A stretch of 63,125 bases of DNA, counting the filler, from Nemertoderma westbladi (lineage: Eukaryota; Animalia; Xenacoelomorpha): assembly GCA_032718475.1 (NCBI GenBank). It is 3 parts of 3 records of this genome, joined end to end, with 100 filler letters (N's around TTAATTAATTAA, not from the genome) between each part and the next. Parts side by side here need not be neighbours in the genome. Positions count along the whole stretch, not along the records: positions 21,140 to 50,468 come from JAUCBJ010008106.1; 2 more parts are not named here. One strand, given 5' to 3'. The notes beneath the pieces are model-generated. The model saw nothing but the letters and a program-made list of their open reading frames with translations. It did no database searches and was not told the DNA's origin. The position numbers were made by a program, and so were the translations under genes. This document shows positions 1 through 63,125 of the stretch, piece by piece. The number at the start of each line of letters is the position of its first letter. Within the stretch, counting starts at the first letter, position 1.

Positions 1-1127
1 GGGGGGGGTAGCGCATTTTCTGACCAAAAAGACGAATTTTTGAAACATATCCTATCTGATGCAGAATTTCATGCTGAATCCAAATATGGAAACCGTTTTC
101 CCATATCTTGCTTAGTTTTCGAGATATCTGGCATAGAAGATACTGGCTCCGATATATCGCGATATCGGTAAGGCGATGAAGTTTGGGGTTTGCATTCAAT
201 TTCTGCAAATTTCTGTGCCCATTGGTGCCAATTGGATGTCTCCACGAGAAAGAGCACAAAATTTTAATTGAGAAAGTATTTTTTTATGATTATTGGACCT
301 ACTGATCAGTTTATAAGACAACTTCAAGTCTCCGGAATGAAGACGGGACTCGAATAAGCGACTCTGCGGTCTTTGCGGGATTACACGGAATAGACTTATC
401 GGTCATCGGAGATCTTCAAAATGTATAATCTCCAGTTCTAGTGGTCGTACGAAGTTCGTTTTAGGCTCATTCGAAAGCTCTTTTCTTAGAGAACAAAGTT
501 ACCATTTGATTTAAGACAAAATGGTTCTAAAGCAACATAACATGAATTTTGGTAAAATATGCCTTGCAAATTTTGTTCAAGTTATGATTGCTCAGGCAGC
601 TTTCAAGAGTTTGCCAAACCAAATGGTAACTTTGGTCTCTGAGAAAAGAGCTTTCGAATGAGCCCTAAACGAACTCCGTACGACCACTAGAACTGGAGAT
701 TATACATTTTGAAGATCTCCGATGACCGATAAGTCTATTCCGTGTAATCCCGCAAAGACCGCAGAGTCGCTTATTCGAGTCCCGTCTTCATTCCGTAGAC
801 ATGAAGTTGTCTTATAAACTGATCAGTAGGTCCAATAATCATAAAAAAATACCTTCTCAATTAAAATTTTGTGCTCTTTCTCGTGGAGACATCCAATTAG
901 CACCACTGAGCACAGAAATTTGCAGAAATTGAATGCAAACCCCAAACTTTATCGCCTTACCGATATCGCGATATATCGGAGCCAGTCTCTTCTATCCCAG
1001 ATATCTCGAAAAGTAAGCAAGATATAGGAAAACGGTTTCCATATTTGGATTCAGCATGAAATTCTGCATCAGATAGGATATGTTTCAAAAATTCGACTTT
1101 TTGGTCAGAAAATGCGCTACCCCCCCC
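1..1127. mobile_element. Foldback non-autonomous DNA transposon (about 510-bp inverted arms)
   Basis: 1-~510 is a near-perfect reverse complement of ~620-1127. Termini are GGGGGGGGTAGCGC...GCGCTACCCCCCCC, followed by TTAA (1128-1131). The left flank lies outside the window. TTAA target with G-rich ends is compatible with Kolobok or Sola3; not resolved. Confidence 0.85.
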
Positions 1128-1938
1128 TTAATAGGTCGGCCTTTCATTGATAGTTATATGATTAATTTTACATCAGGTGAATATATCCGTATAACAAACC
1201 TCTAGAATATTGAATAATATCAGTATAAGATGTTAAAACATTACGAAGTGATGGAGGTAGCTTGCGAGGCCGCCCCGTGGCCCTTCTACAGTAGCTTTGG
1301 TGATGAAACATAGAAAAAAACAGAATTGGGATGTGAGATTGTTTTTTTGAAGGGGGTGTAATGGAGGGGGGAAGGTCAGTGGTGAATGTCAACCTTTGGC
1401 ACAGCGTGCAACTCAAGATGAATTGAAGTGTTACCCCCTCCCATTCACTATAAGAAATGGCTGGGTACAGTAATCCAAGCTCACTAATCCTGATCCTCTA
1501 ATCCTGTTGGTGAAGTAGTGCAATGTTTCTGTATGTAATCTTGGCTTCAGTAACCACACCCACTGCAGTATAAAGGGACCTACGTACATAAATAAATTTT
1601 TATGGCGCAACAACAAACTAAAAGTAAATTACCATGAACACCTGAAGCAACCTGATGTGTATTTTATGCTACATTTAAGGCATGGATGGATGGTATCACA
1701 CTAACTCTCTAGGACAGTCCATATCTAACGGACATTTATTACACGAAGTGGGGACTTCGCGCAGCACGAAGTTGGCAGAGCCTTAGCGAATTGACACTGT
1801 TAGGGGGTAGGTCAATTTCACTACCGGGTGTAGTGTAGCGCTGGATTTGTGATAGTCTAACATACTGTAAACCTTATTGGAGTTTTGGGTACATGAGTGG
1901 TTTAATTATTATAACTTTGTTGGCCACAGTTTTGCAAA

Positions 1939-1994
1939 GTCGAACTGGTGACCTCCGGGTTGGAAGTCTAACGCTCTAACCATTCAGCTAGCGG
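1939..1994 (-). mobile_element. tRNA-derived SINE head fragment
   Basis: The minus strand reads TAGCTGAATGGTTAGAGCG...AGTTCGAC (A-box and B-box like), but the acceptor stem and 3' end do not close. Confidence 0.5.
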
Positions 1995-2286
1995 TTCAGG
2001 TAAATGGTATACCTGGAAAGGAAATACTACTTGATACTTTGTATGTCCGCAATTTAATTAGCTTTATTAATTTACTTTACTAATTTATTTGCTTCTCAAA
2101 GTAGTTTATCCCAATGCCAAAGTATACATCAAAATGATTATAAATTATATTGCATTTTATATAGAGTGGAAGTTATCGGGAATTAATATACACTACAGAC
2201 AAAACCCAGAAATACATGTTTACTTTAAATTATCAAATCTACCATTTAATAAAATTATATGAACTGAATACTCATAAGAACATAGT

Positions 2287-5200
2287 TTATTCAAATTCGT
2301 TGCAAAGTTCTTCATGACAGCAAGTGATAAGATGGCAATCATTATCTTCATTACAAGCATAACGTTCTATAGCAGAGCAGTCATCCCAATCAACATTTGG
2401 AAACTTGGTCTCAACAATATCTGGTATGCAATATATCATTATTTCATCTTCTACTTTTAAATTCTGAAATAAGAATATTATATTTATTATTGTAGTAATT
2501 GTACCCACAGAATAATAATTTTTCACCCGAATGCAAATTGAACATGTCCATGTAAAGTATATTTATGACAATTCCAACCCGGACAATATCAACACTGATA
2601 AGTCCAACACATGAAATCAATGATAATTGCTGATAGTTACGAATTGTAGTGGAGTACTATTCATGGTTGGAATTTTCCGGTCCAAATAATCTGATTTCGG
2701 AATTGTCTAATTATAATTCGACACTTACAATTATAAAAGTATGAATCACATTAAATATTAATAATTATAGACATATTAATTAATCAAGCATGTTAGGTAT
2801 AAAGCAAAAGTTACAGCGTAGATACTGTAGTATGTACAGGGAGTTTAAGGCAACCGCGACCTAGATCTCTCATATGCATGCAATCAGATATCTGTAGTCA
2901 GATTATCGATTTGTTTCACCTAACACGGGGGGGGGGGGGGGGGGCTTTCTATAGAGGACCACTGGAAAATGACAACATATTTAAGTCCCAAAGTCGAGAC
3001 ATAGAATGGGTAATCAAATGAATAGAAATATCGCAAATTAACCATTGGATGTATAACTACACACCACCTTTTTAATCTGCTTGTTAATAATAATACCAAG
3101 TTTGCGATGGAGGGTAAATACATTTCTAGTATAATACTATAATACTCATTATTGTTCAACCAGGTCACGAATTTTGCCGGGTAGCGGTCCGGAGCCAGGT
3201 AAGGAAAATTGTACCCCGTAGCCGGTCCGGAGCCGGACCGTGTCTGTAAAGTGGCCTTACAGCCCACAGCCTTATGTCATGCAAACTGTCATGTAGGTTC
3301 TGTACAGACAGACAGAGCAGCAGAGGTTAGTTAGGTACCGTAACTTACTAACTTAGGTCACTAGGTAGGCCTACACCGGACCGGTGCTGTCCTACTGCCA
3401 GACTGATGGGGACTGTCTGACTGCTGTAAACTCTAAAACAGGTACTGCATACCAGCATACACGGTGATGGAGGTACTGCATTTCTTGCATACCAGGCAGC
3501 CAGGACAGCAGGACCAGCATACACGGTGATGGACCGTGTCTGTAAAGTGGCCTTACAGCCCACAGCCTTATGTCATGCAAACTGTCATGTAGGTTCTGTA
3601 CAGACAGACAGAGCAGCAGAGGTTAGTTAGGTACCGTAACTTACTAACTTAGGTCACTAGGTAGGCCTACACCGGACCGGTGCTGCTGTCCTACTGCCAG
3701 ACTGATGGGGACTGTCTGACTGCTGTAAACTCTAAAACAGGTACTGCATACCAGCATACACGGTGATGGAGGTACTGCATTTCTTGCATACCAGGCAGCC
3801 AGGACAGCAGGACCAGCATACACGGTGATGGAGGTACTGCATACCAGCATACACGGTGACGGAGGTACTGCATTTACTATGCATACTAGCATACATGGTG
3901 ACGGTACAGTACATGCAATTCATACATATTTCCCGATTTCTTAATTTTTTGCTTTGCAGGACATGTAACTTTTTACCAGAGAGTCATTCCAGCCAAAATC
4001 GACAAATGTCGGTGGCACTATCTCTGAGATTTGGTTCAAAATTATTTTATATGTTGCAAATAATGTTAATATAAATCGCTGAAAATTTTAGTTGATTTTA
4101 ATTATTAGATCAGAAGTTATGGCTGGTCAAAGTTGGAAATTCCAGAAATTCAGTCCAAATTAAATTCAAATTATTTATGGTCTACATGCCGGGACATTGC
4201 TAAAAACAAGTTTATAGTAAACATGGATAGCATTTTAAATAGTATACAAAGAATTACGACTTGCCCAATTTGTAGACCAAGAAGTAAAGCACTTTGAATT
4301 TGGTAAAAAATTAGTGAAAATTTCAAAATAAGACAAATTTAAAACCTTAATTTAAACAGCCCACATCGAAATAAAATAAAAACAATGGTTTGAATTTATA
4401 ATTTAACGTGTCATTTGTACTTCTAGTCAGTTATTTTTTCTAAAACAGAAAAAAATGTTGTCGCTAGTTCAGTTTAAAAAGTACGAAATCAGCGAAAATT
4501 ACAAAAATTAAAAATGGTCTACAAAATATTTAAGCGTTGAAAAACTCAAAACTAACTCCTTATACAAATATAAATTAATCCTGAAAATTTGAAGTTTGGC
4601 CCATTATTAGTTCTTTTGTAATTTAAGAATTAATTTTAGCAGAAACTAACCGAATTTAATCTCTTAAGATATCTTTGTAAGACTTGGTGGTTTGTCGGCA
4701 TGTTGCAGCTCAAAGGTAACTGGGCTAGTGATTGGCAGGGACTAACAACAGCGGGATGCCTATAGGGTAGGTATAGTAGAGCTGCCGTCTCTCTCTCTAT
4801 GCAGAGTAGGCCAACTCAAGTTATATGGGAGAATGGTGGTATGGCTTTCCTCAATGGGACATAGACCAAGTCCTGGTTTAGCTTGGTCAAGCTTACATGT
4901 TTGTAACTTTATTTCGGAAATTTATTTACAGTTAATAAACAATTTAGAATAAAGACTATTATAAGAAGAATTAATACATACAGAATTAACTTTGGAAACA
5001 TATACTCATATGTAACACAGCATTATTACAGTTCAATAAACTTTGGTATACAAACAGACACGTTGTGGGTACCAGTAGTCCCGCTAATATACACTGAGGA
5101 GATCGAAGTAACGCAAATGTTAAAAATCCGAGTACTGTAGTTACAGAATTACAGTATGTCAATAAGAAAAAGTAGTGCAGTCATTGTGATAATATTAATT

Positions 5201-8200
5201 GCTGGTTGATTATTTTGAAATTAAATTATACCAATGTAATATTGAATGTAATACTTGTGAAATATTTTGTATTAATATTTAATAAATAATTAGTACCTCA
5301 AGATCTCAAAGCCATAACTTTGTGAATGAAGTGTGACAGATTCATTATTGTTTTCCTGTTAGCAGACCTGTAATAGACTAAATAATGGTTCTGCTTGCTC
5401 GCCCCAGTGGCGTATTTAGGATTTGATGAGGGGGGGGGGGGGGGGGGGGGGGCAGAGATTGACCGCGTGGGCAAGGAGCAAGATAGACTCAGGGACTCAG
5501 CTTGAAAGCGGTGTGCTAAAATGCACAATGAACAACAACGAGAAACAATGAGCAACAACGAGCAACAATGAGCAGCAACGAGCAACAACGAGCAACAATG
5601 AGCAACAACGAGCAACAATGACCAACAACGAGCAACAATGAGCAACAAGGAGCAACAATGAGCTCCAACGAGCAACAATTAGCAACAATGAGCAACAACG
5701 AGCAAGAATGACCAACAACGAGCAACAACGAACAACAACGAGCAACAACGAGCAACAGCGAGCGAAGTTGTTGTACTTTATTATTTCTCGTTGTTGCTCG
5801 TTGTTGCTCATTGTTTCTCATTGTTGGTCGTTGTTGGTCATTGTTGCTTGTTGTGCATTTTAGCACCTACCCTTGAAATCATTAAACCCACATCACTGTT
5901 AATAGGTAGCTGAATAATTCAGTAGAGAGTAAGCAAATTAAAGTGCCTCTAGTGTCAGACATAATATCGCCATTAACAATGTAACCAGGCTTACAGGTTA
6001 AAGAATCTCGTGGTCCTACATGTGTTAGACTTCTGTCGCGACATTGATGTTGTTTCAAGGGGTTAGGCGCGCCATGTATACCTATACTCCTACTGACTAC
6101 CTACACACCACGTGCTCCCTGCTTGGTAGCTTGGACATGGTCTGTCTCCAATGCAATACAATGGAGATAACGGTCCCACTGGCTCCTTTCTAAGAATTTT
6201 CAGGCCATTTCTGAAAATTGTTCAAATGTGCCTTTGGGCCATCAAAAGGACCTCTCTATTAACCTATATATATTATTAACCTATCAGAAACCGTTATCCT
6301 GCTCACTTGTTAAATGGAGGCTCAAATCCATATCTTGTCACATTTTGGATATTGTCATTCTACTTATTACTATAATATTCTACTTGTTCTTTTTGCCAAT
6401 TAATATTCTACACGTTTATAGTTTTCACCAAATATTCTACTGTTTAAAAAGCGTATACACTATACAGTCCATACACACGATCTGACGTTATCAATTATTA
6501 TACATTATTGTAATATTATAATGGAAGATTATATGTGTTCAATTGGAAGAGCGTTGAAGAAGTCCTGCAGAAACGACGCTCTAATGAAGACAGGAAGTAA
6601 GAATTGGACAACAAGGCCGGTGAAGGTTGACGATCAGGCCGTTTTAGCCAGCAGGACTGGTCTAAGTATTGATGAGGTTCAGATCATATGTACTCACCAC
6701 GAACTGACATACATGAAACATTTTTCAAATCTAGAAAGAAAGTGCTGTGATCCTTTCCAGAAGCACAAGAAACCTGTAACGAAGTGTCTCTTGGTGATAG
6801 GTATTGATGATGTGAAGCTGGCCAAGAGAATTCAACCATCCCTTAATATTATCCCGGGTAAGAAGGTTTGTCGCAGGTGTCGCAGTGATCTCAAATCGAA
6901 TACACAGAATACACTGCTAATTAATTCATCTGTGTTTGGTCAACGACGACGAAGTTGTCTTAACGAAGCAAAATCCGCATCTGCATATAGAGAATCTGAA
7001 TCTGAATGTGAAGATATAGATGATGGGAGCTCCTGTTCCGAATTTGAAGCGGAGACTCCAAAGGGCAATGCCGAAATGTTGGTGAGTCTTAATAAGTCGC
7101 TAGAAATGCTTGATCAAACACCAATGAAAGTAGGAAAGAGAGCGCGTGAGCAACTGAAAAGAAAACTTATAAACAAAGCTAATACTGCTAAGAAACGTAT
7201 ATTACAGAAAGGGGCGATTTCGCTTGGAGTTCCAGTTTCCGACAGTGACCTTGATGATGAATCTGCGATGGCTAAGTCTATGAGAGATTTGGTAATGTTA
7301 ATCAAGGGGAAGGTTACCACATTATCAGACTGCAACGAAAAGGTTCGACTTTTAACCCTAGCACCGTTTCATTGGAGTATTGAAAAGACAGCTCAAGAGT
7401 TTGGTGTATCAATTTACATTGCCCGAGAATCAAAAATAATTCAAAAAGAAGGTGGGCTGTTGGAAACGCGAACTGAATACAAATCAAGGGGAAACGCATT
7501 GACCAAAGAAGTAAAGGAAAATGTCCAGAAGTTCTATTGCAGTGATGATATTGGAAGAATGTGCCCTGGGAAGAAAGATGTGGTTACTGTGAAAACCGAC
7601 TCAGGCAAAATTAAAATACAGAAACGGCTCTTATTGGGAAATTTGAAAGAAATTTACTGTTTGTGGAAGGAAACGAATCCACTTAAGGCAATCGGATTTT
7701 CCACATTTGCATTACTTCGACCTCCTCAGTGTATATTAGCCGGAGCTACTGGTACCCACAACGTGTGTGTTTGTATGCACCACCAAAATCCAAAACTTAA
7801 AGTCGCCGCACTGAAGGTAAAACAACTGGATTATAAGGTGTTAATGGACAAGGCAGTATGCGACCTCGGCAGCTCAACGTGTGCTTTATCTGAGTGTGAC
7901 AATTGCCCTGGAGTTTCAGGCGTTGTAGAGTTTTTAACAAAGACTGTTGAAAATGAAGAACTAGAAGGTACTGAGGTTAATTTTAAGCAGTGGGGTTCGG
8001 GAGGGGATCGAGCAACCTTACAGAGTTTAACTGAGCCGATTTCAGAATTTGTTGAATCACTAGCCAACGATATTGTGAAGCTTATTCCTCACCATTATGT
8101 GTCAAAATCTCAATCGGAATATTTGAAAGCACTTAAACAAAATCTTGGGGAGAATGAATTAATTGTTTTAATGGATTTTGCCGAAAATTACTCGTTCATT

Positions 8201-11200
8201 GTTCAAGACGAAATACAGAGTTATCATTGGACAAACGATTCTGTAACTCTTCATCCCATAGTTGTCTATTATAAGGTCGAAATTACTCATACTGACGGGA
8301 CTATGTCAAGTGAACTTAAATGTGAGAGCTATTGCGTGATTTCTGATACAAAAGTTCACACTTCTCCTGCTATTTACCTTTTCCTGCAGAAACTGATTCC
8401 TCAATTGAAAGATAAACACCCCACTACGACAAAGATCCACTACTTTACAGACGGTGCTGGAGGACAGTATAAAAACAGGTTAATAATAATAATAATTTAA
8501 TTTAACTTAATTTAACCTCATAATTTAACCAAATTGTACGGAGTTGGACTTGATCAGATAGGGGGGATACTTGACGCAATCAAAAATCAACCCTCTCCAG
8601 AGGAAAATCTAATTTAAATAACAGCTGATAACGGCTAAAATGAAATTGTAACCTGTGCTATTGACTGCCGTTTATTGTTTTGGTTTTAATGACTGTTAGT
8701 TATGATTTATTTGTTTTTGTAAGTTCTAGTAATTTAACTTAACTAATTTTACTTTAAAATATTCTTATTTTCTGTCACTGTTATTTACTGTCATTTTCTT
8801 ATGTTCTACTAGCAAATGTCATGGGTGATAGGGAGTTGTGGCGGCGCAATTTTGTCGACAAGCCGACACAGCATTCTTAAAAATGCAGCTGCAATGCAGC
8901 ATGCCGATCCTAGTAGTAGTAGTAGTAGTATAGTATTTTCTGTTAATATTTTAGGTTTAACTTCTTAAACTTAATGTACCACCAGAGCGACCATGGCATC
9001 GAGGGTGTCTGGAACTTTTTCGGTACTTCCCACGGTAAGAGCCCTTGCGACGGAATAGGGGGAACCATCAAACGTGTCGTTGCAAAACTCAGTCTTCAGA
9101 GGCCAATTTCGAACCAAATACTAAATGCGAGCAACTTTTATGAAACAGCCAAAGAAAATATCAAAGGGATTGTGTTAGTAATAATTTAATATTTATTTGT
9201 AATAAATTTAAATCTGAATATGTAGTGATGGGTAATAATCTACGCTTAATATACGGACATTACTGAATCTATATACCTACACAATTGTTGGTTGTAAACG
9301 TTAAGCAGACACTGGTGCAGTCACCTGGTGCAGACAGTGGTGCAGACACCTGGTGCAGACAGTGGTGCAGAAACCTTGTGCAGACACTGGTGCAGACAGT
9401 GGTGCAGAAACCTTGTGCAGACACTGGTGTTGACACCTGGTGCAAGCAGACACATGGTGCAGACATTGGTGCAGACACTGCACACTGGGGCATATACTGG
9501 TGCAGGCAGACACTGAAAATACTGAAATACAAGAGCGCACGCCACAAATCACAAAACCGCCAAGCACTATTATATTATATTTTTTCATAGACTTTATTAT
9601 CTAAAAATATGCGAGTAACTACTACTGAAAGGTTCTACATGAAGTAGGGAGGTAGTAGTACAAGTCGGGGTGCGTGGGGGGTGAATGTGCCCGATTACAA
9701 ATAGTTATAAGTGGTGTGTACGAAAGTAATTAATCGGTATTCCTGTTTTCATATAAACAATAATGTCTACAAACTGTGAGCTGCATTAGCAATGTCTCCA
9801 AGGAATGAGGCTTAAGCGAAAGGGTTTGATTGTTTTTATACATGACCTACTTTAGACAGAGTATGTGGGGCGAGCCACGAGGTGAGCGAAGCCTTACCAT
9901 GTTGGTGCCATTGGCGAGTTGTCTGTCGTTGTCGTCGTCGTCTGTCGTAAATTTTTGATCGCTAATAACTCCGTTATTCCTTGATGATTCATAGTTCATA
10001 ATTCATTTCGTTTATTGTTTTGGTTATAATAACGTGTCACTCTTAACGCACGCGTGGGATATTATTACACTGTATACCATGTCTGTTTTGAAAATACAGT
10101 TTGTTCTGGGCGCCAGGTGTCTTCACAAGGTGTCTGCACCAGGTGTCTGCTTAACGTTTACACCAACAATAGTTCTAGTCCATCGTTACCCATAATATAA
10201 ATATAGCTTTATTTAGTTTTGACATGGAACCCCCCCGCCCCGCACCCCGCATTTTTCTACAAATCGTTATCAAATTGCTTGAAGTTTGAAAGACAACTAT
10301 TTCCACGTCCTTTTTGATTGGCCCCTTTAATTAACAAAATAATGTTTAATGTTTCAGGTTTATTTGGGTATCCAATGAAGAAATTGAAAAAACTGAGATG
10401 GAATTAGAAAGTGGCAGGTATCAGACAGCACAACCAATTCCAGGTACTCGTAGCTTCCATTGCTTCAGCGTTACTCCAGAGTCTCAGCTACAATGTAAAA
10501 TTACTTCAGACTCAACAAGAAGTAATTACTTCAATATGACAACTGGAACTGGTTGTTTAACCGTGTCGACCGGTCAGTGGGTTTTGGTCAAATATGACGA
10601 CGAGAACTACCCCGGGAAAGTCCTGGAAACCGACAGCACCCACGTGAAAGTGACAACAATGATTCGGAGTGGACCGTGGTATTACCGCTGGCCAAATCAT
10701 GATGACACATTAAAATATCTTTGTGAAGATATTTTAATGGTCCTCAAGGAACCTTGCCCTATTGGAAAGCGTGGTCAGTTCCAATTTAGTGAACTGTAAT
10801 AATGCTGTGTTACATATGACTATGTTTCTAAAGTTAATTGATTATGTATTAATTATTCTAATAATAGTCTTTATTCACTAGTATTTATTTACTTTAGTAT
10901 TTCACTTTATTCTTTATTGGCTGTACATAAATTTCCGAAATAAAGTTACAAACATGTAAGCATGACCAGAAATGAGTTATTGAGATATTCGTTAACGAAA
11001 TGAGTTAAAAAGCCTTCCTTTCATTAATTTGTTATAATAAATATGAAATGTAAACATAGGATGACCAAGCTAAACCAGGACTTGGTCTATGTCCCATTGA
11101 GGAAAGCCATACCCCATTCTCCCATATAACTTGAGTTGGCCTACTCTGCATAGAGAGAGAGACGGCAGCTCTACTATACCTACCCTATAGGCATCCCGCT

Positions 11201-12317
11201 GTTGTTAGTCCCTGCCAATCACTAGCCCAGTTACCTTTGAGCTGCAACATGCCGACAAACCACCAAGTCTTACAAAGATATCTTAAGAGATTAAATTCGG
11301 TTAGTTTCTGCTAAAATTAATTCTTAAATTACAAAAGAACTAATAATGGGCCAAACTTCAAATTTTCAGGATTAATTTATATTTGTATAAGGAGTTAGTT
11401 TTGAGTTTTTCAACGCTTAAATATTTTGTAGACCATTTTTAATTTTTGTAATTTTCGCTGATTTCGTACTTTTTAAACTGAACTAGCGACAACATTTTTT
11501 TCTGTTTTAGAAAAAATAACTGACTAGAAGTACAAATGACACGTTAAATTATAAATTCAAACCATTGTTTTTATTTTATTTCGATGTGGGCTGTTTAAAT
11601 TAAGGTTTTAAATTTGTCTTATTTTGAAATTTTCACTAATTTTTTACCAAATTCAAAGTGCTTTACTTCTTGGTCTACAAATTGGGCAAGTCGTAATTCT
11701 TTGTATACTATTTAAAATGCTATCCATGTTTACTATAAACTTGTTTTTAGCAATGTCCCGGCATGTAGACCATAAATAATTTGAATTTAATTTGGACTGA
11801 ATTTCTGGAATTTCCAACTTTGACCAGCCATAACTTCTGATCTAATAATTAAAATCAACTAAAATTTTCAGCGATTTATATTAACATTATTTGCAACATA
11901 TAAAATAATTTTGAACCAAATCTCAGAGATAGTGCCACCGACATTTGTCGATTTTGGCTGGAATGACTCCAGAGCTCGCTCCGGCAACTATTTTACCAGG
12001 GCCGGTCCAGAGCCGGACAGGGCAACCCCGGCCCGGAGCCGGTGCTCTGGTTGAACAATAATACTGATAGGGGGGAGGGGGGATGGAATATTCAACCCCA
12101 TCCAGAGGATAACAGCTTATTACTTCCAAAATTAAAAGTGGCATATTAACCCTAGCCCATCCATACCCCTTCCGTGCTAGTTATGAAGTGTACTGTGCTC
12201 GCTTACCGCGCAAAATCGGCAATTTTCTGTAACATTTGTATGTCCAGGACTCCCATGGTAGCAACTCAAACTAAATCCAACTACAACAAATGATGCAAAT
12301 ACCAACAATTTCAACAT
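2287..12317 (-). CDS. Secreted Ly6/uPAR (three-finger)-like protein, 95 aa; exons 12317-12207 and 2463-2287
   Basis: Exon 1 encodes a hydrophobic signal peptide plus LSCY...CRFCA and ends at a GTAAGC donor. Exon 2 starts after TTATTTCAG in the same phase (0) and ends CCHEELCN-EFE-stop. The joined protein has 10 Cys and the CCxxxxCN terminus typical of LU/three-finger domains. AATAAA lies downstream at ~2063-2068. Confidence 0.72.
3235..3829. repeat. Tandem duplication of a 296-bp unit
   Basis: GGACCGTGTCTGTAAAG starts at 3235 and again at 3531; the two copies are near-identical (a 3-bp indel). Confidence 0.9.
5508..5871. mobile_element. Palindromic MITE built of 10-bp CAACAAYGAG repeats
   Basis: Arms GTGCTAAAATGCACAA / TTGTGCATTTTAGCAC; the decamer repeats switch strand at ~5765; flanked by the direct repeat CTTGAAA (5501-5507 and 5872-5878). 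Confidence 0.7.
6521..10799 (+). CDS. Sola2 transposase, 872 aa; exons 6521-8478, 8955-9173, 10358-10799
   Basis: GT-AG introns (both phase 2) join the ORFs in frame. Motifs: MDFAENY, DEIQSYHW, FTDGAGGQYKNR|FNFLNL, WNFFGTSHGKSPCDGIGG, IPGTRSFH. There is an N-terminal Cys/His cluster and a C-terminal GQWVLVKYDDENYPG module. No stops in the joined frame. Confidence 0.85.
8809..8929 (+). mobile_element. 3' tip of RTE LINE in transposase intron 1
   Basis: Near-identical to 18187-18295 and 55608-55739; ends in a (TAG)n tail. Confidence 0.8.
9223..10197. mobile_element. hAT-like MITE with inner inverted repeat and 12-13-bp GGTGCAGACA repeats, in transposase intron 2
   Basis: Termini TAGTGATGGGTAA / TTACCCATAATA. 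Degenerate 8-bp TSD TGAATATG / TAAATATA. Inner IR ATTGTTGG(T)TGTAAACGTTAAGCAGACAC at 9284 is mirrored ending at 10170. Confidence 0.55.
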
Positions 12318-14192
12318 TTTCTTAGAAAAGTTATTTGTAACCAAACAGTATTTAACAAACAAAATAATTTATGTAAGAAAACGAGGGTTTGGTCGATATG
12401 TATATATATGGGGTATGTATGTATATACAGTAGGATAAATGCAGTAGTGTGGTGTGGAGTGTATAACTGTAGCCATGTTATGTGCATATGTGCTGTATAA
12501 ACGTGCTGTAGGAAATGTCATCGAGTGGTACACATTGGTATTATTTAATAATCGTAAATCATTACCCGTACCCGAGCCTACAATCCTATGTAGCAACAAT
12601 TTTATGGGGTGACAACATTAGAGTAGTGCTCATACACTGTAAAAAATAAATAGCCTTTTCACCATAAAAAGGTCGCGTATAGCCCTGCTGCACTTCATTT
12701 ACGGTAAAAGGTATTAAACAAATTAATGCAAAGGCCATAAATAATATATGGCAAAAGCTGGTTTATTTCTTGTGATTCACCATAAAATATTTACGGCAAA
12801 ATAGGAGCTGCTCTGCTATAATATAGGCGGTAAACCTCTATAATAAAGTTATGGCGAAAATCAGTGGATTTCCTGGTTCGCCATAAAATAATTATGGTGA
12901 AATTGACCCTGCTGTTCTTTAGTCCACCATGGAACATGTTATGGCTAAAATACGTTTATATCTGGTGATTCACCATGTACATGCTATGATTTTTGCTATG
13001 GGGGTATTCCTGGTCACTGATTTCATTTCGAGGTCAGTTTTCACTTTTAGTGAAATCTAGTTTTTCTGTATGTCTCTCTGTCAGTCTTTCGGACTATCCG
13101 ACAATCTATCCGTCGAATATGAAGGTCACACCATCGAGGTAAAAGTTTAGTTATAGGGGTTTTCCTGTTCGCAGAATTCATTTCTATTGTCAGTTTTATC
13201 GTTTGATTCTATCTTTGTTTTTATCGTTTGTCTGTTTGACTGTCTGTTATATTTTGACAGACAGACATACAAACAGAAACGACAAGGCCAAATTTGAATA
13301 CTGACATCAGAAATGAAGTCACCGACCAAGAAAACCCATATAGGAATGTTTTTTAGACAGATAGTATTCTTTTTATTGACGGGCAGACCGACAGTCCATC
13401 GCATAGAGAATCATTTCGAGAAGTATGACAGATCTTGCTATACCGTTTTCAAATTTGGAATCTTGATATAAATCTGCTCTAGCTAAAATATGGAAAACGT
13501 TTTTTTAAAACTAAATAAACTAATATTGCAATTCATTGTTAAACAAATTGACAAATAACATAGTAAACAATAACATGACAAATAACGTGCTAACAAATAT
13601 TGCAAAACATTGTTATTTCATGACTAATATTGAAAAACATTGTTCCTAAGTCGCCCAGCCTGAGAGTTTTTTATTACTTTATGGCCAGTTATCAAACTTG
13701 CAATAAACTCAAAAAAACCATTTGGGAAAACGAAATTAAAAGCGTAAATAAGGCCTAAAGTAAATAAAATAGCGTTGTCAAAGCCATCCATGACCTTTGC
13801 GATAGTGTGTCCCTCGAATGTTATTACGGTATTTATATATTCGTTTTCCTCAGGGTCGAATACGACAATCAGTTTAATTGGTTACCCAGTTACAGTAACG
13901 GCCTCAACATTGTCCGATGTAGAGTCAACATTGTCCTGCCAAACGGTTGTCGGTTGTCGTAGCTCCGAAGTGTCATCATCATCTTCATCCCCAAGTAATA
14001 AAGATGCCTCTTCCTGATGAACATGAATAACAACAATTAATGTTATGAAGTTGTATTAAATAAGGGGGGTGCGTGTGGGTACACCTCCTTCGGTAAAATT
14101 TTCACATTTTCGGTTTTTATTTCATCATATGCAGAATTTAATGACGATTTCAAATCTTCAAAATTATTATCAAGATCTTTTTAGCGATAACT

Positions 14193-14283
14193 TTCTTTCT
14201 AACAGTTTGTCCATCGAAATTTAAGAAGACATTTATAGTATAAATGTCTTCTTAAATTTCGACGGACAAACTGTTAGAAAGAA
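14193..14283. repeat. Near-perfect 91-bp palindrome
   Basis: 45-bp arms, 1-nt loop (TTTATA-G-TATAAA), one mismatch. Confidence 0.9.
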
Positions 14284-14496
14284 TATGTATAAATTATACA
14301 AACAAACCGCCAGACAGACAAATTAGATATCCCCCCCCCCCCGTTACATTGATATCTCAACCGCACTGGAGACATAAACAAGTTAAAAATCCCGTAGGTG
14401 GGTTACCACACCTTAAGTGATAATAGTGACCTACAAAATAGATTATAGATCAAGATTACATAACGGTAGTGTATATTTATAAACCACCAATCAACA

Positions 14497-14575
14497 GCGT
14501 GGTCTAGTAAGTGGTGTGTGGTGACATCCCTGTGCTTTAAATCAGGAAGGCCTGGTTCGATCCCTAGATTAGGCA
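14497..14575 (+). mobile_element. Degenerate tRNA-derived SINE head
   Basis: GTGGTCTAGT (A-box like) and GGTTCGATCCC (B-box); no intact cloverleaf. Confidence 0.4.
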
Positions 14576-17533
14576 GCACAGTTTGGATATAAATGTGGTA
14601 AAGCTTAGGCCTATATAAAAAAAAAGCTAATATAAAAAATATATATAAACATAGCCTTCAACTCACCACTGGAAGAAAAGTGACTGAACCGCCTCCAAAA
14701 TACTCTCCCAATCCTAGAAGTATTCTCGCTCTCTCGTTAAATCCCCACTCACTAGCACGGGAAATTTCTCTTGATATGACCTCTTGCCTTGTCCTAGGCG
14801 TGACACCTTTGAATATTTTTACTATATTGACAATATGTGGATCAAATTGGGCGTAGCTTAGTTCCACGAGCGTTAGCATCTTGAACTCTTGTTTAACCTT
14901 GTGTACAAAGGAGAGAAGCAATGTATATATAAATGTAAATAAACAGCTAAAAAAAATGAACACTACTCTATCTTTACCTACTTCCTTTTCACAATTACCA
15001 TCTAATCGACCAGTAAGCAAACAATAGTCGTCATAAATTATGGATAATAGTTATATGGGAAAAATTCAACCTTAAGTCCTCAACTAACAATTTCCATCCG
15101 CAATAGTGCTGGGTACACTTTCAAAATATCCGCAACCGACGGTGATTCGGATACAACATATTCTCACCTTCTTGAATACGTTGCAGCCATTGCTGTAATT
15201 AGTGATGGCAGAGACGGCTGATCATCAGCCATGGCAGCCATAGCCTGGTCTTCCTCTATAAGCGATGTGGGTTTTCCTGGAAGAAAATTCACTACACCAA
15301 GTTTTCCTTTTTTAATGCCTTTGTTGGGACTCACACCTTTCCGTTTTCCGGCATTGACGCTTACTTCAGGTACTCCTAATTGCACCATCTCTCGCCTGTA
15401 GTCGGACATCCGACTTTGTAATTTTAGTACCCAAAGTTGAATCCCTGTTTTATCGAGAGGATCTTTCGATTTAAGTACAGGAAATTTCTCAACCAACAAC
15501 CCTGCCACAAATTCGAATTGGTATTGCTTTGGATATGGGGCGAATTTAAACATTTCCTGCACCAGTGGGGTCAACAAGGAAGACTTTAGTTTCTTCATAC
15601 ATACTAGTTCCGAAACCTCTTTGAGGCCATCTATCCGCTTCACCACATCCAGCCCGTAGTCTGGAAAAGAAAATGTACATTCAAAGGCTGCCGAAGTATG
15701 CTGCCGAAGGCCGAGCCTGAGACTATCCAATGGGCGAGCATCTTCCCCATGCGGATTTAGATTAACACTGCCACTAGCGATTGGAACATTGCCACTAGCA
15801 ATTGCGTCCTGTCGTGCCGACTTTACCAGCCACTGCTGAGCAACTTGGAATTTTAACGATAATAATGTCTCCTCAGGTATTAATTGAAGAACTTGTATAC
15901 TATTAATACCTGCATCTTTAAATTTATTAACAGTATCATCTGTAAATGAGTATCTTGCCAGGAACTCATTCCATGCATCCATTATAAAGATAAACCTCAG
16001 AATATCATAAATATACAATGCAACAATAGTTTAAATTGATTACACGATACACATTCGGCCTAAGCTATATACAGACAGATTAATATCCCTGTATCCATGA
16101 TGAGGTAAAATTGTCACACACCAACAATATAGATGTTATTGTAAGTTTACACAACTGACTGCTTCCCCCAAGTTAAATATATGTTTATGCTTTCGTGGAA
16201 CTGTGGAATACAGAATGAATGACTTTTATGTTTATACCCATGTAAGGGGTAGTAACCGCAGTCTGGCAGTACCGGTATCGAAATAATATAAACCTGTCTG
16301 CCGGTCCTTTCACCCTTTAGGCAGTTAGGCCTACCAGTCAGCTAGGGACGACATCACCTCACCTATGCCGGTACTACATTACCGGCACTTCGAACAGGCA
16401 GTAGGCAGACCAGACAGCCAGATTCAGACTACTGCTGTACTGTCTGACTCTGACTGTACTGCCTGACTGCTGTAACAGTCTGACAGTACCGCCGTCATGC
16501 CGTACCGGCATTATTAATTCTGTAAAATTAGGGTACCCATCATGCCCGTTGCCCAGGGTACCGGCAGACCGGTTCCGGTACCTTACCATATCACACTACA
16601 GCACTACCGGTCTGCTCTCTGCTCTGCTGGCTGGCTGGTTGCAGTAGTCCTACTGACCAGTAGTCCAGTAGACCGCTGACCGTTACATTGCTGCACTGTC
16701 TGACTGAATATGTCATCTGTCTGTCTGCAGTCTGTACAGCTGTATGCTGTAGGTTCAGACAATCAGACATTACAGCATTAGCTAGTAATAGCAGCTACCG
16801 GCAGACCGGTCAGCCGGTGACCGGTACAACTGTAGAACAGTAGAAGCCTACTCCTGCCCTGCGCCAGCAGTAGTTTCTATAATTATTGTAGGTATGCCTA
16901 CAGGAGTACAGCTGTACAGACGACAGAGGTAGATTAAGATATTTCTCTATTAGGCCTACTGCTGTACTGCATAGTAGCTACCGGTACAGCCAGACAGCTG
17001 CACTGCAAACTGCAACAGTTATAATAACAGAGAATGCAGTAATCAGTAATGTATGGTTCTGAAATAAAATGTCTACAATGTGACGGACCGCCGGAATTCA
17101 AATCTGCCTCCAATTTAATCATATTTCGGTTAATTAGGATTTCCCTTAAATAATTTATGGTCAAATATTTGCAATTTCTAGTGAAAATATACAAGATGTC
17201 ATAAAGCCACAGGCCATAAAATAATTATGGCGAAACACCTAATGTTGTTTATGAAAACTTAACTTAATCATACGGTGAAATTTATTCGTGAGTATGTTAA
17301 GATGATTTACCATATAGAATACGGCCAATTTATGTGGCATTAACTAAGGTAAGGTAGTTCACTGAATCATTTTTTACAGTGTAGATATATTATCTGTAAG
17401 CACTCGTATTCTTAGAAACAATGACTTCCTGATTCTCCTGGTTCTCCCAAGGCCAGTACGGTATCCCTTTCTAGTTGGTCTATATATATATCATAGCCAA
17501 GCGTCCAGCGCTCCTACGTCCTCGTCCGTACGG

Positions 17534-18296
17534 CTCCTCAGCTCATTAGAAGTTGCTGCTTCTAGTGTTGGTCTTTTTATTAACTCCAGAAAGACCAAAA
17601 TTTTGACAGTTAACTTTGAAAGTCCTCAGCAAGTCTCTGATCGGATGAGCATAAGCTCAAAAGATGGTATGCTTGAGCATGTGGACGACTTCTGTTACCT
17701 GGGATCATGGATCCGGAAGTCAGGTGAGGACCTTCGAATACGTAAGGGAAAGGCATGGGCAGCCTTGAATAGGCTTTCTAGGATTTGGAAGTCACAGAGA
17801 ATTAATCGGAAACGTAATGTCCGATTATTTAGAGCAGCAGTAGTTCCAGTACTCCTCTACGGGAGTCCGTGCTGGACTCTAACTGCTGAGGACACCAAAT
17901 CTCTGGATGGCACATTCACAAGAATGCTACGCCGGGTTCATTGTGTCAACATACATACATCTCCAACCAGACACTATATAACATTGGAGGTGTCTCATTG
18001 GTTCCCCCAAGCTTGACACTAGAACAAAATCGCCTCCGCTTTGCAGGACATTGCTTTCGCCGTGAGGACCAGCCAGTGCATAATCTTGTACTTTGGCAGC
18101 CTCATGGAGTGAATAAGCATGGTGGACAGCCCATGACTTTCTTGAGACGCATCTTAAAGGACACTGGCCTTGAAGATGCGGATGATCTAGCAAATGTCAT
18201 GGGTGATAGGGAGTTGTGGCGGTGCAATTTTGTCGATAAGCCGGCACAGCATTCTTAAAAATGCAGCTGCAATGCAGCATGCCGATCCTAGTAGTA
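17534..18296 (+). mobile_element. 5'-truncated RTE-clade LINE
   Basis: C-terminal RT motifs VGLFINSRKTK, VDDFCYLGS, RIRKGKAW, VLLYGSPCWTLT, RLRFAGHCFR; a frameshift near 17945; (TAG)n tail. Confidence 0.85.
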
Positions 18297-18447
18297 CTGA
18301 GATTCGAAAACTGCGTGGCAACAACTTTTCCCAAAGTAATATTATAGATGGCGAAGTAACTGAAGAGGGCATAGCCAATTAATTTTTGTCTATTTATTCC
18401 AATCTTTTTAATCCAGGGATGATTCTGAACTCTTGTCTTTGTATAAC

Positions 18448-18780
18448 GATAGATAGATAGATAGGTTTATTTATACATTATGTAACAACAATAACAAATA
18501 CAACAAACAATGTACTGGTATAAAGGTATTGTCCAACATAACATATAGGATTACCCCTAAAGCTTTGCAGCTTATTTCCAAGGGGGTCCTTTTTGTTACT
18601 TGGTTACAAATACAATATTACACTACGCTAACCTAAAACCAATATAAAACATAATTACACTATGTACATGAACAACTTTACCGAGAGCGTGACAATGTCC
18701 GATTCAACGATAAATATGTAATTATGTACAGAACATTTTATTAAAAACGTAATTACAGTATAAATAGCAAATAATTAATA
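18448..18780 (-). mobile_element. 3' UTR end of a CR1/L2-group LINE
   Basis: The minus strand has an AGGACCCCC...GGGGTAATCCT stem-loop, then AATAAA and a (CTAT)n tail. Confidence 0.45.
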
Positions 18781-18785
18781 AAATG

Positions 18786-18904
18786 GGGATGATCTAGTAA
18801 ATGTCATGAGTAATGTCATGGGAGTTGTGGCGGCGCAATTTTGTTCATAAGCCGGCACATCATTGTTAAAAATGCAGCTGCAATGCAGCATGCCGAGTAG
18901 TAGT
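18786..18904 (+). mobile_element. 3' tip of RTE LINE
   Basis: Diverged copy of the same RTE 3' end with a short TAG tail. Confidence 0.7.
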
Positions 18905-20164
18905 CCACCCTCACTATTTGGAGTATATGGAAAAATATGAAATATGTTTTAGTTTCTAGATGCCATGGCAACTCTTCAGAATTGTTGACAAAGTGTTTTT
19001 CATATCACTTAGTATTTTCACTTTCAGTATATAAAAGAGCGCATTCGAATCAAATTTTAAAGGTTCTTTCAAAGAATACCTTTTTGACATATAAGATAGG
19101 TTTTCATGTTATATGTGGCACATGCTTCCTCTAGCGGTAGACTGGAGAACTGTTCGCCAATCAACCTCCTCATAAAGTCGCATCATGTGGCCTAGTACAG
19201 TCCCGCTCTCAAAAAGCATTCCTTTGATCAAACATTGATCAAACTTTGATCAAACATTGATCAAAGTTTGATCAAATATTGAAATGAACCAGGCTTATAA
19301 ATCCTGCCATTGAGTTCTACCAAAGGCGCTGCACTTCAAAGTCTAGATTCCCACTGAGCCGTGTGTCAATCAAGCAGCCCTCTCTCTCTCTCTCTCTCTC
19401 GCTCTCCCTGTGTGTGTAATGCTCCATGTGCTCTGTAGGATGTCTGCAGAGCACACAGGACACCACGTCCATATCATACCATAGGTTTGTAAGCTATAGC
19501 CGTTATTTAAACCAGTTAAAGCCTAGGTTATAATAATTTACAGCGATTATCAGAAAATAACAACCGCAATTGAATCTCCACTTGGCGGTGTGGTGGTAAT
19601 GAAAGCAAGGGCGGGTATGGGCTGTGTGGAGTTTAATTCTGAGTTACGCAATGTGTTGGGTGGATGGCTACAATACATTAGAATGGGGGGGGGGGGGGGG
19701 GCAACTAAGCGTACCGAGGGGGAGGCCATGTGAAAGCATGCTATGAGCACCGCTATGATTTTAGAAGGGCTTGATCTCTTTGCGTAAGTAAATAATACCT
19801 AAGGAAATGTAAGGAATTTTATTAGAAATACGTTAGGACTTCTTACTGTGCACACCTACGTTAGTGCCCGCACCCCGCACTGAATTTGGAAGTTATTATA
19901 AGGTAATCGACATGCGACATCGACAACGGCCTCATCCATTAACATACACTAATTTAATTAATTCCCTAATTTCCCTAACGTACGTGCATACTAACGTCCC
20001 AAGACCACATTTTCCTTAGAAAATTAGACAACAATATTCAATGAATTAATTTAAAATTGTCGATCTAAAACAATAATTTATTGTTTAAATTATTATAATT
20101 AGAGACCGTTAGGGCTTCTTGCTGCCAAAATTGGGTTAGAAGAGAATGTGTTCGGACGTAGACG

Positions 20165-20462
20165 CTGTGCAGACAGAGGTGCCGACAGAGGTGCCGACAC
20201 AGGTGCCGACATAGGTTCCGACATAGGTGCCGACATAGGTGCCGACACAGGTGCAGATACAGGTGCCGACACAGGTGCCGACATAGGTGCCGACACAGGT
20301 GCCGACATAGGTGCCGATACAGGTGCCGACATAGGTGCAGACTCAGGTGCCGACATAGGTGCCGATACAGGTGCCGACATAGGTGCCGACACAGGTACCG
20401 ACATAGGTGCTGACACAGGTGCAGACACAGGTGCCGACACAGGTGCCGACATAGGTGCCGAA
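20165..20462. repeat. 12-bp minisatellite (AGGTGCCGACAY), about 25 copies
   Basis: Direct tandem array. Followed at ~20718-20910 by ~18-bp TTAGCCCGCGGGAATTC repeats. Confidence 0.9.
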
Positions 20463-21039
20463 ACTTTACTAAAGTCTTCCCAAGAAATTAGACATCCAAC
20501 TAACCCATACACACCGTTTATTGTTTTGGTTAAAAAACATCACCCCTTTAACCTGCTCCTTTCGATGTTTTTCATTAACGTTTTCATTGATGTTCTCAGA
20601 TACACTTGCGGTGACAGCACGGTGAAATCGCATACTGTGAATCACAGCATTTGGGTTGTGGTTACAGAGATGCGAGTGAAGCATTTACAGTCAACTGTAT
20701 GTTCGGTTGGGTGATGACTTAGCCCGCGGGAATTGTTAGCCCGCAATATGGGAATCGTTTACCCGCAAGCTTTCTTAGCTTGTGGGCAGGGCATCCTTAG
20801 CCCGAAAATAAGTTTTATTAGCCCGCGGGAATTCTTAGCCCGCAGGCATTCTTAGCCCACGAGTATTCCTAGTCCGGTGGAATTCTTAGCCCGCGGGAAT
20901 TCTTAGCCCACCAAGTGTTCAATTGACAATTAATAACTGAATAATTATTGTGACTTACTAGTTAGTTATTCATGTTCTATTCTAGGTAAACTGGTGAAAA
21001 CGTTAAACTGATTTTAGCTGGTTGTGGTATGTCTCCTAT

Positions 21040-21139
21040 NNNNNNNNNNNNNNNNNNNNNNNNNNNNNNNNNNNNNNNNNNNNTTAATTAATTAANNNNN
21101 NNNNNNNNNNNNNNNNNNNNNNNNNNNNNNNNNNNNNNN
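21040..21139. other. Assembly gap with TTAATTAATTAA linker
   Basis: N-run with a central palindromic six-frame-stop linker. Confidence 0.95.
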
Positions 21140-24100
21140 CCTCACCTCGTTCTGCCGCTTTATGATCAAGCCCCCCGACTTTCAATTAAGGGCGTTGGAC
21201 GTCGAGAACGACTCCCCACACCCCTCGCACTTTGCCAGGGGCCTGGTGGCGTCCGTCCGTACCTCAAGGCAAGGTTGTCCCGGCACACCTCTGGGTCGAG
21301 GTCAGTGTGGTCGACCACAGAGGGCTGCGCCGTCAACCATCCCCCAGTCTTATGGGACATCGTATGTTTGAAGGTGCGTCTTCGTCTCGAGGGAATGGCT
21401 TGGAGTGCGTTCGTCTGTATCACCTTGTAGGCCGCATCCTGAGTGATCCGGCTCTCAGCAAGGGCGGAGGTGAGACAGGCTGCGTGGTCCACGAGATGGA
21501 GGGGGCTACCCGTTGTCATGGCGTCAACCACCCCGACCGTTCCAGCGAGAGACGCTCACGGGTGGGGCCACGGCGCATCGTCGGATCACGGATCCCAATG
21601 CTGCCATGTCGAACTGGAAGGAGAAGCAACTCCTCATCGACAGACCCAGGCAAACCAAACAGAGCCGGGATAAACTGGCGCAACAGTGCCGAACGGATGG
21701 GCACCACATCCTCTACCACTGTGTCCACCACCCACAACAGGTAATCCCACTCTGCCTGAACACAGCGGGTCAACCCAGTGTGGGCAGTCTGGGGGAACTC
21801 CTCGGCCACCTCGGCGAGCCGACCAATACACCAGACCCACCCGGGGACCTTCTCGCCGATAAACTCGCGCAAACCCAGCGTGTCGCCCACATAACATCCC
21901 AGGAATCGGTGCCCGGAAACAATCCAGACCCCCGAGGCCCCAAACATCTGCCGTGCTCGCTCTGCAACCTCGGGTTTGACCACCAAGTAGGACTTGGTGG
22001 GCTCTGGGTTATAACCGATTCGGGGTCCAACACGAAGCAGCTCCTCCCACCAAGCCATCACCCCCTCGAGTGAACCTGCCGAGGAGGCATCATCGGTATA
22101 CCAACACTGCCTCTGTGAGACAGTTGGGCTGCCAGGTTCAATCAACGGCGGGTCAATGGGTTGAGTCGATGGCGGATCAGCAGGTGGAGTCGACAGCAAG
22201 GTGCTGGGTGGAGGCAATGGCGGGTCTGCAGTTGGAGTCGATGGTGAGTCGGTGGGTAGAGTCAACTGCGGGTCAGTGGGTCAAGTCAACAATGGGTCGG
22301 CTGGTAGAGTCGACGGCGGGTCAGCGGGTTGAATCGATGGCGCGACAGCTCATTGAGTCGGCATTGGGTCGGACTCGGCGGGTTGAGTCAACGGAGGGAC
22401 AGCGGGTGGAGTCAACAGTGGGTCGGACTCGGCGGGTTGAGTCGACGGTGAGTCTGCGGGTGGAGTCGACGGTGGGTCAGTGGGTAAAGTCGACGGCAGG
22501 TTGGTGGGATGTGTCGGATGAGGGTGAACATCCTGCAATGACCGAATCAAGGGAAGGGTCCCACAGCCATACCCATGCATGGCAGCTGGGTCGCCCTGGG
22601 TGCACCCCTCCCTGCTCCACAACGGCTTACTGGATCCCTGGAGATAGAGGGCCGTGTGTCCGTTGTACACATTGTACAAAAACCGGGAACACCGGCGCCA
22701 GTACATGCACGCGTTCCACAAGGCTACCGGGCGGCTAATGCTGTTGAACACAATTGCGGCGTCGACAAGGAGCATGCACTGGGAGGAGTCTTCCTCGTAT
22801 AACGCAGACATCGCGTGGACAGCGCCTTCGATGCCCACCTTAACTCCCGCACAGAGCTAGTCTGCCCCACACTCCATTAGGAAGTCCGTCTTGGTGACCG
22901 ACATGAGGCAATTCGTGAGGAGACGGTACAGAACCTCGCTGATACCAATAGGACGGACGCCGGGTTCCTTATCCACGGCTACAAGGCGGCAGGCCCGGAG
23001 AGCGCGAATCTCAAGCCAAGGTACAACCGAGTTGGCGAGGCGACAAGCCAACCCGGTGACGGCCTCACGGAGGCGGGAGCTGTGCGCCTCATAGCGGTAG
23101 AGGAGTGAGCTCCACAATTCAGCATCGCCACTGATCGGACCGGCTCCACCCCGTAGCGCGCGGGTAACCTTGAGGATGGTTTGTCCTGTGATGTCAACAT
23201 CCTCGAAGGCAGGCAACACGTCGCAGGACTCAAACGCATCCGGAGAGACATCCATCTGAGGGGGATGTTTTTCAGCAAGGACATCGCGAACAGTAACTCC
23301 CAGTAGTCGTCCCTTGGCCTGGCCACCACTGTCCCTGTCCGTAACAAGTCTGACAGCCGCCCTGTTCTGTCCCGCCAGAATCTTCCTATTATAAGCTCGG
23401 GTAGGGTTAACCTGGCGCAAACCGCTGGATTTGGCAAACTTTAAGCTGCAACGTTCAGCCTCCACCACCAGCTGTTGAAACTCCTCCCGTTGCCACATAC
23501 CGACCCTGCGCAATATAGTGCGCCGAATATCCGCTGACTTTTTAATCCCGGTGGAAAACAGTGGCAATAAAGCTGAGGGGCCGTTCCGAGGGATAGACCC
23601 CCTCAGTCAGCAACTCCAACTCCTGGGCGATAATATCCGCCACCTTACGTCCTACATTGCCGCCCGGCACGGTGTACAGGCGACCAGGTAAGCAGGTAAG
23701 GCGAGAGAAGCGAGTCTCCCATTCCGAATTCGCGGAAGACCCTGGAGAGTTCAGCCAAGGGCCACTGAAAGCGGTTTCCAATCGCTCTTTAGCTGAACTA
23801 CCAATAGGTGAAGGGGAAGACCCAACATTGCCCAATGATGAACTCCGAGAGATGTCGGGAAGAGACGGCAGGCTCAAGTCTAACCCCGACATGCGAGGAC
23901 GAGGGCCCTGGGTGACCACGCTCAACGAGGAATCCGTGTCGGAGTCGGAGTCACCAACTGGGAAACCAGTCACCATTGTGCTGGCCGAAATTGCGGCTGT
24001 TGAGTTTGAATGCGGGTTCAGACAACCACCGGTAGACATCGCGGTGCAGCTGGTACAGGCCGTCCCCCTCCGAACACATCCACAGCGACTCGATTGGCCA

Positions 24101-24200
24101 TACGCCCAGACCACACACTGGCAGCAACGCTGGGAGCCCTGCGACATTATCCAGAGTCGCCCAAATATATCGTCTCAAATTGTTATTAACACAATACAAA
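21140..24200 (-). mobile_element. CRE-clade non-LTR retrotransposon, decayed, 3' end lost in the gap
   Basis: N-terminal Cys cluster (CGCVRRGTACTSC). RT motifs GVRPIGISEVLYRL, GIEGAVHAM, LLVDA..FNSISR, SREGCTQGDP, WYTDD, GPRIGYNPEPTKS, LPVRHGSIGIRDP, GGWLTAQP, RDNLALRYG. Frameshifts and stops present. Confidence 0.82.
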
Positions 24201-24988
24201 AATAATTATAACATACAGATGTAAGTTGTTCACGGTATCTTATAGCCGCTGTAGGTACTTTCAGACTTTACAATCGTTATTTTATTGATTGCATAACTAC
24301 TGACTGACTGATTGAAGTCTTATGGTTATTGGTTTATGTATAACATTTATATTATCATTATATATTTAAGTGGTCTAACATCCATGTCGAATTAACATAA
24401 GAGTTTAAAAGGAGCAATGGATGGGTGGTGTATAGAAAAAACTCAGTTTCTTGCTATATTTGGTTACAAGTGAAAAAATCATTCATAGGAAGGGTAATTT
24501 AAGTACTGTATGTGTAGTTGTTATTCTAATCTACAAGAAATGCACCAATGTGAAAATAGTTAAAGGAAATTAATTAGGTACGAAATCAGGTGCAAATTTA
24601 AAAAATAGTTACAACAAGTGAAAAAAATAACATGAGAGGTAATTTAAGTATGTAAAAAAAATTAATAGGAGAGTTAATTTAAGTATATGTATTTTTTGTT
24701 GTTCTAATTTACAAAAAATGCACCAATGTGGAAATAGTTAAAGTAAATTAATTAGGTACAAAATCAGGTGCACATTCGAAAAAAAATTAGTTACAACAAG
24801 TGAAAAAATTAATAGGAGAGGTAATTTAAGTATATGTATTTTTGTTTTTATTTATTGTAAAAATACATATACTTAAATTACCTCTCCTATCCCGGAGTAA
24901 TCTGCGGCCTTCTTGTCTGCAAGACTGTAAGACTGTATGCTTTGGTACTGCTGTGTGACTGACTCACTGCTGTACTGCTGATCTTCTT

Positions 24989-25798
24989 ATGGATCCGGAT
25001 AAATTTAGCGCGCACCAAGAAGAAATCCTCAGACTATTCAGGAATGCCAAATTAAAAAAGAGTGTATCTAATGAAGATGAGAAACTAGTAACGGATAAAC
25101 TGATGGACATGTCGGCCATGTTCACCTCCTGTTTGGGTATGCTCGCAAATGCTCAACAGGAATCGATATCCTCGAAAGACAACCTGATAAAGCTCCAGTC
25201 TTCCAGATCCGTTACCCCGCCCCCACCTACCAGTACCTCGGTTTCATATGCAGATGCTGCAAGGCCTACCGGTAACACTCAGGGATTCCCACCCGGTACA
25301 CAAACATCTGTTCCCCCTCCAGGACCTCCTCGATATTATAGACCCCCAGGCACCGCGCCAGTTGCTCGCGGCGTTAAGGTCGGAGGCCCTCTTCACGCTG
25401 CACTGTCACCCCCACGTAATGCCCACATACATATCGGCAGGCTAGTACCGTCAAGAACTGCTGAAGATATCACATCGTATCTAACCGCTGAAGGAGTACC
25501 CTTTAGTGAAGTCAACCCTGTAACGTCGAGAATGGAAAACCCAACGTTTAATAGCTTTCACATTGTGTGCAACCAGTCCGATCGCGATCGAATCATGGAT
25601 CCCCTACTTTGGGATAGCGGAATAACCATCCGAAACTATCAATTACGCGGTGACGAACGTGCTCGGTATGGAGTCAGACCGCGAGAGAACGGGGATCTCG
25701 GCAACCAAATGTGGCCTCCTATGGGACAAATGGCACTTACTCATTCGGACTCTCATCTCAACGACTCAAATCAAACCCAACAACACAACCCCCAGTAG
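24989..25798 (+). CDS. LINE ORF1 (helical N-terminus plus RRM-like domain)
   Basis: SYADAA motif, then HIHIGRL...AEDITSYL...SFHIVC...IMDPLLWDSGITIRNY, typical of CR1/L2-group ORF1 C-termini. Confidence 0.75.
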   Translation: MDPDKFSAHQEEILRLFRNAKLKKSVSNEDEKLVTDKLMDMSAMFTSCLGMLANAQQESISSKDNLIKLQSSRSVTPPPPTSTSVSYADAARPTGNTQGFPPGTQTSVPPPGPPRYYRPPGTAPVARGVKVGGPLHAALSPPRNAHIHIGRLVPSRTAEDITSYLTAEGVPFSEVNPVTSRMENPTFNSFHIVCNQSDRDRIMDPLLWDSGITIRNYQLRGDERARYGVRPRENGDLGNQMWPPMGQMALTHSDSHLNDSNQTQQHNPQ

Positions 25799-28606
25799 GT
25801 ACGGGGCGCCTCCTCAACATTGTTCTCTGGAATGTTGAGGGCCTACAGTTTATTCGCGATAATGTCGATGACAATGAACTAAGCAGTAGTGCAGATGTTT
25901 TACTCTTCACCGAAACTCTATATTGTAAGTCAGAAATTGATTTTCCAAACTATTACTCATTTATCCAACCCGCGCTGAAACGCACCCGGGGTCGGCCGTC
26001 CGAAGGTATAATTATTCTATGCAAACTGTGTTTGAATCCATCTATCGTGTCTCTGGATCGGAATTACATAGCAATTAAAACAAATTCGGGATATTTTAGT
26101 GTGTTTTACTTTAACCCTGATACTGCGCTAGAAGATATAACTCTCTCTATAAACCGAGCAATCTCATTCGCTGACTACAGTAAACCTATAGTGGTGTCAG
26201 GCGATTTCAACTGTCGATTGGATAAGGGTAACCGTGGAGCATGTTTATCAGATAATTTAAATCAACTCGGTTTCTATTGTTTAAATGATCCATCTGCTCC
26301 TACCTACATTTCACCCCAGGGAGAAAGTGTAATAGATCTAGTGTTTATTCGTTACTCCTCGGTGGCTCCAAGCTGTCTACCACAGCTGCAAATCCACCTC
26401 AGTCCAATACGTAAACATCAGAGAGTCTCTGCAAACATATATCTTAATACAGACTCAAACCTTCAGATCCCCAGCAGGCCACATCGATATACACGAAAAA
26501 TTGATTCTGGTAAACTTTCTAACCATGCGAATCTTCAACTAGTGTTTGAAAATCTAGTAACTCATAGCGATATTAACACGGCCACACTACTTCTTAATGA
26601 TGCTATAACCGGGTCTTCCAATTTGATACACCCCCGAGTAACCCATGGGAAGCCATGGTTTGACGAAGAATGCCGAAATCAAAAATCTACATTAATGGCT
26701 GCTATGTTGTCTCGTCACGTTTCCACAGACGCTAACACACAGTTCTGGCATCTACGGAAGCAATACAAATCTCTAGTAAAAGATAAACGAAATGCCTACG
26801 ACAATGATAAACTATTGAAACTGATCGTCCGCATCGAAATTACTCCCTGGTCCCTTTTCAAGCAGAAACATAAACCGTCGATTGCTCCCATTGATGCTAC
26901 ACGGCTCGAGGAACATTTTACGGACTTACTAGGAACTCCAAATGATCCTGAAGGAGTGGCTACTACCCCGGTTTCATCTGAACCCGAACGCGAGCTGGAC
27001 GGGTGGTTCAATGAACAGTTTACAGAATCGGAAATTCTAGAGACAATTACCGACCTACCAAACAACAAGGCGTGCGGACATGACGGCATATACTATGAGC
27101 ACATAAAACAGGGGATTCCACAAATTTTATCATTAATAACTCTACTCTATAACGTCTGCTTTGATATTGGGAAATTGCCTTCAATCTGGAAAAATAGCGT
27201 GATAAATATTCTTTATAAAGGTAAGGGGAAAATCACGGACCCCGACAACTACCGCGGGATAGCTCTTCTGTGTGTTCTTCTGAAAATTCTCACGTCGACT
27301 ATTAACAAGCGAATACGCAGCGCTCTCGCTAACTTCATTCCACTCGAACAGTTTGGTTTTGTCCCTCAACGATCTACAATACATGCTATATCGAAGTTAC
27401 TTCAGGACATTAAAACAGCCTTTAACTCGCCCACTAGACAATCAAGAATAACATATGCATTATTTGTTGATTTCCGGAAGGCGTTTGACCTTTTAAGCCG
27501 TAAAGTATTACTAAACAAGCTCTACAACTTAGGTGTGAGGGGAAAGACCTTCGACATAATAAAGGAATTGTTATGTAATTATTTCCGCATCTTTGATGGT
27601 CTCTGTTACTCGAACCTCATTGAACAATTACGAGGGATTTTACAGGGGGACTGTCTGAGCCCCACCTGCTTTATTTTATTCATTGCCGACCTAGCAACGG
27701 CACTAATAAATGTAGCTAGCTGCCTTACTCAAATTCATATTCTATGCAGACGATTTGGTGATATACTCCAGTAACAGATGCGACGTCCAATCAGCTCTCG
27801 ATGTTATATCCAACTGGTGTAAATTAAACGGTATGGAAGTAAATTTATTGAAAACAAAGATTATTAAATTTCGCAAGGGCGGTCGATACAGCAAAGACGA
27901 CAAATTCACATATGGAAATAATATAGTCAAACTCGAGAATAAATACGAATACCTAGGAATTACGCTTCAGCCTTCATTATCATTCACACAGCATATTCAA
28001 TTAAAGAAAATAAAGGCATTTGGAATTATTGGCTCAATACAGCACCTCCGTTTATTATCAATTGACACTGCCATCAAAATTTTTAATACTAAAATAGAAC
28101 CTTTGGTAACATACGCGTTCACAGAAATCGGTCCTTATTTTACACTGGCACATTTAAAAGAAGTAGATAAAATAAAATCAGCATTCGCTAAATCAATGCT
28201 GGCCTTACACAAATCCGCATCTTCCACTATGGCACTAAAGCTTATTGATCAACAAATGTTTGTCGAGTGCATTCTAGAACGCAACCCAAATACCTTCAAT
28301 CGAAACGCAATCTCATTATACAGAGTACACCGAGAGGAACGCGAATTAAATTTCATCCAAGAAGGTTTTATAAACGGACCCGCTTTCACCTCGGACATAT
28401 GGAAACGCCAAAACCAGAAAAACCGACACGTTGTAACTCGGACAACTTCCCATGGTTTTCATTTTAAACTCTGCACCGATCAAACTCCTTTTCACCCGCT
28501 GTCACAGAACTGCGTCTGCCGATTCTGCCAGCACTCATGCTCGGACCGCTATCACTGTCTTTCATGTACACTTTGTCCACCCTTATCAACCTTAGCACAA
28601 CCATAA
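25711..28606 (+). pseudogene. LINE ORF2 (APE endonuclease, RT, Cys/His C-terminus) with one frameshift
   Basis: WNVEGL, FTET, SGDFN, PTY...SVIDL; FVDFRKAFD, GILQGDCLSP. FYADDL lies in the next frame (shift at ~27700-27740). YEYLG and CRFC...DRYHCLSC follow. Confidence 0.85.
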
Positions 28607-29202
28607 TAAATCAATATAAGGCCTAACTAAACTGTACTGTATCGACTTCAATAATTACCATGTTATTTCGGTGTATATAATATTATTATGGTATTTAATT
28701 AAAATTAATTAATATACAGTCATTTTACCCCGACTGGGGTGTAGTTATTAAAAAAAAAAAAATTTTTTTACATACTTATATTACCTTCTCCTATTAATTT
28801 TTTCACTTGTTGTAACTAATTTTTTCACTTGTTGTAACTATTTTTAGAATGTGCACCTGATTTTGTACCTAATTAATTTACTTTAACTATTTTCACATTG
28901 GTGCATTTTTTTGTAAATTAGAACAACAAAATTACATATACTTAAATTACCTCTCACATTAATTTTTTCACTTGTAAGTATTTTTTCCAAATTTGCACCT
29001 GATTCTGTACCTAATTAATTTCCTTTAACAATTTTCACATTGGTGCATTTCTTGTAGATTAGAACAACAACAACACATACAGTACTTAAATTACCCTTCC
29101 TATGAATGATTTTTGCACTTGTAATTATTTTTCGAATTTGCAGGTACTTTAAATATTTTTACATTGGTGCATTTTTTGTAAATTTGCACACTTTTGTTCC
29201 AG

Positions 29203-32200
29203 TAACTGTACAAGCTCTATAGTTCCACTAACTGTACAAACTCTATAGTTCCACTAACTGTACAAACTCTATAGTTCTACTAACCCTTCCAAATCTATAG
29301 TTCCTCTAACTGTACAAACTCTATAGTTCCACTAACTGTACAAACTCCATAGTTCCACTAACTTTACAAACTCTATAGTTCCACTAACTGTACAAACTCT
29401 ATAGTTCCACTAACTGTACAAACTCTATAGTTCCACTAACTGTACAAACTCTATAGTTCCACTAACTGTACAAACTCTATAGTTCCACCAACTGTACAAA
29501 ATCTATAGATCCACTAACTTTACAAACTCTATAGTTCCACTAACTGTACAAACTCTATAGTTCTACTAACCCTTCCAAATCTATAGTTCCTCTAACTGTA
29601 CAAACTCTATAGTTCCACTAACTGTACAAACTCTATAGTTCCACTAAATGTACAAACTCTATAGTTCCACTAACTAAATGTACAAACTCTATAGTTCCAC
29701 CAACTGTACAAAATCTATAGATCCACTAACTTTACAAACTCTATAGTTCCACTAACTGTACAAACTCTATAGTTCTACTAACTGTACAAACTCTATAGTT
29801 CCACTAACTGTACAAACTCTATAGTTCCACTAACTGTACAAACTCTATAGTTCCACTAACTTTACAAACTCTATAGTTCCACTAACTGTACAAACTCTAT
29901 AGTTCCACTAACTGTACAAACTCTATAGTTCCACTAACCCTTCCAAATCTATAGTTCCTCTAACTGTACAAACTCTATAGTTCCACTAACTGTACAAACT
30001 CCATAGTTCCACTAACTTTACAAACTCTATAGTTCCATTAACTGTACAAACTCTATAGTTCCACTAACTGTACAAACTCTATAGTTCCACTAACTGTACA
30101 AACTCTATAGTTCCACTAACTGTACAAACTCTATTGTTCCACTAACTGTACAAACTCTATAGTTCCACTAACTGCACAAACTCTATAGTTCCACTAACTG
30201 TACAAACTCTATAGTTCCACTAACTGTACAAACTCTATAGTTCCACTAACTGTACAAACTCTATAGTTCCACTAACTGTACAAACTCTATAGTTCCACTA
30301 ACCTTACAAACTCTATAGTTCCACTAACTGTACAAACTCTATAGTTCCACTAACTGTACAAACTCTATTGTTCCACTAACTGTACAAACTCTATAGTTCC
30401 ACTAACTGCACAAACTCTATAGTTCCACTAACTGTACAAACTCTATAGTTCCACTAACTGTACAAACTCTATAGTTCCACTAACTGTACAAACTCTATTG
30501 TTCCACTAACTGTACAAACTCTATAGTTCCACTAACTGCACAAACTCTATAGTTCCACTAACTGTACAAACTCTACAGTTCCACTAACTGTGCAAACTCT
30601 ATAGTTCCACTAACTGTACAAACTCTATAGTTCCCCTAACTGCACAAACTCTATAGTTCCACTAACCTTACAAACTCTATAGTTCCACTAACTGTACAAA
30701 CTCTATAGTTCTACTAACCCTTCCAAATCGATAGTTCCACTAACTGTACAAACTCTATAGTTCCACTAACTGTACAAACTCTATAGTTCCACTAACTGTA
30801 CAAACTCTATAGTTCCACTAACTGTACAAACTCTATAGTTCCACTAACTGTACAAACTCCATAGTTCCACTAACTGTACAAACTCTATAGTTCCACTAAC
30901 TGTACAAACTCTATTGTTCCACTAACTGTACAAACTCTATAGTTCCACTAACTGCACAAACTCTATAGTTCCACTAACTGTACAAACTCTATAGTTCCAC
31001 TAACTGTGAAAAACTCTATAGTTCCACTAACTGTACAAACTCTATAGTTCCCCTAACTGCACAAACTCTATAGTTCCACTAACCTTACAAACTCTATAGT
31101 TCCACTAACTGTACAAACTCTATAGTTCTACTAACCCTTCCAAATCGATAGTTCCACTAACTGTACAAACTCTATAGTTCCACTAACTGTACAAACTCTA
31201 TAGTTCCACTAACTGTACAAACTCTATAGTTCCACTAACTGTACAAACTCTATAGTTCCACTAACTGTACAAACTCCATAGTTCCACTAACTGTACAAAC
31301 TCTATAGTTCCACTAACTGTACAAACTCTATAGTTCCACTAACTGTACAAACTCTATAGTTCCACTAACTGTACAAACTCTATAGTTCCACTAACTGTAC
31401 AAACTCTATAGTTCCACTAACTGTACAAACTCTATAGTTCCACTAACTGTACAAACTCTATAGTTCCACTAACTGTACAAACTCTATAGTTCCACTAACT
31501 GAACAAACTCTATAGTTCCACTAACTGCACAAACTCTATAGTTCCACTAACCTTACAAACTCTATAGTTCCACTAACTGTACAAACTCTATAGTTCTACT
31601 AACCCTTCCAAATCTATAGTTCCACTAACTGTACAAACTCTATAGTTCCACCAACTGTACAAAATCTATAGATCCACTAACTGTACAAACTCTATAGTTC
31701 CACTAACTGTACAAACTCTATAGTTCTACTAACCCTTCCAATCTATAGTTCCTCTAACTGTACAAACTCTATAGTTCCACTAAACTGTACAAACTCTATA
31801 GTTCCACTAAACTGTACAAACTCTATTGTTCCACTAAACTGTACAAACTCTATTGTTCCACTAACTGTACAAACTCTATAGTTCCTCTAACTGTACAAAC
31901 TCTATAGTTCCACTAAACTGTACAAACTCTATAGTTCCACTAACTGTACAAACTCTATAGTTCCACTAACTGTACAAACTCTATAGTTCCACTAACTGTA
32001 CAAACTCTTTAGTTCCACTAACTGTACAAACTCTTTAGTTCCACTAACTGTACAAACTCCATAGTTCCACTAACTTTACAAACTCTATAGTTCCACTAAC
32101 TGTACAAACTCTATTGTTCCACTAACTGTACAAACTCTATAGTTCCACTAACTGTACAAACTCTTTAGTTCCACTAACTGTACAAACTCCATAGTTCCAC

Positions 32201-32503
32201 TAACTTTACAAACTCTATAGTTCCACTAACTGTACAAACTCTATAGTTCCACTAACTGTACAAACTCTATAGTTCCACTAACCCTTCCAAATCTATAGTT
32301 CCACTAACTGTACAAACTCTATAGTTTCACTAACTGTACAAACTCTATAGTTCCACTAACTGTACAAACTCTATAGTTCCACTAACCCTTCCAAATCTAT
32401 AGTTCCACTAACTGTACATACTCTATAGTTCCACTAACTGTACAAACTCTATAGTTCCACTAACTGTACAAACTCTATAGTTCCACTAACTGTACAAACT
32501 CCA
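29203..32503. repeat. Satellite array of the 26-bp unit TAACTGTACAAACTCTATAGTTCCAC, about 125 copies
   Basis: Head-to-tail, highly homogeneous, with recurring variant monomers. Confidence 0.97.
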
Positions 32504-32853
32504 TGATGGGATCTGTACTGTAGTTATCTATATACTGTTACTACTGGTAATTCATCAGTGTTGTGTTATGGACTGACTCTCTTCTACCGGTGCCTGTTGT
32601 GTTGTGTTGAGGCTGGAAATATATGGCTTAGGGCTATTAAGTACTGAAGTACCTACCGTTTATTCTAGTAACGAATAGAACATGGCGCTGCGAGTAGGAA
32701 GCTCTAGGGCTAGGGCTATTAAGTACTGAAGTACCTACCGTTTATTCTAGTAATGAATAGAACATGGCGCTGCGAGTAGGGTCATTATCCTCGGAACTGT
32801 GAATCATATAACCTGTCCCAGTGACTTATTGCTATAGGCCTACCGCTCAAAAC

Positions 32854-34158
32854 ATGGCTGACATGGAGACGCGCTTAAGGAAAACTCACAGTGGTTTCAA
32901 ATCGAATTTTACACGATTGGCTAATCGGTTTGAGGTGTCGATCGCAAATATACAAAAACTCTCGGTTGACGAACGACCCCAAACAATAATCGATGAACTC
33001 CGACGCCATAAAGAGAAACTGGAATTGGCGTACGATAAAATCGGCAAATCATTAGAGACGCTGCGCGCTCACGACGTGGATTGTACAGCCGATGACGGCC
33101 ACTACGACGATGTTACTGCACATATTTCGGGACTAGACAGCATATTCACTGTTATAATTAGCGAATCCGCTAAATTTTCGGGCAGACGGCCACCAGGATC
33201 CAACCCAACAAACACACCGGTAAGTAAGAGCGACAACGCACCAAGAGCAACGGCGAATCGACCGCCGGTTCTCGATGATGAAGTCGATATAAAGAAATTT
33301 GCTTGGTGGCGAATCGCGAGGAGCAACTACGCAAGGACGATTAAACTCCAAAATCAACCGCGAGATGAACAAATCTCAGCTTTCTTCGGTTACTGTAGTC
33401 CAACATTGCTCTCTAAACTGCAATATGTTGTAGAAATTCCACAGGATACAACATTAACATTAGATCAAGTCATCGAAAAATTCGAATTGTATTTGAAAGA
33501 AAAGCACAACATTGCGTTAGATCGATGGGAGTTGACAACTTGCAAACAACAGTATTCCGAATCGTTCGACAGCTACTATACTAAATTATGTGAAGCTGCG
33601 GACACCGCCGGGTTGCGTGACATGGATGAGGATGCGTGGATGAGTACGTTGATCACCGTCGGAATATTCGACGAGGAGATCCGCCAAGATTTATTGGCTA
33701 AATCCCCCACACTCAACCATCGGGAAACTGTAAAATTTTGTCGCAGTGAGGAGGCGGCACGTGCGCATTCTAAGAGAATGAAAACGTCCAGATCGGCAGA
33801 GATGGCGACATCCGCGGGGTTAAACTCACAAAAACAACGGGGCCGTTCGTCAACACACAAGAAATCTCCCTCGAAATCACGATATCAATCCCAAAATCGC
33901 TCACCCAGTAAAGGGGCTGAGTTTGAATCAGATAAATGTCAGCGCTGTGGGTATGTGCAGCACGGACACAGGGGCAGATGTCCCGCCATGGGTAAGATAT
34001 GTAATTTCTGTAAGAAAAAGAATCATTTTTCAAACATGTGTCTGTGTCGCAATAAAAGTGCGAATGCTACATCAGCTGACATTAATATAAATAACAATAC
34101 AAGTGTGTCGTCAGCGGTGAACATTGCAACGTGTGGGCACAATAAAATCAATGATTAG
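32854..34158 (+). CDS. gag: Gag with tandem zinc knuckles
   Basis: CKQQYSESFDSYYTKL capsid motif; CQRCGYVQH...CPAMGKICNFCKKKNHFSNMC double knuckle typical of Mag elements. Confidence 0.85.
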   Translation: MADMETRLRKTHSGFKSNFTRLANRFEVSIANIQKLSVDERPQTIIDELRRHKEKLELAYDKIGKSLETLRAHDVDCTADDGHYDDVTAHISGLDSIFTVIISESAKFSGRRPPGSNPTNTPVSKSDNAPRATANRPPVLDDEVDIKKFAWWRIARSNYARTIKLQNQPRDEQISAFFGYCSPTLLSKLQYVVEIPQDTTLTLDQVIEKFELYLKEKHNIALDRWELTTCKQQYSESFDSYYTKLCEAADTAGLRDMDEDAWMSTLITVGIFDEEIRQDLLAKSPTLNHRETVKFCRSEEAARAHSKRMKTSRSAEMATSAGLNSQKQRGRSSTHKKSPSKSRYQSQNRSPSKGAEFESDKCQRCGYVQHGHRGRCPAMGKICNFCKKKNHFSNMCLCRNKSANATSADININNNTSVSSAVNIATCGHNKIND

Positions 34159-34402
34159 TGTGGGCATAGTTAATGACTGTGCTAAGAAAGAATTTATTGC
34201 TGATTATATTTCAGTACCCGATACCGGTTCCGATATAACTGTAGGTGGGAGTCAATTTTGTAGGGATATGGATATTGATTTACTAAACCTACTGGAACCA
34301 GATAATGGGCGGCGACTGCTTAATATCAATGGGAAGGAACTTAAGCAGTTGGGCCGACTCATATTATATATTACTTTAGAGGGGCAAGAAATACGAGAAG
34401 AG

Positions 34403-36354
34403 AAAATCGTTTTGAGAAAATCGCACTTAAAGAAAAATTAAATTTTCAAGTCAAAATTTTCAATTTTTTTATTTTCAATGTGATATATGCAGTTTTTAAT
34501 GAGGAATCCAAATCTGTTAACGGTATGTTAACAGCTAGCTTAGTTTTGGAGATAATCAGCTTTGATTGAGAGTAGTCAGAAGTTTTGAAATTTAAATCTC
34601 ATTCCCGATAGATATTATGTTGTTCTATGTAGATTTACTCTTATAAATTAATTTATATGCCTTATTATTCCAATCCAATAGAAAACTATCTTCCAGTTAT
34701 TTTCAGTATGTTTGCTTGTCAATCGGTCTGTCTGTTTGTCTGTTTATCTGTCAAGTGTTGTCAGTCATTTTATAAATTTTTAGATCTTGGCTCAAAAATT
34801 ATAATTTTGATGGTATATAAGGGTTTTCGAGGTCGTTAAACACGATAAAACATCTAAAAATATTTTCTGGTAATGCAACTACCATTTTTGGTGCTATTTT
34901 GGACCCACAGGACGAAAAGTACAAGTAAAAAAATGTCAAATTAAAAAATGTTGTGTTTCGATTGATAATTCTGAATGTATGCGGGTTTTTGAGGTCGGTG
35001 ATCACGATAAAAAATGTTAAAAATATTTTTGGCAATACAACCATCATTTTTGGTGCTATTTTTGCCCCAGGACGAAAAGTACAAGTAAAAAATGTCAAAT
35101 AAAAAATTGTTGTGTTTCGATTGATAATTCTGAATGTATTCGGGTTTTTGAGGTTTGTTGTTCACGTGCTGCTCGAAGTCCCAGACCAGATAACTAGCTA
35201 CCTCAGTTGTTCACGTGCTGCTCGAAGTCTCAAACAAGATAACTAGATAGCTTTGTTGTTTACCTTGCTGCTCGAAGTCCCAAACTCGATAAAAACGTAG
35301 CATATTTGTGCACATCCTGCTCGAAGTCCCAGACTAGATAGCAAGCTACCTTTGTTGTTCACGTGCTGCTTGAAGTCCCAGACTAGTCTACTATAACTAG
35401 CTACCTTTATTGTTCACGTGCTGCTCGAAGTCTCAAACTAGATAACTAGCTAGCTTTGTTGTTCACGTGCTGCTCGAAGTCCCAAACTAGATAACTAGCT
35501 ACCTTAGTTGTTTACGTGCTGCTCGAAGTCCCAAATTAGACAACCATAGTTACCTTAGTTGTTCATGTGCTGCTCGAATTCTCAAACTAGATAACTAGCT
35601 AGCTTTGTTGTTCACGTGCTGCTCGAAGTCCCAAAATAGATAGTCATAGTTAGCTTACTTGTACCAGCGCTGCTTGAAGTCCCAGACTAAGCTACCTTAG
35701 TTGTTCGCATGCTGCTCGAAGTCTCAAACTAGATAATTATCTAGCTTTGTTGTTCACGTGCTGCTCGAAGTCCCATACTAGATAACTAGCTACCTTAGTT
35801 ATTCACGTACTGCTCGAAGTCTCAAACTAGATAACTAGCTACCCTAGTTGTTCATGTGCTGCTCGGAGTCCCAGACTAGATAAAAACCCAGCATAGTTGT
35901 TCACGTGCTGCTCGAAGTCCCTGCCTTAGATAACCATCCAGCTTAGTTGATCACGTGCTGCTCGAAGTCCCAGGCTAGAAAAAAAAAGGCAGCATAGTTG
36001 TTCATTAGTTTGCTAATGTACATTCCTATTACACATTTTGCCCCTCAAGCCTCAACATCACAACACAACAACAGACCCACTCCGATTTAGCAAACTCACT
36101 TTCAAGATATTTTGTAAGTAATCCCTACTACTATTAAAATACAACAAAAATTTTAAACGCGATTTACTCATAATAGTATATTTTCCATCTGGTTGTCTTG
36201 CCAATACTTAATTTCTAATAACTCTTGATGTACTCATCCAATCAGGATGATTTATAGCTCATTAGAGAGCTGAGATGTTGGCCAATCACATGCAATATCT
36301 AACTCAAAAACTTCATTTTCACCTTAAGGTACCTTTTCGCTTTCACTGCCACAA
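34403..36354. mobile_element. Unclassified non-autonomous element inserted in the Gypsy protease
   Basis: The protease (PDTGSDITV...IREE) resumes at ~36355 as IFICDGIDNLYLSLKACKAL. The insert has ~120-bp direct repeats (34815-35155) and a 49-bp minisatellite. Confidence 0.7.
35155..36005. repeat. About 49-bp minisatellite, ~17 copies
   Basis: Unit GTTGTTCACGTGCTGCTCGAAGTCYCARACTAGATAACTAGCTACCTTA. Confidence 0.9.
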
Positions 36355-36659
36355 ATATTCATATGTGATGGTATTGATAACCTTTATTTGTCACTAAAAG
36401 CTTGTAAAGCTTTGCGTCTAATTCATGAGAACTGGCCCCGACCACTTCCAGAAATATATTTCAATACTCGTTCCTGTTCTACTGGCATGTCCTGTCCCTC
36501 CGGTACTTCTAAAACTGAAAGTATTTTCAATAAAAATAAAAGGAAAATTTTTATTGAAAGCTTACCTGTAAATCCGACCCCTGCTGAAGGTCTGTCAGTG
36601 CGTGATAAATTAATAACATTTACCCAACTGTATTTAATTGTGATGAGGCATTAAAAACA

Positions 36660-39425
36660 ATGAGGGGTGACGTCATTGGTGAACCGATGAAAATATTATT
36701 GCAAGATAATTTTGTACCGTATGCTGTCCATGCGGCCCGGAAAATTCCTTTCGCTAAAAGAGAGGAAGTTAAGGCCGAAATAGATACTTTGGTGGCAAAG
36801 GGAATAATTGAAGCTGTAGGAGATCGTCCTACAGCATGGTGCCACCCACTCGTTGTGGCTAATAAACATGATGGCAGCCTTAGAATCTGTGTCGATTTGA
36901 CTAATTTAAATCGTCAAGTAAAAAGAGTTGTTCACCCCAGTACCTCTCCCAGTGAGGTACTGGCCGAAATCCCTCCAGATTGCAATTATTTTAGCACCCT
37001 GGATGCCAAAACGGCGTATTGGCAGATCCCCTTGGCCCCAGAGGCTTGTGACCTAACGTGTTTCATAACACCATGGGGTAGATTTGTGTATAACCGTGCC
37101 CCCATGGGTTACATTAGCACGGGCGATGCGTATAATTTGCGTATTGATATGGCATTAACAGGTTTAACTGAAGAAACCTATAGACTAGTAGACGGCATGG
37201 TTCTGGCTAGTAGTAATTTTAAAACTCACATAAATTTAGTATGTGATATTCTAGAACGATGCACAAAATTTGATATTACAATAAATCCAAAGAAATTCAA
37301 GTTGGGGCATGATGAAGTGAAATTCGGTGGTTATTTAATATCGGCTAATGGTATAAAAGCCGACCCTGACAAGGTCAGTGCTATAGCAGACTTCCCATCC
37401 CCTACTAATAGGATGGAGCTCAGATCTTTCTTAGGTTTAGTTCAACAGCTATCACAATTTACTCCAAAAATTAGTGCAATGGCTAGTCCACTACGTGATA
37501 TATTGAAAGTAAAGAATGTGTTTATTTGGACCCCGGTGCACGAGATTGCTTTCAAAAACGTTAAGTTAGCTCTTGTGACACCCCCTGTGTTAGCGAATTT
37601 TGATAAAACGGCAGAGATTAAACTGGAAACGGACGCCGCAAAGAAAAATGGCGGTCTAGGTTTTTCGCTTTTGCAAAAACGTAAAACAGATGACGACTTT
37701 AGATTGGTCCAATGCGGGTCCCGATTTTTGCGAGATTGCGAGACTCGATATGCTGTTATTGAACTTGAATGTCTTGGGATACAATGGGCAATAAACAAAT
37801 GTCGGTTGTATCTACAGGGTTTACAGCATTTTACTGTGGTAGTAGACCACTGCCCTTTACTTCCTATTATGAATAAATACACCTACGACATGATCGACAA
37901 TGTTAGAATATTGAACTACAAAATGAAATTGTCTGCTTACAATTATACTCTTGAGTGGAAAAAAGGCAAAGATAATTGTATTGCAGATGCATTATCCAGG
38001 GCCCCAGTTTTCGACCCACACAGTGATGACGTCGACGATGACGAATTCCCAGTAGATGTGGCCGCAGCTGTGTTTCAAACAGCTGTTGACAACATTAATG
38101 ATGAATTTTCCAAACCAAAGAAAGAAAATAAATATTATAAAGACCCAATTCTAGAACAATTAAAGATTGTTGCTAGAGAGGATAGTGATTATCAAGTATT
38201 GATAAATGCGATTGAGAAAGATTTTCAAACACCTGAAAGTGATAATTGTTTCGTGCAGCAAGTAAAAAAAATGTGGAGTGAGTTATCAGTTGAGGACGGC
38301 CTGGTCCTTAAAGGTCAACGTATAATAATTCCAAAGGCTGCTAGGGCTGATGTTTTGAAACGCCTACATTCCTCTCATCAGGGAATAGAGCGTACGAAAC
38401 GACGGGCGCGACAATCGGTTTATTGGCCCGGAATTGATAATGAAATCAAACAAACTGTAGAATCATGTGAAAATTGTCAATATTGGTTGCCTAGCAACGT
38501 CAAAGAGCCCTTAGTATCAGAGCCTATCCCCTCCAGAATTTTTGAGTCCGTTTCAGCGGATCTATTTTACTTCGGGGGTAAAACGTATCTAGCCTATGTC
38601 GATAGGCTATCAGGCTTTCCATTTGTCACGCAATGGCGTGATGATCCTACTTCTTCGCAGGTTGTGACGAAGATTCGTGATTATTTTATATTAACGGGAG
38701 TACCTGTCCGTATACGGACAGATGGCGGGCCTCAATTTGACTCGAAAGTTTTCCGAGATTTTCTTTCACGTTGGAATGTGGAATTGGTACTATCCTCTCC
38801 CGAATATAGTCAATCAAATGGCCACGCCGAAGTAACGGTGCGGATATTAAAGCAACTTGTCGGAAAGGCCGATGCTGGAAGAATCGATACCGACAAATTC
38901 CTCCAAGCACTATTAGAACTTAGGAATACCCCACGGGAGGACGGCCGTTCTCCTAGTGAAATCGTATATGGTCATCCAATGCGATCCAGCGTGCCAATGC
39001 ACCACCGTGCCTTCGATAAAAATTGGCAGGTAAATGCTGACAAAGCAGACGAAACTGCATGGCGGGCGTCGAAGTTTGCCAAACTTCGTTATGATCGCAC
39101 GGCAAGAACTCTATCAGAACTTGAGGTTGGGACTAATGTCCTTATTCAAAACAAACGGTCAAAACGATGGTCGAGGACTGGTGTGATAGTGGAGAAGGGA
39201 CAACACCGGGACTATCAAGTCAAACTCCCATCCGGTCGCATATTACGCCGCAACCGTCGTTTCTTGCGTCGCCGAGTCGAATCAGCGATTCCTTCACATC
39301 ACGAGATACTCACACCTCCAGATCCAGTATCACCTGTAAAACGTGTTAATACTCGTTCGATTCTTAAACCTATTTTACGGCGCAGTTGCAGAGAGAGAAA
39401 ATCCGTGGTTAGATTCAAAGTTTAG
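36660..39425 (+). CDS. pol: Pol: RT, RNase H, integrase (RT catalytic DD reads DG)
   Basis: LRICVDLTNLN, STLDAKTAYWQIPL, LVDG; ETDA, ELE, DHCPL, ADALSR; HSSH...CENC; SADLF, TDGGPQF, NGHAE. Confidence 0.9.
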   Translation: MRGDVIGEPMKILLQDNFVPYAVHAARKIPFAKREEVKAEIDTLVAKGIIEAVGDRPTAWCHPLVVANKHDGSLRICVDLTNLNRQVKRVVHPSTSPSEVLAEIPPDCNYFSTLDAKTAYWQIPLAPEACDLTCFITPWGRFVYNRAPMGYISTGDAYNLRIDMALTGLTEETYRLVDGMVLASSNFKTHINLVCDILERCTKFDITINPKKFKLGHDEVKFGGYLISANGIKADPDKVSAIADFPSPTNRMELRSFLGLVQQLSQFTPKISAMASPLRDILKVKNVFIWTPVHEIAFKNVKLALVTPPVLANFDKTAEIKLETDAAKKNGGLGFSLLQKRKTDDDFRLVQCGSRFLRDCETRYAVIELECLGIQWAINKCRLYLQGLQHFTVVVDHCPLLPIMNKYTYDMIDNVRILNYKMKLSAYNYTLEWKKGKDNCIADALSRAPVFDPHSDDVDDDEFPVDVAAAVFQTAVDNINDEFSKPKKENKYYKDPILEQLKIVAREDSDYQVLINAIEKDFQTPESDNCFVQQVKKMWSELSVEDGLVLKGQRIIIPKAARADVLKRLHSSHQGIERTKRRARQSVYWPGIDNEIKQTVESCENCQYWLPSNVKEPLVSEPIPSRIFESVSADLFYFGGKTYLAYVDRLSGFPFVTQWRDDPTSSQVVTKIRDYFILTGVPVRIRTDGGPQFDSKVFRDFLSRWNVELVLSSPEYSQSNGHAEVTVRILKQLVGKADAGRIDTDKFLQALLELRNTPREDGRSPSEIVYGHPMRSSVPMHHRAFDKNWQVNADKADETAWRASKFAKLRYDRTARTLSELEVGTNVLIQNKRSKRWSRTGVIVEKGQHRDYQVKLPSGRILRRNRRFLRRRVESAIPSHHEILTPPDPVSPVKRVNTRSILKPILRRSCRERKSVVRFKV

Positions 39426-41289
39426 TTTCAGTTTCAAACTGATGTTTTAAACTCAGAAAGAAAAGAAGGTGATGGGATCTGTACTGTAGTTATCTATATA
39501 CTGTTACTACTGGTAATTCATCAGTGTTGTGTTATGGACTGACTCTCTTCTACCGGTACCTGTTGTGTTGTGTTGAGGCTGGAAATATATGGCTTAGGGC
39601 TATTAAGTACTGAAGTACCTACCGTTTATTCTAGTAACGAATAGAACATATGGCATTTCTGTTATTTGTATAATTAGTAATTAACCTTATATACGATACC
39701 ATATATGTTAAACAAACTACCCCTGCCTAACCAATCAAGACACAAAGACTGCTCTACTATTAAACAGGGGTAATCAGGAGCGTGTTATTATTAAGGTAGG
39801 GCCGCTAAATACAAAACCGCTACTCACCGTTAGATGGCGCTAACCTGCCGTCCACTAATATATTTTACTAATTTTCTACGGCATCTGCTAATTACTTGTT
39901 CCTTTCTCTACCGATTGCTCGATAGAGAGCTAACTGTTCGAATATATGAGCCACGCGGGAATAACCAAAACAATAACCCGAATCGGCTCCCTAATCTGAC
40001 TTAAAACAAGTGTGAGAGGCTTTACACTCAGAGTGTATTCTTACGGCCTAATCTTGCTGCTAGAACGCGCTAATAATTACGTCTTTTCTAATCTAATCTA
40101 ATCGCAAATACTGGGGTTCCCTAACGGAATGTGTGAATGTGAGAATATTTAAACAATCAAAAAATCGGTACAGTTTTTTTTTTATTATTAGGGCTAATAC
40201 CTACTGTGGGACCAAACTTGCCTTCGGCTGGCTTTAGGCCAGCAATTTACTAATGCGAGCTGTATACTGTATACTACGATCTGACTTATTGCCCGCTAAT
40301 TCAAATAACCGCCCAGCGTGAATAGTGTACGGTACTCTAAATTATTACCTTAACTACTCTCCGCTATGCTGCGTACAAATTCTTAATTTTACTAATTAAT
40401 TACAGTCACAAATATGCAACAGCGTACTAATTACTAAGTGTTCCAGAAAGCGCAATTCTAATTTATTACGCAACGGGTTGCACTAGTAACAGTCTAATTA
40501 CCGTATTATTTTCGACCTAATCAGTAATTATTTATAGTAAACTAAGAAATAGAAATCAATCAAAGGGAAAAGAGCACCTATCTAAGCATTCGTGATTTAT
40601 TAGGCACACTTTAGTGACACACCAATCAGCATAACAACCTATAGTTCACAACTCGCAATCTACAGTTCGCAGGTTGTTTGCGACGTAGCCTACAGTTTAG
40701 CTCGCAATGTAAAGCACGCAGGCCTCTCCCGGGTACATCTAGGCTTCCTAACTAACCCAATTCCTGCCCCCCCTAATACTACAAAATAGAGACAAAATCT
40801 GGATTATCAACCCCTAATTACTGTACCAGCGAGCGGCCCTTCGCTCTACACTGCAACTCCCCAACCGCAACAGTGACCTCCCTGCCAGCGTCGCCTGCCT
40901 TTGAATCATCCGCACTCTCTTTGTTGCTAACCCCCCAATGCGCCCGCCGCACCTACCGATAACTTAGCCCCCCATTAGAATGAATAGCTACCGCAACGGC
41001 GCATGCAAATCACAAAGTCTGACAGTCTAAGAAATCCCGTAGGATTATTGCATCGAAAAGGAATCACATAGAACCATTAACTAAAGGGTAGAAATCATAG
41101 TTCCAGTTGTAATTAACAGTAATCATTGGGATTGATTGAGAAACACAAGCAAGAATCAGCAAAGATTACAAATTAGCGAATCATTGCAAGAAATAATCGA
41201 AAGGTAGAAATTACACAGAAAATGCTAAACTACTAAACTGCACAGCAAGTACTACAGAAGCACATACTACAGAAAAGGTAAGGTAAGGA

Positions 41290-41420
41290 ATAAGGAATAT
41301 TATGGTACCGGCAAAACGCCAATTTATAGGTGATTCAAGAGGGATGATGCAATCGCTCTCTCATTGGCTCCCCAATCCGCCCTAACATTGGACCAACCTA
41401 GAGGCAGCTAGGCCAATAAG
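41290..41420 (-). promoter_or_regulatory. Pol II promoter: CCAAT boxes, TATAAAT, initiator-like TTATTC
   Basis: CCAAT/ATTGG x4 in 41363-41416; TATAAAT on the minus strand at ~41321-41327; pyrimidine initiator-like sequence about 30 nt downstream. Confidence 0.5.
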
Positions 41421-42147
41421 GAAGCCGGATTGTGAACCTATCGCTCCCAGAAATCACAAATCATCACCATATAAGGTAATTTTGCCGATGCTTAATTTAG
41501 CGGTACTAATAATATGATGCACAAACATTAATTTAGCGCAATTTATAGAGAAAATTAAAACCAGTAGCTAGCCCCATCAAGGCTAATAACAGCAAGCCCA
41601 CATCCAGGGTCCAAACAGGAAACTTGCTAACCTGGAACTATCTACTTATATCTTATTACAAATTACATAGGTAGGGCTACATACTATACAAAATGGACGA
41701 ATTCAAATATATGGGCGTTTTATTTTCCTTATCTAAATGTCATTGCGCGTTATTATGTCTTATCTAAATAATTATACTGCATAACGGCTAATATATTATA
41801 CTGTATAACGGACTAATATATGTACAGCACCATATACCGTAACACCGCTCCAAGGGAAATCAGGCAATGTTTCCCTCCACTTGTAGAAGAGTATAAGGCG
41901 ATGTATACAAAACAAAATAAATTCGCTTTCAAATAATCTAAATGACTTGATACTATAATAATTCTACTATTTACAAATATTGCTATAGATATTGCATAAT
42001 GAATTGCATACAAATTAAATTTACAAAATATTATCTCTTTCAATGTTAACGATTATTACATACAAATTAAATTTACAAAAATACTGCTTTCCCATTCGTT
42101 CTACATAATGATTACTACATACAAATTAAATTTACAAAAATATTACT

Positions 42148-42724
42148 TCCTTTATAAAACTAACGTATAGAAGGTGTTTCCTTTATAAACTAACGTATAT
42201 AAGGTGTTTCCTTTATAAACTAACGTATAAAAGGTGTTTCCTTTATAAACTAACGTATATAAGGTGTTTCCTTTATAAACTAACGTATATAAGGTGTTTC
42301 CTTTATAAACTAACGTATAAAAGGTGTTTCCTTTATAAACTAACGTATAGAAGGTGTTTCCTTTATAAACTAACGTATAGAAGGTGTTTCCTTTATAAAC
42401 AAAACGTATATAAGGTGTTTCCTTTATAAACTAACGTATATAAGGTGTTTCCTTTATAAACTAACGTATAAAAGGTGTTTCCTTTATAAACTAACGTATA
42501 GAAGGTGTTTCCTTTATAAACTAACGTATATAAGGTGTTTCCTTTATAAACTAACGTATAGAAGGTGTTTCCTTTATAAACTTACGTATAGAAGGTGTTT
42601 CCTTTATAAACTAACATATATAAGGTGTTTCCTTTATAAACTAACGTATATAAGGTGTTTCCTTTATAAACTAACGTATATAAGATGTTTCCGTTATAAA
42701 CTAACGTATAGAAAGTGTTTCCTT
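42148..42724. repeat. 30-bp tandem repeat CTTTATAAACTAACGTATA(G/T/A)AAGGTGTTTC, ~19 copies
   Basis: Direct tandem array within the putative U3. Confidence 0.95.
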
Positions 42725-43119
42725 TTGTTGCCGTTATCCCTACACCAGGGGGGAAAAACGCCGATGCTGGAGACATGACTTAACAGACCACCGAGCCCCG
42801 GCCAGTCACCGGATATTGATTGTGGGGAGGGAATATTTTCTGAGATGCAGGGTTGCGGTTGAGAAAAAGCTGCATTAGTTGGATATACTATTTAATGTAA
42901 CTGAACTCTGTTGAACCTTGTTCAACAATATTGAACCTTGATTAAGAATAATTTTGGGCTTCCCCAAATCAATATACACCAAATATTCACAATAATTATA
43001 CACGATAATATAAATCCCTACGGTATATTATTTAATAACCCACTGTTCGCTCAGAATTTTAGCCTACCTAATGTTCCCAGATTTTCCCTCAGTCCCAGTC
43101 TTAGTGCCGTAGTGTCGGT

Positions 43120-43935
43120 GTCGGTCGACCCTGTCGCGTGTCCGTTCCACCCCTCACGAACCCCGAAGGGAACGATCATCGAGAACCAGCACGGCTTGGC
43201 TAATGGTCGGTCCAGTCGGTAGACTCTGTCGCGTATCCGTACCACCCCTCTCGAACCCCGAAGGGTTCGGTCATCGAGAACCAGTACGGCTTGGCTAGGA
43301 GTCTGTCGTGTCGGTGGACCCGTTCGCGTGTCCGTTCCACCCCTCACGAACCCCGAAGGGTTCGATCATCGAGAACCAGAACGGCTTGGCTAGGGGTCCG
43401 TCGGTTCATCACAGAAACCCAACCACCTAGGCTTTCCGAGTCCGTTTCAGGCTCGTAGTCGCTTCGGCAGCCGAGAAACTGCTCCGAACAGTCGGTAGGC
43501 CAGTAGAGTCTAGTCGAGTCTAGTCCTTTGTCTTTCGACCCCGTCGCAAATCCCAGTACAAGCAGTCAGCGTTCCGAGTTCTTTTCAGTCTCGTAGTAGC
43601 TGCCGTTGACCAGAGACCGCTAAGGGCAGTTCTCGTCAAACCCGTCTTGTGGCCAGCCCTTTCGCATGTCCGTCCCACCCCTCGCGAACCCCGAAGGGAT
43701 CGGTCATCGAGAACCAGTACGGCTTAGGTCAGGGGGCAGTCGTTAGTTGGCCGCCCGTTCGCGTGTCCGCTCCACCCCTCACGAACCCCGGGGTTCGATC
43801 ATCGAGAACCAGAACGGCTTGGCTACTAAGGGGCCGTCGGTGCCCGTCGCAAATCCCTGACACAAGCAGTCAGCGGTCCGAGTTCTTTTCAGTCTCGTAA
43901 TGGCTGCTGTTGGCCAGGGACCGCTAAGGGCAGTC
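43120..43935 (-). ncRNA. Array of structured RNA hairpins: 5 type A (kink-turn, UUCG-capped), 2 type B, 1 type C
   Basis: Units of ~90 nt with compensatory base changes in their stems. G-U wobbles and the C(UUCG)G loop favour the minus (element-sense) strand. Confidence 0.65.
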
Positions 43936-44407
43936 CTTGTCCTTTAGGCCTGGCGCATTACCAAATCCACCCCTACAGGCAGCAGGAAGTTGGCCAGGGC
44001 CTAATAGTACTCAGGCTAACCTGAATACTGCTTGCATTTTCCATCCCCCCTGGCCCTTACAACTATGAAATTATTCCCGTACCCTGTAAGTTGCCCCAAA
44101 GTTCGCCCATAAATCGCCCCCAGTTTATTGAATGTGCCCAAAACCCATGGTCCCGCACCCAGTAGTAATATCGGAATAATCAATTTTAATAAAATACAAA
44201 AATATTCAACTCGCGTTATGTAAAGTTGAAATACCGCGAACAGTCCCCCCCAATGACCTTCGTGAAGTCTGTCGGTAGATTGAGTTTGCGTAGGTCATTC
44301 CCAATATAAAAAACCCAAATTTAATATTGCATAGTTTTTAATTAATTTGGCCTAGAGTTTGTATAAAAATAAATGTTCGATAAATGTTCCTGGAATATCC
44401 CAATCCA

Positions 44408-47008
44408 CTATTTCTTTTTCTGATACGCCTTTCGTCTCTTCGCCCGTCGACTCTCATCGATCGCTATGGCTGGTAGAGGAGCGTCAACATCCATCGTGAG
44501 TAACGCTTCGGCTTGTCTCCTGGCGGCTCTTCCTTTCGAAGGCATCGGGATCATGTCGGTTCGTCTTTCCAACTCGGAGTTGCGAGCCTCGAGGAACCAC
44601 TCTCCGTCACCGAACTCTTCTTTATATGAGTATAATTGTCTAATGACTTCGAATGGGCCGAATAATCCGGCGCTCAGTAGCAGATCCACGTAATGGAAAG
44701 GTAGCGTGGCCGTCGTGTGGAGGCGTTCCGGGAAGGAGAAATATCCGCGCGCCATCTCCTGCGCGATATTCCGAGCGTTTCTCCGAACCTTGGTCCTTAA
44801 GTGGCTGTTTGCGTATGTCTCAAACATGACCATATTGCCCATAGCGGTAACGTCTTTGGTTGGACATTTGATATAGCAGCGGGGGCTAGCGGAATGTCCA
44901 CGGAAACCGCACGTGGTGCAGAGGTTATAAAGGATCGGACAGACCGAAACGTCGTGGCCCGATATCGCGCAGTATGGGCAATAGAGTATCCCGAGGAGCT
45001 GGAGGCAAGAATCGGTAACCCGATTCCTTCTGCCGCGTGGGCACTGCTCCGAGCCGCAGTCGCCGCATACCTCCAACTGCATTTCTCGACCGGGGAATAT
45101 CGGAATCGGGACGCCGACGTAGTATTCGAGTCGTCGGTCGCTCTTCGGAATATTCTCGGTGGTCGGTAGCCCGCGGAATGCTAGGCTTTTGCGTAGTATG
45201 TTCTCGCTCCGATAACCCTCTTTGTGTCCCGCTGGTCTCAACTCGGATGACCGTTTCTGGCGGTGGATCCATTCAGTTTGCTCGGCGTACCAACGGGTTA
45301 GTCGCATAGGGTCCTGAGGAACGGCGGGTGTAGTAGCCACCGCTGGTCGGCGAAGAGGTGCCGGGGTTTTCGACGGAGGGATACCGAGGAGATCGTCGGG
45401 GGTCGGCGCATCGCTGGGGCCCTCCTCGACCAGTATCGCTGAGCGGGTCCGTTGTTGGCTGGTACTCGGAATCTCCGACGACCAATCTTCGCCGCCCGGG
45501 AAAGGATACGGGGATAACCGTTGGCATATGTCGCCGAAGTCGCTCAATGCAGCTGTAGTGGCTACCTCTCTCGCGGGGCTACCGGAGCCGCGTGGGGTGT
45601 AGACGCCTGCTCTCTTCATCGGTTCGGCCGAGGCAACCCGTTTGGCGGCCGGTCCGTACGCGGCCTCCGGCTCGAGTTGTCGCTTCGGGGTGGAGAGTAG
45701 AACACCCTCGTTTAGCCATATCTCTTCCCCTTCCGAAGAGATCAGAGGCTCCTCCGCACCGAGAAGCTCGGTAATCGTAGGGATATCGTAAGGTCCGCTC
45801 TCGTCCCAGGATTCGATAACGGCGGGCGTTTTCGATTCTCCCGGTGTAATGTTCTCGACCGCTTTAAACGCGTGGTTTATAACCTCATTCCAGTCGTAGT
45901 CGACGAAGGAAAGGGGAACCGCCGTGATGAGGTTATCTAGAGCCTTGCAGATAAACTTAGCGACGGTGTAGCATTCCATAACGACGTAGATATAGCTCCG
46001 TCGATCGGGATTCTCCCACCTTTGGTGTATCGTCCACTTCCGATCGACGTCCTTCCATCGACCCTCTCGCTCGCTCTTTATCTCTAATCCCGGGTATCCG
46101 CCGTATATTTTATTATAGTCCCGGAATTTCTGGGGTTTGAAGTCGATACCGCCGTTGAGCACAGCGAGGTAGCCGATCCCGGATTTCGTCGGTCTCACTT
46201 CTTGGAATCCTCGCATGAACTCGGCGAATCGTAACCAGGCTAGCAGCGTTTGAGTGTCGATGCAATGGCTAAGTGCGTTGAGGTCGTTTCGTCGGTTTCT
46301 TCCTGCGGGAGCGTTCGCGTAGTCGTTCCGGACGTCCGCCTTGATATCCGACCCGATTTTAATGACGTCGAAGTCGAAGAGGATCTTTTGGATATCCGGA
46401 GGCAGCAACCAGATCGCTCCGGCTGCCTGCACTTCCTGTCTGGGTGTCGGGAATATTCGGCACACCAGTACCAAACCGTCCAGGGTTCTGAGGACGACGA
46501 CTAAGGATCGACCGTATTCTTTCGCCCCGTACTTTTCCTGGTAGTCGTCGCGGTTTTGGATAATCGATACGCGTTCCTCTCGAAGCGTCGCCGTACACTC
46601 CGACAGGTTTCCCCAGTGGGCGAGGTACGTACTCTTGTCGTCGACGAAACTTTGACATCTCGCCAACATAATCGCTTTCGAGGTGGGCGTCGCGTTTCCC
46701 TCGTTGTCGTAGATCAAACATCGGGATCTGTAGACGCTCTGCCGGAACGTTTCCCAAAACGACGAATCGTCCCCTCCGGTTGCCTTTGCGTTCCGAGTTC
46801 TTTTCAGTCTCGTACTAGCATCGGCTAACCGGAGGGCTCGTAGATTCTTAGAATCCGGTCCCTCTCGCCCGGTGAATTTAACGTCTCGTACGTTCTCATT
46901 TAGCAGAGTGCTCCAATTTGTATCAAAGTCAGGGGATCCAGGTTGCGAATATTCCAGTAGATCTATCGTGTTACGTAATTCGCCGATAATTTGGCGATTT
47001 GGGTCCAT
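44408..47008 (-). CDS. 866-aa accessory protein: DEDDy (WRN/EXD/RNase D-like) 3'-5' exonuclease fold, disordered linker, CCHC zinc knuckles, basic tail
   Basis: Exo I-like LIYDNEG; SLVVVLRTLDGLVLVCRI; LPPDIQKILFDFDVIKIGSDIKAD (Exo II); CIDTQTL; KSGIGYLA; RWE...YIYVVME (Exo III, D to E). CPYCAISGHDVSVCP...CTTCGFRGH...C. C-terminal RRAKRRKAYQKKK. The ORF is uninterrupted. Confidence 0.7.
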   Translation of the reverse strand: MDPNRQIIGELRNTIDLLEYSQPGSPDFDTNWSTLLNENVRDVKFTGREGPDSKNLRALRLADASTRLKRTRNAKATGGDDSSFWETFRQSVYRSRCLIYDNEGNATPTSKAIMLARCQSFVDDKSTYLAHWGNLSECTATLREERVSIIQNRDDYQEKYGAKEYGRSLVVVLRTLDGLVLVCRIFPTPRQEVQAAGAIWLLPPDIQKILFDFDVIKIGSDIKADVRNDYANAPAGRNRRNDLNALSHCIDTQTLLAWLRFAEFMRGFQEVRPTKSGIGYLAVLNGGIDFKPQKFRDYNKIYGGYPGLEIKSEREGRWKDVDRKWTIHQRWENPDRRSYIYVVMECYTVAKFICKALDNLITAVPLSFVDYDWNEVINHAFKAVENITPGESKTPAVIESWDESGPYDIPTITELLGAEEPLISSEGEEIWLNEGVLLSTPKRQLEPEAAYGPAAKRVASAEPMKRAGVYTPRGSGSPAREVATTAALSDFGDICQRLSPYPFPGGEDWSSEIPSTSQQRTRSAILVEEGPSDAPTPDDLLGIPPSKTPAPLRRPAVATTPAVPQDPMRLTRWYAEQTEWIHRQKRSSELRPAGHKEGYRSENILRKSLAFRGLPTTENIPKSDRRLEYYVGVPIPIFPGREMQLEVCGDCGSEQCPRGRRNRVTDSCLQLLGILYCPYCAISGHDVSVCPILYNLCTTCGFRGHSASPRCYIKCPTKDVTAMGNMVMFETYANSHLRTKVRRNARNIAQEMARGYFSFPERLHTTATLPFHYVDLLLSAGLFGPFEVIRQLYSYKEEFGDGEWFLEARNSELERRTDMIPMPSKGRAARRQAEALLTMDVDAPLPAIAIDESRRAKRRKAYQKKK

Positions 47009-47549
47009 ATTTACGATTATATCCGTTACAAATTAGTTCAGTTAATTGTAAGTCCAGAAAGTCTGAAACTATAGCGATAGCAGAATAATTCAGTTTTTTT
47101 TTATTTAATTCAGTTTATTAATAACATTGCTATATAGGCATCTATCATCTTATTGCTAATACATTCAGCATTTACAGTTACTATAACTATACATTTATAT
47201 CCAACCAGTTTTTATGACTTTTTTGTCCTTTCTTTTTTCTGATTCTTTTCTTTGACCTTTTTTATACCTTTTTTTTGTCTTTTTTCATTTCATTATTATT
47301 TCATCTCATTTCATTTATTTCCACATATATTTCAACATTTAGTTCCACCATTTATTTCCACATTTATTTATTTCCACATCATCATTGGGTTTATAGCCCC
47401 CCGGCTATCATCATTGTTATAAGCGCAGCACCAGGGTGCGCATCATTTTATTTTCATCAGTATACGCGTCATCATTCAGGTTTATAGTAGAGTTGTCTGA
47501 TCCTTTTCATCGTTTCCAACTATATTCAATCATTTTCTTTGGTTAATCT

Positions 47550-47985
47550 TTGTCGTGGAAGGGGTGTTACGCAGCAATCTGGGATCTACAGCTGGACTCG
47601 TTACACCGCCTACGCCCCAAACTGCACACGTAACGGACAATGAAGACGCTGGGAGTGAAGTCACGTGGATGCACCAGGGACCCACCAGAATAACACTCCC
47701 AACAACATAAAGCTCAGTCGACGAAGTCATGTGGGATGGGGTTACGCAACATTCTGGGATCTACACCTGGACTCGTTACACCGCCTACGCCCCAAAATCC
47801 ACGCAACGGTCCCACCAGAATAACGCGACTGAGAAACATAAAACCCTCTATCGTCGAAGTCATGTGGATGCACCATGGACCCACCAGAATAACGGGATAG
47901 AGGGGGTGTTGCGCGGCAATCCGGGATCTACAGCTGGACTCGTTACACCGCCTACGCCCCGAACTGCGCACGCAACGGACAACAT
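47550..47985 (-). repeat. Three ~180-bp structured repeats between pol and the accessory ORF
   Basis: Shared core GGGATCTACA(G/C)CTGGACTCGTTACACCGCCTACGCCCC, enclosed by GTTRCG/CGYAAC stems. Confidence 0.75.
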
Positions 47986-48255
47986 AACATACTGCGATGA
48001 ATACAATGAATTCCACTTCAAATCTTTTCCATTTCCAATAATCCAATACCGTTGGTCCTGATGACCAAAATCAGGGTAAACAATACATAAACGACCCTGC
48101 GTCAGTCGAAACATCTGCAGGGTGATGCTGGACTCCACATAACACACGAGGAAACACAAATACCATTGCGTGGTTACAGTTGGTTTAAAGGGGGTCCATA
48201 ATTCGTTGTCGATAAATCACAGTTAAAAAGAGTTTGTCAACATGATGAGAAGGGT

Positions 48256-50468
48256 TTAAACACATTTGTCATTGTCACCGATGTCTGCAGCAGGATCCGT
48301 AGTAGGGAACTTATCACCTCTTGTAGAATCACCACTGTCATTGCCTTCAAGAAGGCACAGCTTCTGGATGGGGCGTTGGTAGTGGCCCGCTTTCGTTCGT
48401 ATCGTCACAGTCCTCGCAAGTCCGTCTTTGCTTGGGTGTATGGTCACGACCCGCGCCACAGGCCAGTGAACGCGGTCTTTGAGATCTTCTTTAACTAGTA
48501 CCATGTCGCCAACTGCGACGTTCCGGTAGGTGTTGTTCCATTTCCTCCTGGTCCGGAGGGTTATGAGGTATTCCTGGGCCCAAATTCTCCACAAATGCGC
48601 TGCCAACGCTTGGGCCTTTTTCCAGTTTGTATGTTTCGCGATCTCGTTGGGATCCGGGAACATGGTTTCCGGGAGGAGATGGGTTTTGGGTCTCCCCAGT
48701 AAGTGGTTAGGAGTGAGGGGTTCCAGGTCTGTGGGGTCGTCGCGGATAGGAACGATGGGTCGGTTGTTCAGGGTAGCCGTGATCTCGCAGAATGTTGTGC
48801 GGAGGGTGTCATGGGTTACCCGGGTATCGCCTAGAGCGACGCGCATGGATCGTTTCACTAGGTCGATCAGTTTCTCCCATACCCCGCTCGTATGGGGTGC
48901 TAAGGGGGTCTGGAAGTGCCACTGTATCTGGTGTTCCTTCCAGACTTGGCATGCGGTGTTATCGGTAAACCATCCCTCGATCGCCTCTCTAAGTTCTCTT
49001 TCTCCTCCCACAAAGTTTGTACCATTATCGGAATACATGTGGCGACATGTCCCGTTGTTCGCCACGAACCGACGCAGAGCATTGATGAATGCGTGTTGTG
49101 TCAGATTTACCCTGATATCTAGGTAAATTGCCCTAGACCTTAGGCAGGTGAAGATGGCTCCCCAGCATTTGATGTTGGATCGTCGTTCAATAACCGTGAA
49201 CGGTCCGAAACAGTCCACTCCGGTGACGTAGAATGGTGCGGAATCCGCTTGTAGACGGGTGGCTGGTAAGTCGGCCATCTTTTGGGTGATTGGTGGCGCT
49301 AGGTAACGTCTGCAGGTGAAGCAACGTTTCAACACTTTCCGGATCAGTGGCTGGATGTGGGTGATCCAATATCTTTGTCTTATATTAGCTATAATCCAAT
49401 TCTGTCCTGCGTGGTGGTTGTCCTCGTGACATTGTAGAATTAATAGCTTAGCTAGTGTCGACGTTCCGGGCAGAAGCGCCGGGTATTTAACCTCATATTC
49501 GACCGGGGCGTTTGCCATCCGGGTATTCAGTCGGATCAGTCCGTCCTCTCCCATCATTGGTCTCAGTTGGTAGACTGGGCTGTCCGGTTTCAACGTTTTG
49601 CCCGCACTAAGTTGTTCCCATTCATCGGGGAAACTTTCTTTCTGGACATATCTAACAATACACTTCTCCGCAATAATGAGTTCTTGTATATTCCGTTGAA
49701 CTATCGGTTTGTTGTTTTTCCACCGTAGGAAGTTGCGAAGGGTTATAACGTGATAGACGAGCCGTCTCATGGATGAAGTTCGCTCGATCAACCGATGTAA
49801 AGACGCCGCTAGTTGGGTGATCGTCGCGACGTTATAGTGCCTGCCCGAGTCCTTTGCAGGCTCAGTCAGACAACTATAAATTTCCACCGCGTTGCTTCGA
49901 TGGATTTTACGGATCTCTTTATCGTCCTCGGAGTATTTTCCGCTATCGAGCTCGGGGTCGAATCGGGTACTCCATGTTAATTGTGGCTGCCGTAGGAATT
50001 CCGGGCCTGTAAGCCAGAGTTTACTTTTACCGAGTTGTTTTGGGGTGGCGCCTCGGCTTGATAAGTCCGCTGGGTTTTCCTTCCCGTTCACGTGATGCCA
50101 CTGTTCTCGGCCGGTACACTGTTTAATCTCTGTGGCTCGGTTTGCAACAAACGTGGTGTGACGCCGTGATGGAGAGTGGAGATAATAGAGAACTATACTC
50201 GAATCTACCCAGAAGTGTTGAGATTCTATGGGGATCCGTAGGTTCCGCATGGCCATGCGATTCTGTCTTACTGCCCAAACTGCAGCTTGTAGCTCGAGCC
50301 TCGGAATCGTTGCTACGAATTCCCCGGATACTGTCTTTGCTTTGGAGAATAAGAAGCTTGTATCGCCGTTTCCATCGTTACTTAGTCTCCGCAAGAAGGT
50401 TACTACGCCGATTCCGGTATTCGAAGCATCCGAAAAGGTATGGAGCTGGAAGATATCGGTGGGCAGTT
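48256..50468 (-). CDS. pol: BEL/Pao pol, C-terminal part: RNase H and integrase
   Basis: FSDAS, TIPRLELQAA, FWVDS, FVANR, WHHVNGKENPADLSSRG; H...HHAG...CFTC; GVDCFGP, YSDNGTNFVG, GVWE; VAVGDMVLV...WPVARV...DGLARTV...RPIQKL. Confidence 0.93.
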
Positions 50469-50568
50469 NNNNNNNNNNNNNNNNNNNNNNNNNNNNNNNN
50501 NNNNNNNNNNNNTTAATTAATTAANNNNNNNNNNNNNNNNNNNNNNNNNNNNNNNNNNNNNNNNNNNN
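50469..50568. other. Assembly gap with TTAATTAATTAA linker
   Basis: Same format as 21040-21139. Confidence 0.95.
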
Positions 50569-51024
50569 GTATTTTTTTTTATTTGATTTTGACTTAAACG
50601 CAGGCTGACGATATTTATAATAATAATAACAAGGGATGCGTTCAATATGTGAAGCCAGGTGGTTTATATAATAATAATAGTCAACGCAGTACTCGTCTTC
50701 ATTATAAGTCTCGTTGTGCTCGTCCTGTTTTGTATTTAAATATCTTTCCTAAACGAAGACTGACGATCTTTATAATGCGTTCAATAGGCGAAGCCAGGTA
50801 TGGTTTTGGTTTATAGGAATATAGTCTACGCAGCACTCATTCCTCATGAGCCCGAGTTATAGTGTGGCAATGTAGATGCAGTAGTTGCACCCGACCAGCC
50901 GGAAACTCGGAGCAATAGGCCTACTGCTTGTACAATGCGTGTCAATTTCAACACCGCCGGGCACTGGCTGACTGGGTGATGGCAGAGTGAGATTAAAAAA
51001 CCGGATTATTTCATCCTTGGTTAC

Positions 51025-52305
51025 GGTTAGTCCAGTTTGCCCGTAGCGGCAGCGATACCGAAAGTCGAGGTCAACAGACAGAGGCGGCCTTGGTGGCGAG
51101 TTGTTTGATTTCAATTCCAACACTTTTCTGGGCAGCTGGGTAGACTCTGGTAGTGGGTACCTGATCTTAGAATGCCGGTCAGCTGGTTAGTCCGCATAAC
51201 TTCCATTGTTGCAGTTGCCGAGTCGATGGATGGTTGGTAGGGGTAGGCCTATCTGCCTATTGCTATTGTTGATTGGCAGATTGGTATGTACATCTATATC
51301 CTGACATCTGATTATACCAGTTGCCGGTGCCGTCGGTCGTACCAATACATAGTCTTTAATTAATATATTTAACCGTTAACAAGAGTATAAACCGCAAACG
51401 AAGAAATTCATTTTCTGCCGTAGTTCAGTACCGGTACCGTACCGGCAGTTCTGTAGTTGGCAGTTGCTACCAGTCCGGTTCTACAGTCTGACACTGACAG
51501 TAGTAGGGCGGTACGGCGCCAACGGACCCTCTAATCTAATTCAGGACCGCAGTCCAGCACTCCGGATTCCGCACTACAGTGCATAGCATGGCAGCATGGC
51601 TAATTAGGGTCTACAGAATTAGGCCTGTCCTGTAGGCTACCACCAGTATACGTGATCTATAATCCCTGCACCGGTACCGCGGTACCAGTCAGCAAGTACC
51701 GTAAAACACCGAATACAGTATGGTATTGCAGTATTGCTGTGTCTGATTGCAGGATTCCTAATTCAGGGATTGACACTGAGTATAGTACCGGTACAGGCAG
51801 ACAGGCCACAATGGTATTACTGCAGTACTGTAATTTCGTAATTTGCTAGAAACCCAGCTGATTTAGTCTCCTAGCAACCTGCTGATGTCAAGCGTTATAA
51901 TTTTGGATAAAAAATTTATTATAACTGTAAGACAGTTACACTGGTGCTGCACGAAGGCCCCAAGCAAATTCAACTTGGAAAATTTCTAAACTTTTAACAG
52001 ACTATTTGTGTACCAAGTTTGGTTACATTTCATCGAGGATTGATCGAGTTATTAACGTTCAAAATTGAACACCGCAAAAAAATACCGTAATCAACTTAAT
52101 TAACTAATTAACTGCTATTATCTTAGCTTCTCGAAGGCCACACGGAAATTCAACTTGGAAAATTGCCAAACAACATGTGTACCAAGTTTGGATAGATTTC
52201 ATCGAAGATTGGCCGAGTTATTAACGTTTAAAATTGAACAAGAACGACAGGTTGATGAATGGTACCACTACGCTAAGGCTCACTCACTTCGTGGCTCGCC
52301 CCACA
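51025..52305 (+). repeat. Dispersed repeat, copy 1 (paralog of 59389-60432), ending in a Helentron/HINE-like module
   Basis: Shared blocks GGTTAGTCCAGTTT..., GTCTCCTAGCAACC...TGCTGCACGAAG...CAAATTCAACTT, and the 3' GCTCGCCCCACA end. Confidence 0.7.
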
Positions 52306-55300
52306 GGTATGAGGTTCTGGCCTCTGAGGTGGCAGATGACTGCGAGGGCTATACTGCCTTCACAGAAGCAGTTAAGTTAGCAGCTGCAGAAACAGTTCCT
52401 GTATACCCTCGAAACAGGAAAAAGGCCTCCTGGACTGACAAAATTCGGAAGTACCGAAATGACACAGAATAAGGCGCAGAAAGAGTCCCGACTCAAACAG
52501 ACTACAGCGGTCAAGAATGCAGGTAAGGGGGGGGGGGGGGGTGTATAGTAATTTTACAACGATTTGGTGGGTTTATGTATTTAGCGTGTAACTTTTGAAG
52601 ATATGAATGCTTTTTCTTGAATATTTTCTTGAAGATGGGTCATTAACTTAACAAAAAAAAATCCACAATAAGTAACGTAATTAGCTTAATTATGCATAAA
52701 TGAACATAATTAATGAGGACAAATTACGAAACAGTAGAAACACGATTTCTCATTTAGTTCTCAATGGATTTTTAAAATTATTTTCTTGTTTTAATGAGAA
52801 TTATACCCGCATCAAAGTGAACAAGCAGAATTTTTCTAGACCTCACAGTTTTGGAATTATATCAAATTTTGTGACGCTTTGTTGAAAAATTCCGGAATTT
52901 AGGGAAAAAGTCACCATAACTTTTTTTCTAATTTTTTTTCAAAATTATGTTCGTTCATTTTATTGCACAGTTTCTGAGCATTCAAAAACAAAAAACAGAT
53001 TGAAAATCGGTTCACAAATGGCGGAGAAAACGTGTTTCCCATTTTTTAATATGTTCAAAAAATAGTTTTGAGTGAAATCGCTTTAAAGTTCGGTTATTAT
53101 AATTTAAACCTTCCCTCCATTTTTAGTAATATGGATTTTTTTCCCTTTTCCTTTGTGTAGTATTTTTCGAATCAATCTTTGGTGCCAATTTTGTACCTAA
53201 TAAAAGTAACAAACAAAAACAAATTGGCAACATAACAAAATTGATTTTAACAATATTTAGCAGGATGAAAGAAGGCCTTCGCGCAGCACGAGAAATTAAG
53301 TGAAGCCTTATTTATAGAACAAATATTACTTTCTTATTAGAATATTAGAGTATTAGGCCTACACAAATGACTAACATGAAACTTGAATTAAGACTAATAC
53401 AAAACAAAATAAGTAGTTCTGAAATCATTTACTAGAGGATAGATCTTAACTTTTTATTACTACTGTATTAAGAAAAGTTAACTTTTCCCCACTATGGAAT
53501 AAAACGTTACCTTTCATATTTTAGTTTTCACAATTTTTTACAATATTCACAAGTTTTCACTTAGACAACAATTGTTCTGCTAGGGTTTTTCTGGATGGTG
53601 ATTTAATTTCCAATGACAGTTTTTTCGTTTGATGGCAGCCAAACTGTATGTTTGGTTATCCAACTGTCAGTAATATTTTGACAGACTGACTGACAGACCG
53701 ACATCCACAAAGACAGACACGACTTCGTCAAATGTAAAAACTGACTTCAGAAATGAAATCTCTGACCAAGAAAACCCTTAGAACGGAAATTTTAAGCTGG
53801 GTAGCGTGATGCTTACATTTCGACAGACTGACCGACAGACAGACAAATGTACAGACAGACATATAGCAGTCTAGATTCTGCAAAATATTAGAACTAACTC
53901 GGGAAATTAAGTTACCGAATTAGAACACGGTAACAAAAGTTATAGTTGTAGTAGCTATAGATATAGTAGTATATGGACAGCTTTCTTGGACTACGTCAGG
54001 CAAACCGACAGGTGCTTTATAATAATTTTGATCAGACAGACCGACATACGGTTAGAAAATCCGCCACAACTCGAGAAGTTAAATAGATCCAACCAAGCTG
54101 TTTACAGATTTAAAATCCTCATAAAATTCTGCTCTTGATGAAATTATAAAAAAAATCAAATTTTTTGACCAAAATTACTATGCCATCTAGGTGCATCTAG
54201 GTCCCTGAACAGGCAGTACTCTGTTAATCTGCAGGAGCTTATAAACCAACAGGTTGATGCCATCAATGATGCTGACGACAGCAGGCAATCATCCCAGGCA
54301 TGGAAATCGATCAACTTGCTTACTGGATGGAAAAGCCAACCAACCACCAAGGTTAAGGCTGAATCACCAGCCGATCGCCTCAATGGTTGGATTTGGAAGG
54401 CCCACTATGAAAAGCTCCTCAATAATGACAGGGTATTGCCTTATAACTTTATAGAAGTAAAAGAGTCTGAGTCTGTACTCCCTGTAAGCGGATTCAATTC
54501 CGCCTCATTACCCACTAGAAAATGGGGTAGTGGCATTTTCAGCAATATGTTGGAGATACGAGATTAGCAATATCAATCTCGTATTAAGAGCATTAAGACC
54601 AAACGTGTTAGTGGAGTAGATGGTGTTCCCCATGAAGTCTTTAAAATACCTGAGTGTTTAAAGCTCATATATTCCATCATAGTAGACATGTGCAGAACAA
54701 CAAGAGTCCCACAAGAAATGAAAACAAATAAGATGGTGCCAGTTCACAAGAAGGGCAACCCAACACTCCATGATTCTTTTCGGGGAATCTAATTGATCTC
54801 GATTGCTGCAAAGCTATACACAAAAAAAATTATATTAAATCGCATCAGGGATCCCAGTGAGTCACTTCTCCGCGTAAATCAGAATGGGTTCCGTAAAGGT
54901 CGTGGGACCATGGAGCCAATTTCGGCACTTTGACAAGGATAATTTAAGAGTTATCAAAAAGGCATCTGGCAGTTATCTTTGTTGACTTCTTCAAGGCCTT
55001 TGATTCAGTCTCTCGCTCACGTATGTTCAGCATACTCTCATTATATGGGATTCCTGATGAAATTATTGCAGCAATCAGATCAATATACGATGGTTCGACA
55101 ACATTTGTGTCTACTGTTGACGGTGACACAGAACCATTTGAAGTATTATGGGAGTCCTCCAGGGAGTCCACTTGCGCCATTCTTGTTCATTATTGTGGTC
55201 GACTATGTTCTACGCTTGTCCTTAGATCATCATAATGATGATGAAGTGATGGTAAATCCAGTAATCCTCTATGGGAGTCCATGCTGGCGCTGGGCTCTAA

Positions 55301-55739
55301 CTGCTGAGGACACCAAGTCTATGGATGGCACATTCAGAAGAATGCTACGCCGGGTTCACTGTGTCAAGTACAATGCACACATATCCAACCAGACACTATA
55401 TAACATTGGAGGTGTCTCATTGGTTCCCCCAAGCTTGACACTAGAACAAAATCGCCTCCGCTTTGCATGACATTGATTTCGCCGTGAGGACCAGCAAGTG
55501 CATAATATTGTGCTTTGGCGGCCTCATAGAGTGAATAAGCATGGTGGACAGCCCATGACTTTCTTGAGACGCATCTTAAAGGACACTGGCCTTGAAGATG
55601 CGGATGATCTAGCAAATGTCATGGGTGATAGGGAGTTGTGCCGGCGCAATTTTGTCGACAAGCCGGCACAGCATTCTTAAAAATGCAGCTGCAATGCAGC
55701 ATGCCGATCCTAGTACTGTAGTAGTAGTAGTAGTAGTAG
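52305..55739 (+). mobile_element. Decayed RTE LINE, interrupted at 52525-54188 and internally deleted at ~55258
   Basis: RYEVLA...AAAETVP; AWKSINLLTG; VPVHKKGN; QNGFRKGR; FVDFFKAFDSV; LAPFLFIIVVDYVL. Same 3' end and (TAG)n tail as 17534-18296. Confidence 0.8.
52525..54188. mobile_element. Composite non-autonomous TIR element inside the RTE
   Basis: AGGT is duplicated at 52521-52524 and 54189-54192; imperfect IR ATAGTAATTTT / AAAATTACTAT. Confidence 0.5.
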
Positions 55740-56010
55740 GGCCTACTCGCTACAATGAAAGGGTAGGTAGTGTATATTAACCATGAACCACCGCCAAAAT
55801 GGTTAATTAGGTGTTCCAATATTTTAATAACTTGCGAAATGTTTTTGCTAAAACATTTCGCACGCACACACTCAAAAGTTATTGCAACTTGAGTGTCAGC
55901 AAGGCGTACTCAAAAACTTCAAAACTTAGTACCGGTACTTAAAAAGAAAAGTCACGAACATTAAATAATTTAACATTGAGTAAGGCAGTATAAGGATTAG
56001 AAGAGTACGA

Positions 56011-56746
56011 TAAATTTTGTTACATAATGTCAACTTATCAGCGTTCTGGTGAATTACTCTTAACGCTGCAAGGTACCACTTTGCAGCGCTGAGTTCTATA
56101 GGACGGAACGCTGCAAAGTAATCAATAACCTGGAAACAACTTCAATTACCGTATTCCAGAATGAATTATTTCCATTTATGTTAATGCCTGCCGCTTTATT
56201 ATCCAGTTTGCAGAGAAGGGTCTAGCTACAGTACTGTATGTAAATAATTGTGGGGCGAGTCAAATCTGCGAGCTATCAGCGAACTGTTATAATTATTGGC
56301 CGTTTCCAAAAGTCTATTAATGGGGGGGGGGGGGGGGGGGGTATGTCAGTGTCGGAAGCCAATATATAAATAGCCATGGTACAGTATAATTATAATTGTT
56401 CGCTAAGATGGCTTGCAGCTTTTGATGCAGGAAGGCCCCAATCGTGTTTAAGCTGCAAAGAAAATGGCGACAGTGTTCAGTAACACTGAGCGGACACAAA
56501 CGATGACTCAGTTTGGTTTAGGCGACCAAGGAAAAGATGGATCAAATATTTATCACATCCATGCTGGAGATAACTCCAATAAACTTCAATTAGATATAAA
56601 TGTACAATGAATACAGTGGGTACCTGTTAATAAATTTCACATATATTCGAAATAGTACATGAAAATGTTTGAAAGAACATCCATAAAATCCTTTCTTCAA
56701 ATACCGAACGCTGATACTGAAAGTTGACATAATGTAACAAAATTAC
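56011..56746. repeat. Inverted-repeat pair of an unclassified non-autonomous element
   Basis: AATTTTGTTACATAATGTCAACTT(..)ATCAGCGTTC is mirrored at ~56706-56746. Confidence 0.55.
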
Positions 56747-57485
56747 ATATATCATCATTCTTACTTGCAAAGGTCACTTTTCCGCGTTAAAGACCCTTGT
56801 TTATTTATGTAAACCTCCCTCGCTGCGCTCGCTCGGTACAAAAATAAACTCGGGTCATAACGCTGCAAAGTGCTACTTTGCACACAATGATGTCAAATAT
56901 TTAGAATTGCAGTAACTATGTAAGCTATATAGTAAAATACTACAGTTCAATTTATTTTGTAACACTACAGTAGATCGTAATATATTTATTCCAAAATTGT
57001 AACATTACTCAACGCCGTTAGTATCAACACCGAGTTGTTATTTAGCACTTTACACAACTTTGGAGGACATTACAGCATTGTATTGGCCTGTACATTTACT
57101 GTAGTATTGGTGTTGTAATGTCCCTTGTTTATGTGGTAACCAATGGCGGCGAGCTGTAAAGTTACAGCTTCATTGGATACCACGTAAACAATACAGTAGG
57201 TGGCATTTATAATTATTAATTGCCTGACAGCCAGATAGGCGTATGAATTACCTACCGGTAGCTATTAATAACCAGTAGCTATTAACATGGCTCCAAACGC
57301 CACCATAAATATAAGTTAACTTTTTTATAACATAATTTATGTCATTTTTACATTTATTTATACAGCAACTAATTTAATTTGTGCAGTTCTCTGATCACTC
57401 ATAATAAATATTATATACAATCATTTCGTAATGTTAACATTTTCGAATAAAACTACATACATACTTGTTGCAAAGTACATACTTG

Positions 57486-58383
57486 GCATGAATTTGAAAC
57501 AGAGTTGGTTTCATCTCGCCAGAATTTTTATTTTTGATTTCATTCTTTAGCTAAAAAGCGTTTAAACAAAGTGTCTCCGTCGATATTGCACTAGTAACAC
57601 AGCAGTTTATTCTTCAAACATTTAGTGATTTGTTGGTACTAGTGGAAAGCTGACCGTGCAAGAATTCCAAATATGTAAAGTTTGGTTGGGAAATAGCTGA
57701 GATATGAGCATTCGAATTTTGCATGAATTTGCTTCCGCTGCAGGCCATGTATTCTATTAAATAAATACACATTGTTCTAGAACATTTTGTTTATCTCATA
57801 AGTAGCTTGGCAACAATGCAAAGCCTACATGATAATACTAGTATATGGATATTCATACTGTACATAATGAAAATGTTCTAGAACATTATGTATTTATTTA
57901 ATAGAATAAATAGCCTGCAGCGGAAGCAAATACATGCAAAATTCGAATGCCCATATCTCAGCTATTTCCCAATCAAATTCAAATATTTTACATTTTTGGA
58001 ATCCTTGCACGGTCCTTTCCACTAGTACCAACAAATCACTAAATGTTTGAATAATAACTGCGGTGTAACTGGTGCAATATCGACGGAGAGACTTTTTTAA
58101 ACGCTTGTAGCTAAAGAATGAAAGCAAAAATAAAAATTCTGACTCACCCACTAAGGGAGACAGGGGGGGGGGGGGGGGAAACTGGACGCAAAACCCGCCT
58201 TGGCGAATTAATATCCCGCATCAATGTTAAATTCTCAATTTAGGGAAATGAACAGGTTACAGTGGCACGTTATTTTAACCAAAACAATAAACTAAGCACA
58301 ATAGAACAGGTTACAGTTTTATTTTTGAGAATACTGCACTAAGGAGGAGGAAGATGAAACTAACTCTGTTTCAAATTTCATGC
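57486..58383. mobile_element. Foldback MITE (~300-bp arms) with a secondary insertion in the right arm
   Basis: 57520-57790 is the inverse of 57870-58141; the outer arm GCATGAATTTGAAACAGAGTT is mirrored at ~58352-58383. Confidence 0.8.
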
Positions 58384-59388
58384 AATCCCATTAAGATTTG
58401 TAGAAAAATTTGGGGGGGCGGGGCATGTACCTGAATAACAACACTATATTCCAGGACATGCTGTATGTATATAAGCAATAGGCCCCAAGTTATTATTAAA
58501 GAATTAAACAACAAAGTGACACGTTATTCTAACCAAAACCATAAATGAAAGGAAGTCAATAGAACAAGTTAAATTTTTAAGAGTAATCAGTAATTTGCGT
58601 CGATAGTCCCCTGGAGAGGGATGGATTTTAATTGCGTCGAAAGTCCCACGCTTGTACGATACATGTCTGCATACAGTAATTGAGTAATTACAGTGAACTT
58701 CAACATCATGTTTATTGCACCACATCTGCACATTACAGATTAAATATAACTTGTACATAGTGTATAGTAGCAGTAGGCCTCGCCGTCGCTGCATTGTAAC
58801 TCGGGCGGTATTACGGGAGGCTTCTTAGCCTACCTAGACGCCATTTACATAACACAGTAGCATACCTCTGTCTCTGTCTTATGCTGCCTTGAAAACCTAG
58901 TCAATTTGCAATTAATAATAGGTAGTAATTTATAAAACCTTTGAAATGCTGCGTTAAAGAATTGCAATTATAATTATGTTGGACAAGAACACATTGATTC
59001 GCCAAGGGAACAATATTCATGCAAGCAGTATTTGATATATCAGGCTGAAATGCAGGCCTATGTCATGTCGTTTGTAATTTGACATAGCCGCATATGTTCA
59101 AATCCCAGTATTGAATATGAGTAAAGCCTACATTTTACCTTAGGCCTACATTTTGTGGGGCCATTGCGGAGGACGAGGGTCAGTTATTAGATACAGATTA
59201 AAATTGAGCAATTCTATCCAAAAATCGGTACTTAAGAAATTTAAATAAATAATTAAGAAAATTTAACCAAAATTTTACTTTAAAAAAAACTTTCGCATAA
59301 TTAGCAGCTTGGCATCGATTCATAGAAGTCCACAGTTAAACTACTCAAAAAATTCAATGCATTCTTCAGTCTTCGGGTCTCGCTGATC

Positions 59389-60432
59389 GGTTAGTCCAGT
59401 TTTGCCCGTAGCGCTAGCGCAGTAACGATACCAAAAGTCGAGGTCGTCAACGACACTGCGACAGACAGAGGCGGTGGCCTTGATGGCGAGTTGTTTGAGT
59501 ACCGGTACAATTCCAAAACGTTGCTGGGTATTGCAGTATTGGGCTGTTGGGGTACCTAGTGCAGTAGTGGATACCAGAACATGAAATAAAGGTCAGCTGG
59601 TACAACCTGACAATATGTCAGTCAGTCTTAAGTCCGCGTAATTTCACAACTTCCATGGCTGCATGGTTGCCGTTGCCGTGCCGATTGGTTGTAACAGTAC
59701 CGGTACCGTACTGTAAAACATATGTTTAATAATATTAAGGTACCGTACCGGTACATGATATGGATGAATAGTCGCGATATCGCAATTCAGACATCACTCA
59801 GGCAATTGCAGGAGTGACAGGACTCCCTACTGCACGTACCAATACTCAGATAATGCAGTAGCAGTACCACACTGATAGACTGACAACCAGCCTAGAAAGC
59901 TAGGCCTACCACATACAGCAACAGCAGTGAGCAGTACCGGTACTGAGTACAGGCATCTCATGGTACCGGTGTCGTACTCTGAACTCTGCAACTGGAAATG
60001 CTGGAATGGCTGAAAGTGAAATAGGCCTACCAAACTTCCCAATGCCACATTATTGCTGCATTGTACCGGTATTGCTGAATTTCAAACCAAGGCCTTGTTT
60101 CAAACCCACCTGATATATCCTGCAGTCTCCTAGCAACCAGCTGATGCCAAGCCTAATAATTTTTGGATAGATAAATTTATTATAACTGCAAGACAGTTAC
60201 ACAGATGCTGCACGAAGACCCCACGCAAATTCAACTTAGAAAATTTCTAAACTTTTGCCAGACTACAGTACATATGTACCAAGTTTGGATATATTTTATC
60301 GAGATTTGGCTGAGTTATTAACGTTTAAAATTGGACATAACAGAACAACAGAGCAACAGACACACCGAATGAGTTATTGGTACGCTGGTACCTGTATGCT
60401 AAGCTCGCGTACTTTCGTCGCTCGCCCCACAA
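59389..60432 (+). repeat. Dispersed repeat, copy 2 (paralog of 51025-52305)
   Basis: Colinear similarity to copy 1 with many short insertions. Confidence 0.7.
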
Positions 60433-60738
60433 ACTTGTTCAGGGAAGTTTGAATATGCAAAATTACAAATAATAGACAACAAAAATATAAAATTGGATGT
60501 GCAGTTATTCATAATTAGCACTGTTAAAGTACTGGTGTTGTTATATTTATATTTAATAAATTGTATGATTTATTATTATTCCCCCCAAAAAAAATATGTA
60601 ATAAAAAATTATACTCAGAATAAGGTGTAACAGAACAATATTAAAGTACAGTTGAATACGAAAATACGGTACCTAAATAAAGTAACCTAGTAACTTCATT
60701 ATCTAACTAACTAAAGCATTGGTTAAGTTTTGCTAACA

Positions 60739-61869
60739 ATGGATTGTTTTACTTTATCTACCAACAGCTTTGCTGTAGATGTTTACAAGGAGATTGTAAA
60801 TACCCGATCTGATTCCAACATTCTGATCAGTCCAATTAGTATAATTACAGTGCTATCAATGACATATGGGGGTGCTGCAGGGGAAACTAAAGAACAGATG
60901 AGAAGTGTTCTACATTACACGGGCCAAAATGATGATGACATACATAAAGCCATTCATTCATTACAAACTTATCTTTATAGAGATGATAAGCCATACACTC
61001 TCGATGGGGCTAATAAGTTGTTTGCGCAAGAAGATTTCCGATTTAAAGATGAATTTTTAGCGCTGACCAAAGAACAATACGGGTCAGAGTTAGAGAAAGT
61101 CAACTTTAAGACATCTTTCAATGAAGTTCGAATACAGATCAATAACTGGGTGGAATCCATGACGAAAGATCGAATAAAGGATCTCATTGGTGAGGATGTT
61201 CTCAATTCTCTGACCAGATTGGTTCTGGTAAATGCTTTGTATTTCAAAGGAGAATGGGTAACACAGTTTGATCCCAAGAAAACCTCCCAAGGAAAATTCA
61301 TTACCGAATCCAAAGGAGAGGTCGATGCGATGTTTATGTATATGACGGAAAAGTTTAATGTATTTCGTAGCAAAGAAGTCTATGCGTTGGAAATGCCATA
61401 CAAAGGAGAGGATCTGTCTATGGTATTTATATTGCTACATCGCGGAATTTCAGACATCGAAGCCAAACTGAGCAGCGAATGGTTAGCCGAGGTGTTCAAA
61501 GGGTTTAGGAAGATCGAATTAGATGTTCGTATCCCTAAGTTTAAACTGGAAGATTCTTTCAGTTTGAAGGATACGCTTTCAGCTATGGGGATGTCGAATC
61601 TGTTTTCGGAAGAGCTTTGCGATCTATCTGGAGTGACTGGCGCTAGAGATCTGTTTGTTAGTGCCGTTCTACATAAGACCTTTGTGGAGATTAACGAAGA
61701 GGGTTCTGAAGCTGCTGCTGCTACGGCTGCTGTTGCGACGATGCGCAGCGGAATGGTGACACCTCCTTTCGAACTCAATCGGCCTTTTCTTTTCGCTATT
61801 AGAGAAAAAACAGATGGCAATCTACTCTTCTTGGGTAAAGTTACCAACCCTGGTCCACTACAAACGTAA
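60739..61869 (+). CDS. Intracellular inhibitory serpin (clade B-like), 376 aa, P1-P1' Arg-Ser
   Basis: NILISPISI, GAAGET, INNWVESMT, LVLVNALYFKGEW, IPKFKLE; hinge EEGSEAAAAT, RCL AAVATMR-SG, FELNRPFLF. No signal peptide; single coding exon. Confidence 0.95.
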   Translation: MDCFTLSTNSFAVDVYKEIVNTRSDSNILISPISIITVLSMTYGGAAGETKEQMRSVLHYTGQNDDDIHKAIHSLQTYLYRDDKPYTLDGANKLFAQEDFRFKDEFLALTKEQYGSELEKVNFKTSFNEVRIQINNWVESMTKDRIKDLIGEDVLNSLTRLVLVNALYFKGEWVTQFDPKKTSQGKFITESKGEVDAMFMYMTEKFNVFRSKEVYALEMPYKGEDLSMVFILLHRGISDIEAKLSSEWLAEVFKGFRKIELDVRIPKFKLEDSFSLKDTLSAMGMSNLFSEELCDLSGVTGARDLFVSAVLHKTFVEINEEGSEAAAATAAVATMRSGMVTPPFELNRPFLFAIREKTDGNLLFLGKVTNPGPLQT

Positions 61870-63125
61870 AGAAACTATAAACTCTTCTGGTATAAAATGC
61901 TCTACATTCATGAATCATTTTCCAGTCCCACACATGTGGTTATTGCTTATTGATTAGTGATGAAACTGGATCAAATTTTCCGGATCTGGGATTGGTATGG
62001 TACTTTGATTCAAATTTTCTGGATCTGGTTTTCAGCTTTACATATAATTTTACTTTATATTGTCAGTATATGTTTCGGTGCAAATGAAATTGGGTTGGGA
62101 TTTGTGATCCATTTTATAAAATTGACTATAATTAATTAATTAAGTAATTAATTACTGTATTTCATTTTTAAGATAATCAATGAGCTTAAGTCAAACAGTT
62201 CTATTCATAGTGTAGTATAGGCCTACTACACTAACTAGTGAAAAACATTTTTGAAGGATTGCAATTTACGGCGGTATCGGGATCCCGATTATTGTTGGTA
62301 CACAAAGTTGAATATACAATATGACACTGCTTGTGGTGCTTTATTCTAAGCTAACCTGTAAAACAAATAAATATAAATGTTAATTTTATGGTAATTCTAT
62401 GTTAATTTATGATAAATGTTGGTGTTTTGGGCACCAGATGAGATAGATATAATTATTTATACACTAGCTGGCATGACCGTCCTCACGGTACCAGCATATT
62501 GTATAGTAGCGGTTTCATCGGAAATGTACGGATACGGAAACATCGGAAATGAAATAACCAACCATTAAAACCTCCATAACAAAATTTTAGCTCGTTGGTA
62601 TGCTTTCCTATTACTTTCAGTCAGTATGTCGGTACATTCAATTATTACCATTACTTTGACAGACACATCGCTGGACATACATAATAACTTACAGACAGAC
62701 ATATAAGGTTTTGTTAAAAGTGAAAACTGACGTTGGAAATGAAATCAGCAACAATGAAAACCCCCCGAACATAATAACTTTTACCCATATAAGAATGCTT
62801 TTGTTATATTTTGACAGAAAAACCGTCAGTAATACAATCCCCGACAGACACTTTTCACAGATACTTACAAAGAGTAAGGTTAACAATATCACTCATAACT
62901 TAGAACATAACATAACTAAGAAAACAATAACGCATTTAGTTGATAAACATTAAACAGCCTTACGCTATTGAAACAATATGCTTAGTTAGTAGCTTAGTCA
63001 ACATGGGATGAGAGTAGAATATGAATGTGTTGAAAACGAAATAAGAAAAAAAAATTGGGCCAAAATTTCAAAAATGACGCAGCGCCTTGAAAAATTTCAC
63101 CGAAAAATGGACATAACTTTTGATT

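Follow-up and report, generated by a model that had tools for sequence, protein, structure and literature searches.

In HIV Rev/RRE and the retroviral constitutive transport elements, an RNA-binding accessory protein occurs together with structured cis RNA in the element's 3' half. The bdelloid LTR retrotransposons Juno and Vesta carry a DEDDy ORF3, which in the available text lies past pol in the place of env, has an RNase D-like fold, may use Glu as its ExoIII acid and in some cases has a Cys-His-Cys motif (Rodriguez et al. 2017, PMC5408684). The words "hairpin" and "ribozyme" do not occur in that paper. Belpaoviridae are described as encoding gag, pol and sometimes env, with LTRs of 0.2-1.2 kb and an overall length of 4.2-10 kb, and neither the ICTV profile (PMC8742986) nor the available portions of de la Chaux and Wagner (PMC3118150) mention an exonuclease ORF. 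No report of a DEDDy ORF3 in BEL/Pao was found in the literature searched, nor any confirmation of an exonuclease ORF in the C. elegans Cer elements, and stem-loop repeats have no occurrence in the description of the hookworm Atlas element. Among cellular proteins, Trypanosoma brucei RNase D is described as a catalytically active DEDDy exonuclease that has a CCHC zinc-finger domain behind it and acts on guide RNAs (PMC7797062). Egalitarian is described as binding stem-loop signals of 40-65 nt, that of the I factor included; its DEDDy residues are kept although dispensable for binding, and it links to BicD/dynein (10.1101/2025.08.03.668247).

The locus described here, in a window of 63,125 nucleotides assembled from three parts of the Nemertoderma westbladi genome (GCA_032718475.1), resembles Juno and Vesta in the features listed for them above. 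Compared by description, Juno and Vesta are rotifer-specific, non-BEL (Ty3/gypsy-like) elements with intact catalytic residues (PMC5408684), whereas ORF3 here belongs to a BEL/Pao element, adds three zinc knuckles and is without ExoI. Pao-type RNase H/integrase domains, a candidate polypurine tract (PPT) before the candidate LTR and an animal host are shared with Belpaoviridae; the non-env ORF3 is not, and the candidate 4.5-kb LTR exceeds the lengths described for that family (PMC8742986; PMC3118150). The order of domains is that of trypanosome RNase D, but the match covers the knuckles only, so that shared ancestry of the whole proteins is not implied. Egalitarian and EXD2, which among solved proteins come closest to the exonuclease-like domain, are host proteins without zinc knuckles, and no BicD/dynein link is evident in ORF3. 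The features of the locus are collected in Table 1.

Table 1. Features of the BEL/Pao locus, in positions of the whole window.
Feature	Position	Strand	Evidence or remark
BEL/Pao pol, 3' part (RNase H tail, integrase, DUF5641)	48256..50468	-	Pfam, translation
X/Y cluster, near-invariant cores on variable paired stems	47560..47982	-	folds, shuffles
Hairpin X1	47903-47982	-	fold
Hairpin Y1	47840-47910	-	fold
Hairpin Y2	~47712-47833	-	fold; X2 nested in Y2 loop
Hairpin X2	47736-47812	-	fold
Hairpin Y3	47648-47704	-	fold
Hairpin X3	47560-47640	-	fold
AT-rich spacer, five TATAAA/TATATA words	47009..47550	-	consensus words, sequence
ORF3 (P0003), 866 aa	44408..47008	-	uninterrupted frame; domain profiles
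B hairpin within ORF3, codons ~56-80	46770..46840	-	z -6.1, 0/200 shuffles; 0/500 flank shuffles
EXD2/Egalitarian-like DEDDy exonuclease fold, residues ~146-350	45959..46573	-	profiles, alignment
Zinc-knuckle domain, residues 648-777	44678..45067	-	alignment, profile
Candidate polypurine tract GGGGGGGAC	44243..44251	-	165 nt past ORF3 stop; purine score
Candidate 3' LTR, 4537 bp, TGTT...AACA	39706..44242	-	both ends inferred; read depth
A/B array, order B A A B B A A A	43122..43935	-	folds, shuffles
Hairpin B1	43843-43935	-	
Hairpin A1	43747-43836	-	
Hairpin A2	43650-43742	-	
Hairpin B2	43540-43631	-	
Hairpin B3	43405-43490	-	
Hairpin A3	43312-43403	-	
Hairpin A4	43217-43308	-	
Hairpin A5	43122-43213	-	
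30-bp tandem repeat, 19 copies, 95% matches, within candidate LTR	42147..42725	.	
Candidate LTR promoter: CCAAT/ATTGG 41417, 41391, 41376, 41367; TATAAA 41328	41320..41420	-	consensus words only
AATAAA words downstream of candidate promoter	40601, 40467, 40186	-	consensus words only

The minus strand encodes a pol recognized by Pfam as Peptidase_A17 (5e-17), Integrase_H2C2 (1e-8) and DUF5641 (6e-30), and the presence of Pao-type domains (Peptidase_A17, DUF5641) with the integrase last places it in BEL/Pao. The first-pass annotation had called this pol intact. Its identity and strand stand, but its intactness does not, as the frame is open over 737 codons and is then cut at 50469 by the N-padded contig linker. 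For the same reason gag, protease, RT, the 5' LTR and the target-site duplication lie out of view beyond the linker, and the window covers the 3' side of the element only. Read depth is 12-34k on pol and ORF3 against 80-230 on a neighbouring Gypsy element.

ORF3 comprises an N-terminal extension, a DEDDy-like domain, a low-complexity linker, three zinc knuckles and a basic C-terminal tail. The earlier description of an intact non-env ORF of 866 aa holds, since the frame is uninterrupted and Pfam gives no env-like match; nuclease and zinc-knuckle homology was found instead. A membrane fusion glycoprotein, as in the env-bearing BEL type (Tas, Cer, Atlas), was rejected on the lack of an env match and of a convincing transmembrane segment (maximum KD19 1.86, over a predicted strand pair). 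Neither P0003 nor the ORF3s of the related loci L001, L003 and L004 have any Pfam match. A family search returned seven matches among 1.84 billion representatives; relatives of P0003 were found neither by word-based protein search nor among proteins >1795 aa, and viral contigs hold no relatives of ORF3 or of the integrase.

Several observations support ORF3 as a genuine accessory gene of the element. Depth on ORF3 follows that on pol in both read run X1 (16-34k vs 15-27k) and read run X3 (18-27k vs 12-27k). Segregating variants are mostly synonymous in ORF3 (7/10, P 0.02) and in pol (15/18), and none of the 12 indels listed from the reads falls in either gene. In three of five related loci, representing two independent lineages, ORF3 lies directly behind a BEL/Pao pol on the same strand; these pols are only ~30% identical to the one described here, and the order is thus found in three distant lineages with this element included. 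Among these relatives, the pol of L004 matches Peptidase_A17 at 1.5e-45, gag, protease and RT are seen in L003-L005, and L005 is a full element with two LTRs, PBS and PPT, while ORF3 is broken in L003 and L005. A nested DNA transposon or host gene was also considered for the ORF3 block and set aside, as no pair of terminal inverted repeats (TIRs) surrounds it among the 25 longest inverted repeats and its depth is that of pol. The circumstances that would have removed ORF3 from the element, namely a TIR of its own, a host locus or a pol without the ORF, were therefore not encountered.

The family profile of ORF3 finds EXD2 (2.2e-5) and Egalitarian (9.2e-5) among solved proteins, and a profile built from homologues only matches P0003 at 2.7e-15 in a single comparison, which indicates a DnaQ-like fold. 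The DEDDy catalytic set (ExoI D-x-E, ExoII D, ExoIII Y-x3-D) is incomplete in P0003, which retains the ExoII Asp and an ExoIII Y-x3-E. The helix-strand segment bearing ExoI is missing, leaving a gap in a column that holds Asp in all eight homologues. Thus, of the "nuclease/zinc-knuckle gene" proposed at first, the DEDDy-like fold and the three knuckles were recovered and the ExoI segment was not. The loss of ExoI rests on alignment because the two structure models are poor (pLDDT 38 and 45; best Foldseek match EXD2, E 0.11). A LIYDNE word lying upstream was weighed as a possible stand-in for ExoI; the profile left it unaligned, and the structure model was too poor to decide. In an Atlas feature search with the exonuclease part, the score was 0.92 for a cluster of which 42% of the members have PF01612 (157 shared features); this is taken as a lead only.

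In the zinc-knuckle domain, the first knuckle is degenerate and the others read CX2CX4HX4C at 677 and CX2CX4HX5C at 697. The domain carries a conserved helical extension, and 19 of its columns are invariant across 11 sequences. Its best solved match lies in trypanosome RNase D, in the zinc-finger domain (3.5e-4), and a protein search with its profile matched only P0008 and P0014. As read from the alignments, catalytic residues have been lost repeatedly across the family, while the 19 zinc-domain columns are invariant. The complete catalytic set is present in the aligned columns of only two of eight homologues; all catalytic residues are kept in P0004, in P0007 and probably in L004, so that the family may be an active nuclease with another target.

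Fifteen hairpins of four kinds (A, B, X and Y) accompany the gene: six between pol and ORF3, one within ORF3 and eight downstream. The eight-hairpin array was found as announced, whereas the "three structured repeats" past pol proved to be six hairpins, three X and three Y. A hairpins combine a UUCG loop with an internal loop that is presumably kink-turn-like, and B hairpins a GAAA loop with an ANUA/GAA internal loop, which is taken to be loop-E-like. The motif said to be common to ORF and array is confirmed: it spans 32 nt (46788-46819 in the ORF), 31/32 identical, and the longest word shared exactly is 27 nt, where 200 shuffles gave at most 13. The ORF3 hairpin has the apical core of B1-B3 on a lower stem of its own. 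More generally, the conserved cores sit on differing stems that still pair (three closing stems for the Y core, two for B), the A hairpins have double-sided changes in 4/25 pairs, and read joints show that the number of array units differs among copies.

To assess folding, the conserved core of each of the 15 units was fixed and its flanks were shuffled 500 times, with unit boundaries set after the folds had been inspected. Six units were more stable than all shuffles (z -4.1 to -6.2), four more were equalled by 7-20/500 and five were unremarkable (28-374/500), while 48 control windows in pol and ORF3 reached a minimum z of -2.8. The X/Y region has a folding z of -4.0, with 0/100 shuffles as stable; fixed-grid sliding windows gave no general excess of the arrays over pol. 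The sense strand folds more stably in 14/14 units tested, which is given little weight because this strand is G-rich. Overall, selection for RNA structure in the hairpin repeats is supported. Rfam searches of the arrays at E up to 10, self-cleaving ribozymes included, gave no credible match, so that a ribozyme identity of the hairpins has no Rfam support; a group-II-D1D4-1 match at 39847-39929 (35.3 bits vs a cut-off of 35) is treated as chance. Viral contigs hold no exact B or X core, and prokaryote genomes no A core.

The position of the array depends on where the LTR begins. The predicted start of the candidate LTR is TGTTCGCGG, with a length of ~4.5 kb; the candidate tract is only joint fourth by purine score, and L004 has a PPT at the equivalent position with the same GGAC/TGTT junction. 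Reads put the LTR end between 39706 and ~39770, and depth over the candidate rises 2-4-fold in read runs X1 and X3, with no clear doubling in X4. Since GGGGGGGAC is followed by TGTT at 44242, the eight-hairpin array probably lies downstream of the LTR start and would then be in U3. The long LTR proposed earlier is thus retained as a candidate, with the array probably inside it rather than before it. A start below the 30-bp satellite was considered as an alternative, and the weaker PPT-TG sites at 41866 and 44043/44036 are further candidate starts.

The explanation preferred here, although tentatively and at somewhat less than even probability, is that the locus represents the 3' half of an LTR retrotransposon of the BEL/Pao type, present in high copy number, and that its ORF3 is a likely non-catalytic RNA-binding factor predicted to act on the element's own hairpin-bearing RNA. 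Judged from sequence, ORF3 is likely an accessory protein that binds RNA, accompanied by cis RNA signals specific to the lineage, and the hairpins likely steer the fate of the element's RNA, possibly by binding ORF3. The AT-rich spacer is a possible internal promoter or splice-acceptor region, and the RNA from which ORF3 is made would be subgenomic, either initiated in it or spliced to it. The protein could grip stem-loops, as does Egalitarian with the same fold, and could route or protect the RNA, whether by exporting it, by moving it towards germ-line cells or by guarding it against decay. Near the ORF3 coding start, the B hairpin may provide feedback control, the three U3 B copies would be extra sites on every transcript, and A hairpins may attract a host protein that binds kink-turns. 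The likeness to Rev/RRE is that an LTR element has structured cis RNA in its 3' half together with an accessory protein, here with predicted RNA binding; there is no sequence or fold relation and no Rfam match, and four repeated motif classes take the place of one element. Placed in U3, an array would be part of all transcripts and hence unable to single out unspliced RNA in the manner of the RRE. Lying upstream of ORF3, X/Y would mark full-length RNA only and is the better candidate for that role.

Counted for this explanation, besides the profile matches and the evidence tying ORF3 to the element, were the eroded catalytic residues beside invariant zinc-domain columns, the stem-loop binding of Egalitarian without need of its DEDDy residues, and the B core found again in ORF3 and in the array, with paired stems that bear no relation to each other. 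Counted against it were the retention of ORF3 without arrays in L003, L004 and L005, by which the protein has no need of them, the possibility that the B copy in ORF3 is a duplication relic, and the five hairpins no better than shuffled flanks together with the lack of a regional excess. In L003, L004 and L005, no repeats of at least 14 nt beyond one pair and no A/B model match were found. The expected co-occurrence of ORF and arrays consequently failed, as 0/5 related loci match the A/B models or hold comparable repeats, a search blind to single-copy diverged signals. An obligate protein-RNA pair is unsupported, and a cognate Rev/RRE-like pairing is partly weakened.

The retention of ORF3 without arrays in two other lineages agrees with a rival explanation, less probable than the one preferred: ORF3 would counter small-RNA silencing, by binding or trimming piRNAs/siRNAs or as a decoy for EXD1/Mut-7/Maelstrom-type factors, while the hairpins separately use host proteins for constitutive export, localisation or stability. 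In the A motif, a host kink-turn protein would seem to have its site ready-made, by a consensus that is presumed. The two-domain plan is that of the trypanosome trimmer of guide RNAs (PMC7797062, available text), and DEDD derivatives are described in piRNA pathways (PMC5408684, available text). However, trimming is unlikely here because P0003 is without ExoI, and the B core held in ORF3 and array on independent stems is left unexplained.

It is improbable that the hairpins are instead packaging, dimerisation or translation signals for Gag or the ribosome (e.g. an ORF3 internal entry site), with ORF3 as an auxiliary nucleocapsid-like chaperone or particle processing enzyme. The ORF3 knuckles do resemble those of nucleocapsid and Lin28 and, weakly, the gag of L004 (E 0.012 against L002), and X/Y lies just upstream of ORF3, behind a spacer with 42 upstream ATGs. 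Yet X/Y ends ~550 nt before the ORF3 ATG, Gag is outside the window, and the A/B array, probably in U3, is far from the 5' region where retroelement packaging sites usually lie. Least probable is a decaying captured passenger with repeats that are template-switching by-products or DNA-level enhancers devoid of RNA function. The loss of ExoI, the broken ORF3s of L003 and L005, the variable number of array units and the lack of a regional folding excess speak for it; the synonymous bias, the absence of listed ORF3 indels, the same gene behind such divergent pols, the paired alternative stems of Y and B and the double-sided A changes speak against it.

A broader reading, which is doubtful at present, is that ORF3 defines an undescribed and widespread BEL/Pao group with a DEDDy and zinc-knuckle protein, which here would be a pure RNA-binder co-evolved with a modular hairpin code, one hairpin in its own gene for feedback, so that a circuit like that of complex retroviruses would have arisen independently from an Egalitarian-like fold. 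Because four short, well-defined hairpins adjoin the gene, one of them inside it, the function of ORF3 is directly testable by binding assays. The function of the rotifer ORF3 has been open since 2017, and here candidate RNA targets adjoin the gene. For BEL/Pao, known as gag-pol with an occasional env, ORF3 would be a second, old type of accessory gene common to distant lineages. It would extend the rotifer exonuclease-ORF3 finding to a further family of LTR elements and hints at a need that recurs.

The accessory gene ORF3, whose 866-aa product is P0003, belongs to the BEL/Pao element of the window. Four sequencing runs from four studies were compared with 42750-50460 by summed contig depth, a measure that gives no copy number; ORF3 reached 16-34k against 15-27k for pol in run X1 and 18-27k against 12-27k in run X3, and the adjoining Gypsy element lay at 80-230, roughly a hundredfold below both. 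Contigs of run X4 bridge the spacer and ORF3 (46308-47412) as well as ORF3 and the polypurine tract (PPT; 44215-44500), and among the best 15 of 30 joints none leads across the whole of ORF3 to connect pol with the LTR. The possibilities that the ORF3 block has terminal inverted repeats of its own, none of which were found around it among the 25 longest inverted repeats, or lies outside the element are set aside. Among the best 40 of 442 variants, 13 fall in ORF3, and 10 of these segregate among copies. Of the listed segregating variants, seven are synonymous (P 0.02; the expectation for transitions is 33%) and nine are at third codon positions, while the three apparently private to the window copy are all non-synonymous; the pol variants listed are synonymous in 15 of 18 cases. 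No indels in ORF3 or pol are present among the best 12 of 49. A low-depth joint at 43601-46783 (12.6 and 28) connects the B hairpin motif of the downstream array to that of ORF3, skipping most of the gene, and could have arisen by recombination of B copies or from mismapping caused by a shared 32-mer. A 787-bp internal pol deletion (48719-49507, depth 700-1300) recurs in two studies, and the region of the X and Y hairpins (47394-48425) is approximately tenfold deeper than ORF3 in run X4; together these hint at non-autonomous derivatives retaining X/Y.

The window consists of three concatenated contigs with linkers (N44-TTAATTAATTAA-N44) at 21040-21139 and 50469-50568, and covers the 3' side of the element only, the 5' LTR and target-site duplication lying outside it. 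Serpin, LINE and Gypsy sequences in the window mark the host as an animal. Pol, called intact in the first-pass annotation, is cut at the linker at 50469, from which 737 open codons run on the minus strand with only the RNase H tail, integrase and DUF5641 visible. The uninterrupted ORF3 frame downstream was confirmed.

Features of the BEL/Pao element and of the rest of the window
Feature	Coordinates	Strand	Description
pol-ORF3 spacer		minus	1247 nt
ORF3	47008-44408	minus	intact, 866 aa
G-run, then TGTT	44242	minus	after ORF3
GC-rich repeat array	43935-43122	minus	downstream of TGTT
30-bp satellite			downstream of GC-rich array
CCAAT and TATA words	near 41400-41328
Polyadenylation words			beyond CCAAT/TATA words, before AACA
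AACA	39706		57 bp from 3' LTR of separate Gypsy element
Probable young DNA transposon with long TIRs	3981-11969		856-bp inverted repeats, 100% identical, around 692-codon ORF (6422-8500) without Pfam match, resembling a cysteine-rich DDE-type transposase
LINE	24464-29124		endonuclease-RT (24959-28606) between imperfect inverted repeats 24464-24863 and 28817-29124
26-bp satellite	29196-32501		127 copies, 92% matches, strongly C-skewed
Ty3/gypsy element	32504-39648	plus	179-bp LTRs 99% identical; tRNA primer site; LTR-end/PBS unit duplicated at 32629-32780; gag and pol separated by tandem repeats with units of 49 bp and 159 bp; depth indicates low copy; BEL element end ~57 bp away
Serpin ORF	60727-61869		intronless, 380 codons; best solved match leukocyte elastase inhibitor; beyond linker, may not adjoin BEL element in genome

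The ORF3 protein has no match in Pfam, and a full HMMER scan with it returned seven unnamed proteins, which have in common a domain at the N-terminus and a Cys/His domain in which 19 columns are invariant. The N-terminal family profile matches EXD2 (2.2e-5) and Egalitarian (9.2e-5); the C-terminal profile best matches the trypanosome RNase D zinc-finger domain (PDB 7C42/7C45; 3.5e-4), followed by the knuckles of Lin28 and nucleocapsid. Scanning metagenomes with the knuckle pattern gave matches in 46 stretches, from which five loci (L001-L005) were confirmed, and three of the five (L003, L004 and L005) carry a BEL/Pao gag-pol immediately before ORF3 on the same strand. L003 and L005 are counted as one lineage because they are 77% identical, and pol identity among the window, L004 and L003/L005 is mostly 24-38%. 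The shared pol-ORF3 order therefore places ORF3 in the env position in three distant BEL lineages. Although decayed, the L005 element is complete, with LTRs, primer site (PBS) and PPT, and L004 has open gag, open pol and a 955-codon ORF3. The upstream stretch of L002 is too short to show pol context; its homologue (79-2022, P0005) has a tandem-duplicated zinc-knuckle domain. No gag or pol match was found anywhere in the 16.6-kb L001 locus, where an intact 642-codon homologue (8070-11133; 66% DNA identity to L003/L005) sits between diverged direct repeats and may be domesticated or part of a non-autonomous LTR-ORF3-LTR element.

The DEDDy exonuclease motifs are unevenly preserved across this family. 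The ExoI column holds Asp in all eight aligned homologues and falls in a gap of about 20 residues in P0003, which takes away the helix and strand that bear ExoI; against a homologue-only profile, P0003 is alignable only from just past this point. Since the run X4 contig over the site has no insertion of that size, the gap is probably widespread in the window's element family. P0003 keeps the ExoII Asp and the ExoIII Y-x3-E. Only P0004 and P0007 have the full catalytic set in aligned columns, L004 probably has it given a one-column shift, and the remaining homologues have lost ExoII or ExoIII. AlphaFold models of ORF3 were unreliable, and Foldseek ranked EXD2 first, but with an E of only 0.11. 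From its aligned residues, the window's protein is likely a pseudo-nuclease.

In L003, L004 and L005 no more than roughly 200 nt separate the ORF3 stop from the PPT and LTR start, and the GGAC|TGTT junction of L004 recurs in the window 165 nt past the stop. Depth rises 2-4-fold from this junction downward in runs X1 and X3, not clearly in X4. The long LTR proposed earlier stands as a 4537-bp candidate (TGTT...AACA) with the A/B array in U3; both of its ends remain putative because the junction PPT is not the top scorer in the window's PPT scan and high depth begins nearer 39770 than 39706. The L005 LTR is about 720 bp, and BEL/Pao family LTRs are described as 0.2-1.2 kb (PMC8742986). Plant Ogre elements are described as having very long LTRs. 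Tandem repeats are known in the Bombyx Pao LTR.

Fifteen hairpin units of four classes were found in the element. The spacer has structured repeats as first annotated, though six units (three X, three Y) rather than three; the predicted eight-hairpin array downstream holds three B and five A units, and the motif said to occur in both array and ORF is the B core, with one copy in ORF3. Each class combines a near-invariant core with a variable stem that is still paired. The Y core has three unrelated closing stems, and a whole X unit sits in the loop of one Y. The B core has a GAAA tetraloop and an ANUA/GAA internal loop, and its lower stem is of one type in B1/B2 but of a second type in B3 and the ORF3 copy, the latter folding at z -6.1. 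In A, a UUCG loop is combined with a GAU-GA/GA loop. We take the internal loop of B to resemble loop E and that of A a kink-turn, names that follow consensus motifs rather than tool assignments. A strict kink-turn descriptor finds three of the five A units (5.3 per kb, vs 0-0.6 elsewhere on the same strand). Of 25 A pairs, four change on both sides and 93% of cells pair, in a structure drawn from the same five sequences. Flank-shuffle tests were passed outright by six units, marginally by four and failed by five, and in fixed-grid windows the arrays show no folding excess over pol. Rfam gave no credible match for the hairpins. The A and B models matched none of the five related loci and no repeat arrays lie behind pol in L003-L005, so the arrays are lineage-specific, and the expectation that ORF and arrays always co-occur does not hold.

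ORF3 may bind RNA and act on the element's own hairpin-bearing RNA, a reading that is tentatively preferred. Beyond what is established, namely the gene with its domains, position and constraint, the gap at ExoI and the hairpins, this reading supposes that ORF3 would be translated from a subgenomic mRNA, and its exonuclease fold and knuckles would grip RNA of the element itself. The hairpin positions suggest a division of labour, in which X/Y would be restricted to full-length RNA, the B unit near the start of the ORF3 coding sequence would provide feedback and A/B would be carried by all transcripts. As far as the available text goes, Egalitarian, a model for the exonuclease fold of ORF3, binds stem-loop signals without need of catalysis (10.1101/2025.08.03.668247), and trypanosome RNase D has nuclease and knuckles in one protein (PMC7797062). 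That ORF3 instead counters silencing, with the hairpins read by host factors, is rather unlikely, and packaging or translation roles are improbable. Neutral baggage is the least probable explanation. A cognate ORF3-hairpin circuit is plausible.

DEDDy ORF3s are described from the bdelloid LTR elements Juno and Vesta and from Terminons (PMC5408684; PMC5718144; PMC6338049; PMC6431247). For BEL/Pao, env is the sole extra gene named in the ICTV profile (PMC8742986) and in the available text of a genome-wide survey, where the word 'exonuclease' is absent (PMC3118150), whereas the window's element has a DEDDy and zinc-knuckle ORF3. Within the open literature searched, neither an exonuclease-knuckle ORF3 in BEL/Pao nor multi-class hairpin arrays in an LTR element were found described. 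The BEL/Pao group with a DEDDy and zinc-knuckle accessory gene is a real feature, to which the window's element family adds an unusual collection of structured RNA repeats.

Follow-up and report, generated by a model that had tools for sequence, protein, structure and literature searches.

An array of candidate kink-turn hairpins downstream of a BEL/Pao pol gene in Nemertoderma westbladi

What do repeated, structured hairpins do in the 3' RNA of a retroelement, and do those described here act as kink-turns (k-turns)? The locus lies in a 63,125-nucleotide stretch of three joined genomic parts of Nemertoderma westbladi (GCA_032718475.1), hereafter the window, which is repeat-rich and in which a protein-domain search identifies a serpin gene, a LINE, a Ty3/Gypsy element and a BEL/Pao pol gene. 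The 3' part of this pol (48256-50466, minus strand) encodes Peptidase_A17 (E = 5e-17), an integrase zinc finger (integrase E = 1e-8) and DUF5641 (E = 6e-30), the combination by which BEL/Pao is recognized. Its 5' side is truncated by an assembly gap at 50469-50568, and gag and 5' pol are absent from the assembly. Pol has 2,612 homologs among 7,979 candidates; the best 120 listed share 35-39% identity with it, and the named ones come mostly from fish and marine invertebrates. Pol is followed on the minus strand by a 1.2-kb spacer, ORF3 (44408-47008), a G+C-rich block with the hairpins (57% G+C vs 30-47% in the adjoining kilobases), a 30-bp tandem array of 19 copies (42147-42725) downstream of the hairpins, and a candidate LTR start.

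The 30-bp array likely belongs to the element, since the sequence before it passes gradually into its first units. The candidate 3' LTR start (41328-41844, minus strand) was read by eye from a TGTT at 41844 that follows a short purine run, which is absent from the output of a purine-tract scan, and contains promoter-like words (CCAAT at 41391 and 41367, a GC box at 41382 and TATAAA at 41328). No 3' end of this LTR was found, and neither LTR is delimited within the window, in which there are also no tRNA genes. An A+T-rich stretch with TTTCAG (47063-47090, minus strand), some 50 nt before the start codon of ORF3, is a candidate splice acceptor, and its position suggests a candidate spliced subgenomic mRNA. 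The region 42700-47200 is multi-copy, as 7,222 and 2,729 variant contigs mapped to it in two DNA runs from different samples. Depth 3' of ORF3 is about twofold higher, which may reflect graph fragmentation and gives no reading of copy number, and one contig joins 43796 to 43172, which would be a shorter array or a shortcut taken by the graph across shared sequence. Strand, order and spacing lead us to infer that pol, ORF3 and the hairpins form one element. The hairpins belong to the 3' RNA of a mobile element, as the first-pass annotation of this DNA had proposed.

The array spans 43126-43933 on the minus strand, downstream of ORF3, and consists of eight hairpins of two types, arranged on the RNA as B1 A1 A2 B2 B3 A3 A4 A5. 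Five tandem k-turn hairpins had been described in the first-pass annotation; these are the A units, which are indeed present on the minus strand, not as one tandem run but as a pair and a trio split by B2 and B3 and preceded by B1. The B type, its copy in ORF3 and a basal UA/GA module shared by both types were missing from that description. The A units are 82-84 nt long and are located at 43753-43834 (A1, bulge starting at 43803), 43656-43737 (A2, 43708), 43316-43399 (A3, 43370), 43221-43304 (A4, 43275) and 43126-43209 (A5, 43180). An A unit begins with a basal stem of 4-6 bp, which a UA/GA loop separates from two G-C pairs; above these come a 4x4 YAAG/AYAY loop and an 8-bp helix, and the k-turn region then leads into a 7-bp helix with a C(UUCG)G cap. 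As first reported, four units have this cap; the loss of two cap nucleotides is also real, affecting the first unit on the RNA (A1) and not the fifth. The sequence CGAACCC, ascribed to every unit, is found in three of the five (A1, A3 and A4, with 7 bp past the third pair), with A2 reading CGAUCCC (one U.U) and A5 CGUUCCC (two U.U). A3 is the best formed unit, and the lower stem of A2 is the most decayed. The units are 80-91% alike and are joined by a recurrent ACCGAC-like linker (eight CCGAC in the array), and their arrangement seems to vary between copies, judging from short-sided contig joints. The UUCG caps, the G.U pairs and the lower minus-strand energies in nine of nine units indicate that the structures belong to RNA of the coding strand.

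How closely do the A units follow the rules for k-turns? A k-turn is defined by a 3-nt bulge with tandem G.A/A.G pairs (PMC4382518), and C:G pairs at -1b:-1n and 4b:4n, as in Kt-7, are favourable (PMC5689011; PMC8191799). Folding induced by ions alone depends on the third pair (3b.3n), with C.A being good, U.U middling and C-G poor (PMC4382518). Snu13p selects U.U at 3b.3n and U at L3, and the combination of U.U and a closed 3-nt bulge is better suited to Snu13p than to SBP2 (PMC1874613). At the sequence level, all five A units combine the 3-nt bulge with the tandem pairs, the core reading C-G, GAU bulge, G.A/A.G, third pair and C-G throughout, and the k-turn interpretation proposed for them fits these rules closely, with C:G at -1b:-1n and 4b:4n, U at L3 and U.U in several units. 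The third pair varies in RNA order as U.U, C.C, U.U, C.A, U.U from A1 to A5, which is the series of the first-pass annotation read in the opposite direction. The canonical helix can form C-G, U.G, C-G and U.G in all five units and is weak, the kink register providing two Watson-Crick and two G.U pairs only, above a 2-nt bulge.

The consensus of purine, purine and U with C:G was embodied in a strict k-turn-in-hairpin pattern, written after the units had been seen, which matches four of the five units and nothing else on both strands of the 63 kb; A5 is left out by its U.U pairs. Shuffles of A3 match this pattern once in 20,000 and a looser one 340 times in 20,000. On the minus strand the looser pattern has 15 sites, of which four are in the array and seven in a GA-rich run near 19390. 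Since the units are duplicates, these statistics amount to about one unlikely event rather than five. In folding tests, A3 and A4 reach z-scores of −3.7 and −3.2, and A1, A2 and A5 stay at about 0. Four of 27 pairs are changed on both sides among the five A units; the basal stem accounts for three of these and the lower helix for the fourth. As initially listed, GGACCC/GGGUCC, AGACUC/GAGUCU and CGACC/GGUCG occur as basal stems, while the exchange of CCGUAC/GUACGG for CCGUUC/GAACGG is compensated between A4 and A3 but broken in A2 (A.G) and A5 (G.A). In a shuffle test, 44 of 500 replicates reach the count of four pairs and 9 of 500 the covariation score, and a rival CUC/GAG register yields an identical score. 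The covariation invoked for these hairpins is modest and located in basal stems; no compensated change occurs among the five units in the helices flanking the kink, and the covariation does not test the kink itself.

The CUC/GAG register, which the first-pass annotation had set against its own reading, is the one selected by ViennaRNA, as both minimum free energy and centroid structure, and by RNAalifold, as a prediction rather than from probing. In all five A units it is better by 3.6-6.0 kcal/mol, and the pair probability of the kink register is below 0.005 (ViennaRNA), in models that leave the tertiary contacts of k-turns and the binding of proteins out of account. The free A hairpin is therefore predicted to adopt the extended CUC/GAG register with a bulge of 5-6 nt. 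Variants among genomic copies lean the other way. A survey of A4 and A3 (four runs, three samples) gave 19 variants at 2% or more, each read position by position, many of them reflecting cross-mapping of A1, A2 and A5. Two of the 19 discriminate clearly between the registers, each in favour of the kink: U>C at -2b (0.4-12% of depth) replaces U.G by C-G if the kink forms and breaks a U-A pair in the rival, and U>G at 3n (6-10% of depth) breaks the rival's G.U pair. A>G at 3n (13-63%) finds the rival unpaired either way and produces a C-G third pair in the kink. G>A at -1n (10-40% of depth) breaks the pair in both registers unless -1b changes too, and the 19 listed variants include no matching change at -1b. 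One divergent contig (depth 2.2) has U at -1b and C at -2b, making CUC/GAG impossible. The 16 core positions harbor no variant, for which the chance at such variant density is 21% (p = 0.21). Variants creating U.U in the upper stem are common and uncompensated (two variants, at 71-96% and 4-10% of depth), and the cap loss of the A1 type accounts for about 2% of mapped depth in three of the four runs. The informative copy variants thus lean toward the k-turn register. It appears very probable that the A unit is a real, selected RNA hairpin, and fairly likely that it is a functional k-turn.

The B hairpins are B1 (43841-43933, z = −3.8), B2 (43540-43628, 89% identical to B1) and B3 (43404-43489, z = −2.5), all on the minus strand. 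B1 is built of a basal UA/GA module, a long stem, a loop resembling loop E or an S-turn, a CGAG/CUCG stem and a C-UGAAA-A-G apex. B3 has the apex C-UGAAA-C-G on unrelated outer stems, with the UA/GA module in flipped orientation and tandem GA at its base. The apex common to the three consists of an ANUA/GAA loop, the CGAG/CUCG stem and C-UGAAA-N-G; loop E, S-turn and T-loop are names that may apply to these loops. A fourth copy, B0 (46771-46836, minus strand), lies within codons 58-80 of ORF3, where its apex is identical to that of B2 in 31 of 32 nt, on an outer stem of its own of 10 bp. B0 folds with a z-score of −7.6, none of 200 shuffles being as stable, and contains an exact AGUA/GAA resembling loop E of the sarcin-ricin type. 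Three mutually unrelated outer stems thus carry the retained B apex, and in one case this is within a reading frame. A GUGAUGA at the base of B3, considered as a sixth k-turn, folds as a symmetric tandem-GA loop and was ruled out.

Structured RNA is also predicted elsewhere along the element. Hairpins in the spacer between pol and ORF3 (47558-47982, minus strand) form an 83-nt repeat that is 92% identical and has UA/GA-type loops as well; a second kind of repeat in this spacer has UUAUUCUGG/UGACUU internal loops three times, and one spacer hairpin has a z-score of −4.0. From the ORF3 stop to B1 (43935-44260, minus strand) there are more predicted hairpins, including a 10-bp stem, AGUAUUCAGG/CCUGAGUACU, with a UUAG cap. 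A box C/D-like cluster at 47370-47480 (minus strand) comprises AUGAUGA at 47475, 47414 and 47385 and CUGA at 47479 and 47460, making up three of the nine minus-strand RUGAUGA found across the window. The cluster may represent an A+T-rich ATG repeat or hold further sites for L7Ae-family proteins; its sole CUGAUGA is not followed by a hammerhead stem.

ORF3 encodes 866 aa with a putative DEDDy-exonuclease-like domain, a low-complexity linker and C-terminal CCHC-like zinc knuckles. It has no Pfam match at E 0.1 and two distant homologs, P0121 and P0122, among 1.84 billion representatives (E values of 4e-5 and 7e-4 for the two). Word-indexed searches returned no homolog, and an alignment-based search returned P0121 itself only. 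No match was found for the ORF3 alignment among viral contigs, for P0121 among phages, for P0122 among plasmids, or in NCBIfam; PHROGs gave one weak match (E = 0.22), and a PF01612 search of three viral records for reference exonucleases found no loci. A C-terminal Cys/His cluster is common to ORF3 and P0121, and that of P0121 matches retroviral nucleocapsid knuckles (E = 1e-4). Language-model features (Atlas score 0.92, 157 shared features) place 24 of 30 matches in clusters in which half of the members carry PF01612, a resemblance to exonucleases that is a lead only; P0121 compared with PF01612 gives E = 0.2, and two AlphaFold models both have pLDDT below 35. At the ExoI site, where a DEDDy exonuclease has D-x-E, a three-sequence alignment shows IDVE and FDTE in the homologs and IIQN in ORF3, which therefore lacks this motif. 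By its language-model features, the N-terminal domain may resemble 3'-5' exonucleases. ORF3 appears to be under purifying selection, as indicated by an excess of synonymous changes: 20 of 29 variants, against 27% expected (p = 4e-6), these being the best-supported variants in ORF3 from the best 40 of 412 over the whole surveyed stretch.

An exonuclease domain has reportedly been described in the C. elegans element Cer13, which a literature search did not confirm. DEDDy ORF3s have been described in LTR elements of rotifers, and DEDD derivatives without activity bind RNA (PMC5408684). The bdelloid ORF3s treated there (Rodriguez et al. 2017) resemble the present one in being an extra ORF after pol, DEDDy-like and with Cys/His motifs. 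They differ in belonging to the Juno and Vesta lineages with catalytic residues intact, whereas here the neighbour is BEL/Pao, the ExoI acidic pair is absent (it is present in P0121 and P0122) and an RNA hairpin lies inside the ORF.

How might these components work together? With a rough probability of 0.45 for the whole chain, the array may be a cis-acting RNP scaffold like the retroviral CTE or RRE, with kinks induced by Snu13/15.5K and B hairpins read by ORF3. By analogy with those elements, it would be a protein-landing platform that brings the element RNA into an RNP to be exported or trafficked. The A hairpin, when free, would start in the extended register with its 5-6 nt bulge; a host L7Ae-family protein, most likely Snu13/15.5K at the U.U units, would capture GAU-GA/GA and thereby shift the register by two nucleotides into the kink, and several copies of the protein would be loaded along the RNA. 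With another register in competition, a protein would probably be required for folding, as it is for the archaeal l7ae leader, in which k-turn switching is induced by protein (PMC6298567). The ORF3 protein, as a putative nuclease-dead exonuclease fold with zinc knuckles, would read the B hairpins and UA/GA loops, and B0 in the ORF3 mRNA could provide feedback or a second loading site. Precedents for RNA export are the CTE, Rev/RRE and the CERV export protein of Cer1 (PMC10309623). The fuller proposal of a BEL/Pao modular RNA machine, in which switchable k-turns co-opt Snu13/15.5K and S-turn/T-loop hairpins are read by a dead exonuclease in a Rev/RRE-like manner, is doubtful as it stands.

Several other explanations address the same observations. 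The kinks could be architectural, folded by Mg2+ without any host k-turn protein, with B loops docking on the 4x4 CAAG/ACAC loops of the A units and the RNA being compacted or dimerised for packaging. The B apex resembles a T-loop/GAAA donor and alternates with A units, whose 4x4 loops are presumably its receptor. The C:G pairs at -1b:-1n and 4b:4n favour ion-induced folding and a C at 3b makes for good folding when its partner is not G, yet U.U is a middling and C-G a poor folder (PMC4382518; PMC5689011). With the rival register 3.6-6 kcal/mol lower when protein is left aside, and no loop-loop complementarity of at least 6 nt within the array, this explanation is unlikely. Somewhat less likely still is that the extended CUC/GAG register is itself the functional form, its conserved AUGA bulge being a site for an element protein (Gag or ORF3) and the k-turn match incidental. 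The agreement of minimum free energy, centroid and RNAalifold structures speaks for it, and the pair counts within the window fit it equally, but the register-separating variants break it and it leaves the exact k-turn consensus to chance, at the shuffle frequencies given above (1 in 20,000 strict, 340 in 20,000 loose). The array might also consist of protein-loaded k-turns that block exonucleases, either stabilising the RNA or releasing a stable ncRNA that sponges Snu13/15.5K. Box C/D RNAs have ends protected by their proteins, and five sites in a row with G+C-rich caps at a 3' location are suggestive of such a role; against it, no pseudoknot of the Xrn1-resistant type is evident in the array, which apparently lies about 1.3 kb upstream of the candidate LTR. 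The exonuclease-roadblock idea, already present in the first-pass annotation, found no specific support and is improbable.

Neutral amplification of a single ancestral hairpin through template switching, leaving an array without present function, would agree with units that are 80-91% alike, with the decay of A1, A2 and A5 (z about 0) and with arrangements that seem to vary among copies. It is made very improbable by basal stems that diverged with compensation, by a B apex that is conserved both on stems without relation to one another and inside an ORF under selection, and by the UA/GA module recurring in flipped form in B3; an element apparently built of recurring RNA modules counts against a neutral tandem repeat. 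Recruitment of SBP2 by SECIS-like AUGA/GA cores for UGA recoding is the most improbable of all. With their AUGA-y/n-GA core and their place in a 3' UTR, the units resemble eukaryotic SECIS elements in quartet and location, and SBP2 is able to bind k-turns with a protruding U (PMC1874613). A SECIS has unpaired AA or CC 10-13 nt above the quartet (PMC1802603), which is missing here, where a short 7-bp stem with a UUCG cap follows, the bulge is a closed one of 3 nt in place of a large internal loop, and an in-frame UGA is lacking from both ORF3 and the visible pol; the SECIS assignment was rejected on these grounds.

The scaffold reading relates the array to several known systems. Standard k-turns, such as Kt-7, U4 snRNA/15.5K, box C/D and the L30e and l7ae mRNA sites, share with the A units a U-ending 3-nt bulge, G.A/A.G pairs, C:G at -1 and 4 and a non-Watson-Crick third pair, and the l7ae leader also the likelihood of protein-induced folding (PMC6298567). 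They differ in that the present k-turns would form a five-copy array in the 3' region of a retroelement, in 84-nt hairpins together with other modules, and with a competing register shifted by two nucleotides. The MPMV CTE (NXF1), the HIV RRE (Rev) and Cer1 CERV are alike in having repeated structured RNA past the last gene and an adjoining accessory gene, here with a candidate splice acceptor. Neither sequence similarity nor a match in Rfam connects the array to them, the likeness being one of position only, and no description of k-turns as part of CTE, RRE or CERV was found in the literature searched. The B hairpins share AGUA/GAA (B0), ANUA/GAA-like loops (B1-B3) and the UA/GA at the bases of A and B units with loop E/sarcin-ricin motifs, from which B1-B3 differ by C or U in place of the bulged G. 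The Rfam comparison proposed at the outset gave zero matches over the window at gathering thresholds and zero over 41500-48400 at E up to 10. A box C/D snoRNA (RUGAUGA and CUGA with a guide) was rejected, the units having CGAUGAYC and NGA and no Rfam match, as was a hammerhead of any permutation, there being no CUGANGA in 43050-44100 and no Rfam match at E up to 10. A pattern scan of metagenome contigs gave one match, at a bacterial gene junction without the hairpin fold, and a looser pattern had 29 matches in viral contigs, none with an A hairpin; in these scans no related array from another species was found.

To our knowledge, RNA export, protection and selection in BEL/Pao elements are essentially unstudied, and a search of mostly non-subscription literature, covering titles and beginnings of abstracts, found no description of a k-turn array in an LTR retroelement. 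The structured RNA array is real, and its novelty would reside in the new setting and multiplicity of a known motif, with its function suggested by the comparisons above. If Snu13/15.5K does bind a transposon mRNA, this would constitute a new route for a mobile element into the machinery of snoRNP assembly and trafficking. A3 and A4 are short, defined and directly testable, and as a naturally occurring switch between two registers they lend themselves to tests of the published rules for k-turn folding. ORF3 represents a rare accessory protein family, with its two distant homologs among 1.8 billion representatives.

The remainder of the window contains further repeats and genes. A complete-looking Ty3/Gypsy element (32504-39649, plus strand) has 180-bp LTRs that are 99% identical, gag at 32812-34158 and pol at 36609-39425, with 2.4 kb of 159-bp and 49-bp tandem repeats between them, and no evident target-site duplication. 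Its 5' LTR is abutted by a 26-bp satellite of 127 copies with a strong strand skew (29196-32501). Perfect inverted repeats of 856 bp (3981-4836 and 11114-11969) surround an ORF of 659 aa (6521-8500) without Pfam match, and this unit (3981-11969) is possibly an unclassified DNA transposon. Positions 1-1127 hold an inverted repeat of 512 bp whose arms are 96% complementary and stand 103 nt apart. The LINE (24989-28606, plus strand) has its endonuclease and reverse transcriptase split over two frames and is flanked by inverted repeats at 24464-24863 and 28817-29124, and the serpin gene (60730-61869, plus strand) is a single ORF matching PF00079 with E = 2e-114.

Follow-up and report, generated by a model that had tools for sequence, protein, structure and literature searches.

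A repeated hairpin apex, present in five copies in the sense RNA of one LTR retrotransposon, is likely to be a functional RNA module. The window, by which we mean the whole 63,125-nt stretch analysed from the Nemertoderma westbladi assembly GCA_032718475.1, carries on its minus strand an element that belongs to BEL/Pao. One apex copy lies in a linker of pol, one in the 5' part of a third open reading frame (ORF3) and three in the predicted terminal LTR (Table 1).

Table 1. Features of the element, with positions along the window.
Feature	Position	Strand	Remarks
BEL/Pao pol, 3' part	48256..50468	-	Peptidase_A17, integrase zinc finger, DUF5641; cut at gap 50469
Fifth apex copy, in pol	49826..49882	-	apex 49846-49863; loop UGCAA; without sarcin-ricin-type (S/R) loop
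Three unit-C hairpins, pol-ORF3 interval	47560-47635, 47735-47812, 47905-47980 (47560..47980)	-	10-nt loop starting UGUAA
Possible splice acceptor before ORF3	47063..47069	-	putative; weak pyrimidine tract
ORF3, 866 aa	44408..47008	-	DEDDy-exonuclease-like fold, Cys/His-rich domain, basic tail (predicted)
In-ORF3 hairpin	46772..46836	-	core 46788-46819; 173-237 nt after AUG
Polypurine-tract-like G run	44243..44251	-	directly before LTR; sequence
Predicted 3' LTR, 1,517 bp	42726..44242	-	TGTT...AACA; far end adjoins 30-bp satellite
Unit B2, stem with S/R-type loop and T-loop apex	43843..43935	-	core 43873-43904
Units A4 and A5, predicted k-turn hairpins	43648-43740, 43745-43835 (43648..43835)	-	A5 loop shortened
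Unit B1, stem with S/R-type loop and T-loop apex	43538..43632	-	core 43569-43600
Unit B0, stem with S/R-type loop and T-loop apex	43408..43488	-	core 43431-43462
Units A1-A3, predicted k-turn hairpins	43120-43212, 43215-43307, 43310-43402 (43120..43402)	-	cUUCGg loop
Inr-like TCAGTT, then ATTAAA	42891..42904	-	sequence

The sequence-only reading had reported a 27-nt motif shared between a 3' array and the coding sequence of an accessory ORF, and the matches are as described: the 27-mer occurs without mismatch at 43569-43595 and at 46788-46814 (27/27 each) and with one mismatch at 43873-43899 (26/27), whereas none of 100 shuffles of the sequence gave a 27-mer match with up to three mismatches. 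The variant placed near ~43434-43457 is also present, in register at 43431-43457 with four differences (23/27), and the ORF copy does lie in coding sequence, at codons 65-74 of the frame 47008-44408. Two parts of that description proved too narrow. The conserved unit is larger than the 27-nt apex, being a 32-nt core in which 25 of 32 columns are invariant across four copies; and the array, rather than lying merely 3' of the ORF, falls inside the predicted LTR. Pairwise identity across the core is 25-31/32, the highest value (31/32) joining the ORF copy to B1, while the near flanks of the ORF copy agree with those of the LTR copies at only 1-6 of 10-11 positions. The exact degenerate motif had no match in viral_contigs.

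Assignment to BEL/Pao follows from the domain order of pol, in which Peptidase_A17 (Pao-type RNase H), integrase and DUF5641 succeed one another in the order of this group. Contig depth at the predicted LTR is about twice that of the internal region (X1, X3), depth being a hint only, and neither a second LTR nor a target-site duplication lies within the window. The Inr-like signal with its following ATTAAA would place the array in U3, and an AATAAA at 44129 allows an alternative to this placement. ORF3 is preceded by a clearer acceptor-like context in the relative L007. Many joints between array units point to frequent recombination within the LTR array, and the shortest LTR observed retains one B unit and one A unit (X6 record 26). 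The proposal that the apex is a template-switch site finds no support beyond this recombination of LTR units, since no clean deletion junction between ORF and LTR copies occurs in the 15 of 26 joints listed; one joint, 43601-46783, for which the letters between the ends are not given, may have arisen from an LTR copy fused to the ORF copy, or may reflect point variants.

Read from its sequence, the 32-nt core is predicted to combine four parts: a 5x4 loop of sarcin-ricin type, a helix of 4 bp, a bulged A, and a T-loop of the form UGHAA. The predicted stems that carry it are long and unlike in sequence. The sense strand folds better than the antisense in all six units compared. A YGNRA/UGHAA pentaloop on its closing pair is found in 5/5 window copies, with UGAAA and UGCAA loops both fitting UGHAA, and the bulged A two pairs below the loop is likewise invariant in all five. 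Four of the five, the pol copy being the exception, have a sequence that fits the 5x4 loop, with its A.G and U.A pairs and a lower pair of a permitted kind. At the bulged-G position of this loop the ORF copy has G, B0 and B1 have C and B2 has U; C and U are rare natural variants there (PMC8450098), and the 5x4 loop, its bulged G, C or U and its lower-pair variants fit the sarcin-ricin variants of the same source. A further T-loop descriptor match, at 43414 inside the 3' arm of B0, was treated as chance. The three unit-C hairpins bear a weak relation to the apex motif.

Stability was uneven among the copies. The sequence-only reading had put every copy on a long stem; this holds for the in-ORF copy, whose stem (46772-46781/46827-46836) has z -5.75, with 0/200 shuffles as stable, and which outranks every other of 63 windows of ORF3 in stability, but the stem of the 43431 copy (B0) is not significantly stable (z -1.34; 20/200 shuffles as stable). 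Among 36 fixed windows across the LTR a single one reached z <= -3, and fold prediction over the whole array rearranges several units. The view that the in-ORF stem is unrelated to the others needs qualifying: its lower internal loop has the same layout as that of the 43431 copy, even if the flanks show low identity (6/11 and 3/10). The pol copy, matched only after the search pattern was relaxed, differs at T-loop position 3; its hairpin, with z about -5, stands alone among 53 windows of pol in having z <= -3. It lies in the variable RNase H-integrase linker, and the in-ORF3 hairpin near the N-terminus, in a region for which relatives have little equivalent. Both coding copies occupy the least conserved stretches of their proteins, in different reading frames.

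Variation among family copies of the in-ORF hairpin includes a double change from A.A to C-G that alters amino acids and a two-base change that preserves the lower helix at amino-acid cost. Together with sense-strand folding in 6/6 units and the fifth copy in pol, these paired changes bear out the idea of a conserved RNA apex on exchangeable stalks. The variable pair is C.A in an LTR-type contig, as deduced from depth sums, and hence appears not to be obligatory. Suppressed variation in the core was not observed (5/32 versus 18/132 changed, p=0.78, a raw count from one divergent family contig); this contig, a dead copy, has a private change at T-loop position 5 that departs from the T-loop pattern and three changes that break outer-stem pairs. 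The motif is absent from nine loci of distant ORF3-family relatives (L001-L009, several of them cut short near ORF3), where two RNA models gave no match (best E 1.4 and 2.8). A sequence in L003 that resembles the apex is not kept in L008, its 77% relative, and was put down to chance.

The A units interspersed with the B units show a k-turn pattern, in which a 3-nt bulge and then tandem G.A/A.G pairs separate two helices, in 5/5 copies; their 3b.3n position is U.U, C.A or C.C and never Watson-Crick, and four G.U pairs are invariant. Covariation in unit A was not above shuffles (302/500), and a unit-A pseudoknot was dropped, as it competes with the predicted long stem. Across 42700-48300, an Rfam scan returned a single match at E 8.3 and thus no Rfam family or known self-cleaving ribozyme. 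HDV-like, hammerhead and hairpin ribozymes, SECIS elements, a Pol III B-box and a tRNA-ruler of T-box type were set aside after by-eye comparison with consensus features.

By sequence, ORF3 is a member of an ORF3 family of BEL/Pao elements that has a predicted DEDDy-exonuclease fold and a Cys/His domain; its two domains span residues ~120-370 and ~635-800. The family profile matches EXD2 (E 2e-5) and Egalitarian (E 0.01); a DnaQ-like fold was an Atlas lead at 0.92, with no match in a Pfam search, and the Cys/His-rich domain, of CCHC-type spacing, gave an Atlas match below 0.9 that serves as a lead only. The ExoI D-x-E is absent from ORF3, where ~20 residues are missing, and present in 6/6 relatives. 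A single-sequence PDB search with ORF3 found no match, a homolog search of a 5.8-billion-sequence set found no further relative, and AlphaFold2 models were unreliable (pLDDT 34 and 42). Selection acts on the protein: 20 of the 27 listed ORF3 variants fall at third positions, 18 of them synonymous.

We tentatively favour, by analogy with Rec/RcRE or Egalitarian, the reading that the apex is a dispersed site, present in several copies, to which the ORF3 protein of the element itself binds. The hairpin is predicted to fold in the sense RNA of the element, and the array, if it is U3, would therefore lie in the 3' UTR. ORF3, presumably an RNA-binding protein that has lost nuclease activity and is translated from a spliced RNA, would bind the hairpin tips and mark element RNAs for export, transport or protection, much as Rec does through RcRE and Egalitarian through the hairpins of localisation signals. 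With a copy in its own coding sequence, ORF3 would also exert feedback on translation of its own message, and a host protein of the L7Ae family would be brought in by the k-turn units. The fuller picture is speculative and, taken whole, rather unlikely: a BEL/Pao lineage with a circuit in the style of complex retroviruses, in which a DEDDy exonuclease that has lost catalysis and carries a zinc domain reads repeated S/R and T-loop modules in its own RNA while the k-turn array recruits that host protein.

The main rival, on balance unlikely but made a serious one by the T-loop and sarcin-ricin signatures, takes the tips as RNA-RNA docking modules in which the T-loop accepts an adenosine from another hairpin, so that contacts among the copies in pol, ORF3 and the LTR would fold the genomic RNA into loops, compact it or join it in dimers, with the k-turns bending the 3' array. 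T-loops mostly engage RNA receptors, a receptor base between positions 4 and 5 being nearly universal, and the UGAAA T-loop of the FMN riboswitch docks on a UGAAA-type receptor loop; the invariant bulged A and the retention of one B and one A unit in the shortest LTR would also suit docking. Against it, a receptor was not found, nothing complementary to the loop occurs on the sense strand across 42726-50468, the T-loops described for riboswitches extrude two bases and those of the element one, and the coding copies have no A-type unit nearby.

It is unlikely, too, that the tips are dispersed sites not for ORF3 but for Gag, which would use them in packaging, or for a host factor acting in export, localisation or translation. 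Many T-loops are contacted by ribosomal proteins, k-turns are bound by L7Ae-family host proteins, and the pol copy would be confined to genomic RNA if ORF3 is spliced; yet four of the five copies would then sit on the spliced ORF3 RNA as well and would discriminate poorly for packaging. Gag itself lies outside the window.

That function is confined to the LTR array, or absent altogether, with the coding copies left over from duplication or template-switch conversion in tolerant linkers, seems improbable. The near-identity of the ORF copy and B1, the many joints among array units, the unsuppressed raw variation, the absence of the motif from distant relatives and the tandem repeats of Pao LTRs indicated by the title of Xiong et al. 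1993 (via PMC554778) all accord with it, but each coding copy has its own long apex-centred stem (z about -5), which copying of the apex alone would not produce, and the paired changes preserve structure at amino-acid cost. Tandem repeats in U3 often act as enhancers, and an exact 27-mer could be a factor site, but that the repeats act as DNA, as enhancers or transactivator sites within U3 and the genes, is very improbable given that folding is strand-specific, that the G.U pairs of unit A work only on sense RNA and that the k-turn, S/R and UUCG signatures belong to RNA.

Compared with known systems, the element resembles BEL/Pao (Belpaoviridae) in its Peptidase_A17, integrase zinc finger, DUF5641, the TG...CA end of its predicted LTR and its purine-tract-like run, and Bombyx Pao in its tandem LTR repeats, as far as the title above tells. 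It departs from them in an LTR of 1.5 kb, against 0.2-1.2 kb given for BEL/Pao (PMC3118150), in a third ORF of predicted exonuclease fold rather than env, and in repeats that fit non-canonical RNA motifs. Rotifer Juno/Vesta LTR elements and Athena retroelements share an extra DEDDy-type ORF after pol, with catalytic residues reported intact (PMC5408684); unlike Juno/Vesta, the present element is BEL/Pao and its ORF3 adds a Cys/His domain and lacks ExoI, and hairpins are not mentioned in the main text of that paper. The exonuclease-homology domain of Egalitarian binds bulged hairpins without its catalytic residues (PMC13186709), offering in Egalitarian-BicD a parallel for an exonuclease-homology protein as hairpin binder, albeit with the weak profile match noted above; ORF3 shows no LOTUS-like domains, and Egl signals have no overt sequence pattern and tolerate loop variation (PMC13186709), whereas the apex here is sequence-fixed. 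In the Rec/RcRE, Rev/RRE and Rex/RxRE systems an accessory protein is likewise paired with structured RNA in an LTR or coding region. Rec binds RcRE, which is present in HERV-K LTRs at the U3-R position; the likeness is one of analogy only, there being no homology, a large multi-domain ORF3 and dispersed sites. The sequence signatures fit the T-loop, sarcin-ricin (bulged-G/loop E) and k-turn motifs of riboswitches, T-boxes and rRNA, but here these motifs are predictions, repeated in a retrotransposon and matching no Rfam family.

We found no literature on cis-acting RNA signals of BEL/Pao elements, nor, in the main texts consulted, on an exonuclease ORF3 in BEL/Pao. T-loops, sarcin-ricin loops and k-turns are best known from rRNA and riboswitches; if our reading is true, a retrotransposon uses them as repeated signals in both its coding sequence and its LTR, and the small protein-RNA pair so formed would bear on the role of retroelement DEDDy ORF3 proteins.

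The repeat is a real and unusual feature. As the sequence-only reading had stated, the 27-mer at 43569-43595 recurs exactly at 46788-46814 and with one mismatch at 43873-43899, and the variant copy, which that reading had located approximately, lies at 43431-43457, in register and differing at four positions; 100 shuffled sequences gave no 27-mer match. Extended to a 32-nt core, the four copies (one in ORF3, the accessory ORF, and three in the predicted LTR) share 25 invariant columns and are pairwise identical at 25-31 of 32 positions. Immediately outside the core, the ORF and LTR copies agree at only 5-6/11 positions on one flank and 1-3/10 on the other.

ORF3 (866 aa) lies downstream of an ORF with Peptidase_A17, integrase zinc-finger and DUF5641 domains; this ORF represents the 3' half of the element's BEL/Pao pol, truncated by an assembly gap. 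Beyond ORF3, TGTT directly follows a G-tract and AACA adjoins the satellite match, and we infer a 1,517-bp 3' LTR containing the array. Summed contig depth approximately halves across its boundary in two contig sets with family copies (57,700 to 28,200 in X1; 57,500 to 28,600 in X3), which is a hint only. In the sense strand the array runs B2-A5-A4-B1-B0-A3-A2-A1, where B units carry the core and A units are k-turn-like hairpins. From the placement of TCAGTT and ATTAAA the array would be U3, while an AATAAA permits an alternative. Unit number differs among family copies, with several joints skipping units (among 15 of 26 joints listed), and one copy (X6 record 26) is reduced to one B and one A.

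Features of the element and the rest of the window
Feature	Position	Remarks
pol ORF	48256-50468 (-)	
Second array, between pol and ORF3	47555-47982	three long hairpins, UGUAA-starting loop, interleaved with another repeat; relaxed T-loop descriptor fits 2/3; five loop bases complementary to 3' arm of B apex
ORF3	47008-44408 (-)	
5' side of in-ORF loop	46806-46816	may resemble the beginning of the sarcin-ricin loop of rRNA itself
Second stable predicted hairpin in ORF3	46406-46485	z -3.4; without the motif
TGTT	44242	
AATAAA	44129	
TCAGTT	42904	
ATTAAA	42896	
AACA	42726	satellite match ends at 42725
Satellites, 26-bp and 30-bp	near 29000-32000 and 42150-42725	
Inverted-repeat unit	3981-11969	likely DNA transposon; 856-bp perfect inverted repeats flank a 659-aa ORF (6521-8500) without Pfam match
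GC-rich region	21140-24400	many overlapping ORFs; unrelated to ORF3 and pol by tblastn
LINE-type endonuclease/RT	24989-28606	
gypsy-type pol	36660-39425	
Serpin ORF	60730-61869	
N gaps	21040-21139, 50469-50568	12-bp spacer within each; assembly artefacts

By sequence, the four cores share a layout in which 2 bp lead to a 5x4 internal loop and then to 4 bp; a variable pair, a bulged A and a C-G pair follow, ending in UGAAA with one extruded base. In PMC8450098 the sarcin-ricin motif is a 5x4 loop whose lower pairs include UC, CC and AG and in which a bulged C or U is rare; the lower-pair and bulged-base states of all four copies are among those it gives. bioRxiv 2022.12.26.521914 gives the T-loop consensus as YGNRA/UGHAA, with YNANA as one receptor. 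Under the k-turn rule in PMC4382518, all five A copies fit and the 3b.3n pair is never Watson-Crick; predicted A pairs are intact in 94% of cells, and covariation is not above chance against shuffles (302 of 500). These assignments are signatures in sequence, not structures. Folding favoured the sense strand in 5/5 units of the first comparison and likewise in the pol unit, the ORF3 hairpin being almost equally stable on both strands. The B0 stem is not significantly stable (z -1.34), only one of 36 fixed 80-nt LTR windows has z <= -3, and several units re-pair in the whole-array fold.

A model built from the four copies matched weakly within pol (E 0.63). With the pattern loosened post hoc at loop position 3, the window contains exactly five sites, and 100 shuffles contain none; a structure-only descriptor recovers these five, all in sense orientation, and none antisense, against a background of 0.10 per shuffled element and five over 110,584 nt in the rest of the window. 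The pol copy lacks the 5x4 loop and has an identical 3-bp helix sequence, which the descriptor does not require. Its separate stem (z -5.26) is the sole one of 53 pol windows with z <= -3. It is read in a different frame from the ORF3 copy, and pol residues there match three relatives at 0-4/20.

ORF3 is conserved at the protein level, since 20 of its 27 variants among the 40 best-supported of 460 places (not a random sample) fall at third positions and 18 are synonymous (p 2e-5). All 21 variant rows of 46680-46870 were covered. In X4 record 18 and X6 record 22, two changes (46808 and 46799) jointly convert A.A to C-G and alter an arginine; those at 46825 and 46826 preserve the lower helix, with its register shifted, and those at 46772, 46777 and 46835 break outer-stem pairs. 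Suppressed variation, proposed earlier as a check on the ORF3 copy, is not apparent in the raw counts: X4 record 18 differs at 5/32 core and 18/132 other positions (p 0.78), with 20 of its 23 differences listed. Of the five core differences, three match B0, another creates G.U and the last falls at T-loop position 5. This record is probably a dead copy, as four changes, one a premature stop, are missing from X1 and X3. Because LTR contigs lift core depth 2- to 4-fold, ORF variants below 3% could be masked in X1 and X3.

The ORF3 family comprises seven distant relatives (30-35% identity over matched parts) and nine loci, six with BEL pol upstream, in three related pairs. A profile of the N-terminal domain matches EXD2 at E 2e-5 and Egalitarian at E 0.01. 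ExoI D-x-E is kept in 6/6 relatives; window ORF3 lacks about 20 residues at that position, and X4 and X6 contigs spanning it hold too few gap letters to restore them. Invariant Cys/His residues occur in the C-terminal domain, and nine of the final 14 residues are basic. One relative (P0002, L002:79-2022) has this Cys/His domain duplicated. At another locus (L001:7070-7484 and 9567-10182), direct and inverted repeats surround an ORF3-family gene with no pol detected, perhaps a non-autonomous or fold-back element. Neither RNA model matched the nine loci (80,885 nt), so the motif appears family-specific within the loci covered.

DEDDy ORF3s are already described in rotifer LTR and Athena elements (PMC5408684), and a title cited in PMC554778 shows that tandem repeats in Pao LTRs are known. 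For BEL/Pao, the portion of PMC3118150 available mentions env alone as an extra gene. In searches of literature with few subscription papers, most matches appearing as listings, neither an exonuclease ORF3 in BEL/Pao nor arrays of T-loops or k-turns in LTR elements came up.

The tip is of a fixed 3D type, its stalks are exchangeable, and it recurs in the LTR and in coding linkers that tolerate change; it is probably an RNA recognition signal. This grading and those that follow are judgements. Its reader may, tentatively, be ORF3. RNA-RNA docking of the tips is a less likely account, and reading by Gag or a host protein is slightly less likely again. That the tips are leftover duplication is improbable, and a DNA enhancer is very hard to credit. 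ORF3 is favoured as reader because of two precedents: Egalitarian, a nuclease-dead exonuclease fold able to bind hairpins (PMC13186709), and Rec/RcRE, an accessory protein paired with an LTR RNA element (PMC6916052), a pattern that ORF3 and the hairpins would follow. By likeness to Egalitarian, ORF3, with a putative nuclease-dead exonuclease fold, would bind the hairpins.

Follow-up and report, generated by a model that had tools for sequence, protein, structure and literature searches.

A third gene encoding a predicted DEDD exonuclease-fold domain and zinc knuckles in a BEL/Pao retrotransposon of Nemertoderma westbladi

Analysis of a 63,125-nt stretch of Nemertoderma westbladi DNA (the window) identifies ORF3 as the third gene of a BEL/Pao LTR retrotransposon present in multiple copies, lying between the integrase and the polypurine tract. 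Judging from homologs, profile searches and structure modelling, a domain of its product almost certainly adopts the DEDD/DnaQ-like exonuclease fold. The sequence-only reading of this DNA, an exonuclease fold joined to CCHC knuckles in the env slot, is supported by homologs, profile searches and the structure model. As the best explanation of the whole, it is tentatively proposed that this third gene encodes an RNase D/EXD2-type 3'-5' exonuclease with knuckles, which blunts small-RNA silencing. BEL/Pao elements have been thought to add only env; here the addition is a maintained gene of predicted exonuclease fold.

Location and organization of ORF3

The following features were assigned in the window:

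48256..50463, minus strand: BEL/Pao RNase H-integrase end of pol (Pfam Peptidase_A17, Integrase_H2C2, DUF5641)
47009..48255, minus strand: spacer between pol and ORF3, 1247 nt, AT-rich near ORF3
44408..47008, minus strand: ORF3, 866 aa, ATG at 47008, stop ending at 44408
46788..46819, unstranded: 32-nt stretch of ORF3, codons 64-74 (blastn E 1e-9)
46697..46753, minus strand: helix A and Exo I strand, aa 86-104, with predicted D101 and E103 (profile scan, leave-one-out, model)
46511..46696, minus strand: segment of about 60 aa 3' of Exo I, aa 105-166, low-confidence helices in the model
45893..46510, minus strand: exonuclease core, aa 167-372, with predicted Exo II D225 and Exo III Y341/E345 (HMM of homologs)
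45089..45841, minus strand: low-complexity linker rich in Pro, Ser and acidic residues, aa ~390-640, without conservation among homologs
44864..45067, minus strand: three Cys/His clusters, C648-C715, invariant columns across 11 sequences
44678..44824, minus strand: family-specific extension, aa 729-777, that follows the knuckles (FE..A....T...GF...Y..LL) and has no Pfam match
44411..44449, minus strand: basic C-terminal tail, putatively NLS-like
44239..44251, minus strand: polypurine tract (G7) followed by AC-TGTT, the sole such site from the pol stop to 39600

The start, stop, length and strand of ORF3 agree with the sequence-only reading. Its product consists, in order, of an exonuclease-fold domain, a low-complexity linker, a triple Cys/His cluster, a conserved extension and a basic tail, the last also present in the homologs P0001, P0004 and P0005. 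The placement in the env slot is borne out by the BEL/Pao integrase upstream (Peptidase_A17 E 5e-17, DUF5641 E 6e-30) and by the single polypurine tract with TGTT downstream, 156 nt past the ORF3 stop; the 3' LTR likely starts at 44242. On its 5' side pol runs into an assembly gap (N at 50469-50568), where the element's 5' portion is missing; the homologous loci L004 and L006 carry Pao gag-pol. A TTTCAG ending at 47063, 54 nt before the ORF3 ATG, is a candidate splice acceptor.

The env or fusion glycoprotein features sought by hydropathy scan and fold (signal peptide, transmembrane anchor, ectodomain) were not found in ORF3, so that the earlier statement that it is not env holds: the N-terminus is not signal peptide-like and the predicted fold is that of a nuclease. 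The most hydrophobic 19-mer (1.86, aa 168-186) is not a transmembrane helix, since it forms a beta-hairpin of the modelled core.

Evidence for the exonuclease fold

Neither the window ORF3 nor its exonuclease region matches Pfam, both falling below the PF01612 gathering threshold; the homolog L007 clears it (26.1 bits, cut-off 23.6), and the window core scores 58.5 bits against an HMM of nine homologs from which the window was left out. The family profile matches EXD2 (E 6.9e-6) and the exonuclease-like domain of Egalitarian (E 0.003), and 24 of 30 ESM Atlas matches fall in PF01612 clusters (score 0.92). A phmmer search of the PDB with aa 86-403 returned one chance match only. The HRDC domain of Rrp6-like enzymes was not found in Pfam scans, insensitive for the ORF3 family, of the window and seven homologs.

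The structure model (pTM 0.61, mean pLDDT 62.8) was obtained from a 15-row alignment steered towards the chosen Exo I register; a single-sequence fold of ORF3 was unusable (pLDDT 32). The sequence-only reading had predicted an RNase D/WRN-exo fold, and the model resembles only DEDD nucleases. The 50 rows listed by the VIA search span Z 9.9-7.9, the best with rmsd 3.9 over 165 aligned residues, and include the Aedes Nibbler EXO domain (Z 9.7, rmsd 4.0, 176 aligned); judging by their names, we take all 50 to be DEDD-fold domains. In Foldseek the top match is EXD2 (E 0.012), none reaching E<=0.001; the BFVD search likewise gave none at that threshold, its top rows being 3'-5' exonucleases.

Catalytic motifs and the question of activity

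Every motif earlier read as Exo I, II or III is present, and this reading survived the tests applied. The predicted tetrad is D101, E103, D225 and E345, with Exo III as Y341-x3-E345. A helix plus Exo I profile from eight homologs peaks at aa 86-104 (..LIYDNEG) with z 5.3 and 0/3000 shuffles of aa 1-170; true sites scored by leave-one-out give 4.0-22.1, which brackets the 12.6 obtained here, and values of -9 to -23 were obtained for three rival registers. Unsteered MAFFT runs mostly set the window ORF3 in other registers. In the model the segment forms a helix and a strand (pLDDT 67-91), the predicted strand being aa 97-104. An early reading, which took Exo I to be lost by deletion and IYDNEG to have arisen by chance, was ruled out by the profile scan and the leave-one-out calibration.

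The Exo II residue D225 aligns with the Asp of P0001, P0004, L005, L006, L007 and L009. The last acid of Exo III is Glu in the window, P0001 and P0004 and Asp in L001, L005, L006, L007 and L009; the strict DEDDy form (Y-x3-D) is thus absent from the window ORF3, and by its predicted motifs the domain is DEDDy-like but a DEDE variant. The sequence-only reading had left this Glu as the mark of either a variant or a pseudo-nuclease; the former is favoured, because P0001 and P0004 combine Glu at this position with three intact acids.

Of the 12 family proteins that possess the domain, seven retain all four acids (window, P0001, P0004, L005, L006, L007, L009). Catalysis may be dispensable in some lineages, since catalytic acids are lost in four proteins (P0002, P0005, P0012, P0007) and L001 is without the Exo II Asp, with the knuckles invariant in all members. 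This pattern bears on a somewhat unlikely alternative, that a protein of the same fold acts, like Egalitarian or EXD1, as an RNA-binding adaptor with weak or no catalysis. It would bind the element's genomic RNA through the knuckles and nuclease pocket and escort it (nuclear export, transport or packaging), as CERV does for Cer1 (PMC10309623). CERV, a nuclear Cys-rich LTR-element protein, is a precedent in that it is required for Cer1 genomic RNA export (PMC10309623), and the final Glu, the ~60-aa segment beside the active-site strand, the basic tail and the profile match to Egalitarian point the same way. However, seven members, in lineages down to 17-30% identity, retain the four acids in register, which is rare in decayed pseudo-enzymes, and the final Glu is common to three of these seven. 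On balance, ORF3 is slightly more likely than not to be an active nuclease.

Zinc knuckles

The CCHC knuckles of the sequence-only reading correspond to three Cys/His clusters. A strict CX2CX4HX4C is seen in just one of them, C677-C680-H685-C690; the others are a variant without His and a CX2CX4HX5C. The knuckle profile matches lentiviral NC, Lin28 and Air2 (E 7e-4 to 8e-3; NC and Lin28 at E 7e-4 to 1e-3), and the best ESM Atlas match of the region, the fungal DUF8363 (0.86), is a lead only. By analogy, the knuckles presumably bind RNA; in trypanosome RNase D the CCHC domain provides RNA binding and raises cleavage (PMC7797062).

The segment following Exo I

The WRN-like spacing claimed earlier did not hold: the conserved LP motif follows D101 at a distance of 101 aa, as against 41-68 aa in the eight of nine homologs measured (L009 has no match to the motif). 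It is worth adding that the ~60-aa segment after Exo I had no place in that reading. In relatives, an edge strand (beta0) precedes helix A and Exo I, and the canonical DEDDy order then continues with a hairpin. In the window the edge-strand profile scores -7 to -15 at this normal place and peaks instead 3' of Exo I, at aa 140-156 (z 5.2, P 0.0003; rank 1 of 850 when P0004 is omitted). Where homologs have beta0 stands the 32-nt stretch at 46788..46819, with 97% identity to 43569-43600 and 96% (27 nt) to 43873-43899, both in the putative LTR.

These profile scores suggest a displaced beta0 and an unproven permutation of the DnaQ fold; the model has a low-confidence helix at aa 140-156 and does not reproduce it. 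On this view, helix A and the catalytic strand would now stand in front of the N-terminal segment and edge strand, the likely route being a duplication followed by reciprocal loss; sequence derived from the LTR would occupy the vacated place, and selection would have kept the active site. A search for an internal duplication of the N-terminal region was negative: aa 1-83 resemble none of the N-regions of seven homologs (p 0.13-0.66), nor do they resemble aa 104-165, and no DNA repeat is present; aa 104-165 resemble two of the seven N-regions (p 0.0075 and 0.015, uncorrected). It is an improbable combination that ORF3 represents both an unnamed ancient BEL/Pao clade with a small-RNA counter-defence nuclease in place of env and a naturally permuted, selected DnaQ enzyme in a high-copy family. 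A permuted DnaQ domain, if true, would interest structural biologists.

Conservation among lineages and copies

A word-index search with the whole ORF3 found no homologs, and one with the knuckle profile gave six matches; none of 602 candidate stretches in viral contigs was confirmed. Nine loci were fetched by the knuckle motifs alone, and in six the ORF3 homolog follows a BEL/Pao integrase. The other three show no pol: L001 has none within 16.6 kb, and in L002 and L009 the ORF lies at the edge of its contig; for the homologs P0001-P0013, genomic context covers P0002 only. Together, the window and the loci represent four element lineages; for three of these the integrases were compared, and they are 31-34% identical. 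Because the order pol-ORF3 recurs in these four BEL/Pao lineages, ORF3 is considered an old accessory gene. The ORF3 tree (10 rows) has one well-supported inner branch out of seven, and so neither a donor nor an order of events is claimed. The sequence-only reading did not include an old accessory status across several BEL/Pao lineages.

That reading had named neutral evolution among copies as its refutation; instead, a synonymous excess was found among the variants listed for the first 386 codons. These are the best-supported 40 of 229 rows, two outside ORF3 being dropped: 22 of the 38 are synonymous against 11.0 expected (p 1e-4), as are 17 of the 25 common ones (7.6 expected). Two variants are listed in the C-terminal half, both non-synonymous. 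Among 2539 contigs on 45850-47100, the indel table (3% share) holds four rows, all from one contig and net +3 nt, and one X3 contig skips 122 nt within ORF3. The synonymous excess and the position after pol in four diverged lineages indicate that the function of ORF3 has been maintained.

The same data largely refute a very improbable explanation, in which ORF3 is a passenger: a captured gene of the host or another element carried neutrally, or a separate insertion adjoining pol. Its support comes from the loci without visible pol, the loss of the 5' part of the element, and the fact that, among the contigs listed, none bridges pol and ORF3 in other copies. Against these stand the recurrent gene order beside such diverged integrases, the polypurine tract directly downstream of ORF3, and the synonymous excess with near-absence of frameshifts.

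Proposed role

In the favoured explanation, ORF3 would be expressed through a transcript of its own, either spliced or initiated internally, and the basic tail would target the protein to the nucleus. The zinc knuckles would grip single-stranded RNA, which a likely two-metal D101-E103-D225-E345 site would trim; Exo I is predicted to be supplied by aa 97-104, the ~60 aa after it being looped out or re-threaded. Trimming would most likely blunt host small-RNA silencing of the element. Given activity, a counter-silencing role is, by analogy, marginally the more probable use. To our knowledge, transposon-encoded antagonists of piRNA/siRNA silencing are few.

The same catalytic evidence would equally fit an active exonuclease serving replication by trimming the 3' ends of the tRNA primer, element RNA, or cDNA before integration. 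The knuckles are like those of retroviral nucleocapsid, the fold also matches the DNA-active Pol I and WRN, and 3'-end processing has been proposed for rotifer DEDDy ORF3s (PMC5408684). Nevertheless this role is unlikely: descriptions of BEL/Pao elements list gag, pol and no more than an env besides (PMC8742986), so that most replicate without ORF3; ORF3 is also encoded apart from Gag-Pol and has no evident route into particles, and several family members have lost catalytic acids.

Why retroelements carry exonucleases has been a question since the rotifer finds. In the ORF3 family, intact (DEDD, DEDE) and degenerate members share one knuckle module and so offer ready-made material for telling catalysis apart from RNA binding, and a soluble two-domain protein is directly testable.

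Comparison with known systems

In the literature searched, no exonuclease ORF in BEL/Pao was found; the word "exonuclease" does not occur in PMC9094657, PMC3118150 or the ICTV profile (PMC8742986). The element shares the pol domain order, polypurine tract and third-ORF slot with Belpaoviridae that carry env-like third ORFs, such as Atlas and Cer13 (PMC8742986; PMC9094657), but the ORF3 product is a soluble nuclease-fold protein.

The fold and Exo I-III motifs are those of the PF01612 proteins EXD2, Nibbler (Mut-7), EXD1, Egalitarian and NrnC. In contrast to these, ORF3 is only 11-20% identical, has the final Glu and the ~60-aa segment after Exo I, and is fused to knuckles. EXD2 gives the best match both by sequence profile and in Foldseek, yet no single subfamily is closest, the VIA rows being tied within 1-2 Z.

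A tandem CCHC array placed behind a DEDD exonuclease is also the architecture of Trypanosoma brucei RNase D (TbRND; PDB 7C42/7C45; PMC7797062), which is weakly matched by both family domains (model Z 8.7, rmsd 3.8, 169 residues). However, TbRND is a cellular mitochondrial enzyme for guide-RNA U-tails and ORF3 an element gene; the former has four knuckles after a ~28-aa linker (PMC7797062), the latter three after ~250 aa, plus the family-specific extension. With 15-16% identity, the shared architecture is likely convergent.

Malik, Henikoff and Eickbush (2000) reportedly may refer to an exonuclease domain of Cer elements from nematodes. Juno and Vesta of rotifers are gypsy-like. The sequence-only reading had placed DEDDy ORFs in LTR elements of rotifers and nematodes; the former is confirmed by the RNase D-like ORF3s of Juno and Vesta, which are LTR retrotransposons of bdelloid rotifers, and by those of Terminons (PMC5408684; PMC6431247), and the latter is not, the word "nematode" being absent from PMC5408684. 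Compared by description, the Juno and Vesta ORF3s are likewise exonuclease ORFs in the env slot without a transmembrane segment and with predicted activity, the suggested role being 3'-end processing of element RNA (PMC5408684). There are major differences: the rotifer genes belong to the Juno and Vesta clades and carry a DEED motif, with no triple-knuckle C-terminal domain described in the text available, whereas the family presented here belongs to BEL/Pao, is DEDE or DEDD and ends in such a domain. The rotifer ORFs looked recent and neutral (PMC5408684), as family-specific gains, whereas here the order pol-ORF3 recurs across integrases about 31-34% identical.

Position of ORF3 within the element

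The 866-residue ORF3 occupies the env slot of a BEL/Pao element, which is read here without its 5′ LTR, gag and RT, all of which fall outside the visible sequence. The relevant features are:

47008-44408 (-): ORF3, ATG at 47008 and stop at 44408, 866 aa
1247 nt upstream of ORF3: end of pol, a Pao-type RNase H-integrase ORF with Peptidase_A17, Integrase_H2C2 and DUF5641 domains
44251-44239: polypurine tract (PPT)/3′ LTR junction, G7-AC-TGTT, 156 nt past the ORF3 stop

An assembly gap cuts the pol ORF upstream of ORF3. A PPT/3′ LTR junction is expected of BEL/Pao-type elements (PMC8742986), and from the pol stop down to 39600 no site other than 44251-44239 has a G-run followed by TG(T/A). The Pao-type integrase upstream and the PPT/TGTT junction downstream thereby confirm the env slot proposed in the sequence-only reading. 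The same reading had denied that ORF3 is itself an env, rightly so, since its top hydrophobic 19-mer in a hydropathy scan (aa 168-186, 1.86) is a beta-hairpin in the structure model.

The region after the PPT (39650-44242) shows a high summed contig depth and contains 30-nt and 95-97-nt tandem arrays. If wholly LTR, it would measure about 4.5 kb, much longer than the 0.2-1.2 kb stated for BEL/Pao; the boundary on its other side was not found. Loose ends at 41103 and 41660 hint at a block that is inserted or variable. An Rfam group-II-D1D4-1 match in this putative LTR (39847-39929, minus strand; 35.3 bits at a cut-off of 35, E 0.0014) is probably due to chance.

ORF3 homologs and their gene order

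Pfam gave no match for the window ORF3, and a word-index homolog search returned nothing. A phmmer search of 1.8 billion representatives identified seven homologs (E 2e-12 to 2e-4), five of which (P0001, P0002, P0004, P0005 and P0007) have the Cys/His region as well as the N-terminal domain; further relatives, P0011-P0013, were found with the knuckle profile. Two patterns from the knuckle region, scanned against metagenomes, yielded nine confirmed loci (L001-L009) among 245 candidates. In six of them (L003-L008) a BEL/Pao integrase is located just upstream of the homolog on the same strand, and L004 and L006 carry a Pao gag-pol. This adjacency is an independent result, because the loci were retrieved through knuckle motifs and not through pol. 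The six loci form three related pairs (L004/L005, L006/L007 and L003/L008) and therefore represent, counting the window, four lineages. Between the window, L004 and L006/L007, identity in the RNase H-integrase region is 31-34%. ORF3 is a real, conserved accessory gene. L001 comprises 16.6 kb without pol, and in L002 and L009 the homolog ORF lies at the contig edge.

The intact homolog of L001 (8070-11133) is flanked by degenerate direct repeats, possibly marking a non-autonomous element that carries this gene alone. P0002, encoded by L002, combines a degenerate nuclease with two copies of the knuckle module, and L009 (3-3485) has about 680 aa of unrelated sequence ahead of an intact DEDD domain. 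L003 and L008 are related broken copies, with a pol remnant followed by an interrupted homolog; L003 has a PPT, and its paired LTRs begin with TGTTG.

Exonuclease fold and active site

The L007 homolog scores 26.1 bits against PF01612, above the cut-off of 23.6, and an HMM built from nine homologs, window excluded, aligns to window aa 160-389 with 58.5 bits. Family profiles match Egalitarian (E 0.003) and EXD2 (E 0.038 for alignment A6, 6.9e-6 for A10), and PF01612 clusters account for 24 of 30 matches in an Atlas search. The expected RNase D/WRN-exo fold was checked with an AlphaFold model of aa 78-400 (15-row alignment, pTM 0.61, mean pLDDT 62.8): EXD2 ranks best in Foldseek, yet no match reaches E<=0.001, while the 50 VIA entries listed give Z 9.9-7.9. 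Judging by name, all 50 are presumably DEDD-fold proteins (NrnC/diDNase, Nibbler, RICE1, Exd1, Pol I, RNase D, TbRND, Egalitarian, Rrp6 and WRN). Because the alignment was steered, with Exo I fragments put in as extra rows, the model indicates a feasible register, not a unique one.

In most unsteered alignments the window is gapped where homologs place the Exo I strand and helix A, the helix just before it. The deletion of Exo I suggested by these alignments was overturned by profile scans. A helix A + Exo I profile from eight homologs scores highest at aa 86-104 (z 5.3, 0/3000 shuffles), which keep rank 1 after removal of the D/E columns (P 0.037). In leave-one-out runs true Exo I sites score 4.0-22.1 and are first-ranked in seven of eight proteins; the window site, at 12.6, lies within this range, and three rival registers score -9 to -23 with the same profile. 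On the strength of these scans the original assignment of Exo I to D101/E103 (IYDNEG) stands. The other acids of the tetrad are D225 (Exo II) and, within Y341-x3-E345 (Exo III), a final Glu also found in P0001 and P0004. All four acids are complete in 7 of 12 domain-bearing family proteins (L004/L005 counted as one; broken L003/L008 and knuckle-only proteins excluded). L001 is without the Exo II Asp, and the nuclease domains of P0002, P0005, P0012 and P0007 are degenerate.

A possibly displaced edge strand

In five homologs the edge strand, which precedes helix A, starts 30-31 aa ahead of the Exo I Asp; for this position the score of the window is only -7 to -15. The best edge-strand match in the whole ORF3 is located past Exo I, at aa 140-156 (z 5.2; P 0.0003, a value inflated by anchoring the five segments by eye in alignments including the window), and still ranks first among 850 when the closest sequence is taken out of the profile. 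In pairwise tests against homolog N-regions, aa 104-165 match two of seven and aa 1-83 none of seven. The expected edge-strand place is occupied by a 32-nt stretch that is also present in the putative LTR (97% identity, E 1e-9). The simplest account would be duplication of the N-terminal part of the domain followed by reciprocal loss, giving the order helix A - Exo I - N-segment - edge strand - hairpin, which we take to be sterically possible given the fold topology. Such a permuted fold is proposed tentatively. It is opposed by the helix that both models predict at this segment (at a pLDDT of about 50 and with hardly any aligned rows), and no internal repeat, sought within ORF3 as a trace of duplication, survives. 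An unrelated insertion after Exo I is the somewhat more probable explanation of the segment. No insertion at 46520-46560 was found in the four runs, an 83%-identical contig included. The arrangement with the segment after Exo I is the normal state of the element family.

Knuckle region

The CCHC knuckles recognized earlier are borne out by residues invariant in 11 aligned proteins (C648, C651, C668, C677, Y679, C680, H685, C690, L693, C697, C700, R703 and H705); a downstream set (E730, A733, T739, G755, Y773 and L777) is likewise invariant. The knuckle profile matches lentiviral nucleocapsid, Lin28 and Air2 (E 7e-4 to 8e-3) and, weakly, TbRND; the extension downstream of the knuckles has no known matches.

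Selection among copies

Four DNA runs from three studies, covering much of the window, provided the variation data; 2539 contigs match 45850-47100 at 80-100% identity. From the best 40 of 229 variant rows, two outside ORF3 were dropped; 22 of the remaining 38 are synonymous, against 11.0 expected with the same base changes randomly placed (p 1e-4). Without a 13-row cluster from diverged copies, one row of which is a stop codon when read singly, the count is 17/25 against 7.6 expected (0/20000). None of the 38 listed variants touches the five catalytic codons. Indels in 45850-47100 comprise four rows from one contig (net +3 nt, within the 60-aa segment after Exo I), and one further contig has a 122-nt skip; in the wider region, all 12 indel rows listed (of 170) lie outside both ORFs. 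These counts, short of a full dN/dS, support constraint on the first 386 codons. The selection looked for across copies is thus seen as a synonymous excess in this part, whereas both listed C-terminal variants are non-synonymous. In pol, four of nine listed variants are synonymous.

Internally deleted copies also occur: one contig of run X4 joins across 44793-45952 in ORF3 (1158-nt skip, a multiple of three), and contigs of runs X1 and X2 join across 48719-49507 in pol (about 787 nt).

Other features of the window

32504-39649: separate gypsy/Mag-like element, with a gag-like ORF (32812-34155) and pol (36609-39425)

The 180-nt LTRs of this element are 99.4% identical; a further, partial LTR repeat of 82 nt is present at its left end, and tandem arrays lie in its interior. 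No matching target-site duplication was found. A satellite of about 127 copies of a 26-nt unit (29196-32501) abuts its left LTR. A likely DNA transposon lies at 3981-11969, where perfect inverted repeats of 856 nt, 6.3 kb apart, surround a 692-aa ORF (6422-8497). An intronless serpin ORF is located at 60727-61866 (+), its best solved relative being leukocyte elastase inhibitor (E 3e-75).

Possible role and comparison with known systems

An older paper may mention an exonuclease in nematode Cer elements, which bears on priority. Exonuclease ORF3s of the bdelloid Juno and Vesta elements and of Terminons are described in the available text of PMC5408684 and PMC6431247 as recently gained, with the motif DEED and activity not demonstrated. 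No exonuclease ORF in BEL/Pao was found in the accessible portions of the literature, including PMC3118150, PMC9094657, PMC11662393 and a 2026 Atlas-virus preprint.

ORF3 would be made from its own transcript, with a candidate splice acceptor at 47063; its ATG has A at -3 and G at +4, and the protein may be nuclear. Counter-silencing is the role placed first, as a possibility whose target is a guess. Nearly as possible is that ORF3 escorts RNA without catalysis, as Egalitarian does, or CERV as portrayed in the available part of PMC10309623; trimming within the replication cycle comes slightly behind, and a mere passenger is very improbable. In its combination of an exonuclease with a CCHC array, ORF3 parallels trypanosome RNase D (TbRND), and because of this parallel it may be a protein that grips RNA and trims it 3′-5′. 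According to the available text of PMC7797062, the CCHC array of the trypanosome enzyme binds RNA and raises cleavage.
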